A stretch of DNA of 60,188 nucleotides from an uncultured virus (IMG/VR IMGVR_UViG_3300042569_001770). Taxonomy: Duplodnaviria; Heunggongvirae; Uroviricota; Caudoviricetes. The notes beneath the pieces are model-generated. The model was not told the DNA's origin. It ran no database searches and was given only the letters and a program-made list of their open reading frames with translations. Location of the stretch: IMG/VR virus record IMGVR_UViG_3300042569_001770. One strand, written 5' to 3'. Both the position numbers and the translations under genes were made by a program. This document shows positions 1 through 60,188 of this stretch, piece by piece (within the stretch, counting starts at the first letter, position 1; each line of letters begins with the position of its first letter).

Positions 1-1
1 T

Positions 2-844
2 TAAAGTATCATATATTATTGAACTAGTATATTGTGTTAAAACATAACTATTATATAAAGGCAGGGAACTAATAGAATCGTAAAAGGAACTTAAATAATT
101 AATAGAAATATATGAGGGTGAAGAAATATAATGAGAAGTCAATACATAACTAACACTAGTTATTATATCCTGAATGGATGTTGAACTGATTAACCACTCT
201 CTAGTATAATCTCCTGTTAAAAAATCATTTAAAGATACGATATTTTCAAAAGAAGATACATAGCTAGAACTAGTTGAATACCATACAGAAGACGCGGTTT
301 GTGTCATTTGATATACAACAAAAGAATTAAGATCTCCCGTGTCATTAAGGCCGTTTAAGATATTATTTAATTCTTGAAAATTATACGCAGACAAACCCAA
401 TTCGGACGACGTTAATATTTCATAATAACTTTTGACAGAAGCAGATAAAGGGTATAAAAATAATTGTGACGGATAAACAGTTGCCCCATAATATGTCGGT
501 TCTTCTGACGCCAACATTAAAGATCCAAAAACATTACCCCTGTTTTGTTTTCTGAGAGCAGATGGAGACCATGAAAATGTTAAATTAGGAATAACATTAG
601 TATTAAATTGTAAATCATTTTGCGTTACAAAAAAAACAGAATTACTAGACAATCCAACCAATTCATTTATTTTTGGAGGTGTATATGTTAATTCTGTAAT
701 GTCATTGTCTTCTGTGTAATAGGGAGCACACAAAAATTTTACAGGCATTTGATTAAACCTATAATCTATAACAGATGGATTTATGCTATAAACATATCTT
801 TCATCAGGCCAAACACCAGACACAGAAACTACATAAGGATTCAT
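2..844 (-). CDS. Structural (baseplate/tail-associated) protein, N-terminal part; runs off the window edge
   Basis: Read by hand: ATG at 844 (MNPYVVSVSGVWPDERYVYSINP...), open to position 2; TAAATA late-type motif upstream; follows baseplate genes. Confidence 0.7.
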   Translation of the reverse strand, partial: MNPYVVSVSGVWPDERYVYSINPSVIDYRFNQMPVKFLCAPYYTEDNDITELTYTPPKINELVGLSSNSVFFVTQNDLQFNTNVIPNLTFSWSPSALRKQNRGNVFGSLMLASEEPTYYGATVYPSQLFLYPLSASVKSYYEILTSSELGLSAYNFQELNNILNGLNDTGDLNSFVVYQMTQTASSVWYSTSSSYVSSFENIVSLNDFLTGDYTREWLISSTSIQDIITSVSYVLTSHYISSPSYISINYLSSFYDSISSLPLYNSYVLTQYTSSIIYDTL

Positions 845-865
845 TTATTATAATTATCTTATTAT

Positions 866-3800
866 TTAAATTAATCCCAATCCTTTTTGCAATTCAAAAT
901 TAATCATTCTGTCTATCAAACCATTTTCCTCATACCACTGTTCTATATTTTGATTTTTAGGTAGAGTAGTTTGTTGATTATTCCAATCTATAATATTTTC
1001 TGTCATATAATCTGAAGAACTTAAATTGGGTATCAATGTAGAATTTGGAATATATTGGTAAAACTCATAAAAATTGCCCCAGTATTCCGGCAACCCTATA
1101 GAACTAGCTAGCACAGACAGATTATATATACTTTGATTATTTAAAATTCCGGTATTTATTTTTCGATATTTTTGTGTTCCTCTATTTTTTAATATTACAG
1201 GATACCCAGCCGACACATTATAGGTGTCTGTAAATATTTGTTCTCCTTTGTTTAACAGTTTTTCTCTACCACAATAGGAACAAGTACCTACATTATATTC
1301 ATTTTTATTGTAAATGTCTCCACAGTTACAAACAACACCCATTAAGCGAGAAGGATTAATGGAACAATTGTCAACAATTCTAGTTAATCCTTCTGGAAAA
1401 TAAAATTTAAAATCATTGTCTTCAAACTTTATTTTGCGCATCATTTCTTGCAAATGTTTTAAATCGCATATATCAGGATCTCCAGAATTACCTACAAAAT
1501 TGGCAATTTTGTCATATAATTTTAATCCTGGATCATTTGGTTCATAAGGATATGTACCAAATATAGAACCAAAAAATCCTTTTTGATCAGAAAGTGGTTG
1601 TCTTATGTTTTGTATATTGCCATCCAAATCATTTAATTCCTGTTTTAATTTTGCCAACTCTTCTTCGTTGCCTAATAAATTTTCACCACCTTCAAGGTTA
1701 TAAATTTTTGTATTAATGTCTCTCCTGGTTAAATTAACAGAATCCACAGTTTCTTGTACCTTTTCGGTATTATTATATAAATTATCAAATAAAAATGGAC
1801 TATCTTGCAAAGAGGGCATAAAACTAAAATCCCTCATATATTTGGCCATATTAAAGTTTTCAGTTTTAGTAAAAAATTTATATGCCTCTGGTTGTGCTAA
1901 CCATATATTTTTACATTCTCCGGATAAAAAATACATATTAGTACCTGGTTTGTAACTAAATTTGTAAGACCATCGCCACCCAGTCCAATCTCCATTAGCT
2001 CGTAAAGAACAAATATATGGAGAAGCTTTAGGTATAAAATTTCCGTTATTTTTTAACAAATTACCATTTGAATCTGTTTCATATTCTATTTTTGCCGGAT
2101 TTGAACAAAATGAAGATTCCACAGCCAGAGTATCAGGATTTATAGCAACCACTCTGTTGTCTAAAGAATTTATAACATAAATTTTATGATTTACGTTATA
2201 GGCCAAACCATCTAAAATACTATTATTGACTTTATCATTTATTGTATCTGGCACAATTCTTAACAAAGAAAATTTATTATTTTCTTTGTTAATCTTTCCT
2301 AGCATATTATATCCGTATGTAAAATAAAGATTATTATTTTTATCAAGACTTAAATGTTTTATTGCAGGGTATTTACCATATTTAATAATAGTATCACCGC
2401 GATATTGTCCGGTGTATTCATACGGTGCGGTAAAAAATTTAAGTGGTTCCCATGTAACTTTTTCTATATAAGAAACTGGTTGATATATAAATTTATTATT
2501 GACAGAAATATGTCCCCCTCTCACTATATATACATCTCCCTTTGAATCTACTATTATATTACCTGGTTCTGCATCTTGATAATAGACACTACCCGTAGAA
2601 ACAGACAAGTCGTTATTATACCTTAATAAACTTCCTTTTAAATTTTGAAAAAAACTATCTGAAGATTTTCCGGGTGTATATAAACAACTTATAAATACCG
2701 AATTATCAGGTCCAACATCTATACACACCGGTTTGGTATATTCTAATAGTAAGGTGTTTATTAAAACACCATCATCATTAAATTTTAATACCATACCCGC
2801 ATCCCACAAAGCAACAAAAAGATTTAAATTACCGTCTACAACCATACTATGTGGTGTAAATTTTGATTTCCCGTAACCAGACAAAATTTCAGATAATTTT
2901 ATAACTTTATAAATACTTCCGGAGGTTGTTAACCTGTATATTAAATCATTTTCTACATCAGACACCCAAGCATGATATGTTGGGCTATTCAATGCTGCCA
3001 CAGCATAAAGACCACTGAGCCGATTTTTGTTGTCGTAAACACTTGAAACATAACTGTCCCTTTTTACTGCTACATTTAGGTTATTAATCAGTGCTGTGTT
3101 TAAATTTGGATTTTTTTTAACAGTTGCTATTTTTCTTTTTTCTTCCTTGAAAAATTGCTTATATGTATCTATTTCATTAGTGTTAAAATATTGAGGACTA
3201 TTAATTATAGCATTTTTAGTAAAAATATATTGTGCAGCAGTTACTTTGGCATTTGTTGCGTCAGGCAACCACAAAAACGGATTATATGTTTCTCCGTATA
3301 ATACAGGTTCATAAGCACTCAGTGTAGCGGACAGACTAACAATGCCTGGGTCTTTTTTTTCAAAAATTGTTTTATAATATCCGCCTGTCATGAATTGATT
3401 TTCATCTGTATGTTTTACAACCAATGGATATTCTGAAGGGTTCAAATACGACGAAATGGCATTTGTCATATTAGAAAAACCCAAATCTAAAAATGTTTTT
3501 TCGTTTTTGTTGTTAGGTATATAATGTGCGAACCCCTTTTCTTTATCTGGTAATTGTATAACTCCCTCGGAGTTGTGATTATCTAATACTACTTCATTCT
3601 TATACCCAATCTTTATGACCAGAGGAATATCAGACCCGGCCCATTGTATTTCTGGTATATCTTGCATACCGTTAGAGGTTATTTGTAACGTATCAGGTTT
3701 ACGCCAAAGAGTAACATAAGGACACCAGGCTTGAGCTGTATTGTTTGCGTGCCCCAGATGTAATCCGTCCACGTTGTCCGTTATTTTGTTTGATCTGATA

Positions 3801-4777
3801 GAATTACTTCTCAGGGTAATCCAAAGTGTTGTGCATTGCTCTCCGTTTAAAACTTGATCAAAATTATACCAATCGTCTACAAAATAAAACTCGGCGTAAC
3901 CTCGCACACCTACAACTGTTCCACCACTATTTACGACATTTCCCTTTTCATTTATCCTCACCTCTTCATCCGTAGTTTGAATAAATTTAATAGGGTTTAA
4001 ATTTTTATCTAAAAATCTCCATTGAGATCTCAAAAATGAATATTTCGTAGGATAATCCAACAAGGGTTGTGATTTTGAAAACTGAGCATATAAATCAATT
4101 ATATGTGGTTCACTGTCAACCGTAGAAGTGATTTCTACTTTAAATGTATATCTATTTAAATGTCCTGCGTAAGTAGGTGGCGGAACTCTAACAAATTTTA
4201 TTGAATCATTTAAATATTCTTCAACGGTAATTAGTTGCTTACTAACAGTCTCTCTACCGTTTAAATCATAAACCAACATAGTTATCTCATACATGCCTGG
4301 CTGATCATATGTCGCCCCAATTAGAGAAAATTTATTAGTTATTACACCATTCCCCAAATCCCATTGTATGAATTTTATTTTTTCTCCATTTTTTCCGTAC
4401 AATTCTGGTATAGGAGTTAAATTAATTTTAGTTGCCCTTGCGTATATAGTGGGTTTAGAGGAATCTGCTGATGTGGTTATTAAAAAATTTTTAGCAAATG
4501 GTTTTTTTATGGTTATTGTAGTTTGCCAATCATATGTTTGAGATTTTTTAGAACCTGTCGGTAAATGAATTAACTTGAGTGTGACAGTATACTGACCTAT
4601 ATTTGAATAGGTTTTTGTAACATTCAGCTCTGTATTTGTTGTGATGGATCCGTCTCCCCAAATCCATCTAGCACTAATTATAGTAGAACTAGCAAAATGA
4701 TCTAAATTAAATCCAAATTGTGTTTCTCCGGGATAACCTTCGTTTTCAATTATATAATTTGAATATAAATAAACCAT
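866..4777 (-). CDS. Large baseplate-associated protein with N-terminal PKD (Ig-like) domains and a central beta-propeller-like region (gp7 position)
   Basis: PKD motifs WIWGDG...TYSNIGQYTVTL and WDLGNG...YDQPGMYEITM; NHL-like repeats; directly downstream of gp6. Confidence 0.65.
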   Translation of the reverse strand: MVYLYSNYIIENEGYPGETQFGFNLDHFASSTIISARWIWGDGSITTNTELNVTKTYSNIGQYTVTLKLIHLPTGSKKSQTYDWQTTITIKKPFAKNFLITTSADSSKPTIYARATKINLTPIPELYGKNGEKIKFIQWDLGNGVITNKFSLIGATYDQPGMYEITMLVYDLNGRETVSKQLITVEEYLNDSIKFVRVPPPTYAGHLNRYTFKVEITSTVDSEPHIIDLYAQFSKSQPLLDYPTKYSFLRSQWRFLDKNLNPIKFIQTTDEEVRINEKGNVVNSGGTVVGVRGYAEFYFVDDWYNFDQVLNGEQCTTLWITLRSNSIRSNKITDNVDGLHLGHANNTAQAWCPYVTLWRKPDTLQITSNGMQDIPEIQWAGSDIPLVIKIGYKNEVVLDNHNSEGVIQLPDKEKGFAHYIPNNKNEKTFLDLGFSNMTNAISSYLNPSEYPLVVKHTDENQFMTGGYYKTIFEKKDPGIVSLSATLSAYEPVLYGETYNPFLWLPDATNAKVTAAQYIFTKNAIINSPQYFNTNEIDTYKQFFKEEKRKIATVKKNPNLNTALINNLNVAVKRDSYVSSVYDNKNRLSGLYAVAALNSPTYHAWVSDVENDLIYRLTTSGSIYKVIKLSEILSGYGKSKFTPHSMVVDGNLNLFVALWDAGMVLKFNDDGVLINTLLLEYTKPVCIDVGPDNSVFISCLYTPGKSSDSFFQNLKGSLLRYNNDLSVSTGSVYYQDAEPGNIIVDSKGDVYIVRGGHISVNNKFIYQPVSYIEKVTWEPLKFFTAPYEYTGQYRGDTIIKYGKYPAIKHLSLDKNNNLYFTYGYNMLGKINKENNKFSLLRIVPDTINDKVNNSILDGLAYNVNHKIYVINSLDNRVVAINPDTLAVESSFCSNPAKIEYETDSNGNLLKNNGNFIPKASPYICSLRANGDWTGWRWSYKFSYKPGTNMYFLSGECKNIWLAQPEAYKFFTKTENFNMAKYMRDFSFMPSLQDSPFLFDNLYNNTEKVQETVDSVNLTRRDINTKIYNLEGGENLLGNEEELAKLKQELNDLDGNIQNIRQPLSDQKGFFGSIFGTYPYEPNDPGLKLYDKIANFVGNSGDPDICDLKHLQEMMRKIKFEDNDFKFYFPEGLTRIVDNCSINPSRLMGVVCNCGDIYNKNEYNVGTCSYCGREKLLNKGEQIFTDTYNVSAGYPVILKNRGTQKYRKINTGILNNQSIYNLSVLASSIGLPEYWGNFYEFYQYIPNSTLIPNLSSSDYMTENIIDWNNQQTTLPKNQNIEQWYEENGLIDRMINFELQKGLGLI

Positions 4778-4783
4778 ATTTAA

Positions 4784-6589
4784 TTAAAATTGAGTTGCGG
4801 AAATTTCAAACGGCGTTTTGAAAATGGATATTTGAGATTCTAATTTATCTAGATTATTGAATACTGGAAATTTAAAATCATCTAATAATAAGTTTTGCGT
4901 ATAAATCTTTTTATCATTATTGGGGTAATAATAATTCCAAGCCAACAAAGATATACCTTCTGTATATGTTTTAGTTTCTTCGTTATAGGTTTTGACATCT
5001 TCTATGTCATCCATAGACAAGATTTGATTAGTTATTTTATTTATATCGATATATTGTCCCAATTTAACATTTTTATGATCAAACTGTTCCGCAAACAACT
5101 CTTTAATTTTACCTATTATTACAGAATCTGATGTCGTTGCAGACCGTGTTTTATATATCATCAATTTATTAGCAGCCAAATTATTCAACGTCGGAGACTC
5201 TCCAGCGGCAGTTGGTGTCATAAAATCAAATATCATATAAACCGGTTCCATAGGAACCAATTCCGTTGTCACTATTTTCCAGGGTTCTAATCCGTTAATA
5301 ATCATTTCTTTTTGAGCAGGAGTCACAAATGATTGATTTTTGGTTTGTGGAACTACGCAAATGTACAAATTATTAAAATTACAAGCGTTCGCAAATTTAA
5401 CTTGATTATACAAAATATTAGTTTCAGAACTTGGATTTTTTAATCCAATATCATACATATATTTCATATATTTCATCAAATAATCATTATTATTCAATAT
5501 TTTAACGTCTTGAATAAGGTTTGAATAATTATTTTTTATATAAATTTCATAATCTAATTTCGTGGCTAATCTATATTGAGAACGGAAACTCTGTGGTGCA
5601 TTTTTACGCATTTCATCTACAGTTTCTTCTTCTTTAAACGATGTCGCCGGAAAGGCATTATTAATACCAACATTTCTAAGATCTGCCACAGATAGATAAT
5701 TGGCGTTCATGGCGTTTGTGTCTTCCAATACAATAGGATATAATAAAGAATTGTATCTTACTACAAATTGATCAGTTAACCCCCCAGCGCCAATTCTTAT
5801 ATCATCTGGTTCTATTCTTAGATAGTAAACCAAAACTTCATCCCCTGCATTTAATTTTTTACCATTAATATCATCCCCGAATATAATTTCATATCGTTTA
5901 TTCTCGTTATACCTTACTTCATAAACTGTTTCATTGGATGTGTGGAGAAAAAGTTCATTAACTTTTCTATACATAGTCCATTGATTAGAATTTCTTTCCT
6001 TAACGTATACGTCTATACTATAATGATCTACGAAAATATTTTCATCTAAAGTCAAATAAACAATTTCATTATCTAGACCCTTAGCAACATATACAGGATA
6101 TTCTTCATACAAACCCTGATGTAATAATATACTATCATCTAACGCCGTTATACTTTCTTTTTGATAATCTAATAATTTAGAAAAAGAAGTATCTTCTTTA
6201 AATGAAAAGGCAGTGCCCCCAATATTTACATAACTATATCGAGGTATGGTATAGTTGTTAGCTGCCATTTTTTCATTTACTGTAAATCTCACCGGAACAG
6301 ATGAAGTAACTTTTCCTACTGGTTTGTAACTTAATAATTTTACTATACGATTCATGTTTTCATATAGTTGTGCTTCAGAAAACATACTCTCTGAAGATGT
6401 TTTATTTAAATAAAATAATAAATTACCAAATACCAAACTTATAACATCTATTAAGGCAGATAAATTAGAACCCTGATAATTTTGATCTGTAAAAACCTTA
6501 CCTTTGTTTAAACGATCTACTATAAGAGATTTTAAACTTAAAGCGTCAAAATTTAAATAAGAATTTTTATCAAGATAATTTTCGTTCAT
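4784..6589 (-). CDS. gp6: Baseplate wedge subunit, T4 gp6-like
   Basis: FTDQNYQGSNLSALID, ESMFSEAQ, YEIIFGDDINGK, ETVDEMRKNAP...QYRLAT..DY motifs. Confidence 0.9.
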   Translation of the reverse strand: MNENYLDKNSYLNFDALSLKSLIVDRLNKGKVFTDQNYQGSNLSALIDVISLVFGNLLFYLNKTSSESMFSEAQLYENMNRIVKLLSYKPVGKVTSSVPVRFTVNEKMAANNYTIPRYSYVNIGGTAFSFKEDTSFSKLLDYQKESITALDDSILLHQGLYEEYPVYVAKGLDNEIVYLTLDENIFVDHYSIDVYVKERNSNQWTMYRKVNELFLHTSNETVYEVRYNENKRYEIIFGDDINGKKLNAGDEVLVYYLRIEPDDIRIGAGGLTDQFVVRYNSLLYPIVLEDTNAMNANYLSVADLRNVGINNAFPATSFKEEETVDEMRKNAPQSFRSQYRLATKLDYEIYIKNNYSNLIQDVKILNNNDYLMKYMKYMYDIGLKNPSSETNILYNQVKFANACNFNNLYICVVPQTKNQSFVTPAQKEMIINGLEPWKIVTTELVPMEPVYMIFDFMTPTAAGESPTLNNLAANKLMIYKTRSATTSDSVIIGKIKELFAEQFDHKNVKLGQYIDINKITNQILSMDDIEDVKTYNEETKTYTEGISLLAWNYYYPNNDKKIYTQNLLLDDFKFPVFNNLDKLESQISIFKTPFEISATQF

Positions 6590-6600
6590 ATAATATTATA

Positions 6601-7104
6601 TTACTTAGAAGACCCGGCTGTGGATTTTAATGTAACATCCATTGAAGATTGTTTGTTTATAGAAGGTATGGTATAAAAAATATTTATATAATAAGAATTA
6701 TCATCTGGTAATACCTGTACATCAATTTCTCTGACTTTAATTCGAGGTTCAAATTGAGCCAATTTACTCAACAAATAATGGCCTATAGCATCACCTCTAA
6801 CTTCTGTAACAGGATCAAATAAAAATTTGTGCAATTCCGTACCGAAATCGGGATCTAATACTTTTTGCCTGGGTTTGGTGTTTATAATATTACGCAAAGA
6901 ATTGCGTATAGCTTCCTCGTCAAAAGAAACTTTAACATCATTAGACACACCCGAAGCAATCCCAGTACCTACAGCAACTGCCATTTCTAAATCTAAATGC
7001 AAATCTGTATATACAACCCCATCAAAAGTCTCTTCTTTTACAGAAACCTGTTGCGTATTGACCTGTTTAGGCCTAATTAAATTATCTAAGCGAACTGTTG
7101 CCAT
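6601..7104 (-). CDS. gp25: Baseplate wedge protein, gp25-like
   Basis: YTDL, AIRNSLRNIINT...PDFGT.L..FLFDP, FEPRI motifs. Confidence 0.9.
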   Translation of the reverse strand: MATVRLDNLIRPKQVNTQQVSVKEETFDGVVYTDLHLDLEMAVAVGTGIASGVSNDVKVSFDEEAIRNSLRNIINTKPRQKVLDPDFGTELHKFLFDPVTEVRGDAIGHYLLSKLAQFEPRIKVREIDVQVLPDDNSYYINIFYTIPSINKQSSMDVTLKSTAGSSK

Positions 7105-7138
7105 TTTGGATAAATATACTTATAGAGAAAATACAAAT

Positions 7139-7669
7139 ATGTCAAAATTTAATAAATTCAATTTAGTTTTTGAAGCTGCCTATTCACGTTATGCCAATGG
7201 AGGTGCATTTAGAGAAAATACACCTGTCAAAATTAAAGAAGCGTATTTTAAAAGTCCTTATTATAAACAAAGGTACAGTGGAGATAAAACCTTTGATACT
7301 TGGCTTCGCGGTTTAGTAAAAGACGGTATATTTTTCTTTATACACCGAGTAAATCCGTCTGGATCCATGGCAGACACCAAAGACGCAAATAATGCATCTG
7401 GTTCTCCTTCTTTATTTTTGACCATTAAAACCGATCCTCGTTCTATAGCATATGCTACAGAATTTAATCAGTTTGATATGCCGGCTGATGAAAAATATTT
7501 AGAGATTTTAGATTTTGGCCCAAATCTTCCTCCGGTACAAGGTGTACCTAATAGATATGAAAGACCAACAACTGATCAAAAGTCGTATGAAGTTGAGGTC
7601 AATACTAAATTAGGTAATCAACCTAAAGATAATTCTTTACCCAAAAAGAATACTAAAATTAAAAGTTAA
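7139..7669 (+). CDS. Hypothetical late protein (176 aa)
   Basis: Start reassigned to ATG 7139 (MSKFNKFNLVFE), downstream of TAAATA; the longer ORF overlaps gp25. Confidence 0.7.
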   Translation: MSKFNKFNLVFEAAYSRYANGGAFRENTPVKIKEAYFKSPYYKQRYSGDKTFDTWLRGLVKDGIFFFIHRVNPSGSMADTKDANNASGSPSLFLTIKTDPRSIAYATEFNQFDMPADEKYLEILDFGPNLPPVQGVPNRYERPTTDQKSYEVEVNTKLGNQPKDNSLPKKNTKIKS

Positions 7670-8604
7670 GATTTTAAAGAATTTTCCATTGCAATTAAGC
7701 AGCAATAGAAATTAATTTCGTGATCTAAAACGAAATTATCTCTATACATATGTTCTCCTAAATCCAAAAGAAGCATTTTCTTTTTAATATCTTGCACTGA
7801 AGATTCATATATCAGATCAAATAATGATTTCATTAATTGTTGAAAATCATTATTGAAAAGTTTTTCATTTTCAATAACCACTCTTCTCAATTCTAATACC
7901 GGTTCTTTAGACAATAATTTTTTAAATAATGTGTCGGCAAAATTTAAAGAAGAATTTTCCTCTTGGATTTGCAATACACCAGACACAGAAAATTTTTGTA
8001 GATCATTAATAACCCTCCGAAGGTCTGGATATCTTTCATTAACAAATTTTGGTAACAATTTTTTCTGTGATTCATCTATTGTAACTTTTTCTTTTATTAA
8101 GATTTCTACACAACGAACCAAAACAGTATTTTCTTCGGGATTTAATTTAAACAATAAACACCTAGATTTAATGGGTTCTATAATCTTGTTTAAATAGTTA
8201 GACGTCAATATAAACCGTGTCGACTCCGAATATTCTTCCATCACATTACGTAATATGCGTTGTGCATCTCCCGTAGTTCCGCAAAACTCATCCAGTATAA
8301 CTACTTTCTTATTACCGTCCATAGAACGAGTTTGCGCGAAAGATATAACTTTATTACGGATAGTGTCAATACCATTTTCATCACTAGCATTGATGTAAAG
8401 GTATTGACACTTTAAAATATCTTTAACAATAATCTTTGCTAATGTTGTTTTACCCGTACCGGGACTACCATAAAACAACATATTAGGTATATCTTCATTC
8501 AGAGACTCGAAATGGCTTCGAGTCTCTTTAGAAAGAAGAATATCACTTAATTTTAATGGGCGATATCTCTCTACCCACAGATCATTGTAATGTGATACAG
8601 ACAT
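7666..8604 (-). CDS. gp44: Clamp loader AAA+ subunit (gp44/RFC small subunit-like)
   Basis: LWVERYRP, GSPGTGKTT, INASDENGID, IKSRC motifs. Confidence 0.92.
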   Translation of the reverse strand: MSVSHYNDLWVERYRPLKLSDILLSKETRSHFESLNEDIPNMLFYGSPGTGKTTLAKIIVKDILKCQYLYINASDENGIDTIRNKVISFAQTRSMDGNKKVVILDEFCGTTGDAQRILRNVMEEYSESTRFILTSNYLNKIIEPIKSRCLLFKLNPEENTVLVRCVEILIKEKVTIDESQKKLLPKFVNERYPDLRRVINDLQKFSVSGVLQIQEENSSLNFADTLFKKLLSKEPVLELRRVVIENEKLFNNDFQQLMKSLFDLIYESSVQDIKKKMLLLDLGEHMYRDNFVLDHEINFYCCLIAMENSLKS

Positions 8605-8609
8605 AGGTG

Positions 8610-9071
8610 TTACTTTCCGGAACTACCAAATCCTTTTTCTCCGCGTGCCGTCTCATCTGCCGTATCCGTCCATTCTGCAAATGGTGTAATTAGCGGATAA
8701 AAAATTAATTGTGCTACACGATCTCCTTTGGTGACTTTATAATCTTCATCTGAAAGGTTGTAAAGTTTAACACCTAGATCTCCTGTATAGCCATTGTCAA
8801 TAACCCCAAGATGTGGTTGGATACCATGTTTGAAACCTAGTCCTGAACGAGGTGCAATAGCACACCAGATATTAGGAGGCATACTAGCCAATTTCAAACC
8901 CGTATTTACTAAGGAGGATCCCTTAGCAGGAATAACCACTTCTTCTACAGAAGTTAAATCAAATCCTGTATCACCCTTATTGGCTCCGTTGGAATATTCC
9001 ATACGATGTTTAGGATTTGGTAATACTGCATCTTTGTGTGTTTTAATGAATTTAACGATTAGTTCTGTCAT
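8610..9071 (-). CDS. dut: Trimeric dUTPase
   Basis: GFDL, PRSGLG, GVIDNGYTG, GDRVAQ, RGEKGFGSSG motifs. Confidence 0.95.
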   Translation of the reverse strand: MTELIVKFIKTHKDAVLPNPKHRMEYSNGANKGDTGFDLTSVEEVVIPAKGSSLVNTGLKLASMPPNIWCAIAPRSGLGFKHGIQPHLGVIDNGYTGDLGVKLYNLSDEDYKVTKGDRVAQLIFYPLITPFAEWTDTADETARGEKGFGSSGK

Positions 9072-9151
9072 ACATGTTTATTATAAATGATATGGTCTCT
9101 TATTCAAGGATTATTTGAAAAATCTTCTAAGGTTGTAAATATTAATATATA

Positions 9152-9640
9152 ATGAGTGATAATAGCGAAATAGATTCGATAATAGATCAATTGAAAGCGG
9201 AGTCAGTGCCTAAATCTGCACAAATATCTGTTCCACGTACCAGTACACCAGTTCCAAATTTAACAGATGACAATGTCAATCAATATGTTTATAATAAAAC
9301 AGCTTCCGTCATAGAGTCTGGATTAGATGCTATCAATAATCTTAAAGACTTAGTTGCTACAGGACAAGACCCAAAAGAAATTTCGGCTTTAGCTCAATTA
9401 ATAGGGGCTACTACTAAGGCTATTGATAGTCTTAATAAAATTAATTTACAAATTAAAGACCACAAAAATAATATAGAAGTAGCCAAATTAGAAGCTGAGG
9501 GATATAAGGCTATGTCTAATAACACCACAAATGTTTTAGTAGCCACTAGAGATGAAATTATGGAAAGATTGTTTGATAAAGCATCAAACAAAAAGAATAA
9601 ATTAGAATTAGTTGATGCTGATTATACTAAAGATACTTAA
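9152..9640 (+). CDS. gp16: Terminase small subunit, gp16-like
   Basis: Helical core (ESGLDAINNL...ISALAQLI) and C-terminal NNTTNVLVATRDEIM resemble T4-type gp16; TAAATA upstream. Confidence 0.65.
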   Translation: MSDNSEIDSIIDQLKAESVPKSAQISVPRTSTPVPNLTDDNVNQYVYNKTASVIESGLDAINNLKDLVATGQDPKEISALAQLIGATTKAIDSLNKINLQIKDHKNNIEVAKLEAEGYKAMSNNTTNVLVATRDEIMERLFDKASNKKNKLELVDADYTKDT

Positions 9641-9850
9641 TTAACCCTTTTTTCTACCCCTGGCAGCTGCTGCATCAAATTTTCTTTTACCCATTCTTTT
9701 ACGACCAGCTGCAGCTGCAATAGCTCCAGCTTCTTTATAGGAAACACCTGAAGATTTGGCAATAGCTTTAACAAATTTATCTTTACCGTGTTTATCTTTA
9801 GGTCCTTCTAAAAGGAGTTGTTCGACTAAGGTATCAAATTTTGATTTCAT
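9641..9850 (-). CDS. Small basic protein with capsid-targeting-like leader
   Basis: MKSKFDTLVEQLLLE leader followed by a K/R-rich body. Confidence 0.6.
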   Translation of the reverse strand: MKSKFDTLVEQLLLEGPKDKHGKDKFVKAIAKSSGVSYKEAGAIAAAAGRKRMGKRKFDAAAARGRKKG

Positions 9851-10287
9851 TTTTTTCGTCTTTCTATTTCTTTTTCTAATTTACTTAGGAACTCTGTATG
9901 AGCTTTTGGTACAGTTTTAATTTGAAACCCGTATTTTCTTTTCTTTAAATCATTGTAAACCTTTTTAAGTTTTTCGTCGCTGATAGTATCCAAATCAGAA
10001 CCAGGATCTTCTTCTGAAGAATATTTTTCTTTGTGATTTTCTATTTTATCCAAAGCAAGCTCAAATTTATTAGCTTTTTCTGGTTCTGATTTGTAACCTA
10101 ATTTAGTCATTCTCAACCAATTATGGACTCTGCCATAATTGTGTTTATTGGGATGATCATTAAGAAACCTTAAAACAAAAGAAATCTTATCATCTACGTC
10201 TTTAATATCCCTAGCATCTGTTCTTACTATTTGCCAAGATATATTAAATTTATCTACATTTTCTGTAACAAAGGTTTTAAATGTCAT
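9847..10287 (-). CDS. Hypothetical protein with capsid-targeting-like leader
   Basis: MTFKTFVTE leader; TAAATA upstream. Confidence 0.65.
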   Translation of the reverse strand: MTFKTFVTENVDKFNISWQIVRTDARDIKDVDDKISFVLRFLNDHPNKHNYGRVHNWLRMTKLGYKSEPEKANKFELALDKIENHKEKYSSEEDPGSDLDTISDEKLKKVYNDLKKRKYGFQIKTVPKAHTEFLSKLEKEIERRKK

Positions 10288-10291
10288 ATTA

Positions 10292-10825
10292 TTATTTAGG
10301 TTGAAAGAAGTAAGGTATGTTTCTTTTTGTCCAAGTAGCTTTTACTATCTTTTTTCCGAATTTAAATTCCTGCTTAGCAGCATTGTAATAATTATGATAC
10401 CCTTTTACCGGATCGCCAGGAACAATACATTCCGGAAATGATACGGCAAAACACTGTGGATGAATAGTCTGATCTCCTTTTGGTATATTTGGTTGATTGT
10501 TATCAACCCATTTGAGAAAACTTTCAGTGAAATGGTCGCCACCAAAACGATATTTTAATTCGTTTCTCAATGCCCATATATGTTTTATTGTCCACTCAAA
10601 ATTAGAAGTATTTTGTCTCACCCATTTTGACATAGGATGATTATAATGACCATGAACTCTAGGTGTACCTTTTTGTGTACGCGGGCAATCTTCTTGAGCT
10701 AATCGTTCTAACGGATAAGCAGCCGCTAGTAACTGTGAACCTTCAATAATAATCTTATTGACATGCAGATCCTGATAGTACTCTGCTGCCTTAATAGGGT
10801 CTTCGTCTAATATAAAAAGATTCAT
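10292..10825 (-). CDS. Pyrimidine-dimer DNA glycosylase/DenV-related family protein
   Basis: MNLFILDEDP..AA....D.HVNK...E..QLL, HYNHP..KW, DPVKGY..YY pattern. Confidence 0.7.
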   Translation of the reverse strand: MNLFILDEDPIKAAEYYQDLHVNKIIIEGSQLLAAAYPLERLAQEDCPRTQKGTPRVHGHYNHPMSKWVRQNTSNFEWTIKHIWALRNELKYRFGGDHFTESFLKWVDNNQPNIPKGDQTIHPQCFAVSFPECIVPGDPVKGYHNYYNAAKQEFKFGKKIVKATWTKRNIPYFFQPK

Positions 10826-11352
10826 TTGATATGATTTTTAATCAATTCTACTCGATCTTCAACACTTCCGGTTACTCTTACAACCGATAATTTTAAATCT
10901 GATATAGTATTTGAAATTATAGTATCTATTTCTCTCTGGAAATTCAACTCATCTTTGCGCTCCTCATCTTTGGTCAATTGAAATTCTATAGGAACATAGA
11001 ATATCTTATCATACAGCCCAGCAAACTGTTTTACCATGTAATGTGAAATTTCATAAACCTGTTTACTCACTTTACCAATTTTATATTGATACACCGCATA
11101 AGAAAAAGAATCAATGATACAACGATCTGCAAACCAATTATCTTCTCGAAAATTAACAATATGACTACTATTGACAATCATTTGCACCATATCATCCCCA
11201 TCGTCATTAATCAAACGCCCTGATTGTTTGATCTTCCTTGCACTACTGCTATTGATAATAGGCTTAATATTCTTCTCCTCCAACCAATCATATATACTAT
11301 TAACAATAGTAGTTTTACCCGTACCATGAGACCCCGTCAATACATATTTCAT
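10822..11352 (-). CDS. P-loop nucleotide kinase-like ATPase (NadR/AAA_28 type)
   Basis: GSHGTGKTT, DRCIID...Y, YDKIFYVP, GSVEDR. Confidence 0.75.
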   Translation of the reverse strand: MKYVLTGSHGTGKTTIVNSIYDWLEEKNIKPIINSSSARKIKQSGRLINDDGDDMVQMIVNSSHIVNFREDNWFADRCIIDSFSYAVYQYKIGKVSKQVYEISHYMVKQFAGLYDKIFYVPIEFQLTKDEERKDELNFQREIDTIISNTISDLKLSVVRVTGSVEDRVELIKNHIK

Positions 11353-11390
11353 AAGATATAATATATTACGAAAATAGAGGATTTACAAGC

Positions 11391-11427
11391 AAAAAAAAAC
11401 CACTAACATTTCTGTTAGTGGTTTTTT
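11391..11427 (-). terminator. Rho-independent terminator after gp23 (likely bidirectional)
   Basis: Minus strand CCACTAACA-GAAA-TGTTAGTGG followed by T9; T-tract on the other strand too. Confidence 0.9.
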
Positions 11428-11450
11428 GTAGGACTTTATCGAACTCGATC

Positions 11451-12896
11451 TTAGAGATAGAGACGTCCGCCAGCTTGCGCTACGTTGTCTGTTCCCAATC
11501 CCTTGACGATGATAACGTGGTAGTACAATGACGCACCAAAGATGTGGTCAACAACACCATAACGTGTCATGAGACCAACGCGAGGAGCGAAGTCATTTGG
11601 ACCAACTGTACGTTGGATCATCACAGGAATGTAAGGGCAGTATACGATACCAGTATCGTAGTACTCAGGACCTTTGTAACCAAGCAATGCGTACTCAAGA
11701 TTGGCTCTAGCACCGGCAAGGGTTTGAGCTTCTGTACGAGTGTCGCGGTAGATGGTGAAACGGCCACCTAAAGTACCAACCTTGGCAATGCCGGTAGGTT
11801 GTGTATTTACGTTGCCATTAACAGGCATCCAAGCAAACTCTGGTAACATCTCAAGGATGGTGCAAACGCGTGGGGTTGCAACAATGAAGTTAGCAGACCC
11901 ACGGCGGTTGCGGATCGCGATGCGGTTAGCTTCAACGATTACCTTGCTGTAGAAGTCACGGTTGCGTTCGCCAAGCCAACGGGCATCAGCGGAAGCAGCG
12001 TACCAGAAACTATATCCATTGCCTTTACCTGCGTTAAGAGCGATCTGAACCATTCTCATGATCATTTCACGGTCGATTTCGGCCTGAATTTCATAGCTCA
12101 TCGCATTTGTTAATTCAGAGTCAACATCGAGACCGTTCATGTTCTTCAAATCTTGCTCAAGTTCAACGGACCAGCGAGCTGCGAGGCGGCGTGTACCGGC
12201 TTCAACTGCAGTCTTAGCGAACTCAAGAGTAACTTGAGGAATATTTCCAGTTAATTCGAACTGGCTGAGAAGAGCTGCAACACCTTGATCTTCGCCGATG
12301 AAGGTGAAATCACCATTAACACCAGTGAGGGATGAAGCGCTAGTTCCAGTGAATCGAGAATCTAAGGTCTGATAACCAAGCTCAGCACCATCGTTTTGAC
12401 GAGGTACACCATTATTGGCGACAGTTACTGGACCGAGGGCACCTTGGCCGTCGAGACCATTACCGCCTAAGCTGTTGGTTTCGTACTTATAACGCATAGC
12501 AAATGCTAAACCAACAGGACCGCTCATTGGCTGAACGCCGACGATCTCATTAGTGATAAGCTCAGGGAAGGTACGACGAACCATAGGAATTAATACCTTT
12601 GGTAAGCGTGCATCTCCTGATGCATAGCTGTCACGATTAGTTAATCCGGTCTGGCCAGGGGCCGTACCACCATAGACGCCGAGTGCACCAGTGATACCAC
12701 TGACGTTGCCATTCTCTTCAATGCACCAACGCTCTTGGTTTTCCATGAGGAGTGCAGTTGTGAGACGAGCATGCTCGCTTTCAACGGGTTTGATACGATC
12801 TGAACTGTAGTTCAGAACAGGGGACCATTTTTCGAGAAGCTGCTGTGCGCGAGACTTATCGATGAATCCTGTAGTAGGTTTGATTATATTGCTCAT
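11451..12896 (-). CDS. gp23: Major capsid protein, T4 gp23-like
   Basis: LLEKWSPVL, LMENQE, GVQPMSGPVGLAFAMR, ELEQDLKNMNGLD, YCPYIP, FAPRVGLMTRYG. Confidence 0.98.
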   Translation of the reverse strand: MSNIIKPTTGFIDKSRAQQLLEKWSPVLNYSSDRIKPVESEHARLTTALLMENQERWCIEENGNVSGITGALGVYGGTAPGQTGLTNRDSYASGDARLPKVLIPMVRRTFPELITNEIVGVQPMSGPVGLAFAMRYKYETNSLGGNGLDGQGALGPVTVANNGVPRQNDGAELGYQTLDSRFTGTSASSLTGVNGDFTFIGEDQGVAALLSQFELTGNIPQVTLEFAKTAVEAGTRRLAARWSVELEQDLKNMNGLDVDSELTNAMSYEIQAEIDREMIMRMVQIALNAGKGNGYSFWYAASADARWLGERNRDFYSKVIVEANRIAIRNRRGSANFIVATPRVCTILEMLPEFAWMPVNGNVNTQPTGIAKVGTLGGRFTIYRDTRTEAQTLAGARANLEYALLGYKGPEYYDTGIVYCPYIPVMIQRTVGPNDFAPRVGLMTRYGVVDHIFGASLYYHVIIVKGLGTDNVAQAGGRLYL

Positions 12897-12968
12897 ATTA
12901 TTTGTTATTTTTATTATTCTTGGATATTGATCTAGAAAAGAAACCGCTCTCTTCTACAACTATGTAAT

Positions 12969-13856
12969 TTATGCTCTTCCGAGTTCTGTCAAATATTCTG
13001 ATACAGGATTGTATTCCTGAACATTTGATTTTACAGATTCTTTAACCAGTTGCGCTGGTTTTGCGTCTTTAGAAATTGCAGTCTTCTTAGCTTCACTTAC
13101 TAAGACAGAACGCTTATCGAGACTTTCTTTCTCGAACATTTCTACGACATAATTAAAATTTTCTTCTATATAAGAAGGGGCTTTGTCCGAAAGAATTTTA
13201 ACTAAATAATCTCTCTTGGATGAATTCATACCTCTTGTCTTGTGTTCCAAAACTAAAGAAGATTTAATCTTTTGTAATTCTTTAGACAATTCTTGATTGT
13301 CTTTATAAGACTCATTTAATTTAACCTGAAGTTCATCAATTTGTGTTTTGCCTTCTGAAAGAACATTCTTAACACCTTCATTGATAGCTTCTGGATCAAT
13401 TTGAAGCATGGATTTAATTTTATCCAATTGCTTGCGTGCGTATGTGTTGTTAACAGCTTCCTCAAGCTGCTGCTGTGGTAAATTCTTTTCTACATACAAG
13501 TCAAGATAGTTGCTTAATTCTTCAACTAATTTACTGCTGAATGTTTCAGCTTTCTCGTGTAAAGATTTTTTATACATATTAGCCAGATCAGCTAACTTGC
13601 CTGTATGGTTTTCGTTGATAGCATCAACAACCTTTTTAAGTTTTTCTGAGTGATCCTTGTCGATAGCCTCAATGAGGTGACTTAATTTACTTGCATGCTC
13701 TTCGTCTTGTTTTAAAAGAGCACTTTCCACTTCCAAATTTAATTTAGTTTGAACTTTTTCCTCAACGGCTTTTGTGAAGGCGTCTGCAATAGCAGAAGCT
13801 GTCTCTTCCGTCAAGACGTTTTGATCTACAGTTTTGAGTATTGATGCGATATCCAT
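12969..13856 (-). CDS. gp22: Prohead core scaffold protein, gp22-like
   Basis: Coiled-coil, E/K-rich, YLDLYVE motif, position between gp21 and gp23. Confidence 0.8.
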   Translation of the reverse strand: MDIASILKTVDQNVLTEETASAIADAFTKAVEEKVQTKLNLEVESALLKQDEEHASKLSHLIEAIDKDHSEKLKKVVDAINENHTGKLADLANMYKKSLHEKAETFSSKLVEELSNYLDLYVEKNLPQQQLEEAVNNTYARKQLDKIKSMLQIDPEAINEGVKNVLSEGKTQIDELQVKLNESYKDNQELSKELQKIKSSLVLEHKTRGMNSSKRDYLVKILSDKAPSYIEENFNYVVEMFEKESLDKRSVLVSEAKKTAISKDAKPAQLVKESVKSNVQEYNPVSEYLTELGRA

Positions 13857-13867
13857 ATTGTCTAAAA

Positions 13868-14086
13868 TTATTTAGCCTTTTTCGGGGCCATTTTGCTTGA
13901 ATTTTTCTTTTTTGTTAAAGATTTGACGTCTTTTTTCTTTTCGTTTGTTTTTTCGTCATCACCTTTAATTACTTTTTTAACTTTATTTTTAACCTTCTCG
14001 TTAATTATTTGTTGCAAAAGTGAATCTGCTTCTGCATAATTTTTTTCATATACTGTTGCAATGAATTTTGAAATGATTTGTTTCAT
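13868..14086 (-). CDS. Small prohead core protein (gp67-like)
   Basis: FIATVYEKNYAEADSLL pattern; position in head module. Confidence 0.5.
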   Translation of the reverse strand: MKQIISKFIATVYEKNYAEADSLLQQIINEKVKNKVKKVIKGDDEKTNEKKKDVKSLTKKKNSSKMAPKKAK

Positions 14087-14100
14087 ATGTTTATTTATCC

Positions 14101-14772
14101 TTATAAAGTCTTCAATGCATTAATAAATGCAATGACCTGTTCTTTTAGATAAGCTTCTTTATTTGCTTTAGGCAAACGGCTAATCCCTTTTTCAAATTTA
14201 TCAAAGAGAGGTTCAAATCCACCGTTCTCTGCAAGGATCCATTGTTTTGATTCCAATATACCATTGACAAAAGCTGTCGGTACGGAAGGATCTGCAACAA
14301 CATCGACCGCCACTAAACGGAAATCTGAAACTCTGTTATAAGAACCGTCTTCATCTAATCTACCCAAAGCTCTTGAGGATACACCCAATTTGACACCGTC
14401 TTGTATAAGGGACTTAACAATTTGACCCATAGGAGTAGACAAGACTCGTGATTTGCCCTCGAAGATATGACCATTTTGTTTTAATTCTGTCACCATATGA
14501 CAGATGCGTTCTAAATTAATTTCTGGAGATTGTGGGTGGTTAAGTTCACCAGTTGAGCGGCAACCAACTATCATCTCTTTAGTATACCTATCAACTTCTT
14601 TTACCATTTCCTCCAAAGGATAAATTCTCTTATTCTTATTAGGTTCGTCTGCCATTAAAAATGGCCCATGAATAATAAGACTAGAAGGGGAATTTCTGTT
14701 TTTCTCTTCTATAACGTATTTCACTTCATAGGTGGGTTCTTCTACTAAAAGCCGATATGCATTGTTAGACAT
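14101..14772 (-). CDS. gp21: Prohead maturation protease, gp21-like
   Basis: NKNKRIYP, GELNHP, GVSSRALG, DVVADPS motifs. Confidence 0.95.
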   Translation of the reverse strand: MSNNAYRLLVEEPTYEVKYVIEEKNRNSPSSLIIHGPFLMADEPNKNKRIYPLEEMVKEVDRYTKEMIVGCRSTGELNHPQSPEINLERICHMVTELKQNGHIFEGKSRVLSTPMGQIVKSLIQDGVKLGVSSRALGRLDEDGSYNRVSDFRLVAVDVVADPSVPTAFVNGILESKQWILAENGGFEPLFDKFEKGISRLPKANKEAYLKEQVIAFINALKTL

Positions 14773-14795
14773 AATATGTTCTAGAAATATTTACA

Positions 14796-15263
14796 CTAAT
14801 TGGGGGCTATTTCTCGTTCTGTTAGTATCAAAAACGTATAATTATTCTTTTCGCACCATTGTTTTGCTGCAGAAAATTTTGCCATATTCAGAGCATATTG
14901 CTTATTTTCATATAATAACGTCTTGTTAGACTTACGGTTACTAAAAACAGGAGGTTGTGTTTGCTTCAATGGCTTGACTTCTATTAATAATTTTTTAATA
15001 TTGCCTTCCTTATCTTTTAACGCGGCTACCATATCCACAAAATATCTATGTAAACGATTGTCCAATGGAGAAGTATAGGGAATGACTACAGATTCGGAAC
15101 CATACGTTATTATGTTAGAATTATTATCCAACATGCGTAGAACCTTTAACTCCATATTAGACCTATAATATATAGGAAGACTGCCTCTGTATTTTTCTGG
15201 ATATTTAGGTGTAAAAATACCTTGTTTGAATTGGCGATTTTTTTTGCCTATAACCGGTTTCAT
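14796..15263 (-). CDS. gp4: Head completion protein gp4-like (TnsA-type nuclease fold)
   Basis: PKYPEKYRG, YRSNME, HRYFVD, IEVKP..QT, ILTE. Confidence 0.9.
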   Translation of the reverse strand: MKPVIGKKNRQFKQGIFTPKYPEKYRGSLPIYYRSNMELKVLRMLDNNSNIITYGSESVVIPYTSPLDNRLHRYFVDMVAALKDKEGNIKKLLIEVKPLKQTQPPVFSNRKSNKTLLYENKQYALNMAKFSAAKQWCEKNNYTFLILTEREIAPN

Positions 15264-15267
15264 TTAA

Positions 15268-16182
15268 TTAACCAACAAAGAAAGCTGTAATAGGATCTCT
15301 GTCTACTAAATCTGTCATTAATTCTTTTTCTAAAGCATCTTTTTCTGCAACACCCTGCTGCATAAGATCTGAGTAGTTAACTGTTTGCCCGCCAAACACC
15401 ATACTACCAGCATACTTTCCTCTTGTATGTGCTATAGTCATTTTAGACAAAGCTAATGTGTATCTATAAATCCATAATTGATTGATAATATCTCTTATAG
15501 GTTTTTGTACATGACATCCTAGTAAACCATAATATATTTGTCCTCTAGATGGTTCCGGTATTATTTTTAAATATTGGGTTTCTGGACTAAACCTCAAGTA
15601 AGGAGTAAGAGCCAACAATTTATTTCTTAAATCCAACCATTCTTTCAAGGCATGCCAGGTTATTAAATCATAACCTACATTCCCCAAAAGATGTCCAAAG
15701 TAAGCTTGTTGAGCAACTGTGTGTTCTATTGTGAATAATGTATTGACACCGGAATTATTTCCTTCTGTAAAGGAAAATACATCAATAACTTTGCGATAAT
15801 CACCCATATCATAATCATATCCGCTACTTAAAGCAGATACTTGAGAAGTGGTGCCTGTATAAACTCCAGACACATCTATGGTATTGTACAATTCGGGAGT
15901 AACACTAAATAGTTTATCCATTCTCAAACCTCTACCGGGTTCATATAAGTCTGAACGAAATACTAAATACTCCTCTGTCGTAGCACTGAATTTGGTATAC
16001 CATTCCAATGCTATGTCTATATTATTGTAAATCTGTTCACTACTTATTTCTATTTGAATTAAAGGTTCTCCCAAAGACATTCGAACCCTTTGGGCTAAAT
16101 GGTCATATGTTTTAATTTTAGAATTAAAAGTAGTACTCCCGTGAAAAGAATTTGGCAAAACTGGTTGAGAAGGATACGACAT
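15268..16182 (-). CDS. gp13: Neck protein gp13-like
   Basis: LGEPLIQIEI..EQI...ID.AL, WIYRYTLAL.K, RGKY....GG.TVN. Confidence 0.85.
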   Translation of the reverse strand: MSYPSQPVLPNSFHGSTTFNSKIKTYDHLAQRVRMSLGEPLIQIEISSEQIYNNIDIALEWYTKFSATTEEYLVFRSDLYEPGRGLRMDKLFSVTPELYNTIDVSGVYTGTTSQVSALSSGYDYDMGDYRKVIDVFSFTEGNNSGVNTLFTIEHTVAQQAYFGHLLGNVGYDLITWHALKEWLDLRNKLLALTPYLRFSPETQYLKIIPEPSRGQIYYGLLGCHVQKPIRDIINQLWIYRYTLALSKMTIAHTRGKYAGSMVFGGQTVNYSDLMQQGVAEKDALEKELMTDLVDRDPITAFFVG

Positions 16183-16192
16183 ATACTTATAT

Positions 16193-16951
16193 TTATAATG
16201 CTGTGGTAATTAACTGCCCGGAATTGTTTACGGTAATTCTCCATCTTTTATTATCTGGGGATCTTAATATCACGCCTTTAGTAAAATTTGTTATTTCTAC
16301 ATCATCAGTCACACCGACACCACCATTAACGGTTAGATCATTTGTAGGGTTTTCGGTATTAATGCCAATTTTGTTTTCCCCGACAAACAAAGAAGTAGAC
16401 TCTGCTTTACTGTTAATTTCTAAACTATTGTTTATATATAAACTTCCATTACTACTTAAATTGTTTACATACGTAAAATTCTCTGCATGACTACTTAAAT
16501 TTGATCCCAAAGTAAAAACATTTTCATGCTGAATTAAATTATTTGTGCCAGCAGCATTAAAAGAATGATTTGAATTCGGTAAAATTTTATTATTATATCC
16601 AGCACCTATAAATGAAAAATTACTTTGTATTTCATTTTCTTCGCCATTTGATATTGTAGACGCTGCACCGAATATCTTATTATTCATACCACCAAAAACA
16701 GATGAAAATATTTCATCAACTACGTTATTTCCGTGTTTAAATGAAAATGAACTTAACTCCATGTTCAAAGTAAAAGGATTATATTCTGAATTTAAAAAGG
16801 AATACAACGAATCATTATTTTCTTTAAAAAATATTTTACCATCAGCAAGATTTAATGCTAATTCCCCCAATTCCAACGATGACAATTCTGGCACCCTATT
16901 TGAAACCGTAGATCTTTTTAATTTTATAATACTTTCACCCTCTGATGACAT
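16193..16951 (-). CDS. Fibre/spike-like structural protein with Mtd-type N-terminal domain
   Basis: IKLKRS...P...LELGELALNLADGKIF N-terminus; IGINTENP repeat. Confidence 0.65.
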   Translation of the reverse strand: MSSEGESIIKLKRSTVSNRVPELSSLELGELALNLADGKIFFKENNDSLYSFLNSEYNPFTLNMELSSFSFKHGNNVVDEIFSSVFGGMNNKIFGAASTISNGEENEIQSNFSFIGAGYNNKILPNSNHSFNAAGTNNLIQHENVFTLGSNLSSHAENFTYVNNLSSNGSLYINNSLEINSKAESTSLFVGENKIGINTENPTNDLTVNGGVGVTDDVEITNFTKGVILRSPDNKRWRITVNNSGQLITTAL

Positions 16952-16989
16952 AATATCAAACTATTTATTTAAAAAACAAGTTTTCAATG

Positions 16990-17157
16990 CTAAAATTGTT
17001 TTGACGCAGAAAGGCTTTGAAAATTGGAGCCAACATACAACGTTTGATTTGTTTCATTGAATGCCAATTCTCCATTGGCAAGTCTAGAAGGCGGGCCCTC
17101 TTCTCCCCTTATCCTTCTTTTAATTAAAATCGTTGAGTATACTTTCTTTTCTTCCAT
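16990..17157 (-). CDS. 55 aa stand-alone Mtd-type N-terminal domain protein (not in ORF track)
   Basis: Hand translation MEEKKVYSTILIKRRIRGEEGPPSRLANGELAFNETNQTLYVGSNFQSLSASKQF; similar to the N-terminus of 21491-23671. Confidence 0.75.
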   Translation of the reverse strand: MEEKKVYSTILIKRRIRGEEGPPSRLANGELAFNETNQTLYVGSNFQSLSASKQF

Positions 17158-17171
17158 GACAATACTTATGC

Positions 17172-17208
17172 AAAAAATAAGGAGTATGCAATAAACATAC
17201 TCCTTATT
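17172..17208 (-). terminator. Rho-independent terminator
   Basis: 13 bp inverted repeat AATAAGGAGTATG/CATACTCCTTATT with T-tract on minus strand. Confidence 0.75.
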
Positions 17209-17229
17209 CTATAATTTTTTTAAAAGAAG

Positions 17230-17328
17230 TTATTTCTTATTTTTATTCGCACCTTTTTGAGAAGATTTAGAGCCTTCTTTTTTTGGTTTTTTAACTTCTT
17301 TTTTGTGAGCGTTATTTCCCTTTGCCAT
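17230..17328 (-). CDS. 32 aa lysine-rich peptide (not in ORF track)
   Basis: MAKGNNAHKKEVKKPKKEGSKSSQKGANKNKK; fills the gap between two hairpins. Confidence 0.5.
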   Translation of the reverse strand: MAKGNNAHKKEVKKPKKEGSKSSQKGANKNKK

Positions 17329-17351
17329 AATATCTGTTCTTTCTATTTTTT

Positions 17352-17385
17352 AAAATCCCTGCTCTGGGTTAGGACCAATGCAGGG
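17352..17385 (-). terminator. Terminator-like hairpin after LamG gene
   Basis: Minus strand TCCCTGC..TGG TCCTAAC CCA..GCAGGGA TTTT. Confidence 0.6.
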
Positions 17386-17403
17386 AGTCTTTATTTGTTT
17401 TTA

Positions 17404-20400
17404 TTAACCAGCAAATTTAACGTTTCCGTAGAATTTAACGTTACCTTGAATTTTAACAAGTTTTCCAGTTGCTGGTTGATCCAAGAACAAGAAGTCACTG
17501 AAGGATGTAATTGCAACTGTGATTCTCTTTGTAGAGAAGTCAGAAGACACTCTTGTCATTTCTTCGATTGCTCCGCTGTTCTTAACGTGGAAGCCTTTTA
17601 CTCTATCAAACACTGCTTGAGAGATGTTTGAAGGGAGAACGAAGTCAACGTTAATTGAACCTTCAAAGGTTGCTGTTGTATCAATTGAATAAGCAAGAAC
17701 TGTTTCAGCAACTGTATAACCAGTTGGAAGAACAGTTGGAATGATTTGTTCAACTGTTGTTTCACCAGCAGATGTAATTGATGCGAACACCAATTCAACA
17801 AGTGGTTCTTCAACTTCATTCAAACCGAAAGCAACTGGAATGTTACTTCCAATAACTGTCACGATTTGTTCTGCTTGAGCAACACCATCAACAAAGGTTA
17901 GGCTATATTTAGATCCAGAGAATAGTGAACCATTCTCATAGAGTTTTCCAACCCATGTTCCATCACCATTTTGATCTAGAGTTGTTGTAACGTCATTGAT
18001 CCAGAAGATATTGTCAATCCAGCCATTCTTAATAACAGGACCAGTAGGAGCAGGTAATTCTAAACCAGTTCCGTTGTTATAGAGTTCAGCAACTTCTGTT
18101 TCAGAGAGTGCTCTGTTCCAGATGCCAACTGCATCAATACTACCATTTAAGCCAGGCGAGAACGGATAAGCCTGAGGTTCCCAAACACCACCGATAGCAA
18201 GGTCTTTATCATCAAAACTTGGGTTGTAGTTGTTAGTTCCAATCGACGTTCCGTCAATTAAAACCGTAATATTATCAGCAACCTTATTAATGACTACATG
18301 ATACCAAGTATTTTCAATTGGAATCCAATCAAATCTTGTATCAGAGACGCCATATTGTGATACGGTCAAGGTATTTGGTGACCCGTACCAGTTTACACCA
18401 TAAAACAAACAAAATCCACCTATGCCCACAGGCGAGATGAGCATAATTGCATCTTGAGTAGATACACTTGCAAATTTCACCCACAGACTGACTGCGTAAT
18501 TGGAATTTGAGCTTGTCGGAAGAATCCCAGACGGTCCTTGCAAGTAGTTGATAGAATCAAACACAGCAGCATTTCCGAGCTTACCAGAAGCAAATGAAAC
18601 GTTACCATTATTAGTAAGAGTTCTGTTGTTTCCTGATGAGTCAGAAGTATCTGAAAGTTTGTAGAATGCTTGCAAACCTGTTTCCAGAGTTGCTTGTATT
18701 TCCAAACCAGTTCCGTTGTTGTAAAGGGCAGAGATTTCTGAGTCAGAGAGTGCTCTGTTCCAGATACCAACTGCGTCAAGCGAACCTGTAAAAAGACTGC
18801 TACTACTATCCCAATTGCCTCCTCCAATTACAGTACCACCATCTCCTAAATTTATATTATTTGGATCATATACTGAGCTATCTAAAGATCCGTTTATATA
18901 CAAATAGGAAGTTCCGTTGCTTCTTTTAACTACAACGTGATACCATGTGTTATTAGAAAGTGAGAATGTACTTTGTAAATTTAGTGAACCGTTGTGTTCA
19001 TATCCTATTACATTTTCTGTACCAACTATTATACATATTTTAAGCGTATTGTTGTAAAACCCGTTTACGGGGCTTATTATCGCAGGATATGGTGCATTTT
19101 GAGGTAAGCAATTTACCCAAAAAGATGCTGAAAAATCAGACGAACCAAAATCCAAAACTGGATCTGACGGTAATGATAGATAACTATTGACTCCGTCAAA
19201 CACAGCAGCATTTCCAAGCTTGCCAGAAGCAAATGAAACGTTACCATTGTTGGTAAGAGTTCTGTTGTTTCCTGAAGAGTCAGAAGTATCGCTGAGTTTA
19301 TAGAATGCTTGTAATCCTGTTTCCAAAGTAACTTCTAATTCTAAACCATTTCCAGAGTTATAAAGAGCAGCAACTTCTGCATCAGAGAGTGCTCTGTTCC
19401 AGATACCAACTGCGTCGATTTGGCCGTCCAACACTTGACCGGATGCGTAAGTGTCATTTGGATTTACCGAGATTGCATATGTCCCAGAATTAAATGAGGC
19501 AGAGTCTCCAGAATCATTATTTGAAGACGATCCATTGATGTTGAGTTTAAATGAACTACCTGATCTTGTTACAGATACAAAATACCACTCTCCGATTTGA
19601 GGAACAAATTGAGTTGCAATCATTTCTCCGATACCATGACGAGAGAAAACAATTCTTTGACCTGCTGCATCATAATATGCCCCAAAGAAATCGTTTGAAA
19701 GTTTTCCTAATAGGCTTATATCAGAATTAATAGAATTAAATTTAACCCAAAATGAACAAGAAAGATCTGTCATTTCCGGCAAATCAAATGTCAAACTATT
19801 CGTCCCATCAAACACAGCAGCATTTCCAAGCTTACCAGAAGCAAAAGAGACGTTACCATTATTGGTGAGTGTTCTGTTGTTTCCAGAAGAATCAGAAGTA
19901 TCTGAGAGTTTGTAGAACGCTTGCAGACCGCTTGCAAGGTTTACTGATCCTCCACCGCCACCTTGAAGAACTCCACCTACATAAGTTCCTCCATTCCATT
20001 CGCCATCTCCATTGTAATCAAGAGTTGTTGCTTGAGAATTTATGTAATATACCCAACCTGACCAATCAAACCCTGTAAACGAATTGTTAATTTGTCCGTA
20101 GACATAGAAGTTTCCTTCCCATGTTCCAAACCCATCTATGTTAAGAGTGGTAATTATACCATCAATATAGTAACCAGTCCAACCATTCCAATCCCATCCA
20201 TTTGCGATATAACCATTAATATATTGCTTTCCGTCGATTATACCGTTCCCGTTTTGGTCTAGCGTAGTTTCTCCATTACCTACATAGTAAAAATAACCGT
20301 TCCATCCAGTCGGTTGTTCTGCTCCGTTGGAATACGCATAGCCGTCCCAAAACCCATTTCCCGAAGAATCGAGATTTGTTGCTTGACCGTTTACATAGTA

Positions 20401-21168
20401 AGTTTCATTCCAAAACCCAGTTCCTTGTTCATTTAGATTTGTTAATTGACCATTTAACACAAATCCTGTTCTAAACATTCTGAGATCTGAAATATAACCA
20501 TTCCAACTTTGTGCCCACACCCAGTTATATTCTCTAGCACCAATTGTAAATACGCTAGGCCACCCTCCTTTTGCCCAAACAATAGAATTGCTGGATGCTA
20601 CTTCAACGGAGTTCAAATATAGCTTTGTTGTAGTAATAGAATTATCATATACTGCTGCTACATGTACCCATTGGTTTGTTGGAAAAATATTTGGATCTGT
20701 TAATAACGGTCCATTGCCGCTTTCAAACGCCAAGTATGGATTTCCGTTCACGGTTTTTGTACCAAATGCTGGTCCACCAGAACTTGGTCCACCAGTGCCA
20801 ACGAAAAAATTACCTGTGACTCCATAGTTTGGATTGAACGTTACTTTATCGCTAGGTAAATAAACCCACGCTTCTACTGCAAATGAACCAACGAATGTAT
20901 TCCAATCAGCTATTGGACCTTGCCAGCGACCGTTGTTTGTGCCATCTGTATTACCCGGGGCATAAGCAGCAAAGTTTTTTGTAGGTCTTTTAATTGTACT
21001 CTGAATAGAACCACCGCTATTGCTGATGTTTCTACCTGCACCAGAACTATCAATAGCGAGAGTTGAACTGTTATCGTTAAATTCGTAGCTTGCTTGAATT
21101 ACGAAATTTTGAGGAAGCTCCACTAAAGAGCCTAATATATTGTCTGTTGTTGTATTAAAGTTGCTCAT
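17404..21168 (-). CDS. Multi-LamG (ConA-like jelly-roll) virion adhesin / glycan-binding protein
   Basis: Four LamG-type domains (WVHVAAV...LYLN, G.IDAVGIWNRALS..EV..LY), three of them tandem with near-identical ends; TTLD.NG.G.W repeats. Confidence 0.85.
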   Translation of the reverse strand: MSNFNTTTDNILGSLVELPQNFVIQASYEFNDNSSTLAIDSSGAGRNISNSGGSIQSTIKRPTKNFAAYAPGNTDGTNNGRWQGPIADWNTFVGSFAVEAWVYLPSDKVTFNPNYGVTGNFFVGTGGPSSGGPAFGTKTVNGNPYLAFESGNGPLLTDPNIFPTNQWVHVAAVYDNSITTTKLYLNSVEVASSNSIVWAKGGWPSVFTIGAREYNWVWAQSWNGYISDLRMFRTGFVLNGQLTNLNEQGTGFWNETYYVNGQATNLDSSGNGFWDGYAYSNGAEQPTGWNGYFYYVGNGETTLDQNGNGIIDGKQYINGYIANGWDWNGWTGYYIDGIITTLNIDGFGTWEGNFYVYGQINNSFTGFDWSGWVYYINSQATTLDYNGDGEWNGGTYVGGVLQGGGGGSVNLASGLQAFYKLSDTSDSSGNNRTLTNNGNVSFASGKLGNAAVFDGTNSLTFDLPEMTDLSCSFWVKFNSINSDISLLGKLSNDFFGAYYDAAGQRIVFSRHGIGEMIATQFVPQIGEWYFVSVTRSGSSFKLNINGSSSNNDSGDSASFNSGTYAISVNPNDTYASGQVLDGQIDAVGIWNRALSDAEVAALYNSGNGLELEVTLETGLQAFYKLSDTSDSSGNNRTLTNNGNVSFASGKLGNAAVFDGVNSYLSLPSDPVLDFGSSDFSASFWVNCLPQNAPYPAIISPVNGFYNNTLKICIIVGTENVIGYEHNGSLNLQSTFSLSNNTWYHVVVKRSNGTSYLYINGSLDSSVYDPNNINLGDGGTVIGGGNWDSSSSLFTGSLDAVGIWNRALSDSEISALYNNGTGLEIQATLETGLQAFYKLSDTSDSSGNNRTLTNNGNVSFASGKLGNAAVFDSINYLQGPSGILPTSSNSNYAVSLWVKFASVSTQDAIMLISPVGIGGFCLFYGVNWYGSPNTLTVSQYGVSDTRFDWIPIENTWYHVVINKVADNITVLIDGTSIGTNNYNPSFDDKDLAIGGVWEPQAYPFSPGLNGSIDAVGIWNRALSETEVAELYNNGTGLELPAPTGPVIKNGWIDNIFWINDVTTTLDQNGDGTWVGKLYENGSLFSGSKYSLTFVDGVAQAEQIVTVIGSNIPVAFGLNEVEEPLVELVFASITSAGETTVEQIIPTVLPTGYTVAETVLAYSIDTTATFEGSINVDFVLPSNISQAVFDRVKGFHVKNSGAIEEMTRVSSDFSTKRITVAITSFSDFLFLDQPATGKLVKIQGNVKFYGNVKFAG

Positions 21169-21173
21169 ATTTT

Positions 21174-21407
21174 TTAAATTGGTTTAGCTAAAAAGTTTTG
21201 AATTTCTGATTTTTTGTTTACAAATGCACCGTTAATGAAAACAGGTGCTCCTTGTAGTTTCTTTATTTCCATAATTTCATTAAAGTTCTCTTCAGTAATT
21301 TCTACTTCCGAGACTACGGATGGAAATTCGCGCTTAGGTATATTTTCGTGAACGAAACCAAAAAATAAACCTTTTTCGTTTATAATTGCTTTGTTTGGGT
21401 ATTTCAT
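21174..21407 (-). CDS. Hypothetical protein
   Basis: 77 aa ORF in operon. Confidence 0.6.
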   Translation of the reverse strand: MKYPNKAIINEKGLFFGFVHENIPKREFPSVVSEVEITEENFNEIMEIKKLQGAPVFINGAFVNKKSEIQNFLAKPI

Positions 21408-21432
21408 AATTTTTTATATTTTAAATTTTTTT

Positions 21433-21468
21433 AAAAAACCCTAGACAGGATTAGAACCTATCTAGGGC
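21433..21468 (-). terminator. Rho-independent terminator after fibre gene
   Basis: Minus strand CCCTAGATAGG TTCTAAT CCTGTCTAGGG TTTTTT. Confidence 0.8.
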
Positions 21469-21490
21469 TTATGTTAATTTATTCTATTTC

Positions 21491-23671
21491 TTAGAAGCTT
21501 CCGCCATCAAGAACAGAAATCATGTAATCTACATAATTTTTGGTTGCGGCTGAATTACTTTGAGTTGGTTCAGCAACGGTTACTTCACCATCGAATGATG
21601 CTGTGCCATTACCATTAATAACAGATTGACCACCAGAACCATTATTAACAACTACGCTTGTATTTGCATTTATTTGGCCTTCGACGGTAACAATACCCAT
21701 TACTGTTTGCTCACCGGTATTGGTTAAATCTAGATAGTTTGTTTCAATTGTAGAAACGCGAGTATCAAGAGCATCCTCAGCGGCTGTTGCACGGCTAACT
21801 TCGTCAGAAATTGTGCTGTTTAAAGTAGCAACTTCATCGGTAATTCTTTGATCAAGAGTAGCAGAAACAGAAGCTAAAGTTGTTGAAACATTACCAATGT
21901 TAGTGGCAATAGTAGCAGCAAAGTTTTCGTCATCGTTAATAGCAGAAGCTAACTCATTAAGAGTATTAAGAAGCTCTGGAGCACCATCAACGAGGTTAGC
22001 AATAGCTGTATCAACATAACCCTTGTTAGCAGCATGACCATTTAAGGTTGGTGTAGCTACTTCAACTGTACCAGAGAACTTACCATTACCGACAACTTCG
22101 AATGCTTCAGAAGGAGTTTCGGTATTAATACCTACAACACCATCTCCAACAAACAATGAGGTCGATGCACCACCACCACTGATTTCTATACCACCAGTAG
22201 CAGAGATAGTACCAATAACATCTAAATCACCAGTAACTGTTCCGCCAGTGCGTTTGTCGAGGTAGTTACCAGAGATCTCACTTACGAGAGAGCTAATAGC
22301 ACCTTCTGCTGCTGTAGCGCGAGTTACTTCATTAGCTAAATCAGAGGCAAGAGCAGCTGAAACTGATTGAACAGTTGTATTCAATGTTGAAACTTCTGAA
22401 GCAATCGCACTCTCAAGTGTTGAAATTTCTGAATCAATTTTGGAATCGAGAGCAGCTTCAGCAGCTTCTGCGCGAGTAACTTCTGCAGCTAAATCAGAAG
22501 TAAGAACTCCCTCAGCGGCTGTTGCACGATCAACTTCGTCAGAAATTGTGCTGTTTAAAGTAGCAACTTCATCGGTAATTCTTTGATCAAGAGTTGCAGA
22601 AATGGATGCAAGGTTAGTCGAACCGTTGTTTGCAAGCAATGAAATAGCGCTATTAATATCATTATCAGCTTGTTGGAAAGCATCAACAATTTCTACTAAT
22701 GAATTAAGTGCAGTAGCATCGACATTACTAAGAACGTTGTCAACACGGGTGTTAACAGCAGCTAAGTCTGAAGCAAGAGCAGAAGAAACGGATTGAACAG
22801 TAGTGTTCAATGTCGAAACTTCTGAAGCAATTGCGCTTTCAAGATCAGCAACTTCTGAGTCAATTTTAGAATCAAGGGATGCAGAAACTGCAGCCATTGC
22901 AGTGCTTAGAGCACCTTCAGCGGTAGTTGCGCGACTAACTTCAGCAGCTAAGTCTGAAGTAAGTGTAGCAGAAACTGAAGCAACGGTTGAATTTAATGTT
23001 GAAACTTCTGAAGCAATTGCGCTTTCAAGATCAGCAACTTCTGAGTCAATTTTAGAATCAAGAGTTGAAGAAACAGAAGCAACAGTTGTATTTAAAGTTG
23101 AAACAGAGCTATCAATTTTGGAGTCAAGAGCAGCTTCAGCAGCAGTTGCGCGAGCTACCTCGTCAGAGAGAGCTTGTGCAGAATCTGCTTCTAAGGCGTC
23201 TAGCTCTGATTGCAAAGAACCAGAAATTGATGCCATGGTTGTGTTAACTGTATTAAGAGTGCTAACAAGATTTGATGCAAAGTTTTCGTCATCACCCAAA
23301 GCAGCAGCCAACTCGTTAAGAGTATTGAGTGCTTCTGGAGCCATGTCGATGACTGCAGCAATTTGTGAATCAATCTTAGCGTCAAGAGTGCTTGAAACCG
23401 AAGCAACTGTACTGTTTAAAGCGGCAACTTCATCTGTTACTCTTAAATCAAGAGTTCCTATTTGTGATTGTAGGTCTGCAGAAATTGAACCAACAAGAGT
23501 GTTGGTAGCAAATTCACCAGAGCCTCCGATAGGTATTACACCATTTTCAGAACCATAGTATAATACTGAGTTAATTTCGTTGAATGCCAATTCACCACCG
23601 GAAAGAAATGCAGGAGCACCTGCTTCACCAGTAGTACGGCGTTTAATAAGGATTGTGTTGATGTTTGACAT
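21491..23671 (-). CDS. Long coiled-coil fibre protein with Mtd-type N-terminus
   Basis: ILIKRR...GELAFNE N-terminus; APE.LNTLNELA.A..DDENFA fibre repeats; EV.RATAAE repeats; AATKNYVD; C-terminal DGGSF. Confidence 0.8.
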   Translation of the reverse strand: MSNINTILIKRRTTGEAGAPAFLSGGELAFNEINSVLYYGSENGVIPIGGSGEFATNTLVGSISADLQSQIGTLDLRVTDEVAALNSTVASVSSTLDAKIDSQIAAVIDMAPEALNTLNELAAALGDDENFASNLVSTLNTVNTTMASISGSLQSELDALEADSAQALSDEVARATAAEAALDSKIDSSVSTLNTTVASVSSTLDSKIDSEVADLESAIASEVSTLNSTVASVSATLTSDLAAEVSRATTAEGALSTAMAAVSASLDSKIDSEVADLESAIASEVSTLNTTVQSVSSALASDLAAVNTRVDNVLSNVDATALNSLVEIVDAFQQADNDINSAISLLANNGSTNLASISATLDQRITDEVATLNSTISDEVDRATAAEGVLTSDLAAEVTRAEAAEAALDSKIDSEISTLESAIASEVSTLNTTVQSVSAALASDLANEVTRATAAEGAISSLVSEISGNYLDKRTGGTVTGDLDVIGTISATGGIEISGGGASTSLFVGDGVVGINTETPSEAFEVVGNGKFSGTVEVATPTLNGHAANKGYVDTAIANLVDGAPELLNTLNELASAINDDENFAATIATNIGNVSTTLASVSATLDQRITDEVATLNSTISDEVSRATAAEDALDTRVSTIETNYLDLTNTGEQTVMGIVTVEGQINANTSVVVNNGSGGQSVINGNGTASFDGEVTVAEPTQSNSAATKNYVDYMISVLDGGSF

Positions 23672-23743
23672 AATTAGTATAAGTACCGCGGTGCGGCATA
23701 TATACTTAGTCTAAAGGGGGGGCAAAATGCAAAAAAAAAAAAA

Positions 23744-24043
23744 TTAAAAAGTACCACCATTAACTATGCCCTTATTATAAAAAACATAAGTCTCCTGCCA
23801 TCCGGCTGTCAACGATTCCTGCATTGTATCAACTTCTTCAATTGTTTCTTGCCATTTAGCAGTTAATGATTCCTGCATAGTATCAACTTCTTCAATTGTT
23901 TCTAAAGACCTGGAAGACAACGAACAAAGGATATTTATATCTCTAAGTATCGAATAAAATTGTTGTAAATTGGGTGAACTATCATCTATAATAATATTAA
24001 TATCATTTTTGCTTTCGTTTATAGAAATATTAAGGTCATTCAT
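23744..24043 (-). CDS. Small structural protein with 18 aa tandem duplication
   Basis: ETIEEVDTMQESLTA(K/G)WQ twice; C-terminal NGGTF. Confidence 0.6.
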   Translation of the reverse strand: MNDLNISINESKNDINIIIDDSSPNLQQFYSILRDINILCSLSSRSLETIEEVDTMQESLTAKWQETIEEVDTMQESLTAGWQETYVFYNKGIVNGGTF

Positions 24044-24384
24044 CTTGTTATATTAGGAAGTATTTTCCATTCTCCTGTTAAATACGTTTTTTTATTCCCG
24101 TTAGGAAAAGTTATTTTAAGATCATAATTATACAACCCTGGTGGTATATTAATATCTTGTGAAGGAACATTAATAACCCCACCCACCGCAGATATTATTA
24201 GTATGGTGTTTTTCAATGTAGAAAATTCATAAACTAAAGGAGAAGCTAAATTGTGTAAAGATCTGATTTGCATAACAATCTTACAATTATTCAAATTAAC
24301 TGGTATATTTGTTTCTGAAATAATCATGGAATTTATGCCATTCCATGTATCACCACTAATGTGTTCTGGAAAATTATAATTCAT
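24040..24384 (-). CDS. Small beta-sandwich fibre adaptor (BppU N-terminal-like)
   Basis: GDTW, MQIR, G.YNYDLKI, TYL.G....P.ITR pattern. Confidence 0.55.
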   Translation of the reverse strand: MNYNFPEHISGDTWNGINSMIISETNIPVNLNNCKIVMQIRSLHNLASPLVYEFSTLKNTILIISAVGGVINVPSQDINIPPGLYNYDLKITFPNGNKKTYLTGEWKILPNITR

Positions 24385-24389
24385 AAATT

Positions 24390-26258
24390 TTAAACATTTT
24401 CTGTATTTTCTGTTTCGGGAGCGATTGTTGTTTGTGTTTCAGGTACGGGGGGTTCTGTTCCTGCCTCTGTTGCCGGAGATTCTGTTTCAGTGGCACTAGC
24501 TGCTCCAAATTCTGGTATAGGTGCCGAAGCCTCTTCTCCACTCACTCCAGCTTCTGTGGCTGCTGCGGATGCAGCTTCTTGTTGTTCTCTCCAATTTGGA
24601 CCAGCGCCTGAGATTTGATCTAATTCCCATTTAAGTGCCGCGTCCTTACGTTTCCACTCCATGTTTTCACTTATAGAAGCGTCTGTCATACCCAAATAGT
24701 GTCTTTGTGCAAATGTGTTAGATATACCGTCATTTTGGGACATATCTGAGAAATTTTTAAGTTTCAATTCTAGCAATTGCTGTTGGCGAATTGCAAAGAA
24801 ATTAGACGGAGGAATAAATTCCAAATTAAAATAAGATTCGTGTAATCGACGTTCTTTCCACCAACCGGTCAATTTAAGATGAGTCACAAAAGCATCTTTA
24901 AATCCAGTTGCAAATTGGGTTTGAAGTCTAACTATAAATTTAGCGAATCTTAATTCTTCCTTCAATATCTCCGCACCGTCTTTGAAAGTTTCTTGTGGAT
25001 TAAGTCTACTTGTAGGAACCTTTAAACTCTTATATAATTTTAATACAAAATAATTTAAATCATCAAGTTGTCCTAAATTTTGCCCGCCTTGTAATACCTG
25101 AACATCAGATCCTTGTTCTCCTGCTCTTTTGGCAAACCAAAACGAATCCATCATGGATTGGGGGTCATATATATTACCAGCTGCACCCTGACCTCCTCCG
25201 GATGCGTTTCCGCTCTGTGAATCGTAAGTTTTCTTACTCCAATATTTCTGCATCAGTTGTTTAATGTAAGCTTCTGCTTTTGCTGGCGGCATATTACCAA
25301 CGTCAATAACAAACTTCAAACGTTCTGGAGCCCTTACCATTCTGTAAATGATAATAGCATCTTCCAAGAGAGATAAAAGTTTATATGCTCTACGGCAATT
25401 TTCTATGAATGGTAACCTTATAGTAGAGTCATCATTCCATATACTTGAATGGATGTATGTTACTTGATTTGATTCTAAAGTAACGATTTGATGCTGAAGA
25501 GAATTTGCTGGATTAATGTTGTTATTTGGATTAGCACCCGGTACTATTTGTTGCTGCAAATTAACTGGTTTTTGAAAAACAAAATTTTGTATAATATTAT
25601 TTTGTATGTTATCGTAAACTGGATTAATCAATTCCCCTGGAACGTTTAAAACACCAATGACACCTAAATCTTTCTTTTCATTATGTACTATATTTTCAAA
25701 AAATATTTCCCCTTCTGTTAAAAATTGTCTACAATAACCCCATCCTTTGCCTTCTAAATCGTATATTTGTATGAAGTTGTAAAATTCTTTTTCTAATTCA
25801 TTTCTTACCTCATCTGTAATATTACCACTTCTGTTGAAATTTATTTTTACTACTCGACCGTTTTCGTCTTTGTTTATAAATTCATCACATATTTCATCCA
25901 AACAATCTGAAACTTCTGCAAAAGAAGCCATTCTCCGATATTCTGCAACGCGACGTATTTTATCCGTATCTACGTTTGCATAGATATAATGATGATAACC
26001 CTGATCAGCAGAAAAAAGATTTGAAGGACTTCCTGATGCAAAATTGTCTTGATTAATATAAGGACCAGCCAATACAGACTGTTGCATGACCTTCATTTCA
26101 TACCTTTTAGATAATCTATCAAAAAGATCGTATTTAGGATTTCCGGTATCGGTCTCTACAACTCCTTGTACATAAGGTAGTTTTGATAAAAGAGAAGATA
26201 TAAAAGTTCTGCCGTTATCTGGTTGTCTGTTTGATGATTGTGGAAAAAATTCAGCCAT
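24390..26258 (-). CDS. gp20: Portal vertex protein gp20-like
   Basis: YRRMA, LEDAIIIYRMVRAPER..F.IDVGNMP..KAE.Y, GGQNLG, LYKSLKVP.SR, ELRFAKFI.RLQ. Confidence 0.97.
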   Translation of the reverse strand: MAEFFPQSSNRQPDNGRTFISSLLSKLPYVQGVVETDTGNPKYDLFDRLSKRYEMKVMQQSVLAGPYINQDNFASGSPSNLFSADQGYHHYIYANVDTDKIRRVAEYRRMASFAEVSDCLDEICDEFINKDENGRVVKINFNRSGNITDEVRNELEKEFYNFIQIYDLEGKGWGYCRQFLTEGEIFFENIVHNEKKDLGVIGVLNVPGELINPVYDNIQNNIIQNFVFQKPVNLQQQIVPGANPNNNINPANSLQHQIVTLESNQVTYIHSSIWNDDSTIRLPFIENCRRAYKLLSLLEDAIIIYRMVRAPERLKFVIDVGNMPPAKAEAYIKQLMQKYWSKKTYDSQSGNASGGGQGAAGNIYDPQSMMDSFWFAKRAGEQGSDVQVLQGGQNLGQLDDLNYFVLKLYKSLKVPTSRLNPQETFKDGAEILKEELRFAKFIVRLQTQFATGFKDAFVTHLKLTGWWKERRLHESYFNLEFIPPSNFFAIRQQQLLELKLKNFSDMSQNDGISNTFAQRHYLGMTDASISENMEWKRKDAALKWELDQISGAGPNWREQQEAASAAATEAGVSGEEASAPIPEFGAASATETESPATEAGTEPPVPETQTTIAPETENTENV

Positions 26259-26308
26259 GGTATTTTATATTATAAGTTATTTATGCAATTTTTCAATTAA
26301 TTAACTCC

Positions 26309-29300
26309 TTATCCTTCTTCATCTATAACGAAATCGAGATAATCTTGAGCCCCGGAGTTGTAATTGATAAGTTCAAAGAACTCTGGTTGTTCTTGATCCA
26401 GTGGCTTACGGTTAGAAGCCATATTTTCTCTATACACTTGTGGATCATTATTTCGTATATTATCTTCTTCACCTGCTATGTTGTATTCTAGGATATTTGC
26501 ATCAAGTTTTGTTTTGAACAAAGCATAATTGAAGCCAAATAAATCTGTACGCCATTGAGTAATGATACCCAAATCCCAATAGGATGTGGTTCCTAAACTT
26601 ACTAACAATCCCTTTCTTCTTTTTTGATATTCTGCAGTTGAAAGTTCTCCACGATAATTTATTCCTTTGCCAGTCCACCTCATTCGGGAATCGTAAAATT
26701 GTGTATCGTCTGAAGCTTTACTAGGCCCGTGAATGGTTGATCCATATACCTCATAATCACTTTGATAACCTGTAAATTTTTGTGTAGCTACAGTGTTATT
26801 TATTGTACCAGAACGCATTCCCGTACCATACGGTATCATCATCCATCGATTATCTATAGATGATATTTTTACAGGTGAATAATGGTCTGTTTTTGAAAGA
26901 CCTTGTACTATAGGCCCATATTTTTGCGGATCTAAAAATATTTTTTCTACATTGTTTTGTTCTAACTCTGCAATTCTTTTTTCATCCAATTCTATAGTAT
27001 AGCCTCTCCCGTTAAAGTACGGCACACCCAAACGAGTAGGTAATCTATATTCTCCTACCTGTTTTTTAGATACGAAATTATTAGTATAAGGTAAAGTTGC
27101 TACAGTAGGAAAATTAACATTGTCTAAATGTTTATATGGAGATTCGGCTTCCAATACCATACCAGTTAATAAAGACGAATATGTAGGTAAGCATTTATTT
27201 ATTAAAAATAAATCCTGTCCAAAAGTAAAAGGAGATCTAGCATAATAATTGTATTTTGCTGGCTTAAATTCATAAAAACCTTCTATTAGCATATCAGAAG
27301 CTTCATGTGTTTGTTTAACTATATAATCTATTTTATCATGTTTAAATAAATTATTAAGATTAGAATATTGTTTAGTAAATTCTAATTTATTCCAACGATA
27401 ATCAGACAAATATTGCTCAAACGGTACTTCTTCTTTAATGGATAATTTTTCGGCTTTATTTCGTATATATTCTATAAAATCCCCATTTTCTAATACAGTC
27501 ATGGAGACTTCTGGTTGTTCCAAGGGCATATAATCTAACCATCTTATATGCCCTCCGAGATATTGGGTACCCTTATCAAAATTATTTTGAGTGTCTATGT
27601 CCGAATAAGCTTTGCCCCAAAATGGTTTTGCACCAAAGTACCCCGGCAATCCGTTTGGTGCTAATCTATGATTAAGATAATCCCAACCCCCCAATTTTAA
27701 TTTAATTTTAAAATTAACAGAAGGTTGTCTAAAATTTTGATAAGAATCAAAAGGAGATGTATATTCTACATAATCCCTATGTATATAAGTTAAAAAATCA
27801 CCTGGATTTAAAACCATATCACTAAATTCTGTAGTTTCTGTCCATTCGCCGTTAGTATCTCTAACCAGTTTCATCCAAACAGCATCCATATTTTGACAAT
27901 TATTAGTTCTATGAGCTATATTTCTTATTATTCCAGTATAATCTTCATTATCATTTACTTCTGTATAACGTTGTAAATCAAAATATTTTCCAGGAGAAGC
28001 CATTTCTTCTAAAAGATTATTGACTTTAGATAATTGTCCTACATCCACACAATGTATTTCCACGCCACTATTTTTTAAATCTTTACTATAAGGAAGAGAT
28101 TTTCCTTTTGTATTTTCTTTTGTTTCCGCGCCGTCACTTATTACAAAAATACGTTTTAAAGCTCCGGCTTGCGGCATATTTAAAACAGAAACTTTACGAG
28201 CCGCTCTTATAGTAGCATTAATATCTCTACACAGTCTGTTAAAGTCTATTATAGATTTTTGATTATCTTCTGTAATAGTTTTAGTAAGCAATTCATTAGC
28301 TAATTGCAAAGCACCGTACAAATTTGTTCTGTAAGCAGACAATCCACTAAGGTCTACTCTGTCAATTTTATTATAAAAATCTAAAAGATCTGGTGTATTT
28401 GACAAGTATGAACATCTATATTCGTTCTCATCAAAAACTACTATAGCTATTTGGGCGTTGTTTGGGTTGTCTAAAATAATACGTTCTACCAGTTGTTTAG
28501 TTAAATCTAAATTTTCTTTTTGTGACATGCTTATGTCTACCACTAAAACCATATCATAGGGTTGTGTATTGATGCAAGTGGTCGGAGGGTTTTTGTAATA
28601 ATAATTTAAAACTATTAAAGGTGCTTCTTCCGCTAACAAAGTTTTAAATTTAGTACGACTATAGGTATATCTTCTTCCAGTTTTTAAAATCATTCTAGAA
28701 CCTGTAGAGGTTTTCCACTTACCGTAACCCCAACCAACATCATTAGAGTTATTTTCATTTAATTGATAAAAAGAAAATTGCGGACTCTTTTTATAATCTA
28801 ACCCTCTAGTATCTTTCCAAGTATTGAAAGCAAAATCTTCTTCCATGCCTTGTGGATCTGCAAATAACATATCCGTAACACCACCATATTCCGTTACAGT
28901 ATTTCCTTTATGTCCTACTGGAGAATAATTTACAGATCTGCAATTACATTTTTTCCACTTAAAATCTTCTGGTCTTAATGGAATTGGATTAAGATAATCC
29001 TGATTATCATAATAATCGCCTGTATCAGAACTATATGGACAATTAATTTGATGTTCTCTATAACGTATAACCTCATCAACCGGGGTGTCAATATCTCCCC
29101 ATATAAAAGATATTTTTTTACCACTTTTTATAGCTGTATGTAATCCAGTTTGTTGCGCACCTTGTATATACTTTGCACAAAATAAAGGATCTGCCTTAGT
29201 TGAATATATAGGTATTTCTTCTGCTATAGTATTTAAATCTGAGACATTAGAAGCTCTTAGCCAAGCTGCTTCAACTGGATTACCGTCTCTTCCGTCTAAT

Positions 29301-30973
29301 TTATAAATGATATCTGACATATCATAAGTTAAACCCGCAACCGCTCCTTGAAAACTTTTCGAAGTATCAGTATCTAAAAGTCTTATCGGAAGGCAAAAAT
29401 CTTTATCTATAGTGACTGGTATGTTTTCCAGATCGTCTGCTATTTTTTTGAGAGGCCATATAATATTATTAATTCCACTCGTTATAGGCAAATCTGTATT
29501 TTCAAATTTATATAAAAATGAAATTTCTGTAGAGTCCGTTCCGTCATTAGTTTCTAAAAAAGCATTATATATGGCATTTTTATTTTTATTTGTTTTTTGT
29601 TTAATTATTACATCTGAATCAACCGTAGATTCTCCTGCTAAAACATTATAATTGTAAAATCCAGTTTCATTTAAATAAACCGGAAGACTAGTTAAACTCG
29701 GTGTCGGCAAACTATAATATTTTTCTAAAATAAAATTCTTTTCTTCGTTAGGCAAAAAGTAAAAATATTTGTTAGAATCGTCATTAAGAGAGTGCCCCTT
29801 CCATTGATTTGTTATTTTTGTTAATTCAAAACCAGTATACGGCCATAAGAATTGTCTTCTTTCATTAGAATCTACATTGAAAGAAACTGTATGTTTACTT
29901 TTTTCCGTTCTTGGACCCATCAACCAAGCACCTTCTATGTATCCTTTTTTGTCTGTAAAAATTAAATCTGATTCCTGATAAGAAGATCCACCAGTTGCAC
30001 CGCTTAAAACAAAATTAGTACTGTTTACTTCTATGGGGTGGTAAATGTTATCTATGTAATCATGATTATAAATCTTATCCCCACTCGGCCAATAAAACCA
30101 ATTATTGCCTTGTTCTATATTCAAATTGACAGTGTAATCTGCAAATTCTTTTAAATTTGTTTTAATAGCAGTTAAACCGTACAAATCCCTGCCCAAATAC
30201 TTTTGATTTGCTGCAAGATTATTGACAGCATTTAAATAATCATACTCATTTATGCTACCGGGCCCGTCTATATACAAATAACTTAAAAACAATTCAGACA
30301 GAGGTGTATTAGCTATACGAGGTTTTAATGCAGCGGATAAAAGACCCAGTAGCTGATCTTCGGTCAAATTATTTTGATAAGGGAAGGAATTTAATAAAGC
30401 TTCAACGTCTACATAATTAGAAGATTCTACCACTGGAGATTGATCAAAATAATTTGATTTATCATACAATTCCTCTATTTCTATATAAAAAGTATTATTA
30501 ACATTTTTAAGTTGTGGCAAAACATCACCCAATTGATTATAAGCAACGGGTATCAAATTGCCTCGTGAAGTAAAACTGCGCAACAAATACTCGTATAATA
30601 AAATTTCTATACCCCTACCAGAAGAAGATAAATTATATTTTAATTTAGATTTTTTTACACTTTCTCTTTTGACAGTATATCCTTTAATTATGTTCTTTAT
30701 TTTACTTGTAAAATAAGGTAAAGCATTTATTAAATCTTCTTTGCTGTCCAAATTTAAATCTGCTATAAAAGGATCTTTTTTTTCGTCTTTAAATAAAAAT
30801 TTTATATCCTTTAATAACTGAATATAATCTTCCTTTATATTAGAACGAGGAGCCCCCTGGGCTTTATACCAATTTACTAAATATTTTGAATATCCTTCAT
30901 AATCATCCGTAGCAGCCAAACCATTTCTGGATAACCAAGCATCATAAGAAAGAGGTTTTAATTCGTCATTCAT
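26309..30973 (-). CDS. Large structural protein containing a von Willebrand A domain
   Basis: DMVLVVDISMS (MIDAS DxSxS), TNLYGAL, FVISDG; 1554 aa in late operon. Confidence 0.7.
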   Translation of the reverse strand: MNDELKPLSYDAWLSRNGLAATDDYEGYSKYLVNWYKAQGAPRSNIKEDYIQLLKDIKFLFKDEKKDPFIADLNLDSKEDLINALPYFTSKIKNIIKGYTVKRESVKKSKLKYNLSSSGRGIEILLYEYLLRSFTSRGNLIPVAYNQLGDVLPQLKNVNNTFYIEIEELYDKSNYFDQSPVVESSNYVDVEALLNSFPYQNNLTEDQLLGLLSAALKPRIANTPLSELFLSYLYIDGPGSINEYDYLNAVNNLAANQKYLGRDLYGLTAIKTNLKEFADYTVNLNIEQGNNWFYWPSGDKIYNHDYIDNIYHPIEVNSTNFVLSGATGGSSYQESDLIFTDKKGYIEGAWLMGPRTEKSKHTVSFNVDSNERRQFLWPYTGFELTKITNQWKGHSLNDDSNKYFYFLPNEEKNFILEKYYSLPTPSLTSLPVYLNETGFYNYNVLAGESTVDSDVIIKQKTNKNKNAIYNAFLETNDGTDSTEISFLYKFENTDLPITSGINNIIWPLKKIADDLENIPVTIDKDFCLPIRLLDTDTSKSFQGAVAGLTYDMSDIIYKLDGRDGNPVEAAWLRASNVSDLNTIAEEIPIYSTKADPLFCAKYIQGAQQTGLHTAIKSGKKISFIWGDIDTPVDEVIRYREHQINCPYSSDTGDYYDNQDYLNPIPLRPEDFKWKKCNCRSVNYSPVGHKGNTVTEYGGVTDMLFADPQGMEEDFAFNTWKDTRGLDYKKSPQFSFYQLNENNSNDVGWGYGKWKTSTGSRMILKTGRRYTYSRTKFKTLLAEEAPLIVLNYYYKNPPTTCINTQPYDMVLVVDISMSQKENLDLTKQLVERIILDNPNNAQIAIVVFDENEYRCSYLSNTPDLLDFYNKIDRVDLSGLSAYRTNLYGALQLANELLTKTITEDNQKSIIDFNRLCRDINATIRAARKVSVLNMPQAGALKRIFVISDGAETKENTKGKSLPYSKDLKNSGVEIHCVDVGQLSKVNNLLEEMASPGKYFDLQRYTEVNDNEDYTGIIRNIAHRTNNCQNMDAVWMKLVRDTNGEWTETTEFSDMVLNPGDFLTYIHRDYVEYTSPFDSYQNFRQPSVNFKIKLKLGGWDYLNHRLAPNGLPGYFGAKPFWGKAYSDIDTQNNFDKGTQYLGGHIRWLDYMPLEQPEVSMTVLENGDFIEYIRNKAEKLSIKEEVPFEQYLSDYRWNKLEFTKQYSNLNNLFKHDKIDYIVKQTHEASDMLIEGFYEFKPAKYNYYARSPFTFGQDLFLINKCLPTYSSLLTGMVLEAESPYKHLDNVNFPTVATLPYTNNFVSKKQVGEYRLPTRLGVPYFNGRGYTIELDEKRIAELEQNNVEKIFLDPQKYGPIVQGLSKTDHYSPVKISSIDNRWMMIPYGTGMRSGTINNTVATQKFTGYQSDYEVYGSTIHGPSKASDDTQFYDSRMRWTGKGINYRGELSTAEYQKRRKGLLVSLGTTSYWDLGIITQWRTDLFGFNYALFKTKLDANILEYNIAGEEDNIRNNDPQVYRENMASNRKPLDQEQPEFFELINYNSGAQDYLDFVIDEEG

Positions 30974-30976
30974 ATA

Positions 30977-32071
30977 TTAAAAACGAATGCAATAAAGAAG
31001 TGCTATGTTTTTTGGACGGGTTTCTGTACCGCCAATATAATTTGTATTATTTGGGGTAGATCCTCCAGAACTAGATATAGACACAGATCCACCATCTGTT
31101 GCACATCTTCCGCCGTCACCCCTCAAGTCGCATCGTCTACCCAAGTTAAGACTACCAGAAGCCCGCTCATAGTAATCACTAAAGCTATGGCGATGATTGC
31201 CAAAAGCATCTGCTTGCTTTTCTCCAAAATTACCAGAAGCAGTACCGTCTGCATTAGTTCCGTGTCCTCTTACAAAGTACCCTCTCAAATCAGGCACCTG
31301 AAACGTAGTAGAAGAAGGTGCGCCGTATGTTGTGCCTATAGCAGCAAACAAGCTTGCATATGCTCCAGTTCTATTATAGGTTGCACCATTGCAAGCAACA
31401 TACCCAGCGGGTACACTATTTACAGCATACATTATTATAGTACCGGGAGGAACCCCTGGAGGAACAATTCCATTCAAAGCCGTTGTGATAGTGACATCTC
31501 CGCTTAAATCTGTTGATATATTTCCGGTAACATCGCCAATCAATCTAATATTTCTAGCAGCAATTAGTTTAGTTGAGGTGGCTGCATTACCATTTAAAGA
31601 AGCTGTAATAACATTTGCTGCAAAATTTCCGTAATAATCTCTTTTTACTATATAATCTCCGGCATTATCACTACTCATTTTAGAAGCAAGCCCAGCAGGA
31701 GTAACTGCTTTATTTGTAACTGTGCCTGCCCAAGTTTCTTGGTTGTTCGCTGTTTTGAGAGCAGCTATGACAGATATTCTTATAGAATCTGCGGTTTGTG
31801 TTACATTCACATCATCTCCAGCAACTATTCTTCTAAATCTTAAAGATAAAGAAGAAGTATTTCCACCTATTGCCCCCTGATATACTTCGGCTCCACCAGA
31901 TCCCAAATTCGCAGCTACTGTTCTTAAATTATTAATATAAGAAGCATCTATTTTTTTAGTTGCATAATTTTGACTATTTTTTTCTGCAACTAATAACAAA
32001 TCTCCTGATTCCAAATTAGGTACACTAGGAAGATCTGAAATTTTTATTGCTTGATTGATTATAGTTGACAT
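30977..32071 (-). CDS. Tail fibre protein with tail-collar domain
   Basis: PPGTIIMYA...P.GY..CNG....Y.SLFAAIGTTYG...F.VPDLRGYFVRG; ETRPKNIALLYCI. Confidence 0.9.
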   Translation of the reverse strand: MSTIINQAIKISDLPSVPNLESGDLLLVAEKNSQNYATKKIDASYINNLRTVAANLGSGGAEVYQGAIGGNTSSLSLRFRRIVAGDDVNVTQTADSIRISVIAALKTANNQETWAGTVTNKAVTPAGLASKMSSDNAGDYIVKRDYYGNFAANVITASLNGNAATSTKLIAARNIRLIGDVTGNISTDLSGDVTITTALNGIVPPGVPPGTIIMYAVNSVPAGYVACNGATYNRTGAYASLFAAIGTTYGAPSSTTFQVPDLRGYFVRGHGTNADGTASGNFGEKQADAFGNHRHSFSDYYERASGSLNLGRRCDLRGDGGRCATDGGSVSISSSGGSTPNNTNYIGGTETRPKNIALLYCIRF

Positions 32072-32077
32072 ATATTA

Positions 32078-32308
32078 TTAAAGTGTGTATAAAAGACCCT
32101 GCCTTGTATTTTCGGAATTAATGATTCTTGGCCGGTTTACAGCATTTTCTTCTGCGGCTAACATTAATTTTTCTTCGTCTAAATCATTAGGCGCTATTAT
32201 TGAAGGTAATATCTCACAAGCGTCTCTAAGATAAATGGGAAAACTACCAGTATAAGATTTATCTCCGTAAATGTAATTTTCTGCTACGTATATAGAAGGC
32301 GAAGTCAT
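32078..32308 (-). CDS. Hypothetical protein
   Basis: First ORF of minus-strand operon. Confidence 0.55.
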   Translation of the reverse strand: MTSPSIYVAENYIYGDKSYTGSFPIYLRDACEILPSIIAPNDLDEEKLMLAAEENAVNRPRIINSENTRQGLLYTL

Positions 32309-32340
32309 TTGATAATAATTATCCGTAGAAGACTAAATAA

Positions 32341-32348
32341 TATAAATA
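32341..32348 (+). promoter_or_regulatory. T4-type late promoter TATAAATA
   Basis: Exact T4 gp55 consensus just before ATG 32350; the same octamer precedes 33738 and gp13, and TAAATA precedes most structural genes. Confidence 0.7.
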
Positions 32349-32349
32349 A

Positions 32350-33333
32350 ATGAGTAAATTTGAAAAATTATTAAAAGAAGCACTGGCTGATCTTGTAGGC
32401 AGTGCCGCAGCTGGTATAGGAAAAGTAGCCAGTGGTGTAGAACAGGCAGTAAATGTTGCAGCTCAACAAGCTACCGGAGGAGGTTCTCTAGCATCTCTTG
32501 CTAGTGGCTCTTTAGATTTTTTTAAAAAATTTAAGTTTGAATTAAAACCAGTTACTAATCAAACAGCTCTTAAAACCGCAGATGGTAAACAAATAGAACA
32601 AGAAGATCCAGAAACAATAGGAAAAATGGCTAAATTAGGGTTGGTTAATGTTTATACATCCTCAGCAGTTATATTGTCACCGGATCAGGGCATTTCTGTA
32701 AATGGAATTTACGGCAGAACAGTTAATCATACAAAAGATAAAGTGATGGCAGCTTTTAGGAGTCTTTATATATTAAATGCCAACGCAGAACCTACATTTA
32801 TCAACAACACCAACAATTCCAATCGTTTTTGGATTCAATTGACTGGTGCCTCTGATCAATATATAACATCTTCTTATTCACCAGAAGAAGGGGATATCAT
32901 TCAAGAACAACAAGAGCCTACCAAAAAGATTTTACCCAAAAACAATAGAGCTTATACTACTTGGTGTATTTACAAAGGACCGAATGCCGGGTTATTTGAA
33001 ATAACAGAAGGAAGTGCTTTACCCAAATACGGTTTAATAAAAGGCGATCAAAGAGTACAGGATCAAAGAAATAGACAAGAACCCAGTTATGCTTTTAAAT
33101 TAGAAGGAGAATGTGCTCGTTTATTAATGGCCGGCAATAAAACACTTTACCCCAAATGGTATTTCTTAAATGACTATGAATATTCTTTAAACAAAAAGAA
33201 AATAGACTCCAAAGAACCAGAATCAGCATCTCCGCAGGCACCTACTTTATATCAAAAACCGACGCCAGCGCCTGCAACATCCACCCCAGCGCCAGCAACA
33301 CCAGCGCCTGCACCAATTACACCAAATTTTTAA
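32350..33333 (+). CDS. Late protein with capsid-targeting-like leader, candidate internal head protein
   Basis: MSKFEKLLKE leader; late promoter; P/A/T-rich tail. Confidence 0.65.
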   Translation: MSKFEKLLKEALADLVGSAAAGIGKVASGVEQAVNVAAQQATGGGSLASLASGSLDFFKKFKFELKPVTNQTALKTADGKQIEQEDPETIGKMAKLGLVNVYTSSAVILSPDQGISVNGIYGRTVNHTKDKVMAAFRSLYILNANAEPTFINNTNNSNRFWIQLTGASDQYITSSYSPEEGDIIQEQQEPTKKILPKNNRAYTTWCIYKGPNAGLFEITEGSALPKYGLIKGDQRVQDQRNRQEPSYAFKLEGECARLLMAGNKTLYPKWYFLNDYEYSLNKKKIDSKEPESASPQAPTLYQKPTPAPATSTPAPATPAPAPITPNF

Positions 33334-33391
33334 TATATTAAAAATAAATTTGTCGTGAGTTTTCCCTGCTTCTTTTATAATATAAAGAAGT

Positions 33392-33706
33392 ATGAAAATT
33401 AAACACACACACATAGCAGCTATTGCAGGAATTATTTTATTGTCGGGATGCACAACATATCCCAAAAGTTACACATATAGTCCAACAGTCAATGTGAGTG
33501 GAGACAGTGCAGGAGGTGTCACATTGCCCAGCCCATTTGCAAAGAAACCGCAACCAGTATATGAAGCTCCTGTAAGACAAGCGTATTATCAGGAGTACAC
33601 ACCCAGAACCGTACAAGTAGAATATACACATTACAGGGTACCGACATACCCAGATTACCCGCCTTATCGCAGCGGTTCACGCCAAGTATATTATAACGGT
33701 TATTAA
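33392..33706 (+). CDS. Putative lipoprotein
   Basis: Signal peptide with lipobox LLSGC. Confidence 0.7.
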   Translation: MKIKHTHIAAIAGIILLSGCTTYPKSYTYSPTVNVSGDSAGGVTLPSPFAKKPQPVYEAPVRQAYYQEYTPRTVQVEYTHYRVPTYPDYPPYRSGSRQVYYNGY

Positions 33707-33737
33707 AAGGGAAACGTCATGTATAAATATTATATAC

Positions 33738-34721
33738 ATGAAAAGTAAAGATGATTTAATTTTAGAACAATTATACCAAGAAGGAATATTAGATCGTCTT
33801 GGGGGTCAATTCAAAGGAGTCAAAGCCGGTGGTTCTCAAATTTTACAAAATTTAGGTAGAAAAATATATCAAAAAGCTGGAGGTGTGGCAATACCGGCTG
33901 CAGCGCAAACAGCCGGTCAGGCTTATGCCAAAGCTCAACAAAAATCATTATTAGACAGTTTCATTAAAAAGACCAGTAGCGAAATTGAAGATTTTAAAAA
34001 GGATTTACTAGCAATGGGTGTTAGTGGAGATCCGGAAGAAATAAAAAAGACACACCCAGTCATTGCTCAACGCATTAAGCAAGTAGAGTCTCTTTTAAAA
34101 TATTTAAAAAATCCCACATCAGCACCTGCCGCTGAAGCACCTGCCGCTGAAGCACCTGCCGCTGAAGCACCTGCCGCTGAAGCACCTGCCGCTGAAGCAC
34201 CTGCCGCTGAAGCACCTGCCGCTGAAGCACCTGCCGCTGAAGTTGATATTCCTAATGAAACTAGAATAACTGATAAAAGTGGAAATGTATTTGAATATGA
34301 TAAGGGTGACAAAAAATGGTATATTGCTTCTAAGGGTGGCAAAAGTTTAACTCCTATACCCAATGACAGTGAAAAGATTCAAAAAATAATTACCAATGCT
34401 TGGAGTAAAAAAACAGCCACACCTGCTACTGAAGCACCTGCTACTGAAGCACCTGCAACTGAAGCACCTGCAACTGAAGCACCTGCAACAACAGTTCCTA
34501 GTATTTGGTTGAATACCCAACAAGCTAGAGATTATTTAAACATCACTAATAAAGAATTGTGGAATTTAAGCAAATCTGGAAAAATCAAAGCAGTAAAAAG
34601 ACCTAACGGAAATTATAAATTTTCAAGACAAGCACTAGAAAAATATAAAAATAGTTTATCTGTGTCTTCCGAATCTTATAACCCCTTTGCTGATTTTTTA
34701 AAAAAATATAATTTAATATGA
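33738..34721 (+). CDS. Late protein with APAAE linker repeats and C-terminal excisionase-like (HTH_17) domain
   Basis: MKSKDDLILEQLYQE leader; WLNTQQARDYLNI...L......GKIKAVK...YKF. Confidence 0.7.
   Translation: MKSKDDLILEQLYQEGILDRLGGQFKGVKAGGSQILQNLGRKIYQKAGGVAIPAAAQTAGQAYAKAQQKSLLDSFIKKTSSEIEDFKKDLLAMGVSGDPEEIKKTHPVIAQRIKQVESLLKYLKNPTSAPAAEAPAAEAPAAEAPAAEAPAAEAPAAEAPAAEAPAAEVDIPNETRITDKSGNVFEYDKGDKKWYIASKGGKSLTPIPNDSEKIQKIITNAWSKKTATPATEAPATEAPATEAPATEAPATTVPSIWLNTQQARDYLNITNKELWNLSKSGKIKAVKRPNGNYKFSRQALEKYKNSLSVSSESYNPFADFLKKYNLI
34122..34241 (+). repeat. Perfect 15 bp tandem repeat x8 (GCACCTGCCGCTGAA)
   Basis: Counted directly; encodes (APAAE)8. Confidence 0.95.
34419..34490 (+). repeat. 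15 bp tandem repeat, ~5 copies (GCACCTGCWACTGAA)
   Basis: Encodes (APATE)n. Confidence 0.9.
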
Positions 34722-35914
34722 CAAAAGACTTTGACAATTTATCAAGCCTATATGAGAGTGTTTTAATCAAAGAACAACAGGCAAATAGTTTACCTCCAGA
34801 AGTAAAACAAAAAATAGACGCATTTTTAAATTCCGACGAAGGCAAAAAATTTTTATTGTCTATAAATAAAACTGCTTCTCAAATAGATCAGATAGCAAAA
34901 AAAGATCCGAAAGAAGCTTCTCAGTTATCTGAATCTGTAGTAAATGAAGCATTACCGGCACAATGGATATCGAAAGCGGCTGGTTGGAAAAGAGCAATAC
35001 AAGGGCAACGAGTAGGTGATACTGGGGAGAAATTAGATGTTCAATCCCATCAAGTAAATAAACGATTTGAAATTTTACAAAAAAAATTAGGATCTCATTT
35101 AAAAGAATTACAAAGAGATTTGTCTACAACTTCTCAAGCAGACGATACAGTTAAAAAAGAAGTTGATCAAATGGTCGCTTCTTTAGAATCAGAACATTCT
35201 ATTAAACCTACAGAATCCAAATTTCAAGACATAAGACACGGGATAGGTAGAGGAGCAGAATGGGCAGGAAAAGCGGTTGCCCTAGGTGGTATAGGTGCTT
35301 TGTTAGGTGGTGCAGTTTCTTCTTTAGCTGGAGTTGCTGGTATTCCTGCCTTAGCAATAAAAGGTGTAGTTGCCGCTGCTACGCGTAAAGTAGCTACGGA
35401 TTTATTAAAAGGACAAAAACCCGACACAAAACAAGTATTAATACAATCTCTTATGGGCGCAGGTGCTGGTGCAGCTTTTGGATTAGCCGCACCTTTATTG
35501 TCTCAATATGCAAATGAAATTACAGATTATGTCTCCGGGCGTACAGAAGTAAATAATCTTTCTCCAGATTATGCAACTATGGATAAAGAATTTTTAAATA
35601 GCCCAGAAGCTAATTATACTGGTACAGATCAAACACCCGACGTTCCAGGTTCGCCCGATGTTCCTATAGCAGGACCTTCTACAGCTGATATACAAAATTC
35701 CGTTAAAGCAGATTGGCCTAAATTATCCAGAAACGTTTTTGGAAGAGAAGGATTAGAAGGTTCTATTTCCAACCTTTCAAAAAGTGATAATGCGGCTCTA
35801 GAAAAAATAACTCAAGAGGTTAAGGATAAAAATTTAGATTGGTCTAAATTGTCTTTAAAACAAAAAGCAGCCTTATTTGATCCTATAATAAAACAAGTCC
35901 GCTCCGGCAAATAA
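34718..35914 (+). CDS. Protein with glycine-zipper hydrophobic segments, candidate ejected membrane-active protein
   Basis: MTKDFDNLSSLYE leader; ALGGIGALLGGAVSSLAGVAG and LMGAGAGAAFGLA segments. Confidence 0.6.
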   Translation: MTKDFDNLSSLYESVLIKEQQANSLPPEVKQKIDAFLNSDEGKKFLLSINKTASQIDQIAKKDPKEASQLSESVVNEALPAQWISKAAGWKRAIQGQRVGDTGEKLDVQSHQVNKRFEILQKKLGSHLKELQRDLSTTSQADDTVKKEVDQMVASLESEHSIKPTESKFQDIRHGIGRGAEWAGKAVALGGIGALLGGAVSSLAGVAGIPALAIKGVVAAATRKVATDLLKGQKPDTKQVLIQSLMGAGAGAAFGLAAPLLSQYANEITDYVSGRTEVNNLSPDYATMDKEFLNSPEANYTGTDQTPDVPGSPDVPIAGPSTADIQNSVKADWPKLSRNVFGREGLEGSISNLSKSDNAALEKITQEVKDKNLDWSKLSLKQKAALFDPIIKQVRSGK

Positions 35915-35956
35915 TTTAGTAGTTATTCCCAACAATAATATATAGAATTATTGTTG

Positions 35957-36457
35957 ATGAAAATATTATTAATAGCAGCTGCTTTTTTTGCTGGGTTTTT
36001 CTTTTACTCTAACAAAGAGGAAACGTTTGTCGTCAATTATTATTATGACGGCCCATATCAAATAGAAATACAAAATGGATTGATGAGTTGGCACACCGAC
36101 ACGTTTAAATTTAAACGTGTATCAAATATAGAAGAAGCATATTTGATTATATCTCATGTAAACCCATCTTATATATCCAACCCAAAATGGGTAGCGCAGT
36201 TCAACCATGGAAATAAAACTATCTATATCAATAACAAATATGATAGAATTTTAAAGGGGTCTGATTTGTCTGGAGTAGTAGCTCATGAAGCAGGTCACTT
36301 CATAGGGTTGGATCATAATCTAGAGGGAAATTCTATAATGAATAATAAAACCCCTTATGATACTACTCCTTCCTCAAGGGACAAAGAAAGAGCTGCAAAC
36401 CAAATCCGTATCTTATATTACAAAAAATTTATAGATGAGAAGATTTTTTCCAAATAG
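35957..36457 (+). CDS. Secreted/membrane-anchored matrixin-like (M10) metalloprotease
   Basis: HEAGHFIGLDH zinc motif, SIM Met-turn, hydrophobic N-terminus. Confidence 0.85.
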   Translation: MKILLIAAAFFAGFFFYSNKEETFVVNYYYDGPYQIEIQNGLMSWHTDTFKFKRVSNIEEAYLIISHVNPSYISNPKWVAQFNHGNKTIYINNKYDRILKGSDLSGVVAHEAGHFIGLDHNLEGNSIMNNKTPYDTTPSSRDKERAANQIRILYYKKFIDEKIFSK

Positions 36458-36497
36458 AGTTGACTTTTCCCAACAACAAATATATTATATAAACCTT

Positions 36498-37349
36498 ATG
36501 ATTAATACACTCACACTTGAAGAAGCAATCAAACAAGCACCAGCCATCAATGCAGATCGTCCATCTGCTAAAGCATCAAGCAAATATTCATTCATCTCTA
36601 CGCGTTCTGTTTTGGAAAAAGCAATGGAATGCGGATGGTGTATTCGTGAAGCTAAACAATCCCGTGGCGGCATTACAGGACAACACAAAGTTAGTCTCAT
36701 TCACAAATCACAATTGGATTTGGATCTCGATGTGATCGAAGGATTCCCGCAAATGAATATTATTAATAGCCATGATCTAACAAAGAAGTTTTTGCATGTC
36801 ATGGGTTATTTCCGTCAAGTTTGTTCCAATGGATTGATTGCACCCACCGGAATGACTACACAAATCAAAACTGTACATCGTTTTACAAACGATAAATTAG
36901 CAGAGTTTACAGTTGCTCTAGACCAAGCTCAACACGGATTTCAAACCGTTCAAGAATCCATCAACAACCTCAAAGAGCGAGTTCTATCCCAGGAAGAGAA
37001 ACAAGCCCTAGCACGATTTGCTTACTACATCCGCTTTCGTTACCGTATGCAACAACCTCGCAAACTCAATCAAGACGAGTTGCTTCAACCACGTCGCACA
37101 GCAGACGAAGGAAATGATCTCTGGAGAACATTCAATGTCATCCAAGAAAATATTACACTTGGTGGGGGATCTCTTGGAAAGGGTATTACCCAATTTCAAG
37201 ATGATGTTCGATTCAATCAAGAGCTTTGGACGGGTGTCAATGCAGCATTGATCTATCGGGGCAATTCTTTGGATACAGCACTCAAACAATTGTTTCCAAA
37301 GAAGGAACGCCAAAAAGGTTCTTCCACGGATCTTATCTTGCCAGCATAA
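36498..37349 (+). CDS. DUF932/DUF945 family protein
   Basis: NSHD, FRQVCSNG, PRR..D.GNDLWRTFNVIQEN; start moved to the ATG 38 nt after the promoter -35. Confidence 0.8.
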   Translation: MINTLTLEEAIKQAPAINADRPSAKASSKYSFISTRSVLEKAMECGWCIREAKQSRGGITGQHKVSLIHKSQLDLDLDVIEGFPQMNIINSHDLTKKFLHVMGYFRQVCSNGLIAPTGMTTQIKTVHRFTNDKLAEFTVALDQAQHGFQTVQESINNLKERVLSQEEKQALARFAYYIRFRYRMQQPRKLNQDELLQPRRTADEGNDLWRTFNVIQENITLGGGSLGKGITQFQDDVRFNQELWTGVNAALIYRGNSLDTALKQLFPKKERQKGSSTDLILPA

Positions 37350-37395
37350 TTAAGATTGTTTTTCCGCAGATAGTATTATATATTATATAAACAAT

Positions 37396-37659
37396 ATGAA
37401 TACTATCTGTAGATGCTGCAACCACAACATTATCGAACCAGAGCGTTTAGCTATATTGCCGAACACTCTGGTTTGTTCTGTTTGTGCCAAACAGCACAAC
37501 CTCACCAAACCTCGAAAAGGAATTATGGTATTCTCTCATAAGACCGGAGGAGAAATGGAAACTATGACAGAAGATTTTTATAATAAAAACAAAGCCTATT
37601 GGATTCCGAACGGTGCCAGATCGTGTGTCAAGAACTTTAGCCGGAGTGTTTGTGCTTAA
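37396..37659 (+). CDS. TraR/DksA-type C4 zinc-finger protein
   Basis: CRCC...I.PERLAILPNTLVCSVCA. Confidence 0.7.
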   Translation: MNTICRCCNHNIIEPERLAILPNTLVCSVCAKQHNLTKPRKGIMVFSHKTGGEMETMTEDFYNKNKAYWIPNGARSCVKNFSRSVCA

Positions 37660-37662
37660 TAT

Positions 37663-38076
37663 ATGAATAAAATTTCTTGGGAAGAATACGCCCTTCGCAT
37701 TGCTCAAGTAGCCTCTATGCGAAGCGAAGATCGATATAAAAAAGTAGGTGCATGTGCTCTGGATAAAGACAATAGAGTTATAGGTGTAGCTTATAACGGA
37801 TTGGCTTCTAAGAAAGATGTAGATGAATCTTTTTGGGCAGACAGAGATGCTCGTAGACCGTATATGATTCATGCAGAAGCCAATCTCCTTTCTCTCTTTA
37901 AAAGAGGAGAGTGTGTGTTGTTGGCTTGTACCTTGTTGCCTTGCAGTAGTTGTGCCACTATGATTGCGGCCTACGGTATTAAGCGAGTTATATATTCAGA
38001 GATGTATCATCACGACGACAAAGCATTGGATATTTTTAAATTTTACGATATCAGTTGTGAGCAGTATAAAATTTAA
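37663..38076 (+). CDS. dCMP deaminase
   Basis: RSED..KKVGA, AYNG, HAEAN, PCSSC. Confidence 0.9.
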   Translation: MNKISWEEYALRIAQVASMRSEDRYKKVGACALDKDNRVIGVAYNGLASKKDVDESFWADRDARRPYMIHAEANLLSLFKRGECVLLACTLLPCSSCATMIAAYGIKRVIYSEMYHHDDKALDIFKFYDISCEQYKI

Positions 38077-38500
38077 AAGGTTAGAAGAAATAGGAGAATC
38101 TTTAATAGATTATTCTAGTTCCAAAAGATGCCATCACTTTTCTTTTATTTTATACAAAAACCGGATAGTAGCCATAGGATCAAATAATAAAAAAACACAT
38201 CCTACCAATTTAAAAAACCCCAAAATATCAACTAAGACTGGTGAAAATTTTTCAGATCAAAAATTTACTTGTAGTGAGTTCAGTGCCATTTTAAAATTAA
38301 AAAGACTCACCAATATAGATAGTAAAAAATGTACGCTGGTTAATATAAGGTACGATAGAAATAAAAAATTAGCCCTTGCAAAACCGTGTATGAGCTGTGA
38401 TAATCTTTTACGATATTTTTTATTTAAAAAAATATATTCAACAAACAATAAAGGAGAATATGAAGAAATTAGCATCAATAGAAGTTATCAAAAACATTAA
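38057..38500 (+). CDS. Cytidine deaminase-fold protein with variant zinc motif
   Basis: HFSFILYKNRIVAIGSN...THP...CSEFSAI...AKPCMSC; start (GTG 38057) uncertain. Confidence 0.6.
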   Translation: MSSIKFKRLEEIGESLIDYSSSKRCHHFSFILYKNRIVAIGSNNKKTHPTNLKNPKISTKTGENFSDQKFTCSEFSAILKLKRLTNIDSKKCTLVNIRYDRNKKLALAKPCMSCDNLLRYFLFKKIYSTNNKGEYEEISINRSYQKH

Positions 38501-39476
38501 AGAACATCCCAATGCAGACTCTTTGGAAATTGCAGAGGTACTTGGATGGCAAACTGTTGTTAAAAAGGGTATTCACAAAGAAGGAGACAAGGTTGTTTTC
38601 GTTACAATCGACACCATTGTTCCTAGGTATCACTGGTCAGACTTTCTAGCAGATAAGAACAATCCGGACAAACCAATTAGAATCAAAAATATAAAATTGC
38701 GAGGCGAGTATAGTTCGGGATTAGTAATTCCACTTAGTGAATTTTCGTCTTTTGTTTTTAAAGATTATGATGAGAGTACAGATCTCACTGAAATATTGGG
38801 TATTCAAAAATATATCAAAGAAATTCCAGCCAACCTTTCAGGGGAAACATTAGGAGACTTCCCAACTCATTTAGCTTCTAAAACAGATGAGGATAATGGT
38901 TTGAATGATCCGGAATTGGTTAATAAGGTTCTCAATCACGAATCCCATATTACTATTACACAAAAGTTAGATGGAAGTTCTATAACTCTAATTATTGAAA
39001 ACGGAGTACTCTCTCAGGTGTGCACCAGAAACCTTTCTAAGAAAGAAACAGATAATAATACATTCTGGAAAGCAGCAAGGAAACTTACTATTCCTCAAAA
39101 TTGGACAGGCATCATACAAGGTGAATTAGTGGGCAATGGAATCCAACGCAATCAACTTAAACTGGAAGATGTTAAAATTTTTGTATTCCAAATCAATCAA
39201 GACAAAAAATATATGTCCTATGAAGAGATGAAAGATTTTTGTGAAAAAACTTTACATTGTGATGTGGTTCCTTTAATATCTAAATTTGAAGTAGAATCTA
39301 CAATTAAATTGTGGTCAAATCCTTTGCAAAAATTACAAGAGCTAGCAGACAAACAAAAATATCCCAGTGGATTGGACGGTGAGGGAATTGTAGTAAGGCC
39401 ATCATCATACCCAAGAAGCTATGCTTCTCGTCGCCCGTTGGGATTCAAACTTATTAATAGAAATTATAAAGACTGA
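38460..39476 (+). CDS. RNA ligase (DRB0094/Rnl2-type with N-terminal OB-like domain)
   Basis: HPNADSLE, KLRGEYS.G, KTDE, TQKLDGSS, QGELVG.GIQ.N, EGIVVR, FKLIN; AAGGAG before ATG 38460. Confidence 0.9.
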   Translation: MKKLASIEVIKNIKEHPNADSLEIAEVLGWQTVVKKGIHKEGDKVVFVTIDTIVPRYHWSDFLADKNNPDKPIRIKNIKLRGEYSSGLVIPLSEFSSFVFKDYDESTDLTEILGIQKYIKEIPANLSGETLGDFPTHLASKTDEDNGLNDPELVNKVLNHESHITITQKLDGSSITLIIENGVLSQVCTRNLSKKETDNNTFWKAARKLTIPQNWTGIIQGELVGNGIQRNQLKLEDVKIFVFQINQDKKYMSYEEMKDFCEKTLHCDVVPLISKFEVESTIKLWSNPLQKLQELADKQKYPSGLDGEGIVVRPSSYPRSYASRRPLGFKLINRNYKD

Positions 39477-39477
39477 T

Positions 39478-39657
39478 ATGTACAAACTTGAAAGAAGAGA
39501 AAATGAAGGAAATTGGTATGAAGTGATGGTTTCACCCTTTAAAACCAAAGAAGAGATTAAAACCTATTATGCCAAGTATAGTAAATACTATCCCAACACA
39601 AAAACTATGTATAGGGTCACGAACCTAGAAACCACTGGCATGAAAGTTATTCGATAA
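39478..39657 (+). CDS. Hypothetical protein
   Basis: ATG immediately after ligase stop. Confidence 0.55.
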   Translation: MYKLERRENEGNWYEVMVSPFKTKEEIKTYYAKYSKYYPNTKTMYRVTNLETTGMKVIR

Positions 39658-39698
39658 ATATTGTTGCATTTGCCTATAAAAAAATATATTATTAAACA

Positions 39699-39893
39699 AT
39701 GACAAACGCATACACAGAAGCAGCAGAAGTGGGTGAAATGGTTGACCGCTTGAACGCCATGAAGGATACCGCTTTAGATCACTATCACATAAACCCAAAA
39801 GAAAGTGAGAGAATTTTAAAAGCCATTCTTGAGTTGGATAAAGAAGTTGAAGAGTTGATAGGAGAATACGACGAGTTGTTGAAGGCATTATGA
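39699..39893 (+). CDS. Hypothetical protein
   Basis: Own promoter TTGCAT-17-TATTAT, ATG at predicted +1. Confidence 0.65.
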   Translation: MTNAYTEAAEVGEMVDRLNAMKDTALDHYHINPKESERILKAILELDKEVEELIGEYDELLKAL

Positions 39894-40372
39894 GATTTGT
39901 AGAAGTTATATTAGAAAATAGCGGATTGAAAGAAGCAAAACTTTATCCAGCTGCATTAAAAGCTTCTTCAAATCCAGATTCTGGAATTACTATTCAAAAT
40001 AAATCAGCATACCATGTAATCAAAGATTGTGCCAATATTACAACAAAGTATTTGCCTCACTTTGTTTTTGGGGAGTACGCAGACCCTATTAAGGTATTAA
40101 GTGGAAAATTTAAAAAAGTAGACATATCCAATTTTGTACAAGAAGCTGGTAAAAATTATGTATTACAACAACTTTTAATTATTGTATTGGACAAAATTAA
40201 AAAGAGTGGTGTGGTGAATCTTTTGTCTTCTCAATCATCTAAAACATCACCAGTCGTAGAATCTTCTAACCCTTATGGTGAATATGGTCTTGTAACCGAA
40301 ACTGTAATAGAAGAGGTTAAAGATAAATCAGATTTGGATATCCTGTGTGAGGCATTTAAAGTGCAAGCATAA
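39890..40372 (+). CDS. Hypothetical protein with leader MRFVEVILE
   Basis: 160 aa ORF, ATGA overlap with previous gene. Confidence 0.65.
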   Translation: MRFVEVILENSGLKEAKLYPAALKASSNPDSGITIQNKSAYHVIKDCANITTKYLPHFVFGEYADPIKVLSGKFKKVDISNFVQEAGKNYVLQQLLIIVLDKIKKSGVVNLLSSQSSKTSPVVESSNPYGEYGLVTETVIEEVKDKSDLDILCEAFKVQA

Positions 40373-40387
40373 AGAATAAATATATGT

Positions 40388-41509
40388 GTGCTTACCTTTA
40401 AAGAATATTTATTAAAAGAATTTCGTATACCCGGGCCTAAACCAGAAAAAAACATTTTTCCCGGAGAAATATCCAACGCAATGGAAAAATGGTTTGTTTT
40501 TAAAAAGGGTAATCAATTTACTTTAGACAAATCACCATGCCTTGGTGAAACAACTCCTGTAGGTGTTTTTACTTTTAGTCCTTTCTTTAAAAGAGAAGAA
40601 GGTGTAAAATTTTATAGCGCGGCACAGTTACAACTTTTTACCAAAGAATCAAGAGTTAAAAAATCCCTTCTGCACTTAGCTCGTGGGAAAATGGTAGAAG
40701 GTGTAGAAGAAAATTACAGAGCTAAATTTTTATCTGAAATGATTTCTAAAACTGTACAAACTTTAGAAAAAACAAAACCTTCTATAATTGTAGATATAGA
40801 ATCTACAGCAGATTTTAATAAGTCAGTGTTATCAGGTTATAAAGCACCAAATGTTTTGGGTTATAATAGTATTTTAAAAAATAATTTTAATTATATAGCT
40901 TCAAGATATACCAATCCTAGTGTGGTTAGAGATCAGTTAATGGTTGATACTGTATACTTAAAAGGACCAGAAACCGGTCAACCTAAACCCTATGCAGAAA
41001 TAATTTCTTTAGCTTATGTTGATATGCTAAAAGATATAAGGGAAGGGAAGGAAATTAAGAAAAAAGAAAGAACCACAACTGGTGAAACCAAATTGTCAAT
41101 AGATCTTATAGCATCTGTATTATCTTCCAACTATATAGACAATGCTGTTGCAGAATTTTCTAAAACGATAAAAAAAGGAGTTCCAGCAGCTGAATTATAT
41201 GGTCAGGATCAAATTAATAAATGGATTAAAAAATTAAAAGATTCTAGAACCGTAAAAGAATTTTTATTGCCTAATGATTTTTTTATTTTTGATAAAACTT
41301 TCTGGCAAAACCCATCAAATAATAATATAGTTATATTAGATGACAACATTAATTCCCACAAAACCTTTATAGAAATTAATAAAAGAGTTAAATTATTAAA
41401 TCCTAAAGCAGACATTACATGGGTAGTTGGAATTAAATTTGAAGGCGTATCTGAAGAATCTTGCCCGAAATGCAACACACAACAAAAATCATTACCTTCC
41501 GAAAAATAA
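40388..41509 (+). CDS. Protein with capsid-targeting-like leader and C-terminal PRTase-like motif
   Basis: MLTFKEYLLKE; NIVILDDNINSHKTF resembles a PRPP-binding loop; TAAATA upstream. Confidence 0.6.
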   Translation: MLTFKEYLLKEFRIPGPKPEKNIFPGEISNAMEKWFVFKKGNQFTLDKSPCLGETTPVGVFTFSPFFKREEGVKFYSAAQLQLFTKESRVKKSLLHLARGKMVEGVEENYRAKFLSEMISKTVQTLEKTKPSIIVDIESTADFNKSVLSGYKAPNVLGYNSILKNNFNYIASRYTNPSVVRDQLMVDTVYLKGPETGQPKPYAEIISLAYVDMLKDIREGKEIKKKERTTTGETKLSIDLIASVLSSNYIDNAVAEFSKTIKKGVPAAELYGQDQINKWIKKLKDSRTVKEFLLPNDFFIFDKTFWQNPSNNNIVILDDNINSHKTFIEINKRVKLLNPKADITWVVGIKFEGVSEESCPKCNTQQKSLPSEK

Positions 41510-41940
41510 ATGAACCGTATGGCTGGCTTGGTAATATGAGCGCTCATGCCATAGAAGAAAACAATATACTATATCCAACAGCCGAACATTACTTTCAGTG
41601 TTTGCGGTTTGAAGATAAAGATTTAGTAAAACAAATATGCTCTATTAGATCTCCAATGGGCGCTAAAATGAAGGTTAAAACGTTAAAGGATTATTTTAAA
41701 GTTTTTCCCAGAACATCAAAAGATGTAGACAATATGTCTAAAACATTGGACAAGAAAATAGAACAACATCCTTCTTTGAAACTTTATTTGGAAGATATGA
41801 AAGAAGCTCTCATAATAGAGGATGTTTCCAATCGCCCCAATACTTCGGGTAAATTTTGGGGCATGGCATTGGTAAGCAATGAATGGATAGGTGAAAACCA
41901 TTTAGGAAACCTTTGGATGCAAAAGATTAATAATCTTTAA
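41470..41940 (+). CDS. NADAR (YbiA/DUF1768) family hydrolase
   Basis: F.....PYGWLGNM, YPTAEHYFQ, LIIE, FWG, GENHLGNLWM. Confidence 0.88.
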   Translation: MQHTTKIITFRKINEPYGWLGNMSAHAIEENNILYPTAEHYFQCLRFEDKDLVKQICSIRSPMGAKMKVKTLKDYFKVFPRTSKDVDNMSKTLDKKIEQHPSLKLYLEDMKEALIIEDVSNRPNTSGKFWGMALVSNEWIGENHLGNLWMQKINNL

Positions 41941-41976
41941 TATTGATTTTCTTTTATATTAAAATATAATATATTC

Positions 41977-42129
41977 ATGAGTAAAAGTGATGCAGGTAAA
42001 GGCGATAAACCAAGAAATTGTTTCACGAGACAATTTAAAGAAAATCATGATAAAATTAAATGGGATACCAAACCTACAGATTCCAAAGTAGTAAAAATAT
42101 CCAAAGGCAAGAAAACCTATAAATATTAA
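41977..42129 (+). CDS. 50 aa protein (GKGDKPR motif; not in ORF track)
   Basis: MSKSDAGKGDKPRNCFTRQFKENHDKIKW...; own promoter. Confidence 0.6.
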   Translation: MSKSDAGKGDKPRNCFTRQFKENHDKIKWDTKPTDSKVVKISKGKKTYKY

Positions 42130-42273
42130 TATGTTAAAAACTTTACTATACGCTTTTTGGGTGGCTTACTTTTTTACTAAAAAATCTCCCGTTTTAATAT
42201 CCTTATATATTAAAAAAGAATATCTTTATCTCCGTTTGTTCTTGAATGAACTGTTTGGGCGATAAATATTCAC

Positions 42274-43170
42274 ATGAGTTTTAAGCAGTATTTTGAAGAA
42301 GCAAATGTTCAACGGCTATCTCCGCAGGAAGAAGAACAAGCTGTAAAAATTACTAATGATATTTGGGATCAGTGGAGAGATTTTAAACCCGAAAGCCTTC
42401 CTAAATTAAAACGTAAAGCAATTTCGTTAGATGGTTTTAAATTAATAAAAGTTGCTACTTTAAATTATGAAAGAAGGGATTTAAAAACTCTTCGCAATCG
42501 CCAAAAAGTACTGCCTATCTACGTGAATGTAGCACCTGGTGCAGAAGCAAATGGTGCTTTTGTTCCTCACAGAAATCCTAAGGATGATTATATTTTTATA
42601 GATCATACCTTTTTAGGAGAAACCCTTTCAAAATCTAAATTATATGCTTTAGTCACTCACGAGATTATACACGCCGTACAACATTACCGCAAAATGTCTC
42701 AAGCATATCAAGACGTGTCGGGTAAGAAATCAGAAGATATGACGTTTGAAGATTGGGTTGATTATTATTCTGAACCATTAGAAAAAGAAGCAATCTTCTC
42801 TGAAATGGATGCGTTAATTAGAAATCAATACAAATTATTAACACCCAATCCGAATAACAGTGAATCTATAAACAAATATTTGGATCGCAATCGTGAAAAA
42901 TTTCTTTTAGAATTAGACCTTTTTTCCAAAACACCTTTAGAAAATTATATTTTAAACGAAGAATTACCCCTGCCTCCGAGTTTATTAAAATTTGAACAAT
43001 TCTTGAGAGTTTTATTACAAAGAAGTAATGAACTCAAAAGGGTTAATATTTCTACACCCATACAGAAAAAATTGGATAATTTGCGTAAAGAATTTAAAAT
43101 TAAGTTAATATCAATTTATAACAATTTACAGAAACTAGAGGCTCAACTTAAAATTTCAACAGCAATATGA
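42274..43170 (+). CDS. Zincin-like metallopeptidase with capsid-targeting-like leader
   Basis: MSFKQYFEE leader; THEIIHAVQ (HExxH) and YYSEPLEKEA; TAAATA upstream. Confidence 0.7.
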   Translation: MSFKQYFEEANVQRLSPQEEEQAVKITNDIWDQWRDFKPESLPKLKRKAISLDGFKLIKVATLNYERRDLKTLRNRQKVLPIYVNVAPGAEANGAFVPHRNPKDDYIFIDHTFLGETLSKSKLYALVTHEIIHAVQHYRKMSQAYQDVSGKKSEDMTFEDWVDYYSEPLEKEAIFSEMDALIRNQYKLLTPNPNNSESINKYLDRNREKFLLELDLFSKTPLENYILNEELPLPPSLLKFEQFLRVLLQRSNELKRVNISTPIQKKLDNLRKEFKIKLISIYNNLQKLEAQLKISTAI

Positions 43171-43571
43171 AACTTTCCAAGGAAGTTATAGAGGAGAGAA
43201 TGATTTGCGATTTCAAAGCAGAGATGGAAAAGTTTTATGAGATGGCTGAAAAGCAATACTTTGATAATTTAAATCAAAGGATAGAAGATGGAGATATAGA
43301 CAAAGAATTACAGTCTCCGGGCGTATCCGAAAAAAGTCTAGCAATAAGAGAAGCTGAAAAGTTTTTTGCTGAAATGCCGCAAAAGAGATTAGAATTTGTT
43401 AAAAAATATTGTGACGATGCTAGTAATACCATATTTGATTCTATAAAAAATAATAAATTAAAAGAATCAACTGGTAAAATTATGTTTAGAACACTTAAAC
43501 ATTTTATCCTAGCAGCTGAGATGGAAATGGATAGTCAAACAAAAATGTCCGTTAACAAAAATAAACGTTGA
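43167..43571 (+). CDS. Hypothetical protein
   Basis: 134 aa ORF. Confidence 0.65.
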   Translation: MKLSKEVIEERMICDFKAEMEKFYEMAEKQYFDNLNQRIEDGDIDKELQSPGVSEKSLAIREAEKFFAEMPQKRLEFVKKYCDDASNTIFDSIKNNKLKESTGKIMFRTLKHFILAAEMEMDSQTKMSVNKNKR

Positions 43572-43601
43572 TTTAATATGGATATTTGTTATATTAATAT
43601 T

Positions 43602-43838
43602 ATGAAAGATCTTATTAGAGACATTGTCCGTTTCTTCGTAACATTGGCACCATTTGTTTACGTTGTATTTTGGATGAATGCCAATCCTTGGTGGATCGCT
43701 TTAGGCACATTTTTGTATATGTTTGTTATTAAACATTCTCAACCAGAAATTCAAGAACCTACTGGATGTAAACGTAAGACTTGCTGCAAGCAAAAGAATA
43801 GTGATTCAGGAAGCAACTCCTGTGGCGGTTGTAGTTAA
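43602..43838 (+). CDS. Small membrane protein with Cys-rich tail
   Basis: Two hydrophobic segments; start moved downstream of the promoter. Confidence 0.6.
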   Translation: MKDLIRDIVRFFVTLAPFVYVVFWMNANPWWIALGTFLYMFVIKHSQPEIQEPTGCKRKTCCKQKNSDSGSNSCGGCS

Positions 43839-43841
43839 TTT

Positions 43842-44306
43842 ATGTCACACCCTGTTAAGGGTATGTGCTATACTTTAAACGAAAAAGAACACAATACCCT
43901 ATTAAAAGCAGCCACTGTAATACAACAATCCAAAAAATGGACTCAACAATGGTATGTAAGAAGCTTATTGATAGGACTCAAGGGAGAATATGCTTATAGT
44001 AAATACACCAATCAACCTTTAAACACAACAGTATTTACAGATAGCGGAGACGGTGGAATAGATTTTTCAGATGGAGCGCAAGTCAAAACCACTACCTTTG
44101 ATGGACACGATAAACATATCAGGGTATCAAAAATACTACCCAATGTAGAAAAATATGTTTTAGCATATCATAATCCATCAACTTCTTTGTATAGGGTTAT
44201 ATTGTATGGAGAAGTGTCACGAAAAAATTTTGAATTGAAATCCTACAAGATGTTGAATACAGATTATCTTATTTTGGGTGTCAAGGACCTAGATATTTAT
44301 TATTGA
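43842..44306 (+). CDS. Putative PD-(D/E)XK-like nuclease
   Basis: GLKGEYA, GDGGIDF, QVKTT pattern. Confidence 0.5.
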   Translation: MSHPVKGMCYTLNEKEHNTLLKAATVIQQSKKWTQQWYVRSLLIGLKGEYAYSKYTNQPLNTTVFTDSGDGGIDFSDGAQVKTTTFDGHDKHIRVSKILPNVEKYVLAYHNPSTSLYRVILYGEVSRKNFELKSYKMLNTDYLILGVKDLDIYY

Positions 44307-44352
44307 TTTTCCCCACTAAAATTTATAATATGATTCTGTAATAATTCAAAAC

Positions 44353-45258
44353 ATGAATCTAGATATTAAAGCATCTTCATTTCGTAAAGCAACCCAAGTA
44401 GAAATACCTGATATCTTCTATAAGAGATTCAAAACGGGTATGGAAGATTTGGATTTGGCGTTTGGTGGAGAAGGATTTCTTCCGGGTATGTCATTCACCC
44501 TGGCAGGTACACCAGGTTGTGGCAAAACCACAATGCTTCTTCAGACATTAGAGTTGTTGGAAAAGGCCGGTAAAAAGACAGCATATATTAGTGCAGAAGA
44601 AACCATCTATCAATTAGCATTTACGTCTAAGCGTTTAAACCTCGCCGATGTATGTGTGGCTAATATGAATGTCATAGAAGATATTTTTGATGAAGTAGAA
44701 GCCAACAAATTTGATATTGTTATTTTAGATTCTCTACCCTCTCTCCGCAGTCGTAGAGATTTGAGTAAAATGGCCTTAGAGGCATACCTTTCCAATTACA
44801 TCACCTCTAAAGCTAAAGAATTGAATGTTGTTGTTGGTGTAATTCTCCATTGCACCAAGACAGGAAATTATAAGGGTAGTACCTTATTTCCTCATAGTGT
44901 TGATGCCAACATAATGATGCGTCGCAGTGTTGATAATGAAGATTGGAGGGAAGTAGAATCAACTAAGAATAGGTTCGGCCAAACAGGTATTGTAGTATTT
45001 CCTATGACGCCTAATGGTTTTGATTTTCAGAAAGTTGAACCCGAAGAAGAAGAGGTCTCTCCTAAGAAATCTAAAACAGCGTTGTTAGGAGAAAAGATTA
45101 TAGATTTTGTAGAGGAGCATCAATCTATTAATCCTACTCAAGCAGCAGAGATCTTGGGTGATGTGGGTTTAGTTCAAAGGATTATGAAGGACTTAGTCAA
45201 TGCGGGTATTCTCCAAAGAGAAGGTCGCGGAGCGGATACCGTTTGGGTTATAGAATAA
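44353..45258 (+). CDS. radA: RadA/Sms-like RecA-fold ATPase (truncated type)
   Basis: GTPGCGKTT, YISAEE, ILDSL, H.TK.G..KG...H.VD, KNRFG signature. Confidence 0.8.
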   Translation: MNLDIKASSFRKATQVEIPDIFYKRFKTGMEDLDLAFGGEGFLPGMSFTLAGTPGCGKTTMLLQTLELLEKAGKKTAYISAEETIYQLAFTSKRLNLADVCVANMNVIEDIFDEVEANKFDIVILDSLPSLRSRRDLSKMALEAYLSNYITSKAKELNVVVGVILHCTKTGNYKGSTLFPHSVDANIMMRRSVDNEDWREVESTKNRFGQTGIVVFPMTPNGFDFQKVEPEEEEVSPKKSKTALLGEKIIDFVEEHQSINPTQAAEILGDVGLVQRIMKDLVNAGILQREGRGADTVWVIE

Positions 45259-45301
45259 ATTTTATTGAATTTCCCCTATAAAAATACAATAATATAACAT
45301 T

Positions 45302-45457
45302 ATGAAAAATATCAAAAAAACAATTGAATCGATTCTCAATAGGCTTTTTCCTTTTGACGGTCGTCCAGAAAGGGTTTCAATCCTTATGCAAAGGAACTGG
45401 CTAGAAACAATCTCTTCAGACCTTTATGTCAAAGATTATATGTGGTCAAAAAAATGA
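45302..45457 (+). CDS. Small hypothetical protein (51 aa)
   Basis: ATG after promoter copy at 45265. Confidence 0.55.
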   Translation: MKNIKKTIESILNRLFPFDGRPERVSILMQRNWLETISSDLYVKDYMWSKK

Positions 45458-45621
45458 AACCCAGTCCTTTCCATTTAATAGTTGGCAAACTATCGGATGA
45501 TAGTTTGAAAGATATATACTTGAATTTGGTAAAAATTAATCCTTTGCATTTGCTCTTAGAAAATGATTTATGCAAAGCTATAGTTGATGAGTGGCATTTG
45601 CGTGTGGATCCCAAACATTAA
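45454..45621 (+). CDS. Small hypothetical protein (55 aa)
   Basis: ATGA overlap with previous ORF. Confidence 0.5.
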   Translation: MKPSPFHLIVGKLSDDSLKDIYLNLVKINPLHLLLENDLCKAIVDEWHLRVDPKH

Positions 45622-45659
45622 AGTGGTTTTTCCCAATAAAATAATTTAATATATAAACA

Positions 45660-46226
45660 ATGAAAACATCATTAGCTGTAAGATTGGAAGAGTTGATCGA
45701 AAATACATCAGACAAGCAATTTAACCGGATTTATACAGATCTCAAAGATTATCAGAAAAAACATTTCATTGAATTTAATCTCATGAAGAGTATCTCTCTC
45801 ATGGATGATTTAGTCAACACTATTGAAGAGCAACAGATCTTTCGTAGTAAGTTGAAGAAAAAGTCCATGCAAGTTGTCCATTCTGTAGAAGAACCAGAAG
45901 AAGAAGAGGAGGAAATTGTTGTAGATAATAAAAAAGAAACCTCAACAGAAGAACCCTGGGAAACCTGGTGGAAACAACAACCTGCTGCGTCTCCTAAACC
46001 TTTATCTTTTGGTAAAATATTTGCTTATGTTGTCGGAGCACATATTTGCTTGATTGGATATGTTAGTCTCTATAGCATGTTTAAATCTCCAGTCAAAACA
46101 ACAACAGTTATTGAGACACCAGTCATAGAACAACAAGTAGTCCAACAACGGGTAACATCATCTAAAGTTCCCGACATGCCGAAGTATGTTGGTGGTCCTA
46201 AATCAGATGCTCTCATTCGCCGATAA
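45660..46226 (+). CDS. Hypothetical membrane protein
   Basis: One hydrophobic segment; promoter copy upstream. Confidence 0.65.
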   Translation: MKTSLAVRLEELIENTSDKQFNRIYTDLKDYQKKHFIEFNLMKSISLMDDLVNTIEEQQIFRSKLKKKSMQVVHSVEEPEEEEEEIVVDNKKETSTEEPWETWWKQQPAASPKPLSFGKIFAYVVGAHICLIGYVSLYSMFKSPVKTTTVIETPVIEQQVVQQRVTSSKVPDMPKYVGGPKSDALIRR

Positions 46227-46229
46227 TAT

Positions 46230-46430
46230 ATGTACAGAGGAGATAGATATCTACTGAGTGGTCCTATAAATGAAAGTAGTGATTTTCAATACTGGAGCAC
46301 TGCAAAGGGATGGGTTCTCAGAGAAGAAGCAACTCTTTTTTCTTTCGAGGAAACTGAAGATTTTGAAAGACCACCAGAAGCCCTAGGATGGGTTAAATAT
46401 CAAGAAACCGGATATAAGCAATATTTTTAA
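46230..46430 (+). CDS. Hypothetical protein
   Basis: 66 aa ORF. Confidence 0.55.
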   Translation: MYRGDRYLLSGPINESSDFQYWSTAKGWVLREEATLFSFEETEDFERPPEALGWVKYQETGYKQYF

Positions 46431-46473
46431 AAATAAAATTGATTTTCCTCATAAAAAATACTATATTAATATC

Positions 46474-46923
46474 ATGAACATTCAAAATATACTCACCACT
46501 CTCAATTCAGTAACTGGCCAACATGTAAGTGTTAGCTTTCAGTCAGAACCTAAACCCAGTGCAGCAAATAAAAAATTGGCCCTTAAAAAGATTACAACAG
46601 GAGCTTTCCGTGCTGGAATCAATTATGCCAATCTCACCTCTGTAAAAGAAGGCATTGAGAGCGGAGAGCGCGGAGAAGTTCAATCTCTTCCTTGGGGTGA
46701 GTGGGTTTCATTCCCTTATCACATCCAACACAAAGGCAAAGATTATGTCCGCCTTTATCCGCCAGTTGGTGGATTTATTCAAACACCCAAAGTCCAATAT
46801 TTCATCAATGAAGAGGAAGTAGATAAGGATACATTCAATTCCAAACTTACTCCGTCCGCAGCCAATAAAACCAAGGAAACAGAATGTTTCACCGTAGCAG
46901 CTGACAATATCATTTCCATTTAA
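46474..46923 (+). CDS. Hypothetical protein
   Basis: Own promoter TTGATT-17-TATATT. Confidence 0.7.
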   Translation: MNIQNILTTLNSVTGQHVSVSFQSEPKPSAANKKLALKKITTGAFRAGINYANLTSVKEGIESGERGEVQSLPWGEWVSFPYHIQHKGKDYVRLYPPVGGFIQTPKVQYFINEEEVDKDTFNSKLTPSAANKTKETECFTVAADNIISI

Positions 46924-46927
46924 ACAT

Positions 46928-47176
46928 ATGACACATACAATCAAATCATTACGCCAAAGCGGTTATAAGGTTCGAGTCATGCACTCTCGCGTGTATATCA
47001 AACCCAAATATCAACTTCAAGCCAAAGGAGGATTAACAGAGATTGAGGTAACCACACCTGATCGTTCTCAAACAGTTAAAGGGTCAGCAAAATGTTCCGA
47101 TGTCGATTGCTTTAGTCGTAAAGTTGGAAATGCTATTGCTCTTGGGCGCGCTCTCAAAATGCTAAATATTGAATAA
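46928..47176 (+). CDS. Hypothetical phage protein
   Basis: G.AKCS..D.FSRKVG..IALGRA pattern. Confidence 0.65.
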   Translation: MTHTIKSLRQSGYKVRVMHSRVYIKPKYQLQAKGGLTEIEVTTPDRSQTVKGSAKCSDVDCFSRKVGNAIALGRALKMLNIE

Positions 47177-47177
47177 T

Positions 47178-47372
47178 ATGATAACCCAAATCAAAGAAAA
47201 CAAACCCGAAGACAAAGACAAAGTTCTCATTGGGGAAATTGAAAATCTACCTGATCTAATAGATGGTGGCACTCCAGATCAAGAAGAATCGTCGTTGGAA
47301 GAAGTGAAAGTCAAGTCTTGGAAAGATTCAAAGGTTAGATGCCTTATCCAAGAAACTAAGGATGTCCCATAA
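47178..47372 (+). CDS. Hypothetical protein
   Basis: ATG directly after previous stop. Confidence 0.5.
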   Translation: MITQIKENKPEDKDKVLIGEIENLPDLIDGGTPDQEESSLEEVKVKSWKDSKVRCLIQETKDVP

Positions 47373-47381
47373 AATTTAGTT

Positions 47382-47466
47382 GGAAGGGTGGCAGAGCGGT
47401 CTATTGCAACGGTTTACTAAACCGTCGAGGGTTAAACCTCCGAGAGTTCGAATCTCTCCTCTTCCG
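47382..47466 (+). tRNA. tRNA-Ser, anticodon ACT
   Basis: Acceptor GGAAGGG/CTCTTCC, G73, anticodon arm ACGGT-TTACTAA-ACCGT, long variable arm, T arm GAGAG-TTCGAAT-CTCTC; no encoded CCA. Confidence 0.9.
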
Positions 47467-47531
47467 ATTTTTTTAGAGAAATAAGCATTGCTAATATTTA
47501 AAAAAGATATTATAATTTTGTTAGAATTTAC

Positions 47532-47613
47532 ACACCTGTATCACCACCGCCTTCTAAGCGGTCTTTAACCGTGTAACTGGAGTATGTGCGTTCGAGTCGC
47601 ACCAGGTGTACCA
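47532..47613 (+). tRNA. Atypical tRNA-like RNA, anticodon TCT (Arg), lacking a normal D arm
   Basis: Acceptor ACACCTG/CAGGTGT-A-CCA, ACCGC-CTTCTAA-GCGGT, T arm GTGCG-TTCGAGT-CGCAC. Confidence 0.75.
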
Positions 47614-47624
47614 CTTTATCATTA

Positions 47625-47783
47625 ATGCAATCTATTAAACCAATATCAAACTGGATGAGTCCATCTGATTATAGAGATAGATGGCAACAATTAAAAGAAT
47701 ACAGAGAGACTCTTAAAAAATATGGACAATCAAACAACAAAAAACAAAACAGAGACAATGATAGAAGTAGATCCTCGCATTAA
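47625..47783 (+). CDS. Small hypothetical protein
   Basis: ATG after tRNA; overlaps next ORF. Confidence 0.4.
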   Translation: MQSIKPISNWMSPSDYRDRWQQLKEYRETLKKYGQSNNKKQNRDNDRSRSSH

Positions 47784-47985
47784 AAGAATAATAAAATTTA
47801 GTCCTGGTCTATTTGGATGTTTAATTGCATTGGTGCTAATAGCTGCGATATTTATACCTTATCTCCCTATTTGGGCCGTAAACACTCTATTTGGAACTTC
47901 TATCGCATATTCTTTCCCAAATTGGTGTGCTTCTGCAATCTTATTGGCTTTATTCGGAAATGTAAAAGCTAGCGTTTCCCGATAA
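47722..47985 (+). CDS. Small membrane protein
   Basis: IWAVNTLFGTSIAYSF.NW hydrophobic pattern. Confidence 0.65.
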   Translation: MDNQTTKNKTETMIEVDPRIKRIIKFSPGLFGCLIALVLIAAIFIPYLPIWAVNTLFGTSIAYSFPNWCASAILLALFGNVKASVSR

Positions 47986-48005
47986 AAAATAGTAATATAT
48001 TAATC

Positions 48006-48239
48006 ATGAAAAAACAAATCACCTCTATCTTTACTTCTCATTACGAAGCACTCATGACTCTCACAGACTTTGAAAGTCTCAAGAACAAAGTCTTGGAGAT
48101 TGTAAAAGAATCCAGGATCAATGAAATGGATAAGCGTAAAATTGTATTTGAGGTCGAAAACCGTATCTCCAATCTGTCGCGTCTTCAAATGTATGTAACC
48201 AACTCTATGTTGAAGTATCAGGGCCAAGGCACACGATAA
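48006..48239 (+). CDS. Hypothetical protein
   Basis: Promoter copy upstream. Confidence 0.65.
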   Translation: MKKQITSIFTSHYEALMTLTDFESLKNKVLEIVKESRINEMDKRKIVFEVENRISNLSRLQMYVTNSMLKYQGQGTR

Positions 48240-48240
48240 T

Positions 48241-48504
48241 ATGCTTATCACAGACTTTATAGAAAAACATTATTCCCCAGCTTCTTTGGAGCAATATAAA
48301 GAATGTTTGAATCAATTTGATTGGTTTCATTATATGTCAGATTCTTATTATCCGTCCTTGGATGCTGTATCAAAAGTATTATATACTCTGGCGGTGAGGA
48401 ACGGTGTAGAGTGGCAAAAGGCCTATAATGAAATTCATGAATTGAATTTTAATACAGAATCTTTTCATTCCAACGGCGGGTATAAAAAGCCTTTTGATGT
48501 ATGA
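48241..48504 (+). CDS. Hypothetical protein
   Basis: 87 aa ORF, FDW..YMSD motif. Confidence 0.6.
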   Translation: MLITDFIEKHYSPASLEQYKECLNQFDWFHYMSDSYYPSLDAVSKVLYTLAVRNGVEWQKAYNEIHELNFNTESFHSNGGYKKPFDV

Positions 48505-49067
48505 TTTTTCCCAATAATATCAGGCAAGACATAGAGGAAGTTCTGTATCACGAATCAACTATTTTATCCAGATTGGATGAATTGGCTTCTGGTATTACAT
48601 CAGAATATGCCGACAAAGATCTTACAGTTATATCTATCCTTAACGGTAGTTTCATATTCATGGCAGACCTTTTAAGACGGATTAATCTGCCGTTGCAATT
48701 GGATACTTTGAGTGTTTCAAGCTATCACGGAATGCATTCCTCGGGAGAAATTAATTTCCGTCAACATCAAATTGCAGACGTAAAAGGTCGTCATGTTTTG
48801 CTGCTGGATGACATTTTAGATTCGGGGTTGACTCTAAAAACCATTAAAGAAAAGATATCTAATGAGGGTGCCCTTTCGGTCAAATGTGGCGTCCTTTTTA
48901 GCAAAAAGGTGACCAGGAAAATAGACATTGAGGCTGAGTATGTTGGCTTTGAAATCGACAATAAATTCATTGTTGGCTATGGTTTGGACTACAATGAACA
49001 ATACAGAAACCTGCCTTTTGTGGGTGTTTTGAAGCCAGAGGCCATTAAAAAATGGCAAAAAAAGTGA
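48501..49067 (+). CDS. hpt: Hypoxanthine phosphoribosyltransferase
   Basis: ILNGSFIFMADLLR, VSSY, GRHVLLLDDILDSGLTL, FIVGYGLDYNEQYRNLP. Confidence 0.95.
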   Translation: MIFPNNIRQDIEEVLYHESTILSRLDELASGITSEYADKDLTVISILNGSFIFMADLLRRINLPLQLDTLSVSSYHGMHSSGEINFRQHQIADVKGRHVLLLDDILDSGLTLKTIKEKISNEGALSVKCGVLFSKKVTRKIDIEAEYVGFEIDNKFIVGYGLDYNEQYRNLPFVGVLKPEAIKKWQKK

Positions 49068-49120
49068 TTCAAAATCGCAAAAAAGTGACTCAAAATCTCA
49101 AAAAAATGGTTTAAAATACA
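49058..49120 (+). repeat. 21 bp direct repeat x3 (third copy degenerate) before an AT-rich tract
   Basis: AAAAAAGTGATTCAAAATCGC / AAAAAAGTGACTCAAAATCTC / AAAAAAATGGTTTAAAATACA. Confidence 0.7.
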
Positions 49121-49256
49121 CTTTTTTTGTTTTTAAATTTACAATATTACATTTTACATTTATAAGTTAACCATTTATAATTTATTGATTTATTTTACAA
49201 ATATAGCATTTTAAATTTAAAAAAATAATAAAATATACATATTTCGCAAATAAGAA

Positions 49257-49285
49257 GTGCAATTTCCCTGTAAATAATGTATATT
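49257..49285 (+). promoter_or_regulatory. Candidate promoter of the ncRNA array
   Basis: GTGCAA-17 nt (TTTCCCTGTAAATAATG)-TATATT, with the TTTCCC spacer of the early promoters and an embedded TAAATA. Confidence 0.55.
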
Positions 49286-49296
49286 AGTTTTATTAG

Positions 49297-50091
49297 ATAG
49301 TTGGTTCCCGATGAGCCAATAGGACTGAAAATACTCGGTCGAACACAAAATCGGAAATTGATATTTGACATTTTGATTTAGTAGACCCGCCATGCCTCTG
49401 CTTGCAACAAGTAGTTTCTGAAGTACAAAGAAATGAAAGCGAGACCCATGCACACTTTGGCGGGTATTTCTTTTACCAAGCGCAGATGCTCGCAAAGCTC
49501 TACCGCGATGGGCGACAATGCAATGTTTCCGGAAACAACATTTAACCCATAGGGAACTTCAGAAGAAGTCTTGGTAATAATTCTAAAACTGGAATGTTAG
49601 CTTAGAGGCAGCTATCATCTAAGGAGTGGGACTGGACGTGGAGAACTGGTAATTCGTATGGACACAATTCAGATAAGCCATACATCCTATTTATAGGTAC
49701 GGAGATGACCGTGAATTGCGTTTCACAGGATGGAGAAATTCATAACCCCTTTGGCGTAAAAGCACACCAGTTAGATTTGGTCGGCGGCTGAGAGAGCATG
49801 CGTCTGGTTGATCTCTGAGGGCTTCAATAATGCCGAGTATACCCGGCCACCTTTTATGGAGAATCTTTAATTAGATTACGGAGCTAACCGAATGCGTGTA
49901 GAATAAAGTCCTTCGGTCAAATATGACTATCTACCTCCATATTAAATTTTGATAAGTCGGGTGGGAATAGTGTGCTGTTCTTAAAAAGCTCACCACTGCG
50001 GACTTATCAACAGCACCGAGTAGGCAGGTTTAAATGAGTATCCAGCTTCCAGCGGGTTAAAAACCCGGTAGCCAATGCGGACTCAGCTGTT
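49297..50091 (+). ncRNA. Array of eight stem-closed structured RNA modules (or one ~800 nt multidomain RNA)
   Basis: No credible ORF, raised GC; modules at ~49301-49354, 49385-49465, 49473-49577, 49582-49775, 49778-49849, 49855-49941, 49949-50010, 50011-50089, then a T-tract. Confidence 0.8.
49582..49775 (+). ncRNA. 23S rRNA H43/H44 (uL11-binding, GTPase-associated centre)-like RNA with 126 nt insert
   Basis: ACTGGAATGTTAGCTTAGAGGCAGCTATCATCTAAGGAGT...GCGTAAAAGCACACCAGT aligns ungapped to 23S nt 1051-1108 (from memory) with compensatory changes. Confidence 0.8.
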
Positions 50092-50131
50092 TTTATTTGC
50101 GTTTCCCCTAAAAATGTTATAAATTCTATAC

Positions 50132-50299
50132 ATGAAAATTAACCCATATAAATTAGGTATGAACTTTTATATTATCCTTATAGTATCGGTGGTTGTATTC
50201 ATTGGTTGCAAAACGTTTGAAAAACACGAAGACGAACGTCGCTTTAAAAAAGACGTCGAATCTTTCTTTCAGACACCAGACCTTAGCAAGATCAAATAA
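50132..50299 (+). CDS. Small membrane/lipoprotein-like protein (55 aa)
   Basis: Hydrophobic stretch ending FIGC; promoter copy upstream. Confidence 0.55.
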   Translation: MKINPYKLGMNFYIILIVSVVVFIGCKTFEKHEDERRFKKDVESFFQTPDLSKIK

Positions 50300-50342
50300 A
50301 TTCGTTGAGTTTCCCCATTAAATCTATTATTATATTTCCATA

Positions 50343-50594
50343 ATGAGAACTGTAACATCCCATCAATACCAACAAACTAAACTCAAAGCACTCTTCGATC
50401 TAATCTGTGATGAAGAGAATTGGAAGAACCCAATCCATTGTGTAGTTCCTTACTATGCTCTTTCTAAATTTAGCGAAGCATGTAGTCACTTCACAGGAGG
50501 ATGTCTGGTGGCTACGAAGTCTCTTGACGGGGTCAAGAACATGGATATGGTCGAGTGTAAGTCAGATGGCTACTATGTCAACATAGGAGCCTAG
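50343..50594 (+). CDS. Hypothetical protein
   Basis: Promoter repeat upstream; NWKNPI motif. Confidence 0.7.
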   Translation: MRTVTSHQYQQTKLKALFDLICDEENWKNPIHCVVPYYALSKFSEACSHFTGGCLVATKSLDGVKNMDMVECKSDGYYVNIGA

Positions 50595-51130
50595 TGTACG
50601 AAGAAATATACTTCTTCTTCGTATGGTAAAACATCTACTTTTTTACCGTATTCTTTGGCCAACAGATTAGCCAGCAAGGTATACAAAGAGATTTTAGATT
50701 GCTGGTCGGCTCCAGAAGTAAAAGATATATTATCCCCAACCTGAATCTTCTCTGTCAATATGCCTATAACAGTTTTCAATATCAATCGAGCATTCCTAGC
50801 AATGGCACCTCCTTTAGAAGAGGTTTCGGTACCAAATGCTCTTGATTCAAAATCTATCCACCAATAAGGTTCCTGTTTTATATGATTGACATGCTCGTGA
50901 GCTACATCTGCCAAGGCACTCTCCACGCCGTAAGGATCTTTAATATATTCAGCATTTACATCGTATGTGTCATTTTTCTTTTTTAGGTCAGCACTTACAT
51001 TTCCAGTAGTATCATCATAAGCAAAAGAGGTACGCCAAATGTTTGGGGCTATTTGTTTCCAGACAACCGAAAAGGGTATACTCGGTTTTTTGAAATCAAA
51101 CTTCTCAAAGAAAAATTGTTTAAAATCCAT
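50591..51130 (-). CDS. Late protein with capsid-targeting-like leader, inverted in the early region
   Basis: MDFKQFFFE; TAAATA upstream on minus strand. Confidence 0.7.
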   Translation of the reverse strand: MDFKQFFFEKFDFKKPSIPFSVVWKQIAPNIWRTSFAYDDTTGNVSADLKKKNDTYDVNAEYIKDPYGVESALADVAHEHVNHIKQEPYWWIDFESRAFGTETSSKGGAIARNARLILKTVIGILTEKIQVGDNISFTSGADQQSKISLYTLLANLLAKEYGKKVDVLPYEEEVYFFVH

Positions 51131-51177
51131 AAAAATATTTATGGATTTTCCCTATAAAAATCACTAATATAAACACA

Positions 51178-51420
51178 ATGAAAGCAATCAACGCTCGAGA
51201 TATCAAATGGGTTAAAGGAAAAGGTTATGGTATGGCAGAACGTCTTTTCGGGAGCTGGCAAACACCAAACACTTTTAAAGTACTCTCCCCCAAATCAAAT
51301 ACTACAAAAACATTTATCTTGGACAAAAATGCTCCGGGATATGAAGATGGGTGGGACGGAGAATTTAAGATGTTTGTATCTACTTGTGGAGCCATCAAAT
51401 TAATTGTATCTCACGAATAA
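51178..51420 (+). CDS. Hypothetical protein
   Basis: Promoter copy upstream. Confidence 0.65.
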   Translation: MKAINARDIKWVKGKGYGMAERLFGSWQTPNTFKVLSPKSNTTKTFILDKNAPGYEDGWDGEFKMFVSTCGAIKLIVSHE

Positions 51421-51425
51421 ACATT

Positions 51426-51746
51426 ATGAAAAAATATTACATTGACGGAAAAGAAGTGTCGGTTCTAGAAAAGATCCAGCACAAACTCAAACAACTCAAC
51501 GAAGCATTAGAACTTGTAGAGGAGATATCAGACCGATGTGCTTGGGCGGATGACTTTGCCAATTACGGATCCATTCGAGAGGTACTTGATCCAGTCTATT
51601 CTGCAGCAGAGCATGCAAGAGATGAGATTGACGATCAGATAAATGAAATTGAAAGCCAGATTGAAGAAATGAAAGAGAAGAAGCTCGATGCTGAGGCAGA
51701 GGTTGAACAAGAATTTGCTTGCAACATTGAGTATTGTTTAAATTAA
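51426..51746 (+). CDS. Hypothetical coiled-coil protein
   Basis: Start moved to ATG 51426. Confidence 0.65.
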   Translation: MKKYYIDGKEVSVLEKIQHKLKQLNEALELVEEISDRCAWADDFANYGSIREVLDPVYSAAEHARDEIDDQINEIESQIEEMKEKKLDAEAEVEQEFACNIEYCLN

Positions 51747-51788
51747 ACAAAAATTGATTTTTTCGTTTAAATAATATATTATATCAAT

Positions 51789-52181
51789 ATGAAAAACCCC
51801 AAACCTACAGTTACAGTGTATAAAGAAACTGACACCCCTATCATTCCCGAAGTTCCTAAAGAAACCGAAGTCCCTAAAGTAACCATATCAAAAGATACTT
51901 CAATAACTAACGGAACCTGTCTACGCGGGCATGTATCAGCAACATATGATGCTTTGGTTGATGCGTTAGGAGAACCTATTACTGGACGCAGTGGAGACGG
52001 AAAGACTACCTGTGAATGGATTTTAAAATTTGATTGTGGTTCTATTGCAACCATTTATGACTGGAAAATGACAACTACTCCAATGAAAGAATATGAATGG
52101 CATATCGGAGGTACCGGAATTGATGTAGTACGCAAGGTCGGAGATTTTTTAAATTTGCCTGTTGATCGTGTTCAATTTTAA
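51789..52181 (+). CDS. Hypothetical phage protein
   Basis: GT.L.G.V.ATY..LV..LGEP...DGKT..EW...TIYDWK...WHIGG pattern. Confidence 0.7.
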   Translation: MKNPKPTVTVYKETDTPIIPEVPKETEVPKVTISKDTSITNGTCLRGHVSATYDALVDALGEPITGRSGDGKTTCEWILKFDCGSIATIYDWKMTTTPMKEYEWHIGGTGIDVVRKVGDFLNLPVDRVQF

Positions 52182-52240
52182 ATCTTTTCTTTCTTGAGTT
52201 TCCACATTAAATTTGCTACTATTATAGCAACATAAAACAA

Positions 52241-52759
52241 ATGGATCCAAGAAAAAATCAAAAGGTATCAATGAACCGCCAAGCCATCTCTTCTCCTTTC
52301 TTTTCTATGAGAGGAACACAAGTCAAATGGCCTACTATAAGAAAAGCATATATGGATGATGCTAATGTGGAGGTTCTTAAAAATTATGTAACCTCCAAAG
52401 GCAGATCCATCGTATTCCTGGACGGAATGTATCTCACCAAACTTAATCGATATGCCCATAAGCCACCAGAAGAGAGAGCAGTGTTCTGGGAGTTCATGTG
52501 TAAGGATAAAGAGATTAAGGGAGGCATTTTTCTTCTTTGTTGGTTGGGTAATTTCCATAATGGTTGTATCTTTCATGCAGCTCCACAATTTCCCCAAGCC
52601 CAATGTTGGTATGAGGCATTGGGGCAAAAAGAAGCGGATCTCTTTTTCGAGAAACATTCTTTTAAAATCTACAAAGAAGTAGTATCTATTCTTCATAATG
52701 GAGGTCCTATTATAGACGAAGAGGTTAAAGAATTTGTAGAAAACGGAAGCAAGGTATAA
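52241..52759 (+). CDS. Hypothetical protein
   Basis: Promoter copy at 52194. Confidence 0.65.
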   Translation: MDPRKNQKVSMNRQAISSPFFSMRGTQVKWPTIRKAYMDDANVEVLKNYVTSKGRSIVFLDGMYLTKLNRYAHKPPEERAVFWEFMCKDKEIKGGIFLLCWLGNFHNGCIFHAAPQFPQAQCWYEALGQKEADLFFEKHSFKIYKEVVSILHNGGPIIDEEVKEFVENGSKV

Positions 52760-52877
52760 TATGGAAATCGCATTACTTTTTATGTTGGCAGTCGGAGTAT
52801 TGGTATCGGCTTTCTCATCGCAATAACATAAAAATTCTTCTGGAATTTTTGTTTCAATGAATTAAAATATTATTGTA

Positions 52878-53054
52878 ATGAGATACACCAATGCTACAGA
52901 ACAACCATTTCCTACCTGTTTGCCACCAGAGGCATACATAAGAATTTGTAAAACCATTGAACCGGGTCATCAACCCAAATTTTCCAGTTCGGTGTATCCA
53001 ACTATAAAAGAGCCAAACAAACGTAAAAGGATTATTAAAAAAGATCGAGATTGA
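52878..53054 (+). CDS. Small hypothetical protein (58 aa)
   Basis: Hand translation; stop supplied by the TTGA of the next promoter. Confidence 0.5.
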   Translation: MRYTNATEQPFPTCLPPEAYIRICKTIEPGHQPKFSSSVYPTIKEPNKRKRIIKKDRD

Positions 53055-53088
53055 CATTCCTCATTAAATCCATTACTATAGATACATA

Positions 53089-53445
53089 ATGAAAACAATT
53101 ATTAAACACGTGTTGGAGATTGATCAAGTAGAAGCTATCAAAAGATTGATTAAGAATTTCATGGAGGGGATGCAAGACAACATGGGTGACATTGAATATT
53201 TCACTATGGATCTAAATCGCCTTCAAGAAATTCTCAAGGAGATCAATACTACAGGTCGTATGGAATATCTTTTTAAATACGGATATACTAGTATGGTATT
53301 ATCAGACAAAGATATGGAAGAGGTTGATAATTATTTTCGACGCACCGAAGGCGGAACAGATAAATCTGAAGAGTTGGAGATTCATATTATGGATAACCTA
53401 GGTATTAAATTAGAATCAATACCACAACGTTATATATCGTATTAA
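53089..53445 (+). CDS. Hypothetical protein
   Basis: Promoter repeat upstream. Confidence 0.7.
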   Translation: MKTIIKHVLEIDQVEAIKRLIKNFMEGMQDNMGDIEYFTMDLNRLQEILKEINTTGRMEYLFKYGYTSMVLSDKDMEEVDNYFRRTEGGTDKSEELEIHIMDNLGIKLESIPQRYISY

Positions 53446-53465
53446 GGTTGTAAATATAAAAAAAT

Positions 53466-53702
53466 ATGTCTACACTACCTACAATGGCAGTTGATACCTT
53501 TACTCAGGGCAAACTATTTGAAGACGAAGGATTTGCGATCTATGCAAAAACTATAGAAGGAAATTGGGTATCGATTAACGGGCAACCAGGAGAGATTACA
53601 GAAATTAAATGGACTGTTACCGATCCGAATAAAATTAAAAAATTAGAAAGTATCGCTAAAACTTTTAAAGGACCTGCAAGATATTTCGGTAAAGAGGAAT
53701 AG
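53466..53702 (+). CDS. Hypothetical late protein
   Basis: TAAATA upstream. Confidence 0.6.
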   Translation: MSTLPTMAVDTFTQGKLFEDEGFAIYAKTIEGNWVSINGQPGEITEIKWTVTDPNKIKKLESIAKTFKGPARYFGKEE

Positions 53703-53727
53703 TTGGGGGTAAATATTAATACAATCT

Positions 53728-53967
53728 ATGAAAATCAAAGACGACATCCTATTAGAAGAAGCTTATACCGAAATCCTTTTAAAGGAGAACGAAGGCATGC
53801 ACACTATTTCCTCCATCCCCAATAATATTAAACAAGATCTATTAAATTCTTTAGAGAAATATCTCAAAGAAGGTGAACACCAGGACGGAGAAGGTTTTTA
53901 TGGCAATTACAAAACAGCAGGGGAGTTAGCAGAAGACTTTGCAAGACATTTAAATAACTTAGCATAA
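53728..53967 (+). CDS. Late protein with MKxKDDILLE leader
   Basis: TAAATA upstream; leader shared with 58721 and 33738. Confidence 0.7.
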   Translation: MKIKDDILLEEAYTEILLKENEGMHTISSIPNNIKQDLLNSLEKYLKEGEHQDGEGFYGNYKTAGELAEDFARHLNNLA

Positions 53968-53988
53968 TTGTAAACTAACATTTTAAAC

Positions 53989-54025
53989 AAAAAACACCTA
54001 CAAGAAATTGTAGGTGTTTTTTTTT
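53989..54025 (+). terminator. Rho-independent terminator
   Basis: CACCTACAA-GAAA-TTGTAGGTG followed by T9. Confidence 0.9.
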
Positions 54026-54066
54026 GCCTGGAGTTTCCTCATTAAATCTATTACTATAGATACATA

Positions 54067-54228
54067 ATGAAAAAATACGAGGTGATCGCAGAGATGGGCA
54101 GGAACCATCACATGCTTCGAGTAATAGAAGCAGAGAATGAGAAGCAGGCCCGAAAGATCATGTGGGAGAAATATATGGATGACTCTCAAAAAGATAATTG
54201 TGAAGACATAGAAGTGTTTGAAATTTAA
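54067..54228 (+). CDS. Small hypothetical protein (53 aa)
   Basis: Promoter repeat upstream; MKKYEVIAEMGR... Confidence 0.65.
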   Translation: MKKYEVIAEMGRNHHMLRVIEAENEKQARKIMWEKYMDDSQKDNCEDIEVFEI

Positions 54229-54268
54229 ACTTGAGCTTCCCCATAAAATCCGTTACTATAGATACATG

Positions 54269-54529
54269 ATGAAAAACACCAAGCAAATCAAAGAAGTACT
54301 GGGAGATATCTTTGATACCTTCTCCAGCAAAGACGGAGTGTATACTATCAAAAAATCCTACTACTGGGGCGTCACAAAAGACGGAAGCCATTTGGGTGAT
54401 AGGGTTAAAGAAAAATTCCCCAATGCTTTTATTCTTGATTGGGGAAACCATTGGCACTCTTTTGTAGGCGGTGCCAAATCGGGAAGCGCTCAAGATTCTT
54501 ACTGGTACTGCAAATTCAAATTGGTTTAA
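54269..54529 (+). CDS. Hypothetical protein
   Basis: Start moved to the ATG after the promoter repeat. Confidence 0.7.
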   Translation: MKNTKQIKEVLGDIFDTFSSKDGVYTIKKSYYWGVTKDGSHLGDRVKEKFPNAFILDWGNHWHSFVGGAKSGSAQDSYWYCKFKLV

Positions 54530-54531
54530 AA

Positions 54532-54753
54532 ATGAAATCCGAAAAAGAAAAAATAGAATACCGCCGCCGAGTAAAGCGTTTAGCAGAAGAACTCACATAC
54601 AAAGCAGATATCTACGGACCTATCGGCCGCATTTATTCCTTCAAGGCACCCTGGAAAGTCGATAACGATGGCAAACTCTTTCACGGAGACACAGAATATG
54701 ATCCCAAAGATTTGTATGATGGCCACGGAAGATATCTTGAGCTTCCCCGATAA
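54532..54753 (+). CDS. Hypothetical protein
   Basis: ATG 2 nt after previous stop. Confidence 0.55.
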   Translation: MKSEKEKIEYRRRVKRLAEELTYKADIYGPIGRIYSFKAPWKVDNDGKLFHGDTEYDPKDLYDGHGRYLELPR

Positions 54754-54774
54754 ACCTGCTATTATATTAACATA

Positions 54775-54945
54775 ATGAAAGCAACACTCACACGCGCACA
54801 AAAAGAACAACTCCTGGAACTTATCCATCAAACCATCATTCCGGCTATCCATGAAGACGTGATAGGGGATTATGATGAAGAAGATGAAGATAAAGCAAAG
54901 GATTTGTTTTACGAAGCCGTCCAATTCATCAGCAACAATATCTAA
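54775..54945 (+). CDS. Small acidic protein (56 aa)
   Basis: Promoter repeat upstream. Confidence 0.65.
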   Translation: MKATLTRAQKEQLLELIHQTIIPAIHEDVIGDYDEEDEDKAKDLFYEAVQFISNNI

Positions 54946-54951
54946 AAAAAT

Positions 54952-55197
54952 ATGAAAGCCCAATTGACACACACCGAAGATGCCGAAGTTAGACTTTATA
55001 CCGTAGTGTATAACAAGAGCACCTACTACGTGACTTCTATAATCTATCAAGATAGGGATGCTATGGAAGTGATTAGGGATAGTGATGGCAATTATGTAAA
55101 TGATTTTGACCTCTGCTTTGAGATCCTGGAGTTGGTATATGAGGAAGATGATAACGAATTTCAAGACCAACTAAAAACCATCAAACTTTCTGCCTAA
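54952..55197 (+). CDS. Hypothetical acidic protein
   Basis: 81 aa ORF. Confidence 0.6.
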   Translation: MKAQLTHTEDAEVRLYTVVYNKSTYYVTSIIYQDRDAMEVIRDSDGNYVNDFDLCFEILELVYEEDDNEFQDQLKTIKLSA

Positions 55198-55201
55198 ATC
55201 C

Positions 55202-55387
55202 ATGAACGTCAATCATCTTATCCATAACCTCACCCAACTCAAAAGCCGAGGAATAGAAGATATCCCCATTATAGACGACCACTTCAATGAGTATGACGGA
55301 GAAATCCGTTTAGGTAAGGGATCTATAGCCTGGCTGTATATCACAGCATCTACAGATGAAGATGATATCGAGGAGGATGAAGAATGA
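55202..55387 (+). CDS. Hypothetical acidic protein
   Basis: 61 aa ORF. Confidence 0.55.
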   Translation: MNVNHLIHNLTQLKSRGIEDIPIIDDHFNEYDGEIRLGKGSIAWLYITASTDEDDIEEDEE

Positions 55388-55528
55388 AAATGTCCTTTCG
55401 TGGTAAGGTTTGGATTCTGGGCTTATTGTTTAGCATTGGAGTATGGGCTATCATAGCATGGATTCTTTCTATGATCTTCCAATAATCTCCTGGAGTTTCC
55501 CCATAAAATTCTATACTATAGATACATA

Positions 55529-56014
55529 ATGAAAAACGTCACCAAATCAGTATCCGTTGAAGTCAATGAAGAGGTCTGCGTTCTGGAGTACCACACCAAT
55601 CCAGAACCTTATGATAGTCGCCAGAAGCATACTATTGTGTATATTAGTAATCCATTTGATCCGGAAGATTTTGGATTTGATGGACGGCCAGAATATTCCC
55701 GCAAAGGAGAAAATCCTGAATTAGATAAGGCCTGGAGGAAGTACAATAAGATTGAAGTTAATCTTCAGCGAGGCATTATTGATCAAGCAGTCAAGCATGG
55801 AATGATTGAAGAAGATTTGGCTAAGGAGCTTAAATGGTCTCGAAAGGCAGGATGCTCTTGCGGATGTTCTCCGGGTTGGACGACTCGGGATTATCGCCGG
55901 CAATCCATCTGGCTGACATTGGTATCCCCATCTAAGGAACAGGAAAAGAAGGAACGGCACAGGAGTTATGCAGCCGTGCAGGAAGCAAAAACTCTTTCCT
56001 CAATGGTGATTTGA
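55529..56014 (+). CDS. Hypothetical phage protein (WSRKAGCSCGCSPG motif)
   Basis: Promoter repeat upstream. Confidence 0.7.
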   Translation: MKNVTKSVSVEVNEEVCVLEYHTNPEPYDSRQKHTIVYISNPFDPEDFGFDGRPEYSRKGENPELDKAWRKYNKIEVNLQRGIIDQAVKHGMIEEDLAKELKWSRKAGCSCGCSPGWTTRDYRRQSIWLTLVSPSKEQEKKERHRSYAAVQEAKTLSSMVI

Positions 56015-56053
56015 TTTGATCTTCCCCATAAAAGATAGTAATATATTTTCATA

Positions 56054-56209
56054 ATGAATACATTAGAAAATCAATACACCCAGATGGAGCAACTCTCTCG
56101 GGAAGACATCCGTGAACTTGAAGAATGGCTTGCCATACAAGATAGTCTCTCAGATGACAAGTATGGAATCGTTTGTGCCCGAGACACCGAATGGGACTGG
56201 AATAATTAA
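56054..56209 (+). CDS. Small acidic protein (51 aa)
   Basis: Promoter repeat upstream; hand translation. Confidence 0.6.
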   Translation: MNTLENQYTQMEQLSREDIRELEEWLAIQDSLSDDKYGIVCARDTEWDWNN

Positions 56210-56213
56210 AATT

Positions 56214-56363
56214 ATGAAATACACCCAAGACGAAAAAGTAGTAGATGCTATAGTAGCCTGGATGGTTTTACTTTGGATTCTATTCGGGGCTTGTGTACTT
56301 GGTTTGGCTCTAACCATCATCAAAGCAATCCTTTTGTACTTTGGAATTGAAAACAACCTTTAA
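56214..56363 (+). CDS. Small membrane protein
   Basis: Hydrophobic; start moved to ATG 56214. Confidence 0.55.
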   Translation: MKYTQDEKVVDAIVAWMVLLWILFGACVLGLALTIIKAILLYFGIENNL

Positions 56364-56403
56364 GATTGATCTTCCCCATAAAATCCATTACTATAGATCC
56401 ATA

Positions 56404-56688
56404 ATGATTACTACACGTTTCACCAAAGACAACCTTCGCAAATCCGGCCAATACCTTATGTATCAAGCTCCTATGGTTCTAGGTCAGCAACCCCGATTCG
56501 TAGCCCGCTTCAAGCATAAAGGCCCAGTGACGATGGCTCAATTCAAAAAGGAATTGATCAAGAATCATACCGTAGAATACTATTTCGGGGCTTTGGAAAC
56601 CCAATGCCAAGCTCCTCTGAATATTCTCCGAAACAACAATCCTTCTTGGTATGAGGAACTGTTGACGGAATGGAAAAATAAATATTGA
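56404..56688 (+). CDS. Hypothetical phage protein
   Basis: Promoter repeat upstream; FVARFK motif. Confidence 0.7.
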   Translation: MITTRFTKDNLRKSGQYLMYQAPMVLGQQPRFVARFKHKGPVTMAQFKKELIKNHTVEYYFGALETQCQAPLNILRNNNPSWYEELLTEWKNKY

Positions 56689-56722
56689 GTTTCCCCATAA
56701 AAAATAGTAATATAATAACATA

Positions 56723-56926
56723 ATGAAAACAACATTCAATCCTGGAGATTACATTGTCACTCAAGACGGGTTTCGTGGTTATGTCGTAAGCAAATTAGAT
56801 TACTGCAACAACATGTACGATGTTAGGTTGCCCTGCGGATACACCATACGTGGCGGGGAAGAACTGGAGTTGGATATGTTGATGTATCAAGAGATGTCAA
56901 ACCTACTCGACGTATCTAAAGAATAA
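56723..56926 (+). CDS. Small SH3-like hypothetical protein
   Basis: F.PGD.IVT.DG..G.V...YDV pattern; promoter repeat upstream. Confidence 0.6.
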   Translation: MKTTFNPGDYIVTQDGFRGYVVSKLDYCNNMYDVRLPCGYTIRGGEELELDMLMYQEMSNLLDVSKE

Positions 56927-56932
56927 AAATAT

Positions 56933-57121
56933 ATGAGAAAAAAAGATCGCGTCATTGAAGCCACAATAGTCCTGGATATCAGGTTTTTTATTGATGAAAC
57001 CACCGAACCAGAAGATGTACTCAACAGATCCAATCTGTATGTTAATTCAGATCACGGCATGATCACCGAGATGAAGTTTGTTCATTCCGCTATAACCAAA
57101 GACGAAAAGGTTAAAATATGA
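56933..57121 (+). CDS. Hypothetical protein
   Basis: 62 aa ORF. Confidence 0.55.
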   Translation: MRKKDRVIEATIVLDIRFFIDETTEPEDVLNRSNLYVNSDHGMITEMKFVHSAITKDEKVKI

Positions 57122-57266
57122 TATTCCGATCCCGCGTCTTTCAACACGCATTCTGCCTAGTTTGCAATCCCAAAGGATGGAAGTTTTATCTCAAGGGAAT
57201 CTATAGAGAGTTGACCTGGCAATAGTTGTTGATCTTCCCAATAAAAAATAATAATATAATAACATC

Positions 57267-57557
57267 ATGAAAGACCTACAAATTGATACATTGAAGTGCG
57301 TTGGAGTTTCTCAAATCATTCCCGAAGATTGGGCAGACTGGATCTGGTGTCCTCTAAGTGAGGATGCTCCTTTCTCTTGGGGCGGCAATAATCGTAGTCT
57401 CGTTGATGCCGTTTCTTTTAGAGACCATATGGAAAACGTTTTGTCTTATCAAGACGATGAAGACCTGAAGAACCTAATCCAAGAACATCTCCCTGCTGTT
57501 TTGGATATTATCAACTATCTTGAAGCAGGACATATTTACATTGATTTAGAAAAATGA
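57267..57557 (+). CDS. Hypothetical protein
   Basis: Promoter repeat upstream. Confidence 0.7.
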   Translation: MKDLQIDTLKCVGVSQIIPEDWADWIWCPLSEDAPFSWGGNNRSLVDAVSFRDHMENVLSYQDDEDLKNLIQEHLPAVLDIINYLEAGHIYIDLEK

Positions 57558-57844
57558 ATGATCAACAAATCAACATCGCAATTGCGGAGGCGTGTGGGTG
57601 GGAAGAAGAATCATTTGGCCCATCGTGGTGCGAGTCGACAACTAAAATCCCCGACTATTGCAACGACCTCAATGCAATGCACAAAGCATGGTTGTCACTT
57701 TCAGATAAGGACAAATTTGTATGTGACAAAGAGTTAATGCGCGTTCTGGTGGCATCGAAAGATGGACCATATTGGATGACAAACTCAACCGCTCGCCAAC
57801 GCGCAGAGGCTTTTCTTAAAGCAATTGGAAAGTGGAAAGACTAA
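57554..57844 (+). CDS. NinX/ABA-sandwich-like phage protein
   Basis: INIAIAEACGW...PDYCNDLNAMH...ARQRAEAFL. Confidence 0.55.
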   Translation: MNDQQINIAIAEACGWEEESFGPSWCESTTKIPDYCNDLNAMHKAWLSLSDKDKFVCDKELMRVLVASKDGPYWMTNSTARQRAEAFLKAIGKWKD

Positions 57845-57850
57845 TATAAC

Positions 57851-58066
57851 ATGAAACATATCCTCCTAGCAATTCTTACCGGAATACTTCTGTCAGCATG
57901 TACCACCATCAAGCAAGTCAATACAGACTTCAAGAACTTCTGCAATACAGTACAGCACCACAATACTCCAAAGGATGTCTGGCCCAAAGAAGGTTGGCAT
58001 TCTACCTGTGAGTATTGTATACCCACAGTCAAATGCCGCTGGTACAAATGCCCAAATAAAGATTGA
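57851..58066 (+). CDS. Putative Cys-rich lipoprotein
   Basis: Lipobox LLSAC. Confidence 0.65.
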   Translation: MKHILLAILTGILLSACTTIKQVNTDFKNFCNTVQHHNTPKDVWPKEGWHSTCEYCIPTVKCRWYKCPNKD

Positions 58067-58100
58067 GATTCCCCATTAAATCTATTACTATAATAACATA

Positions 58101-58448
58101 ATGATTACATCATCCACACTCCACACTATCAAGACCACCGAAGCCCAACTCAAGGCAAACCTCTATACTCGATATTCCGAGGTCCTCTCTGATGCCTTGA
58201 GTGATGATCTGGACCTGTTTGAAAGCGAGGTCCATGACTTTAATCACACCATTCTAAAAATTAACCAAGTTGGATTCCGCCGTACCTTTGCAGACGGATT
58301 TACTATGATGCTTCTGGATGCCGAAGACTTTAAGTTTGTAGAAAAATGGTTCGAGCAAGGAAAAAATAAAACCGAGAACCTCCAGATAGTCATCACCAAA
58401 GGCAATGGAGATGTAGAGATTCTCTCCCACGAAGATCTTAGTTATTGA
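58101..58448 (+). CDS. Hypothetical protein
   Basis: Promoter repeat upstream. Confidence 0.7.
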   Translation: MITSSTLHTIKTTEAQLKANLYTRYSEVLSDALSDDLDLFESEVHDFNHTILKINQVGFRRTFADGFTMMLLDAEDFKFVEKWFEQGKNKTENLQIVITKGNGDVEILSHEDLSY

Positions 58449-58482
58449 TCTTCCCCATAAAAGATAGTAATATAATAACATA

Positions 58483-58704
58483 ATGAATAAGCACACCATT
58501 CAAGTCAAAAACAAATCCAATGGAGTAATCCTTAATGTTATTAAACGAGTCCTTCGCTCTGAGGCTATTGGTAACTTCTGTCCTATCTTCTGTACCTATC
58601 TGGGAAAACAATATCTGGTCAAGTCTGAAGAGGGTGATCTCTCCGATCCCTTTCGCCGTCAAGAATCCTATGCTCAGTCCTTCTATATCGAAGTAGTAGC
58701 CTAA
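58483..58704 (+). CDS. Hypothetical protein
   Basis: Promoter repeat upstream. Confidence 0.7.
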   Translation: MNKHTIQVKNKSNGVILNVIKRVLRSEAIGNFCPIFCTYLGKQYLVKSEEGDLSDPFRRQESYAQSFYIEVVA

Positions 58705-58720
58705 GGAACTAAATAATATC

Positions 58721-59008
58721 ATGAAAACAAAAGATGATATCCTTCTTGAACAAGCTTATATGAAGGTAGTAAAAGAAAATCAAGAACCTCTTTACTTTAA
58801 CTTTGGAGAAAACATCCCTTACAATATAGGATACTCCAACAAAACCTTTAATGTCCGAGGTAAGGATGTATTGATAAAGTCTGAGAAAGATCAAGATGAA
58901 GATAGTGTTTGGTATTACCTCTCCCTGGTAGACCCCGAAACCAAAGAAAGAGTCTTTAATGATATAGGGGAAGAAGAGATCAAGCAATTGATGAAGAGGG
59001 TTAATTAA
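58721..59008 (+). CDS. Late protein with MKxKDDILLE leader
   Basis: TAAATA 4 nt before ATG. Confidence 0.7.
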   Translation: MKTKDDILLEQAYMKVVKENQEPLYFNFGENIPYNIGYSNKTFNVRGKDVLIKSEKDQDEDSVWYYLSLVDPETKERVFNDIGEEEIKQLMKRVN

Positions 59009-59057
59009 AAAAATAGATCTTGAGTTTCCCCATTAAATCTATTACTATAGATACATA

Positions 59058-59201
59058 ATGAAACACTACGAGATCAAAGCTTACTCAGCCTGGCAAAAAC
59101 CTCAGTCCTATATCACCAATACAGAATCAGAAAGAGACGAACTTGTACTGGTCCTCAAGCAAGAGCAGTATAAAGTAGAATGGGAAGAGATAGAAGAATG
59201 A
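59058..59201 (+). CDS. Small hypothetical protein (47 aa)
   Basis: Promoter repeat upstream. Confidence 0.6.
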   Translation: MKHYEIKAYSAWQKPQSYITNTESERDELVLVLKQEQYKVEWEEIEE

Positions 59202-59217
59202 AAGACGAATGGAAGAA

Positions 59218-59291
59218 AGAGTAGGTTAAAAGGTAGGAAAAGTAGGTTGTTGGAAAAGTAGGTTGAAAAGGTAGGTTGAAAAAGTAGATTG
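59218..59291 (+). repeat. Degenerate short repeat (AAAA)GTAGGTTG x6, intergenic
   Basis: GTAGG at 59221, 59233, 59242, 59258, 59271 and GTAGA at 59284. Confidence 0.75.
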
Positions 59292-59473
59292 TCGATTAAC
59301 CTCACGTTTTTTCAAAAATTTCCCAAAAAAAAATTTTAAATCATTTTAAGGGGAAAAACCCGCCTTCTTTTCCTGGTTTTCCCCAACACTCTCTTTAAAG
59401 ATACCTCTTGACATTTCCCGATAATCATAGTATCATATTACCTGAACCATAAAACAAAGAAGGACACTAATCC

Positions 59474-60043
59474 GTGGCACCAAAGAAACTACTATCACCA
59501 GACAAACCAGAAGACCAATTTTTTAATATTCCCGGTTGGGTGAAGTATTACGGGGAAAACAAGAAGCTTCCTCATAATGCTATCACCTGTAAAGAATGCC
59601 GGCGTACAGCCACTTCTATGTTCGGATCTAATCTGAAGAATACTCTTCCTAAGTTTAGTAATGACATAGAAGCCCTCCTCAAGGGATTTGTATGTAGGCC
59701 CTGTAGAACCCTCAAGACGGCTGATGAGAAAGCCAAGATGCCCAAGGAAGAGAAGCCTAAGGTGGTTAAAGAGGTAGTACCTATGACTTGGCAGGAGATG
59801 GAAGACTATAAGGAAAGGATTAGGGCTGAGATTCCTAAGATTGACCTTACCCGGAGGCCTACTCCTATCACTCCTAATATGAAGAGTGAAGTAGAACACA
59901 TGACAGCTACTACTTGTATCCGTCCTGATATCCATCTGGACAACGGACGTTACTGTAATGGTTGCCCCTGGATTAAAAATTGCATCTGTAAGATCAAAAA
60001 AATTTCTGAAAAAGAGATTGCAGTTTCCAGGAAACGACGTTAA
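59474..60043 (+). CDS. Cys-rich (zinc-binding) basic protein
   Basis: CKEC, CRPC, C...CNGC...CIC; TTGACA promoter at 59408. Confidence 0.65.
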   Translation: MAPKKLLSPDKPEDQFFNIPGWVKYYGENKKLPHNAITCKECRRTATSMFGSNLKNTLPKFSNDIEALLKGFVCRPCRTLKTADEKAKMPKEEKPKVVKEVVPMTWQEMEDYKERIRAEIPKIDLTRRPTPITPNMKSEVEHMTATTCIRPDIHLDNGRYCNGCPWIKNCICKIKKISEKEIAVSRKRR

Positions 60044-60105
60044 TATCTTATCTGTAATGAATGAAGTTTCCTCTTCTAAAAAAGGAATTGATTTTTGAAA
60101 TAAAT

Positions 60106-60188
60106 TCCTCGTTAGTAGAATGGTAAATACACCCGACTGTTAATCGGGAGCCGAAAGGCACTCTTGGTTCGAGTCCAAGACGAGGAGC
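60106..60188 (+). tRNA. tRNA-Asn, anticodon GTT, with long variable arm (3' end at window edge)
   Basis: Acceptor TCCTCGT/ACGAGGA, G73, CCCGA-CTGTTAA-TCGGG, GCC-GAAA-GGC variable arm, T arm CTTGG-TTCGAGT-CCAAG. Confidence 0.92.

What the first reader, a model, noticed from the sequence alone, without database searches (positions are those of the whole stretch)
49582..49775. Phage RNA that mimics the 23S rRNA uL11-binding GTPase-associated centre (H43/H44)
Seen: 49588-49627 (ACTGGAATGTTAGCTTAGAGGCAGCTATCATCTAAGGAGT) and 49754-49771 (GCGTAAAAGCACACCAGT) are joined by a closing stem and separated by a 126 nt insert. Known: together they align without gaps to the 58 nt domain of E. coli 23S nt 1051-1108 as I recall it (about 43/58 identical). 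Differences are largely compensatory: 1053-1106 C-G to U-A, 1054-1105 A-U to G-C, 1062-1076 G-C to A-U, tertiary 1082-1086 U-A to C-G, 1090-1101 to U-A. The A1067 and A1095 loops (uL11, thiostrepton and translation-factor contacts) are kept. No flanking rRNA sequence is present. Inference: covariation means selection on the fold rather than a decaying captured fragment. It could be a decoy for uL11, translational GTPases, RelA/stringent response or rRNA-targeting defence toxins. I know of no described phage RNA like this.
Basis: partly seen in the sequence, partly recalled or inferred. Interest (0 to 1): 0.95.

Follow-up and report, generated by a model that had tools for sequence, protein, structure and literature searches.

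The report
Phage RNA mimicking ribosomal GTPase centre
This phage, like well over a hundred others, carries a small non-coding RNA that copies the folded piece of ribosomal RNA where protein uL11 and the translation GTPases dock, and no such free-standing copy of a ribosome part was found described anywhere.

Summary
Window 49588-49627 plus 49754-49771 aligns without gaps to E. coli 23S nt 1051-1108 at 43 of 58 positions, and it is the only such site in the window. There is no flanking rRNA.

It belongs to a large RNA family that matches no Rfam model. I collected 88 distinct copies from viral contigs, cultured phages (GAP32, CBB, XacN1, pf16, Astolliot, Aeromonas 4_4572) and prophage-like regions in several bacterial phyla.

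All copies keep a closing stem, H43, the junction and the H44 loop. All carry a variable 45-314 nt domain inserted after a fixed GAGU and before a fixed UUUG.

Covariation supports the closing stem, pair 1058-1080, tertiary pair 1082-1086 and the insert stem. The uL11 contact pair U1060-A1088 never varies. A model built only from phage copies finds the true 23S site.

The element lies in tRNA arrays, always on the tRNA strand. RNA-library contigs of relatives cover it; one closes on itself at its exact ends.

Function is untested. The most likely role is a decoy for a protein that recognises this ribosomal site.

The parts
49153..49181 (+). Promoter-like site (TTTACA, 17 nt spacer, TATAAT; 11 of 12) upstream of the block of non-coding RNAs.
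   Evidence: The count of such sites in the region is not above shuffles, so this is weak on its own. The relative L032 has TTGACA-17-TATATT at the matching place (printout).
49587..49592 (+). Closing stem P1, 5' strand (23S nt 1050-1055). Pairs with 49767-49772.
   Evidence: All six P1 pairs covary in the family.
49594..49618 (+). H43 mimic (23S nt 1057-1081), including A1067 at 49604.
   Evidence: U1060, G1071, C1072 and A1077 are invariant or nearly so. Pair 1058-1080 covaries (UA 23, AU 9, GC 8).
49619..49623 (+). Junction turn holding tertiary pair 1082-1086 (C-G here).
   Evidence: UA 19, CG 16, AU 3 among 42 members.
49624..49627 (+). GAGU (nt 1087-1090): lower H44 5' strand, with A1088, the partner of U1060.
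   Evidence: G 59/59, A 59/59, G 58/59, U 59/59. The search pattern did not fix these positions.
49628..49749 (+). Variable inserted domain, 122 nt here. It is closed by GGG/CCC and holds a hairpin with a GAAA tetraloop at 49730-49743.
   Evidence: Inserts of 45-314 nt in 88 distinct elements. All four insert-stem pairs covary. The hairpin changes U-A to C-G in relatives. No similarity to rRNA.
49750..49753 (+). UUUG linker between the insert and upper H44.
   Evidence: Seen in the loci found through the 5' half alone; two of them have UUUA.
49754..49766 (+). Upper H44 with its loop (nt 1091-1100; A1095 at 49758), then A1101, C1102, A1103.
   Evidence: A1095 is A in 55 of 58, although the search pattern left it free.
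49767..49772 (+). Closing stem P1, 3' strand (nt 1104-1109).
49584..49772 (+). Extent of the discrete RNA unit, as seen in an RNA-library contig of a relative that closes on itself.
   Evidence: run X19, record 9 reads 49584-49772, then CTT, then 49584-49611.

Best explanation
The element is a gene for a discrete, trans-acting structured RNA of about 190 nt. It is transcribed with other structured RNA units, and with tRNAs in relatives, and is trimmed to a molecule whose two ends meet in a closing stem.

The RNA folds like the uL11-binding GTPase-associated centre (GAC) of 23S rRNA: H43, the junction with its tertiary pairs, and H44. A lineage-specific extra domain branches from H44.

It most likely works as a molecular decoy or sponge for a protein that normally reads this ribosomal surface. 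uL11 is the prime candidate. Titrating or borrowing uL11 would change how the infected cell's ribosomes signal, for example in RelA-dependent stringent control, or would recruit uL11 into a phage ribonucleoprotein.

Shown: the family, the fold-level conservation, the genomic setting and its presence in RNA libraries. Inferred: binding to uL11 and any consequence of it.
For: (1) Fold. 95% of cells pair against 74% in shuffles, and the covariation score is 0.549 against 0.143 (0 of 500 shuffles reach it). Double-sided changes occur in 6 of 6 P1 pairs, in pair 1058-1080, in tertiary pair 1082-1086 and in 4 of 4 insert-stem pairs.

(2) The structural core is fixed even where the search pattern did not fix it: U1060 58/58, A1077 58/58, G1071 56/57, A1088 59/59. 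The exposed functional bases are also kept: A1067 46/57 and A1095 55/58.

(3) The U1060-A1088 pair is hydrogen-bonded by uL11 residues Gly130-Thr131 (passage of PMC2175356).

(4) Model R1, built from phage copies only, finds the true 23S site in E. coli (55.6 bits, E 2e-12), Acidithiobacillus and Flintibacter.

(5) It is independent of the host. The 23S sites of two hosts differ from the copy in their prophage-like regions.

(6) It is spread across phages of many phyla, which points to a universally conserved target.

(7) No protein gene is conserved beside it: 57 neighbouring ORFs share no family. The partner is therefore probably a host protein.

(8) Setting. 141 tRNA genes lie on the same strand and 0 on the opposite strand, and 28 of 68 elements have a tRNA within 100 nt.

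(9) Contigs from four metatranscriptome runs of four studies cover the non-coding block. None covers the laid parts of the flanking ORFs.
Against: No binding experiment or structural model exists.

Every member has the insertion two nucleotides after A1088, next to the uL11 contact. It could block uL11 rather than tolerate it.

A plain uL11 sponge would not need an insert. Yet no insert-free member was seen in the sets that could have shown one (the 5'-half pattern and the BLAST search). Some insert subfamilies also keep their own motifs (13, 6 and 5 of 88).

Positions 1096 and 1097 of the H44 loop are relaxed.

The RNA evidence comes from assembled contigs of relatives in RNA libraries. These can hold DNA, and no silent control stretch could be laid because the cap was one call.

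Rfam's LSU model gives no local hit.
Confidence: 0.45

Rival explanations
1. Protective decoy. The RNA soaks up an enzyme that attacks this ribosomal site, such as a toxin of a host abortive-infection system or of a competitor, and so spares the ribosomes that the phage needs.
For: A toxin aimed at exactly this site exists. Tre23 ADP-ribosylates 23S H44 within bases 1095-1098 and blocks EF-G GTPase (abstract and passages of PMC8661411).

tRNA arrays are called a putative anti-defence system in the abstract and introduction of PMC12803027, and the element sits in such arrays.

In this phage lineage the unit just upstream is an abiF RNA motif with no abiF gene nearby. That Rfam family is tied to an abortive-infection gene (my recollection of what the family is associated with), so this unit is a candidate second decoy.

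RNA-repair genes are neighbours in some loci: RNA ligase, RlaP, a CCA-adding enzyme and a 2'-5' RNA ligase.
Against: No anti-phage defence that targets this ribosomal site is known to me. Tre23 is a secreted competition toxin, not a phage defence.

Positions 1096 and 1097, inside the mapped Tre23 target, are the least conserved part of the mimic.

A decoy must out-compete thousands of ribosomes.
Confidence: 0.22
2. Scaffold. The rRNA-like fold is only a compact, nuclease-resistant handle, possibly one that binds uL11. The variable inserted domain carries the lineage-specific activity.
For: The insert is always present and ranges from 45 to 314 nt.

Several insert subfamilies keep their own motifs across unrelated phages: CACCCC..GGUAAGG in 13 of 88, GACCCUUAGAG in 5 of 88, and a GRGGAAKMC hairpin in 6 of 88.

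One metagenome contig carries two paralogues with different inserts side by side, and one MAG locus holds two elements.
Against: Some inserts are very short. The shortest whole elements are about 91 nt (L050 and L087).

No motif is common to all inserts.

The exposed bases A1067 and A1095, which are not needed for folding, are conserved.
Confidence: 0.2
3. Cis-acting r-protein operator, like the mRNA leaders that copy rRNA binding sites.
For: Mimicry of an r-protein's rRNA site is the known principle of autogenous control (established knowledge, recalled).
Against: None of 57 neighbouring ORFs is a ribosomal protein.

The element lies between tRNA genes, for example between tRNA-Asn and tRNA-Pro in phage pf16.

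It matches no Rfam leader family.
Confidence: 0.02
4. Not a functional RNA: a captured or mis-assembled scrap of host rRNA, or a phage attachment site.
For: Some phage records do hold real host 23S. Examples are L031 and the Paenibacillus phage Pd_22F record, which has a 1737-nt alignment to 23S.
Against: 38 of 39 viral loci carry only 32-37 nt identical to rRNA and then the family-specific insert.

The pairs covary.

The element is present in complete genomes of cultured phages and differs from the host's own 23S.
Confidence: 0.01

Closest known systems
23S rRNA GTPase-associated centre (H43/H44, nt 1051-1108), the uL11 and thiostrepton site
   Same: Same helices, same junction, same covarying tertiary pair 1082-1086, and the same invariant U1060, G1071, C1072, A1077 and A1088. 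A1067 and A1095 are kept. The phage model finds the real site.
   Different: It stands alone, with no rRNA around it. H42 is replaced by a free closing stem. A 45-314 nt domain plus UUUG is inserted between 1090 and 1091. Position 1101 is A (58 of 59) instead of the U of E. coli. Positions 1096 and 1097 are relaxed.
rRNA-mimicking operators in ribosomal-protein mRNA leaders (for example the L10 leader, and the L1, S8 and S15 operators)
   Same: A piece of non-ribosomal RNA copies an r-protein's rRNA binding site (recalled knowledge).
   Different: Those act in cis in the 5' UTR of r-protein operons of cells and copy only a partial site. This one is a separate small RNA in phage tRNA arrays that copies the whole 58-nt domain.
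Phage RNA decoys of defence RNAs (the pseudo-ToxI of phage PhiTE, recalled)
   Same: A phage-encoded RNA imitates a cellular RNA to neutralise a host protein. In this lineage an abiF-motif RNA sits next to the mimic.
   Different: The molecule imitated here is ribosomal RNA, and no target protein is known.
Bacterial and phage Y RNAs with a tRNA-like module (YrlA, recalled), and viral tRNA-like structures
   Same: Small RNAs with a closing stem and paired ends, carrying a module that imitates a translation RNA. Often found in phages.
   Different: They imitate tRNA, not rRNA. They match no model here.
GOLLD and ROOL, large ornate RNAs of phages near tRNA genes
   Same: Phage-borne, function unknown, sit within tRNA clusters (passages of PMC6582537; PMC12286853).
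   Different: No match to their Rfam models. This element is much smaller, and I know of no rRNA-like domain reported in them.

Membership tests
Bacterial LSU rRNA (Rfam RF02541), domain H42-H44 | Lies inside a full 23S gene, with neighbouring rRNA domains on both sides. | tested here: not met
   Only 32-37 nt align to E. coli 23S in 34 viral loci. The window's flanks and insert score z below 2 against the rrnH operon. cmscan gives no LSU hit at E up to 10.
Bacterial LSU rRNA (Rfam RF02541), domain H42-H44 | The H43 and H44 pairs and tertiary pair 1082-1086 are kept. | tested here: met
   95% of cells paired, with covariation at 1058-1080 and 1082-1086. The structure itself is recalled from the published crystal structures (Conn 1999, Wimberly 1999), which I did not read here.
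Bacterial LSU rRNA (Rfam RF02541), domain H42-H44 | H44 is continuous, with no insertion between 1090 and 1091. | tested here: not met
   Every one of 88 distinct elements has an insert of 45 nt or more. The search patterns could not have found insert-free copies, but those could. The insert-free hits from those were true 23S.
uL11-binding RNAs (a functional class) | The nucleotides read by the uL11 C-terminal domain (the U1060-A1088 pair) are present. | tested here: met
   U1060 58/58 and A1088 59/59. The contact is taken from a passage of PMC2175356.
uL11-binding RNAs (a functional class) | Binds uL11. | not testable with these tools
   No tool here models RNA with protein. This needs a gel-shift or filter-binding assay.
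r-protein autoregulatory leaders (Rfam leader families) | Sits in the 5' UTR of a ribosomal-protein gene and matches a leader model. | tested here: not met
   0 of 57 neighbouring ORFs is an r-protein. No Rfam match.
Any Rfam 15 family (GOLLD, ROOL, Y RNA and the rest) | Reaches the family's gathering score. | tested here: not met
   Window: only 2 tRNAs. 20 family loci: only tRNAs and one tmRNA.
Circular RNA | A junction joining the 3' end to the 5' end that is present in RNA but absent from DNA. | tested here: inconclusive
   One RNA-library contig closes on itself. No tandem DNA copy was found in viral contigs, where 0 of 9 pattern hits were tandem. Metagenome contigs gave one hit, a pair of unlike paralogues. 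Contigs cannot tell a circle from a repeat, and no raw reads were available.

The most novel reading that the evidence does not exclude
Phages carry operons of processed, end-joined (circular) decoy RNAs. In this lineage a mimic of the abiF defence RNA sits beside a full three-dimensional mimic of the ribosome's GTPase-associated centre. The ribosome mimic captures uL11, or a still unknown defence or stress factor that reads this site. That would switch off RelA-type ribosome signalling or neutralise a ribosome-directed abortive-infection toxin. The variable domain in H44 would tune the RNA to the host.
Probability: 0.2. Interest if true: 0.95.

Novelty: categorically new. Interest (0 to 1): 0.9.

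Why it matters
Viruses are commonly described as lacking ribosomal RNA. Here a whole functional rRNA domain has been copied, kept under selection for its fold, and spread through phages of many bacterial phyla, including cultured phages that can be tested at once.

If the RNA binds uL11 or another reader of this ribosomal site, it would be a new way for a virus to tamper with translation control or to parry ribosome-directed toxins. It would also give a meaning to some of the non-tRNA passengers of phage tRNA arrays.

It offers a natural experiment on which nucleotides of this domain are needed for folding and which for function. It also shows a natural site in H44 that tolerates large insertions. 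The possible circular form would add phage small RNAs to the short list of bacterial circular RNAs.

Tried and rejected
**Searches that found nothing**
- Rfam gathering scan of the window, E-value scan of 49000-50200 and gathering scan of 20 family loci. No family covers the element, and the LSU model gave no local hit.
- BLAST of window 49000-50200 against cultured phages found nothing, because this lineage has a variant H43. A typical member as query found the carriers.
- Ten literature searches found no description. The 'L11' mentions in the GOLLD/ROOL papers refer to loop names.

**Tools or files not available**
- For the 2023 catalogue of viral candidate RNAs (PMC10690425), six contig ids and a motif were absent from tables 3-6. 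The two archives with the alignments could not be read, and the id format is unknown. An unnamed computational prediction of this motif there cannot be excluded.

**Hypotheses tested and dropped**
- Tandem DNA copies as the cause of the self-closing RNA contig. None were found in viral contigs. Metagenome contigs gave one pair of unlike paralogues.
- Inserts as copies of other rRNA parts such as the sarcin-ricin loop. There was no similarity.
- A dedicated neighbouring protein. None was found, and there is no abiF gene near the window's element.
- The Paenibacillus phage Pd_22F hit is true 23S inside the record, so it is not a carrier. Vibrio phage 2.275.O has a clear 5' half but a diverged 3' half, so I left it uncounted.

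**Uninformative results**
- Minimum-free-energy folding does not recover the fold, and its z-scores are unremarkable at 0.36 and -0.31. This is expected for a domain held by tertiary contacts.
- Parts of 49000-50250 had no cover in the RNA runs (49000-49130, 49166-49375, 49773-49944 and beyond 50004). With contigs of relatives, this says nothing about absence.
- One fold_alignment call failed through my own coordinate slip and I did not repeat it.

Full report
**What the window is.** The window is part of a low-GC tailed phage (about 30-40% GC). It encodes a portal protein, major head protein, baseplate and tail-fibre proteins, and an RNA ligase at 38397-39476. The finding lies in a stretch of about 1 kb (49067-50132) that no ORF of 30 aa or more spans. 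ARAGORN and Rfam find two tRNA genes elsewhere in the window and nothing at the finding.

**The observation.** I fetched E. coli K-12 rrlH (L001) and read nt 1051-1108.
- Window 49588-49627 matches 29 of 40, and 49754-49771 matches 14 of 18, so 43 of 58 without gaps.
- The 5' part is the single best 40-mer match in the window on either strand; the next best is 23 of 40.
- A degenerate H43 pattern occurs once in the window and in none of 100 shuffles.
- Nothing else in the non-coding stretch resembles the E. coli rrnH operon. The 5' half scores z 7.1; the insert and the neighbouring blocks score below 2.
- Rfam's LSU model does not report the site, even at E up to 10.

**It is a family.** The H43 pattern hit 39 viral contigs.
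- Only one (L031) is a real 23S gene. The other 38 share 32-37 nt with 23S and then diverge after a common GAGT.
- Downstream, each has YTTTGGCGT, three variable letters, AGCACAY, and then the reverse complement of the bases before H43. One locus is cut by a contig end.
Flanks were fetched for 80. Of these, 51 have a recognisable 5' half by fuzzy matching, and 63 are found by the covariance model at E up to 0.001.
- In all I collected 88 distinct elements, with inserts of 45-314 nt.

**Where it occurs.**
- In species-representative genomes, a mimic-specific pattern hit 24 loci. Eight are true 23S variants. Sixteen are the element, in bins or isolates labelled Ruminococcus, Flintibacter muris DSM 110149, Muribaculaceae, Bacteroidales, Nitrospira, Acidithiobacillus, deltaproteobacteria, Anaeroplasmataceae and others. 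Model R1 finds the element in all 16.
- Among cultured phages, R1 finds it in Cronobacter phage GAP32, Pectobacterium phage CBB, Aeromonas phage 4_4572, Xanthomonas phage XacN1, and Pseudomonas phages pf16 and Astolliot.
- BLAST also lists Serratia phage BF, several Erwinia pEa_SNUABM phages, Yersinia fHe-Yen9-04 and other phages.
- In these records the place is an unannotated gap.
- Complete genomes hold one copy. Rare contigs hold two unlike copies.

**Structure.** I aligned 42 members with MAFFT, without reference to any structure (A1). I then counted the pairs of the GTPase-associated centre (GAC) fold as I recall it from the published crystal structures.
- 95.0% of 920 cells pair, against 74.0% in column shuffles. 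With the 3' partner slid by 1-3 columns, 32-53% pair.
- The covariation score is 0.549 against 0.143, reached by 0 of 500 shuffles.
- All six closing-stem pairs change on both sides.
- Pair 1058-1080 is UA 23, AU 9, GC 8.
- Tertiary pair 1082-1086 is UA 19, CG 16, AU 3.
- All four pairs at the base of the insert covary.
- The pairs G1087-C1102, U1090-A1101, G1091-C1100 and C1092-G1099 never vary. They say nothing for or against the structure, and several were fixed by the search patterns.

Conservation, measured in the set found through the 3' half, where the 5' half was free (59 distinct rows):

| Position | Count |
|---|---|
| U1060 | 58/58 |
| A1077 | 58/58 |
| G1071 | 56/57 |
| C1072 | 55/55 |
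| A1084 | 57/57 |
| A1085 | 58/58 |
| G1087, A1088, U1090 | 59/59 each |
| G1089 | 58/59 |
| A1067 | 46/57 |
| A1095 | 55/58 |
| A1096 | 41/58 |
| 1061, 1097 | free |

U1061 is also variable in rRNA, as I recall.

**Reverse test.** Model R1 was built from the phage elements only. It scores the window's element at 103 bits. It also finds nt 1050-1111 of E. coli 23S (55.6 bits, E 2e-12) and the same site in two other bacteria, with the insert skipped. It finds no second copy in 47000-60188 of the window.

**Not a host capture.** Two genomes hold both the element and a 23S gene, and in both the two differ.
- Flintibacter has ...GCAGCCACTCATTAAAAGAGTGCG... in its 23S, but ...GCAGCCATCATCTAAGGAGT plus an insert in the prophage copy.
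- Acidithiobacillus has AGG/CCT at 1057-59/1079-81 in its 23S, but AAG/CTT in the element.
- Family-specific traits are the insert, the UUUG linker and A1101.

**Setting.**
- Of 68 distinct elements with flanks, 38 have at least one tRNA gene in the fetched locus.
- All 141 tRNA genes are on the element's strand and none is opposite.
- 28 elements have a tRNA within 100 nt, often within 0-14 nt.
- In pf16 the element sits between tRNA-Asn and tRNA-Pro.
- A Pfam scan of 57 neighbouring ORFs shows no shared partner. A few are RNA-repair or tRNA enzymes: RNA ligase, RlaP, a CCA-adding-type enzyme, and a 2'-5' RNA ligase beside the XacN1 copy.
- The closing stem is usually 5-15 pairs long, and I saw no common flanking motif in the printed flanks.

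**The window's RNA block.**
- A promoter-like site lies at 49153-49181.
- Relatives differ by whole blocks whose edges coincide with the element's edges. L037 and a contig of run X19 join 49469 directly to 49584. L004 and a contig of run X16 join the element's 3' end to about 49942.
- The block 49376-49469 matches Rfam's abiF RNA motif, with a 50-nt loop insertion (26.9 bits, below the gathering score of 37). The relative L004 has the plain motif at 49.6 bits.
- No abiF-type gene is nearby.

**RNA evidence.** The phage DNA occurs in freshwater lake metagenomes. I laid contigs of four metatranscriptome runs from four studies on 49000-50250.
- Pieces at 90-99% likeness cover 49376-49772 and 49945-50004, plus one short piece at 49131-49165. 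None covers the parts of the flanking ORFs included in the stretch.
- X19 record 9 reads 49584-49772, then CTT, then 49584-49611. This is a path that closes on itself after about 194 nt, exactly at the element's ends.
- X15 record 4 does the same for the abiF-like unit (about 92 nt).
- X16 record 6 (depth 64) starts with sequencing-adapter letters at 49639. That hints at an RNA end inside the insert.
- These are assembled contigs of relatives in libraries that can contain DNA. They show presence, not level, strand or true ends.
- Tandem DNA copies would give the same picture, so I looked for them. None of 9 pattern hits in viral contigs was tandem. The single hit in metagenome contigs is a pair of unlike paralogues.
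- A circle, made in the cell or during library preparation from an RNA whose ends meet, is the simpler reading. It is not proven.

**How it may work.** The evidence shows an RNA under selection for the GAC fold, including its exposed loops. It is carried by phages of many phyla without a dedicated phage protein. That points to a universal host partner that reads this surface.
- uL11 is the obvious candidate. Its C-terminal domain reads the U1060-A1088 pair (PMC2175356), and that pair is invariant here.
- A sponge for uL11 could relax RelA-dependent control. This is inference from the known relC phenotype, which I recall. It would be a plausible need for phages that flood the cell with tRNAs.
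- The main rival is protection from enzymes that attack this site. One such toxin, Tre23, is known (PMC8661411). The tRNA-array setting and the abiF-like neighbour fit an anti-defence island.
- A third reading makes the rRNA-like fold a handle and the insert the active part.
- The insertion point, two nucleotides from A1088, is the main uncertainty for uL11 binding.

**Novelty.** The element matches no Rfam 15 family. Ten full-text searches of PMC and bioRxiv gave no description. The catalogue of viral candidate RNAs could only be partly checked. I therefore rate it a new kind of phage RNA, with the reservation that subscription journals were not searchable.

Noticed in passing
window 49376-49469 (stem 49386-49391 with 49459-49464): A unit matching Rfam's abiF RNA motif with a 50-nt insertion in its loop (26.9 bits, E 0.027). 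The relative L004 has the plain motif above the gathering score (49.6 bits against 37). No abiF-type gene is nearby. This is a candidate phage decoy of a defence-associated RNA. An RNA-library contig (X15 record 4) closes on itself over this unit, at about 92 nt.
   Followed up: partly
window 49470-49583, 49776-49941, 49942-50100: Three further non-coding blocks, each with its own closing stem (for example TTACCAAG/CTTGGTAA and GATAAGTC/GACTTATC). Relatives gain or lose them as whole units (L037, L004, run contigs). The last block ends in a stem followed by a run of T. None matches Rfam or rRNA.
   Followed up: partly
window 49639: A contig of RNA run X16 (depth 64) begins with sequencing-adapter letters exactly here, inside the inserted domain. 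It then runs through the 3' half into the 49945 block. This may mark a frequent RNA end.
   Followed up: no
L202 (metagenome contig) 425-813; L165 281-627 and 1489-1669: Two different copies of the mimic, with unlike inserts, on one contig. In L202 they are about 15 nt apart.
   Followed up: partly
L047, L089, L109, L159, L160: Some members diverge right after GCAGCCA (about nt 1077-1078). This suggests a second insertion site at the H43 side of the junction.
   Followed up: no
L009 1845-2114: A tmRNA gene (80.6 bits) lies about 200 nt downstream of the mimic, and a tRNA lies 3 nt upstream, on the same strand.
   Followed up: no
L213 (Paenibacillus phage Pd_22F record, 83077-84912): This phage genome record contains a stretch that aligns to 23S rRNA over 1737 nt. 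It is probably host DNA in the assembly or in the particle.
   Followed up: partly
window 47381-47467 and 60106-60188: A tRNA-Ser with the unusual anticodon ACT, and a tRNA-Asn with a long extra arm.
   Followed up: no
L171 (Acidithiobacillus chromosome, 1.83 Mb): Here the mimic has an insert of about 280 nt and a variant H44 loop. A tRNA array with near-identical repeated units follows it. This may be an integrated element rather than a phage.
   Followed up: no

What the first reader, a model, noticed from the sequence alone, without database searches (positions are those of the whole stretch)
49297..50091. ~800 nt operon of eight tandem stem-closed non-coding RNA modules
Seen: the ORF-free, GC-elevated region is tiled by modules, seven closed by their own terminal stem: ACCCGCCA/TGGCGGGT (49385-49465), TTACCAAG/CTTGGTAA (49473-49577), AACTGG/CCAGTT (GAC mimic), TGGTCGG/CCGGCCA (49778-49849), TATGGAG/CTCCATA (49855-49941), TTGATAAGTC/GACTTATCAA (49949-50010), AACAGC/GCTGTT (50009-50091). 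A two-hairpin module comes first. Spacers are short and AT-rich, a promoter lies upstream and a T-tract follows. None is a tRNA cloverleaf. Inference: it is laid out like a phage tRNA array but holds unknown RNAs. It is either a polycistronic set of small decoy RNAs released by tRNA-type processing or one large multidomain RNA of GOLLD/ROOL size.
Basis: partly seen in the sequence, partly recalled or inferred. Interest (0 to 1): 0.88.

Follow-up and report, generated by a model that had tools for sequence, protein, structure and literature searches.

The report
Phage operon of shuffling small-RNA cassettes
A lake phage carries, in its tRNA gene region, a string of eight separate folded small RNAs that related phages mix and match; one is a copy of a bacterial antitoxin RNA and one imitates a piece of the ribosome, so the string is probably a set of RNA decoys against host defences.

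Summary
Window 49297-50091 is ORF-poor and GC-elevated, and it is tiled by eight stem-closed modules on the + strand.

The modules are independent cassettes, not one large RNA.
- In six arrays tRNA genes sit between them, and a tmRNA gene often follows.
- Covariation supports every module that has homologues.

Two cassettes were identified.
- Module 1 (49385-49465) is an abiF-motif RNA, the type III antitoxin of AbiF, with a roughly 50-nt insertion in its loop. A relative has a canonical 37-nt abiF RNA (49.6 bits) in the same slot.
- No AbiF toxin gene is present in the window or in a complete 203-kb relative.
- Module 3 (49587-49772) imitates the 23S rRNA GTPase-associated centre (helices 43 and 44) around a roughly 130-nt insertion. 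The alignment score is 56, against a maximum of 34 in 1000 shuffles.

The other six modules match no known family. My best reading is a polycistronic operon of small RNAs processed like tRNAs, with module 1 as an antitoxin decoy. Decoy roles for the rest are inferred.

The parts
49257..49285 (+). Promoter-like site GTGCAA-17 nt-TATATT directly upstream of the array. Relatives have TTGACA-17-TATAGT/TATATT at the same place.
   Evidence: Sequence. Aligned relatives L013 and L005 printed. It is not picked by the consensus scan, which instead lists 49153-49181 TTTACA-17-TATAAT.
49297..49366 (+). M0, the leader module. Hairpin 1 is 49300-49320 with an invariant loop UUCCCGAUGA. Hairpin 2 is 49323-49340. 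An invariant tail AAAAUCGGAAA lies at 49347-49357. It comes first in every array that begins inside the held DNA.
   Evidence: z -2.12. In 20 distinct sequences, 15 pairs were predicted, 2 with compensatory changes and many one-sided. CCGAU in loop 1 is complementary to AUCGG in the tail. This possible pseudoknot is my reading; both sides are invariant, so it is untested.
49385..49465 (+). M1, an abiF-motif RNA (AbiF type III antitoxin motif) with a roughly 50-nt insertion in the terminal loop. The 5' half is 49386-49399 and the 3' half is 49450-49465.
   Evidence: Rfam abiF 26.9 bits, E 0.038, with 50 inserted nt. The halves are identical to bacterial motifs that lie upstream of Abi_2 genes. 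A canonical 37-nt abiF RNA (49.6 bits) sits in the same slot in relative L208. z -2.47.
49473..49577 (+). M2, a four-helix junction RNA of unknown family. Its last hairpin is expandable (13 nt here, about 60 nt in most relatives).
   Evidence: 15 distinct sequences, 34 pairs, 6 compensatory. Covariation score 0.150 against 0.096 in shuffles (0/500), and 0.062 or less in slid controls.
49587..49772 (+). M3, a mimic of the 23S rRNA GTPase-associated centre. 49588-49624 resembles E. coli 1051-1087 (helix 43 = 49594-49618). 49754-49771 resembles 1091-1108 (helix 44 hairpin GCGUAAAAGC = 49754-49763). A structured insertion of about 130 nt lies between them.
   Evidence: Covariation.
49778..49849 (+). 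M4, a 72-nt stem-closed RNA of unknown family.
   Evidence: Five further copies (L152, L188-L191), together with the window's own in five different neighbourhoods. In 4 distinct sequences, 19 pairs were predicted, 4 compensatory, including 2 in the closing stem. z -0.31.
49855..49941 (+). M5, an 87-nt stem-closed RNA of unknown family.
   Evidence: One homologue (L184, 90% identity) between M2 and a tRNA-Thr gene, with changes that keep two inner helices paired (my reading of the printed sequences). z -1.59.
49949..50010 (+). M6, a 62-nt long hairpin with internal loops, of unknown family.
   Evidence: z -3.27, with 1 of 200 shuffles as good. In 9 distinct sequences, 2 of 20 pairs are compensatory, each in 4 sequences.
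50009..50091 (+). M7, an 83-nt branched RNA of unknown family. Its closing stem plus the T-run 50090-50098 ends the array here. In most relatives a tmRNA gene follows instead.
   Evidence: 15 distinct sequences, 18 pairs, 6 compensatory. Covariation score 0.159 against 0.071 in shuffles (0/500). tmRNA downstream in relatives.

Best explanation
The region is one transcription unit of a large freshwater myovirus. It encodes eight separate, stem-closed small structured RNAs, arranged like the tRNA and tmRNA genes that lie in the same locus in related phages.

The cassettes are independent genes. Related phages gain, lose, duplicate and reorder them.

Inferred: the primary transcript is cut in the short AU-rich spacers by the host enzymes that mature tRNA operons, which releases stable RNAs.

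Module 1 is an orphan copy of the AbiF antitoxin RNA. Inferred: made in bulk by the phage, it keeps the host's AbiF HEPN toxin bound and silent during infection, as pseudo-ToxI does for ToxN.

Module 3 presents a look-alike of the 23S rRNA helix 43/44 junction. Inferred: it binds whatever recognises that site, either ribosomal protein uL11 or a toxin aimed at the GTPase-associated centre.

The other six cassettes are conserved structured RNAs of unknown partner. I read them as further protein-binding decoys or modulators.
For: Cassette nature
- 24 IMG/VR contigs carry two or more of the window's modules in varying sets. L184, L208 and 4 metagenome contigs add to these.
- The order M3-M2 occurs in L191, M1-M3 in L176 and M0-M4 in L189.
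- tRNA genes lie between modules in L138, L143, L147, L152, L184 and L191.
- tmRNA follows in many arrays.
- The modules are not alike: each hits only its own slot in the window.

RNA structure on the + strand
- Compensatory pairs are seen in every module that has homologues.
- Controls hold for M2, M7 and M3.
- Many G-U pairs would be C-A mismatches on the other strand.

M1 is an abiF RNA
- 24 of 30 downstream ORFs are Abi_2; L208 scores 49.6 bits in the same slot.

M1 is an orphan
- No Abi_2 in the window.
- No Abi_2 in a complete 202,880-bp relative, in 3 partial relatives, or in the whole S-CREM1 genome.
- Abi_2 lies directly downstream of the motif in 4 of 73 viral loci, against 33 of 62 bacterial loci (Fisher p 2.5e-10).

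Antitoxin function of abiF RNA in trans
- PMC12373285 (abstract and passages) and PMC13064643 (passages).

M3 resembles the GAC
- Score 56 against shuffles of mean 17.6, sd 5.1, max 34 (0 of 1000).
- The best other place in the window scores 34.
- In an unbiased scan of 23S, 16S and 5S, the top window is 23S 1051.

Weak evidence of expression
- Contigs from 4 RNA libraries of 4 studies bridge M1-M2-M3, M1-M3 and M3-M6-M7 of relatives. DNA carry-over is not excluded.
Against: - No RNA ends, processing or binding have been shown.
- Folding energy is not better than shuffles for M3 and M4, nor for the whole region.
- The window's M1 fails Rfam's gathering score (26.9 against 37), and its loop insertion might affect binding.
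- Only M3 subtype A (the window, L160, L173; L176 is partial) is closely rRNA-like. The 11 subtype B sequences score 36-40 and lack the two helix-43 loop bases that align with E. coli G1071 and C1072.
- The roughly 130-nt insertion interrupts the junction, so uL11 binding is uncertain.
- No bacterial counterpart of M2, M4 or M7 was found in 151 genomes.
- The host is unknown, so it is unknown whether it has AbiF.
Confidence: 0.6

Rival explanations
1. The cassettes serve the phage's own gene expression rather than acting as decoys. M1 would be a terminator or attenuator hairpin, M3 a device to adjust translation (for example by titrating uL11 and so blunting the RelA response), and the others regulatory sRNAs or ligand sensors like the wcaG and manA RNAs of cyanophage tRNA arrays.
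For: - In bacteria the abiF motif also acts in cis as a terminator (PMC12373285 passages), and it is followed by a U-run. The window has AUUUCUUUU after M1.
- S-CREM1 has wcaG and manA RNAs in the same kind of array.
- No partner of six modules is known.
Against: - A plain terminator need not keep all 30 motif bases identical to the toxin-binding motif of distant bacteria.
- Orphan abiF motifs are strongly enriched in viral DNA.
- The cassettes lie upstream of different neighbours in different phages, so they do not regulate one fixed gene.
Confidence: 0.2
2. The modules are selfish or neutral palindromic insertions (MITE-like or REP-like), or decayed tRNA genes. They would spread within tRNA arrays and have no function as RNA.
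For: - Each unit is bounded by an inverted repeat.
- Units come and go between close relatives.
- Closing stems of 7-8 bp resemble acceptor stems.
Against: - Closing stems and inner helices covary instead of keeping their sequence.
- G-U pairs are strand-specific.
- Loops are invariant across variants.
- M1 and M3 match functional RNAs.
- There are no tRNA hits.
- The modules are single-copy in the window.
Confidence: 0.1
3. The region encodes one large multidomain RNA of GOLLD/ROOL size.
For: It is about 800 nt, ORF-poor and GC-elevated, with one promoter region and one T-run.
Against: - No Rfam match to any large RNA at E up to 10.
- Domains are lost, added, reordered and separated by tRNA genes or even an ORF (L176) in relatives.
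- No long-range pairs between modules are conserved.
- The whole-region fold is no better than shuffles.
Confidence: 0.03
4. M1 is the antitoxin of a phage-borne AbiF toxin-antitoxin system whose toxin gene lies outside the window.
For: AbiF systems do occur on prophages (PMC12373285 abstract), and 4 of 73 viral loci have Abi_2 downstream.
Against: - No Abi_2 in the 60-kb window.
- No Abi_2 in a complete relative genome with the same array, or in complete S-CREM1.
- In real systems the gene is directly downstream.
Confidence: 0.03

Closest known systems
ncRNA genes interleaved with tRNA genes in T4-like cyanophage S-CREM1 (wcaG - tRNA-Met - tRNA-Leu - manA - tRNA-Asn - abiF - tRNA-Gly; OP535465, PMC9964418)
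   Same: A large T4-like phage carries structured RNAs as cassettes inside the tRNA array, one of them an abiF RNA without an AbiF gene.
   Different: Here there are eight cassettes in a row. None matches wcaG or manA. The abiF copy carries a roughly 50-nt insertion, and one cassette imitates rRNA. The paper proposes no function for its abiF sRNA (section 3.5 read).
AbiF antitoxin RNA (abiF motif, RF03085; RCd22 of C. difficile; Prevotellaceae AbiF)
   Same: M1 has the outer stem, the bulged A, the covarying inner stem, CCUCU and the 3' internal loop. Both halves are identical to bacterial copies.
   Different: M1 is an orphan with no toxin gene. It is a single copy with a long loop insertion, it lies in a phage tRNA locus, and it scores below Rfam's gathering threshold.
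pseudo-ToxI of phage phiTE, an RNA antitoxin mimic that lets a phage escape ToxIN (cited in PMC13064643; the original paper was not read)
   Same: This is the proposed mode of action of M1: a phage-made copy of a type III antitoxin RNA neutralises the host toxin.
   Different: It is a different toxin family (ToxN, not the HEPN protein AbiF). ToxI is a tandem 36-nt repeat, which M1 is not. Function is shown there and inferred here.
Stable RNAs 'species 1 and 2' in the phage T4 tRNA gene cluster (recalled from memory; no call)
   Same: Small stable non-tRNA RNAs are co-transcribed and processed with phage tRNAs, and their function is still unknown.
   Different: No sequence comparison was made here. 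T4 has two such RNAs, not a shuffling set.
23S rRNA GTPase-associated centre (helices 43/44, the uL11 and thiostrepton site), target of the Tre23 ADP-ribosyltransferase toxin (PMC8661411)
   Same: M3 keeps helix 43 (22 of 25 bases), the helix 44 hairpin (9 of 10) and the closing helix with two compensatory pairs.
   Different: A roughly 130-nt structured insertion splits the junction. M3 is a free small RNA, not part of a ribosome. Most relatives (subtype B) are less rRNA-like.
GOLLD and ROOL large phage-associated RNAs
   Same: The overall size and the location near tRNA genes in phages.
   Different: There is no model match, and the region is not one conserved unit.

Membership tests
abiF RNA (Rfam RF03085) | Score at or above Rfam's gathering threshold (37 bits) | tested here: not met
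   The window copy scores 26.9 bits, and relatives with the insertion score 26.9-29.8. The short cassette in the same array slot of L208 scores 49.6 bits.
abiF RNA (Rfam RF03085) | Outer stem CCCGCC/GGCGGG, bulged A, CCUCU at the loop start, 3' internal loop | tested here: met
   49386-49399 and 49450-49465 are identical to both halves of the bacterial copies L016, L043, L051, L059, L081, L092 and L112.
abiF RNA (Rfam RF03085) | Inner 3-bp stem whose first pair covaries (A:U, C:G, U:A) | tested here: met
   M1 has UGC...GCA. The bacterial classes are AGC...GCU, CGC...GCG and UGC...GCA.
AbiF type III toxin-antitoxin locus | Abi_2 (PF07751) gene directly downstream of the RNA | tested here: not met
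   No Abi_2 in the window or in a complete relative genome. For contrast, 24 of 30 bacterial loci have it.
AbiF type III toxin-antitoxin locus | The RNA binds and neutralises AbiF | not testable with these tools
   Needs co-expression and a binding assay.
23S rRNA GTPase-associated centre fold (uL11 site) | Helix 43 hairpin with its loop | tested here: met
   49594-49618 matches E. coli 1057-1081 at 22 of 25 bases, with one compensatory pair. In 11 subtype B relatives the loop is 2 nt shorter.
23S rRNA GTPase-associated centre fold (uL11 site) | Helix 44 hairpin and closing helix | tested here: met
   49754-49771 matches 1091-1108 at 14 of 18 bases. Two of the four changes are compensatory with the 5' strand. 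This holds for subtype A only.
23S rRNA GTPase-associated centre fold (uL11 site) | Compact 58-nt three-way junction | tested here: not met
   About 130 nt (49625-49753) are inserted between the two hairpins.
23S rRNA GTPase-associated centre fold (uL11 site) | Binds uL11 | not testable with these tools
   No RNA-protein predictor is on hand. No phage L11 gene was found in 5 relatives.
GOLLD / ROOL | Match to the covariance model; conserved as one unit | tested here: not met
   No hit at E up to 10. The modules separate in relatives.
tRNA | Cloverleaf found by ARAGORN or Rfam tRNA | tested here: not met
   No tRNA in 49297-50091.
ToxI-type antitoxin array | Tandem near-identical short repeats | tested here: not met
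   Each module matches only its own slot in the window at E 1e-3 or better. Tandem Repeats Finder was not run.

The most novel reading that the evidence does not exclude
The array is a fast-shuffling 'RNA decoy island'. Every cassette would imitate a host RNA that a defence or competitor toxin binds or attacks. Examples are the AbiF antitoxin, and the 23S GTPase-associated centre as bait for toxins aimed at it or as a sponge for uL11.

All cassettes would be released from one precursor by the tRNA-maturation machinery and traded between phages like anti-defence genes. A virus-made decoy of a ribosomal RNA domain would be a new kind of counter-defence. The six unassigned cassettes would then point to unknown RNA-binding defence systems.
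Probability: 0.27. Interest if true: 0.92.

Novelty: new variant of a known kind. Interest (0 to 1): 0.8.

Why it matters
If this reading is right, several things follow.
- Phage tRNA loci are not only codon-supply or tRNA-repair loci. They are also carriers of exchangeable RNA weapons.
- The finding gives a directly testable case of RNA-based escape from AbiF, the ancestor of Cas13.
- It shows that orphan abiF RNAs are the rule in viral DNA: Abi_2 lies directly downstream of the motif in 4 of 73 viral loci.
- It offers the first candidate for a viral mimic of a ribosomal RNA functional centre.
- It supplies six conserved structured RNAs, each with a defined alignment, whose partners could uncover new RNA-binding defence or host-takeover mechanisms.

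Tried and rejected
Searches that found nothing
- A whole-region fold is no better than shuffles on either strand.
- blastn of the region against 50,697 phage records gave no match.
- No whole genome is held for the window.
- Rfam at E up to 10 on 48800-50500 gave only abiF and a chance Xist hit. There was no GOLLD, ROOL, manA, wcaG, ribozyme or riboswitch hit.
- Rfam on 11 further arrays named only tRNA, tmRNA, one group I intron, abiF and weak YrlA or tRNA-Sec hits.

Chance matches set aside
- Of 11 hits to the M1 18-mer, 5 were chance (L003, L007, L008, L010, L012).
- Of 2 hits to the M5 17-mer, 1 was chance (L185, coding).

Ideas dropped
- Other modules as rRNA mimics: M7 (30, against a shuffle maximum of 26) and M6 (24, against 22) were marginal and not kept in relatives (scores 6-16). 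They are not claimed.
- The M6 apical loop as a tRNA-Lys anticodon-loop mimic: the loop is 10 nt and varies (L135).
- M0 as a hammerhead or pistol ribozyme: no Rfam hit, and the core does not fit.
- M0 as a put-like antiterminator, and its loop-tail pseudoknot, remain untested guesses.
- My eye-call of a divergent M2 in L006/L161: model R3 does not find it.

Covariance models
- Models of M7, M4 and M2 found nothing in 151 Pseudomonadota genomes.
- As a yardstick, Rfam abiF rang in 7 of the same 151 genomes, 2 over the cut-off, and the centre genome had been chosen for having it.
- The same models over 90 held viral loci found only the relative L208, plus two weak hits at E 0.015 and 0.069.

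Host clues
- No psbA in 4 relatives, while S-CREM1 was positive.
- The tmRNA tag (25 aa, ending in ALAA) was uninformative.
- No L11 gene in 5 relatives.

RNA libraries
- The flanking ORFs had almost no cover in the four runs. The runs were chosen for the array and the contigs come from relatives, so this says nothing.
- 'Goes back' joints M1-to-M1 and M3-to-M3 may be tandem copies or circles. Contigs cannot tell which.

Promoter and terminator scan
- The number of promoter-like sites is not above shuffles, and the scan's terminator rule cannot see M7's long stem.

Literature
- No paper proposing a phage abiF decoy or a phage GAC mimic was found with the searches.
- The Cell 2025 AbiF paper of Zilberzwige-Tal et al. 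is not in the library. It may already discuss viral abiF RNAs.
Full report
**What is there.** The window is part of a large tailed phage. It has a T4-type major head protein, portal, baseplate wedge and an RNA ligase. DNA runs from lake and freshwater samples hold the stretch: 13 runs of 10 studies hold 21-90% of its words, leaving out the possible source run.

Between the phosphoribosyltransferase-like gene that ends at 49067 and a small ORF at 50132, the + strand has no ORF of 40 aa or more from 49546 to 50131. GC rises to 0.415-0.475, from 0.15-0.295 just upstream. ARAGORN and Rfam find tRNAs only at 47381-47467 and 60106-60188.

Thermodynamics alone does not carry the case.
- The whole region folds no better than shuffles (z +0.33, and -0.65 on the other strand).
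- Single modules give z -2.12 (M0), -2.47 (M1), -1.46 (M2), +0.16 (M3), -0.31 (M4), -1.59 (M5), -3.27 (M6) and -2.00 (M7).

**The modules are separate, exchangeable cassettes.** Pattern scans of IMG/VR and one of JGI metagenomes brought in related loci. Twenty-four distinct IMG/VR contigs carry two or more of the window's modules. L184, L208 and four metagenome contigs add to these.

- Most relatives have M0-(extra module)-M1-M2-M3-M6-M7 followed by a tmRNA gene and tRNA genes.
- M4 occurs only in the window, L152 and L188-L191.
- M5 occurs only in the window and L184.
- L176 joins M1 directly to M3 and has a protein gene between M0 and M1.
- L189 joins M0 to M4.
- L191 has M3 before M2.

tRNA genes lie between modules in L138, L143, L147, L152, L184 and L191. 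At least nine further stem-closed units that the window lacks fill other slots, by my reading of the sequences printed. Within the window each module matches only itself. This excludes one large RNA and fits a gene array of the tRNA type.

**The modules are RNA structures on the + strand.** RNAalifold on distinct sequences finds pairs kept through changes on both sides in every module that has homologues.

| Module | Compensatory pairs | Distinct sequences |
|---|---|---|
| M0 | 2 of 15 | 20 |
| M1 | 3 of 20 | 15 |
| M2 | 6 of 34 | 15 |
| M3 | 6 of 58 | 12 |
| M4 | 4 of 19 | 4 |
| M6 | 2 of 20 | 9 |
| M7 | 6 of 18 | 15 |

For M2, M7 and M3 the covariation scores are 0.150, 0.159 and 0.086. These exceed all 500 column shuffles (means 0.096, 0.071, 0.054) and all slid controls (at most 0.062, 0.057, 0.023). 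The structures were derived from the same alignments and the sequences are close relatives, so these numbers lean in favour. The frequent G-U pairs would be C-A on the opposite strand, which fixes the strand.

**Module 1 is an AbiF antitoxin RNA.** Rfam's only hit in the region is abiF (RF03085) at 49386-49465. It scores 26.9 bits (gathering 37, E 0.038), with 50 nt inserted in the loop.

The printed copies show a bulged A followed by a 3-bp stem whose first pair covaries (A:U, C:G, U:A). The window's halves, 49386-49399 and 49450-49465, are identical to the U:A class (L016, L043, L051, L059, L081, L092, L112).

Of 30 downstream ORFs that I scanned, 24 are Abi_2 proteins at E 1e-32 to 1e-58. 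These include five of the six U:A-class loci scanned. A bona fide locus with a 19-nt longer loop exists (L039).

In relative L208 the slot between M0 and M2 holds a plain 37-nt copy that scores 49.6 bits. So M1 is an abiF RNA with a loop insertion. The insertion is itself conserved among the phages.

The published work shows that this RNA binds AbiF and neutralises it, also in trans, as a type III antitoxin (PMC12373285, abstract and passages; PMC13064643, passages).

**Module 1 is an orphan, and that is typical of viruses.**
- Eight diverse Abi_2 proteins find nothing in the window or in 56 viral loci.
- Pfam finds no Abi_2 among 42 ORFs of the window.
- PF07751 is absent from a complete relative (202,880 bp, terminal repeats, 100% by CheckV), from three partial relatives, and from the whole S-CREM1 genome.

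The canonical motif is also common in IMG/VR, where the scan stopped at its limit with 119 loci. With one and the same tblastn test, Abi_2 lies directly downstream in 4 of 73 eligible viral loci. The figure is 33 of 62 for bacterial loci, or 41 of 70 if the eight query loci are counted. Fisher p is 2.5e-10. Divergent toxins could be missed equally in both sets.

**Module 3 imitates the 23S rRNA GTPase-associated centre.**
- blastn-short against E. coli 23S gives 22 of 25 identities between 49594-49618 and helix 43 (1057-1081), E 0.031.
- An alignment that allows one long gap adds 49754-49771 against 1091-1108. That covers the helix 44 hairpin (GCGUAAAAGC against GCGUAAUAGC), the following CAC, and the closing helix.
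- In the closing helix, two pairs are changed on both sides and kept.
- The score of 56 compares with mean 17.6, sd 5.1 and maximum 34 in 1000 dinucleotide shuffles. The best other place among 3000 windows of the 60 kb, both strands, scores 34.
- In a scan of every module against all windows of E. coli 23S, 16S and 5S, only M3 stands out, and its best window is exactly 1051-1108. It scores 56, while the maximum over windows in 20 shuffles has mean 35.2 and maximum 40.

About 130 nt lie between the two hairpins. They form helices that covary.

There is a caveat. The close likeness holds for subtype A (the window, L160 and L173 at 56; L176 is partial). The 11 subtype B sequences score 36-40 and have a helix 43 loop 2 nt shorter.

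The site is a known toxin target. The Tre23 toxin ADP-ribosylates helix 44 at 1095-1098 (PMC8661411, abstract and passages). Five relatives encode no L11.

**The rest.** M0 stands first in every array that begins inside the held DNA, right after a consensus promoter in relatives. It has two covarying hairpins and an invariant loop and tail that could pair. It may be a leader needed for read-through or processing, which is a guess.

M2, M4, M5, M6 and M7 match no Rfam family. Models of M2, M4 and M7 found nothing in 151 Pseudomonadota genomes. Among 90 other viral loci they found only the relative L208. abiF itself rang in only 7 of those 151 genomes, so this blank says little.

**Expression.** Contigs from four RNA libraries of four studies carry arrays of relatives and bridge M1-M2-M3, M1-M3, M3-M6-M7 and an extra module to M1. 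DNA carry-over cannot be excluded, and contigs show no ends.

**How it most likely works.**
- Shown: a conserved, strand-specific set of independent structured RNA genes in the tRNA/tmRNA locus. One is an AbiF antitoxin RNA without a toxin. One is a look-alike of the GTPase-associated centre.
- Inferred: the array is transcribed as one precursor, cut in the AU-rich spacers by tRNA-maturation enzymes, and accumulates as stable stem-closed RNAs.
- Inferred: M1 replaces the host's labile antitoxin when host transcription stops, and so disarms AbiF. I put the odds at about 0.6.
- Inferred: M3 binds uL11 or soaks up a factor aimed at that rRNA site. The odds are about 0.35 for any such binding role.
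- Inferred: the others are further decoys. The odds are about 0.27 for the array as a whole.

The same window also has a NADAR-domain ORF. That domain family includes orphan antitoxin-like counter-defence enzymes of T4-like phages (PMC11825919, search listing only).

**Comparison and novelty.** The closest published layout is the tRNA array of cyanophage S-CREM1, with wcaG, manA and abiF RNAs between tRNA genes (PMC9964418). Its authors gave no function for the abiF sRNA. A 2025 review repeats that the role is unconfirmed (PMC12197685, passage).

RNA antitoxin mimicry is known for ToxIN. My searches found no paper proposing it for AbiF, and none describing a phage mimic of the GTPase-associated centre. 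The Cell 2025 AbiF paper could not be read.

I therefore file the finding as a new variant of a known kind: ncRNA cassettes in phage tRNA arrays, combined with RNA antitoxin mimicry. The rRNA-domain mimic and six unassigned cassettes are the parts that could prove new in kind.

Noticed in passing
IMG/VR loci L192-L271 against genome loci L014-L093: Orphan abiF RNAs are the rule in viral DNA. Abi_2 lies directly downstream in 4 of 73 viral loci, against 33 of 62 bacterial loci. Five of 69 orphan viral copies have a tRNA gene within 500 nt; for example, in L193 the motif is followed at once by tRNA-Thr and tRNA-Ala.
   Followed up: partly
L032, L037, L089 (also L018, L065): In 3 of 30 bacterial loci the abiF-type motif is followed by a YhcG/DUF1016 PD-(D/E)XK nuclease gene instead of Abi_2. 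In one locus it is followed by a type I restriction S subunit, and in one by KfrA. These are possibly other toxins that use the same RNA.
   Followed up: no
window 41461-41940 (+): An ORF with a NADAR domain (E 1.4e-15). That domain family includes orphan antitoxin-like enzymes that T4-like phages use against DarTG (PMC11825919, search listing only). It is a second possible 'orphan antitoxin' in the same phage.
   Followed up: no
window 38397-39476 (+); flanks of L135-L154: An RNA ligase gene (PF09414 plus an OB fold). In many relatives the DNA within 3 kb of the array matches window 38000-40100. The ligase therefore lies next to the array there, but 10 kb away here.
   Followed up: no
RNA-library contigs laid on window 49378-49465 and 49584-49772: 'Goes back' joints occur exactly at module ends: M1 to M1 with 4 letters between, and M3 to M3 with 3 letters between. 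These are either tandem copies in relatives or circular RNAs. Contigs cannot decide.
   Followed up: no
L138 3375-3492; L152 3518-3616; L143 2647-2762(-); L184 1246-1367(-): A recurring tRNA-like gene of 99-122 nt with a long insertion in the anticodon arm. Rfam tRNA scores 44-47 bits, and there are overlapping weak Y RNA-like (YrlA) hits of 24-26 bits.
   Followed up: no
L013/L154, L004/L139, L005/L140, L009/L152, L143, L147, L150, L160: At least nine further stem-closed cassette types that are absent from the window fill slots between M0, M1, M2 and the tRNA genes. Several recur at different positions in different arrays (my reading of the printed sequences).
   Followed up: partly
L150 4310-4496: A group I intron (50.5 bits, at Rfam's gathering score of 50) in the tRNA region of the complete 203-kb relative.
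   Followed up: no
window 47381-47467 (+): The phage tRNA-Ser is called with the anticodon ACT, which is an unusual anticodon for serine.
   Followed up: no
tmRNA genes of L148, L149, L151, L154, L158, L175: The phage tmRNAs that follow the arrays encode an unusually long 25-residue tag ending in ALAA. The window's own array has no tmRNA gene after it.
   Followed up: no
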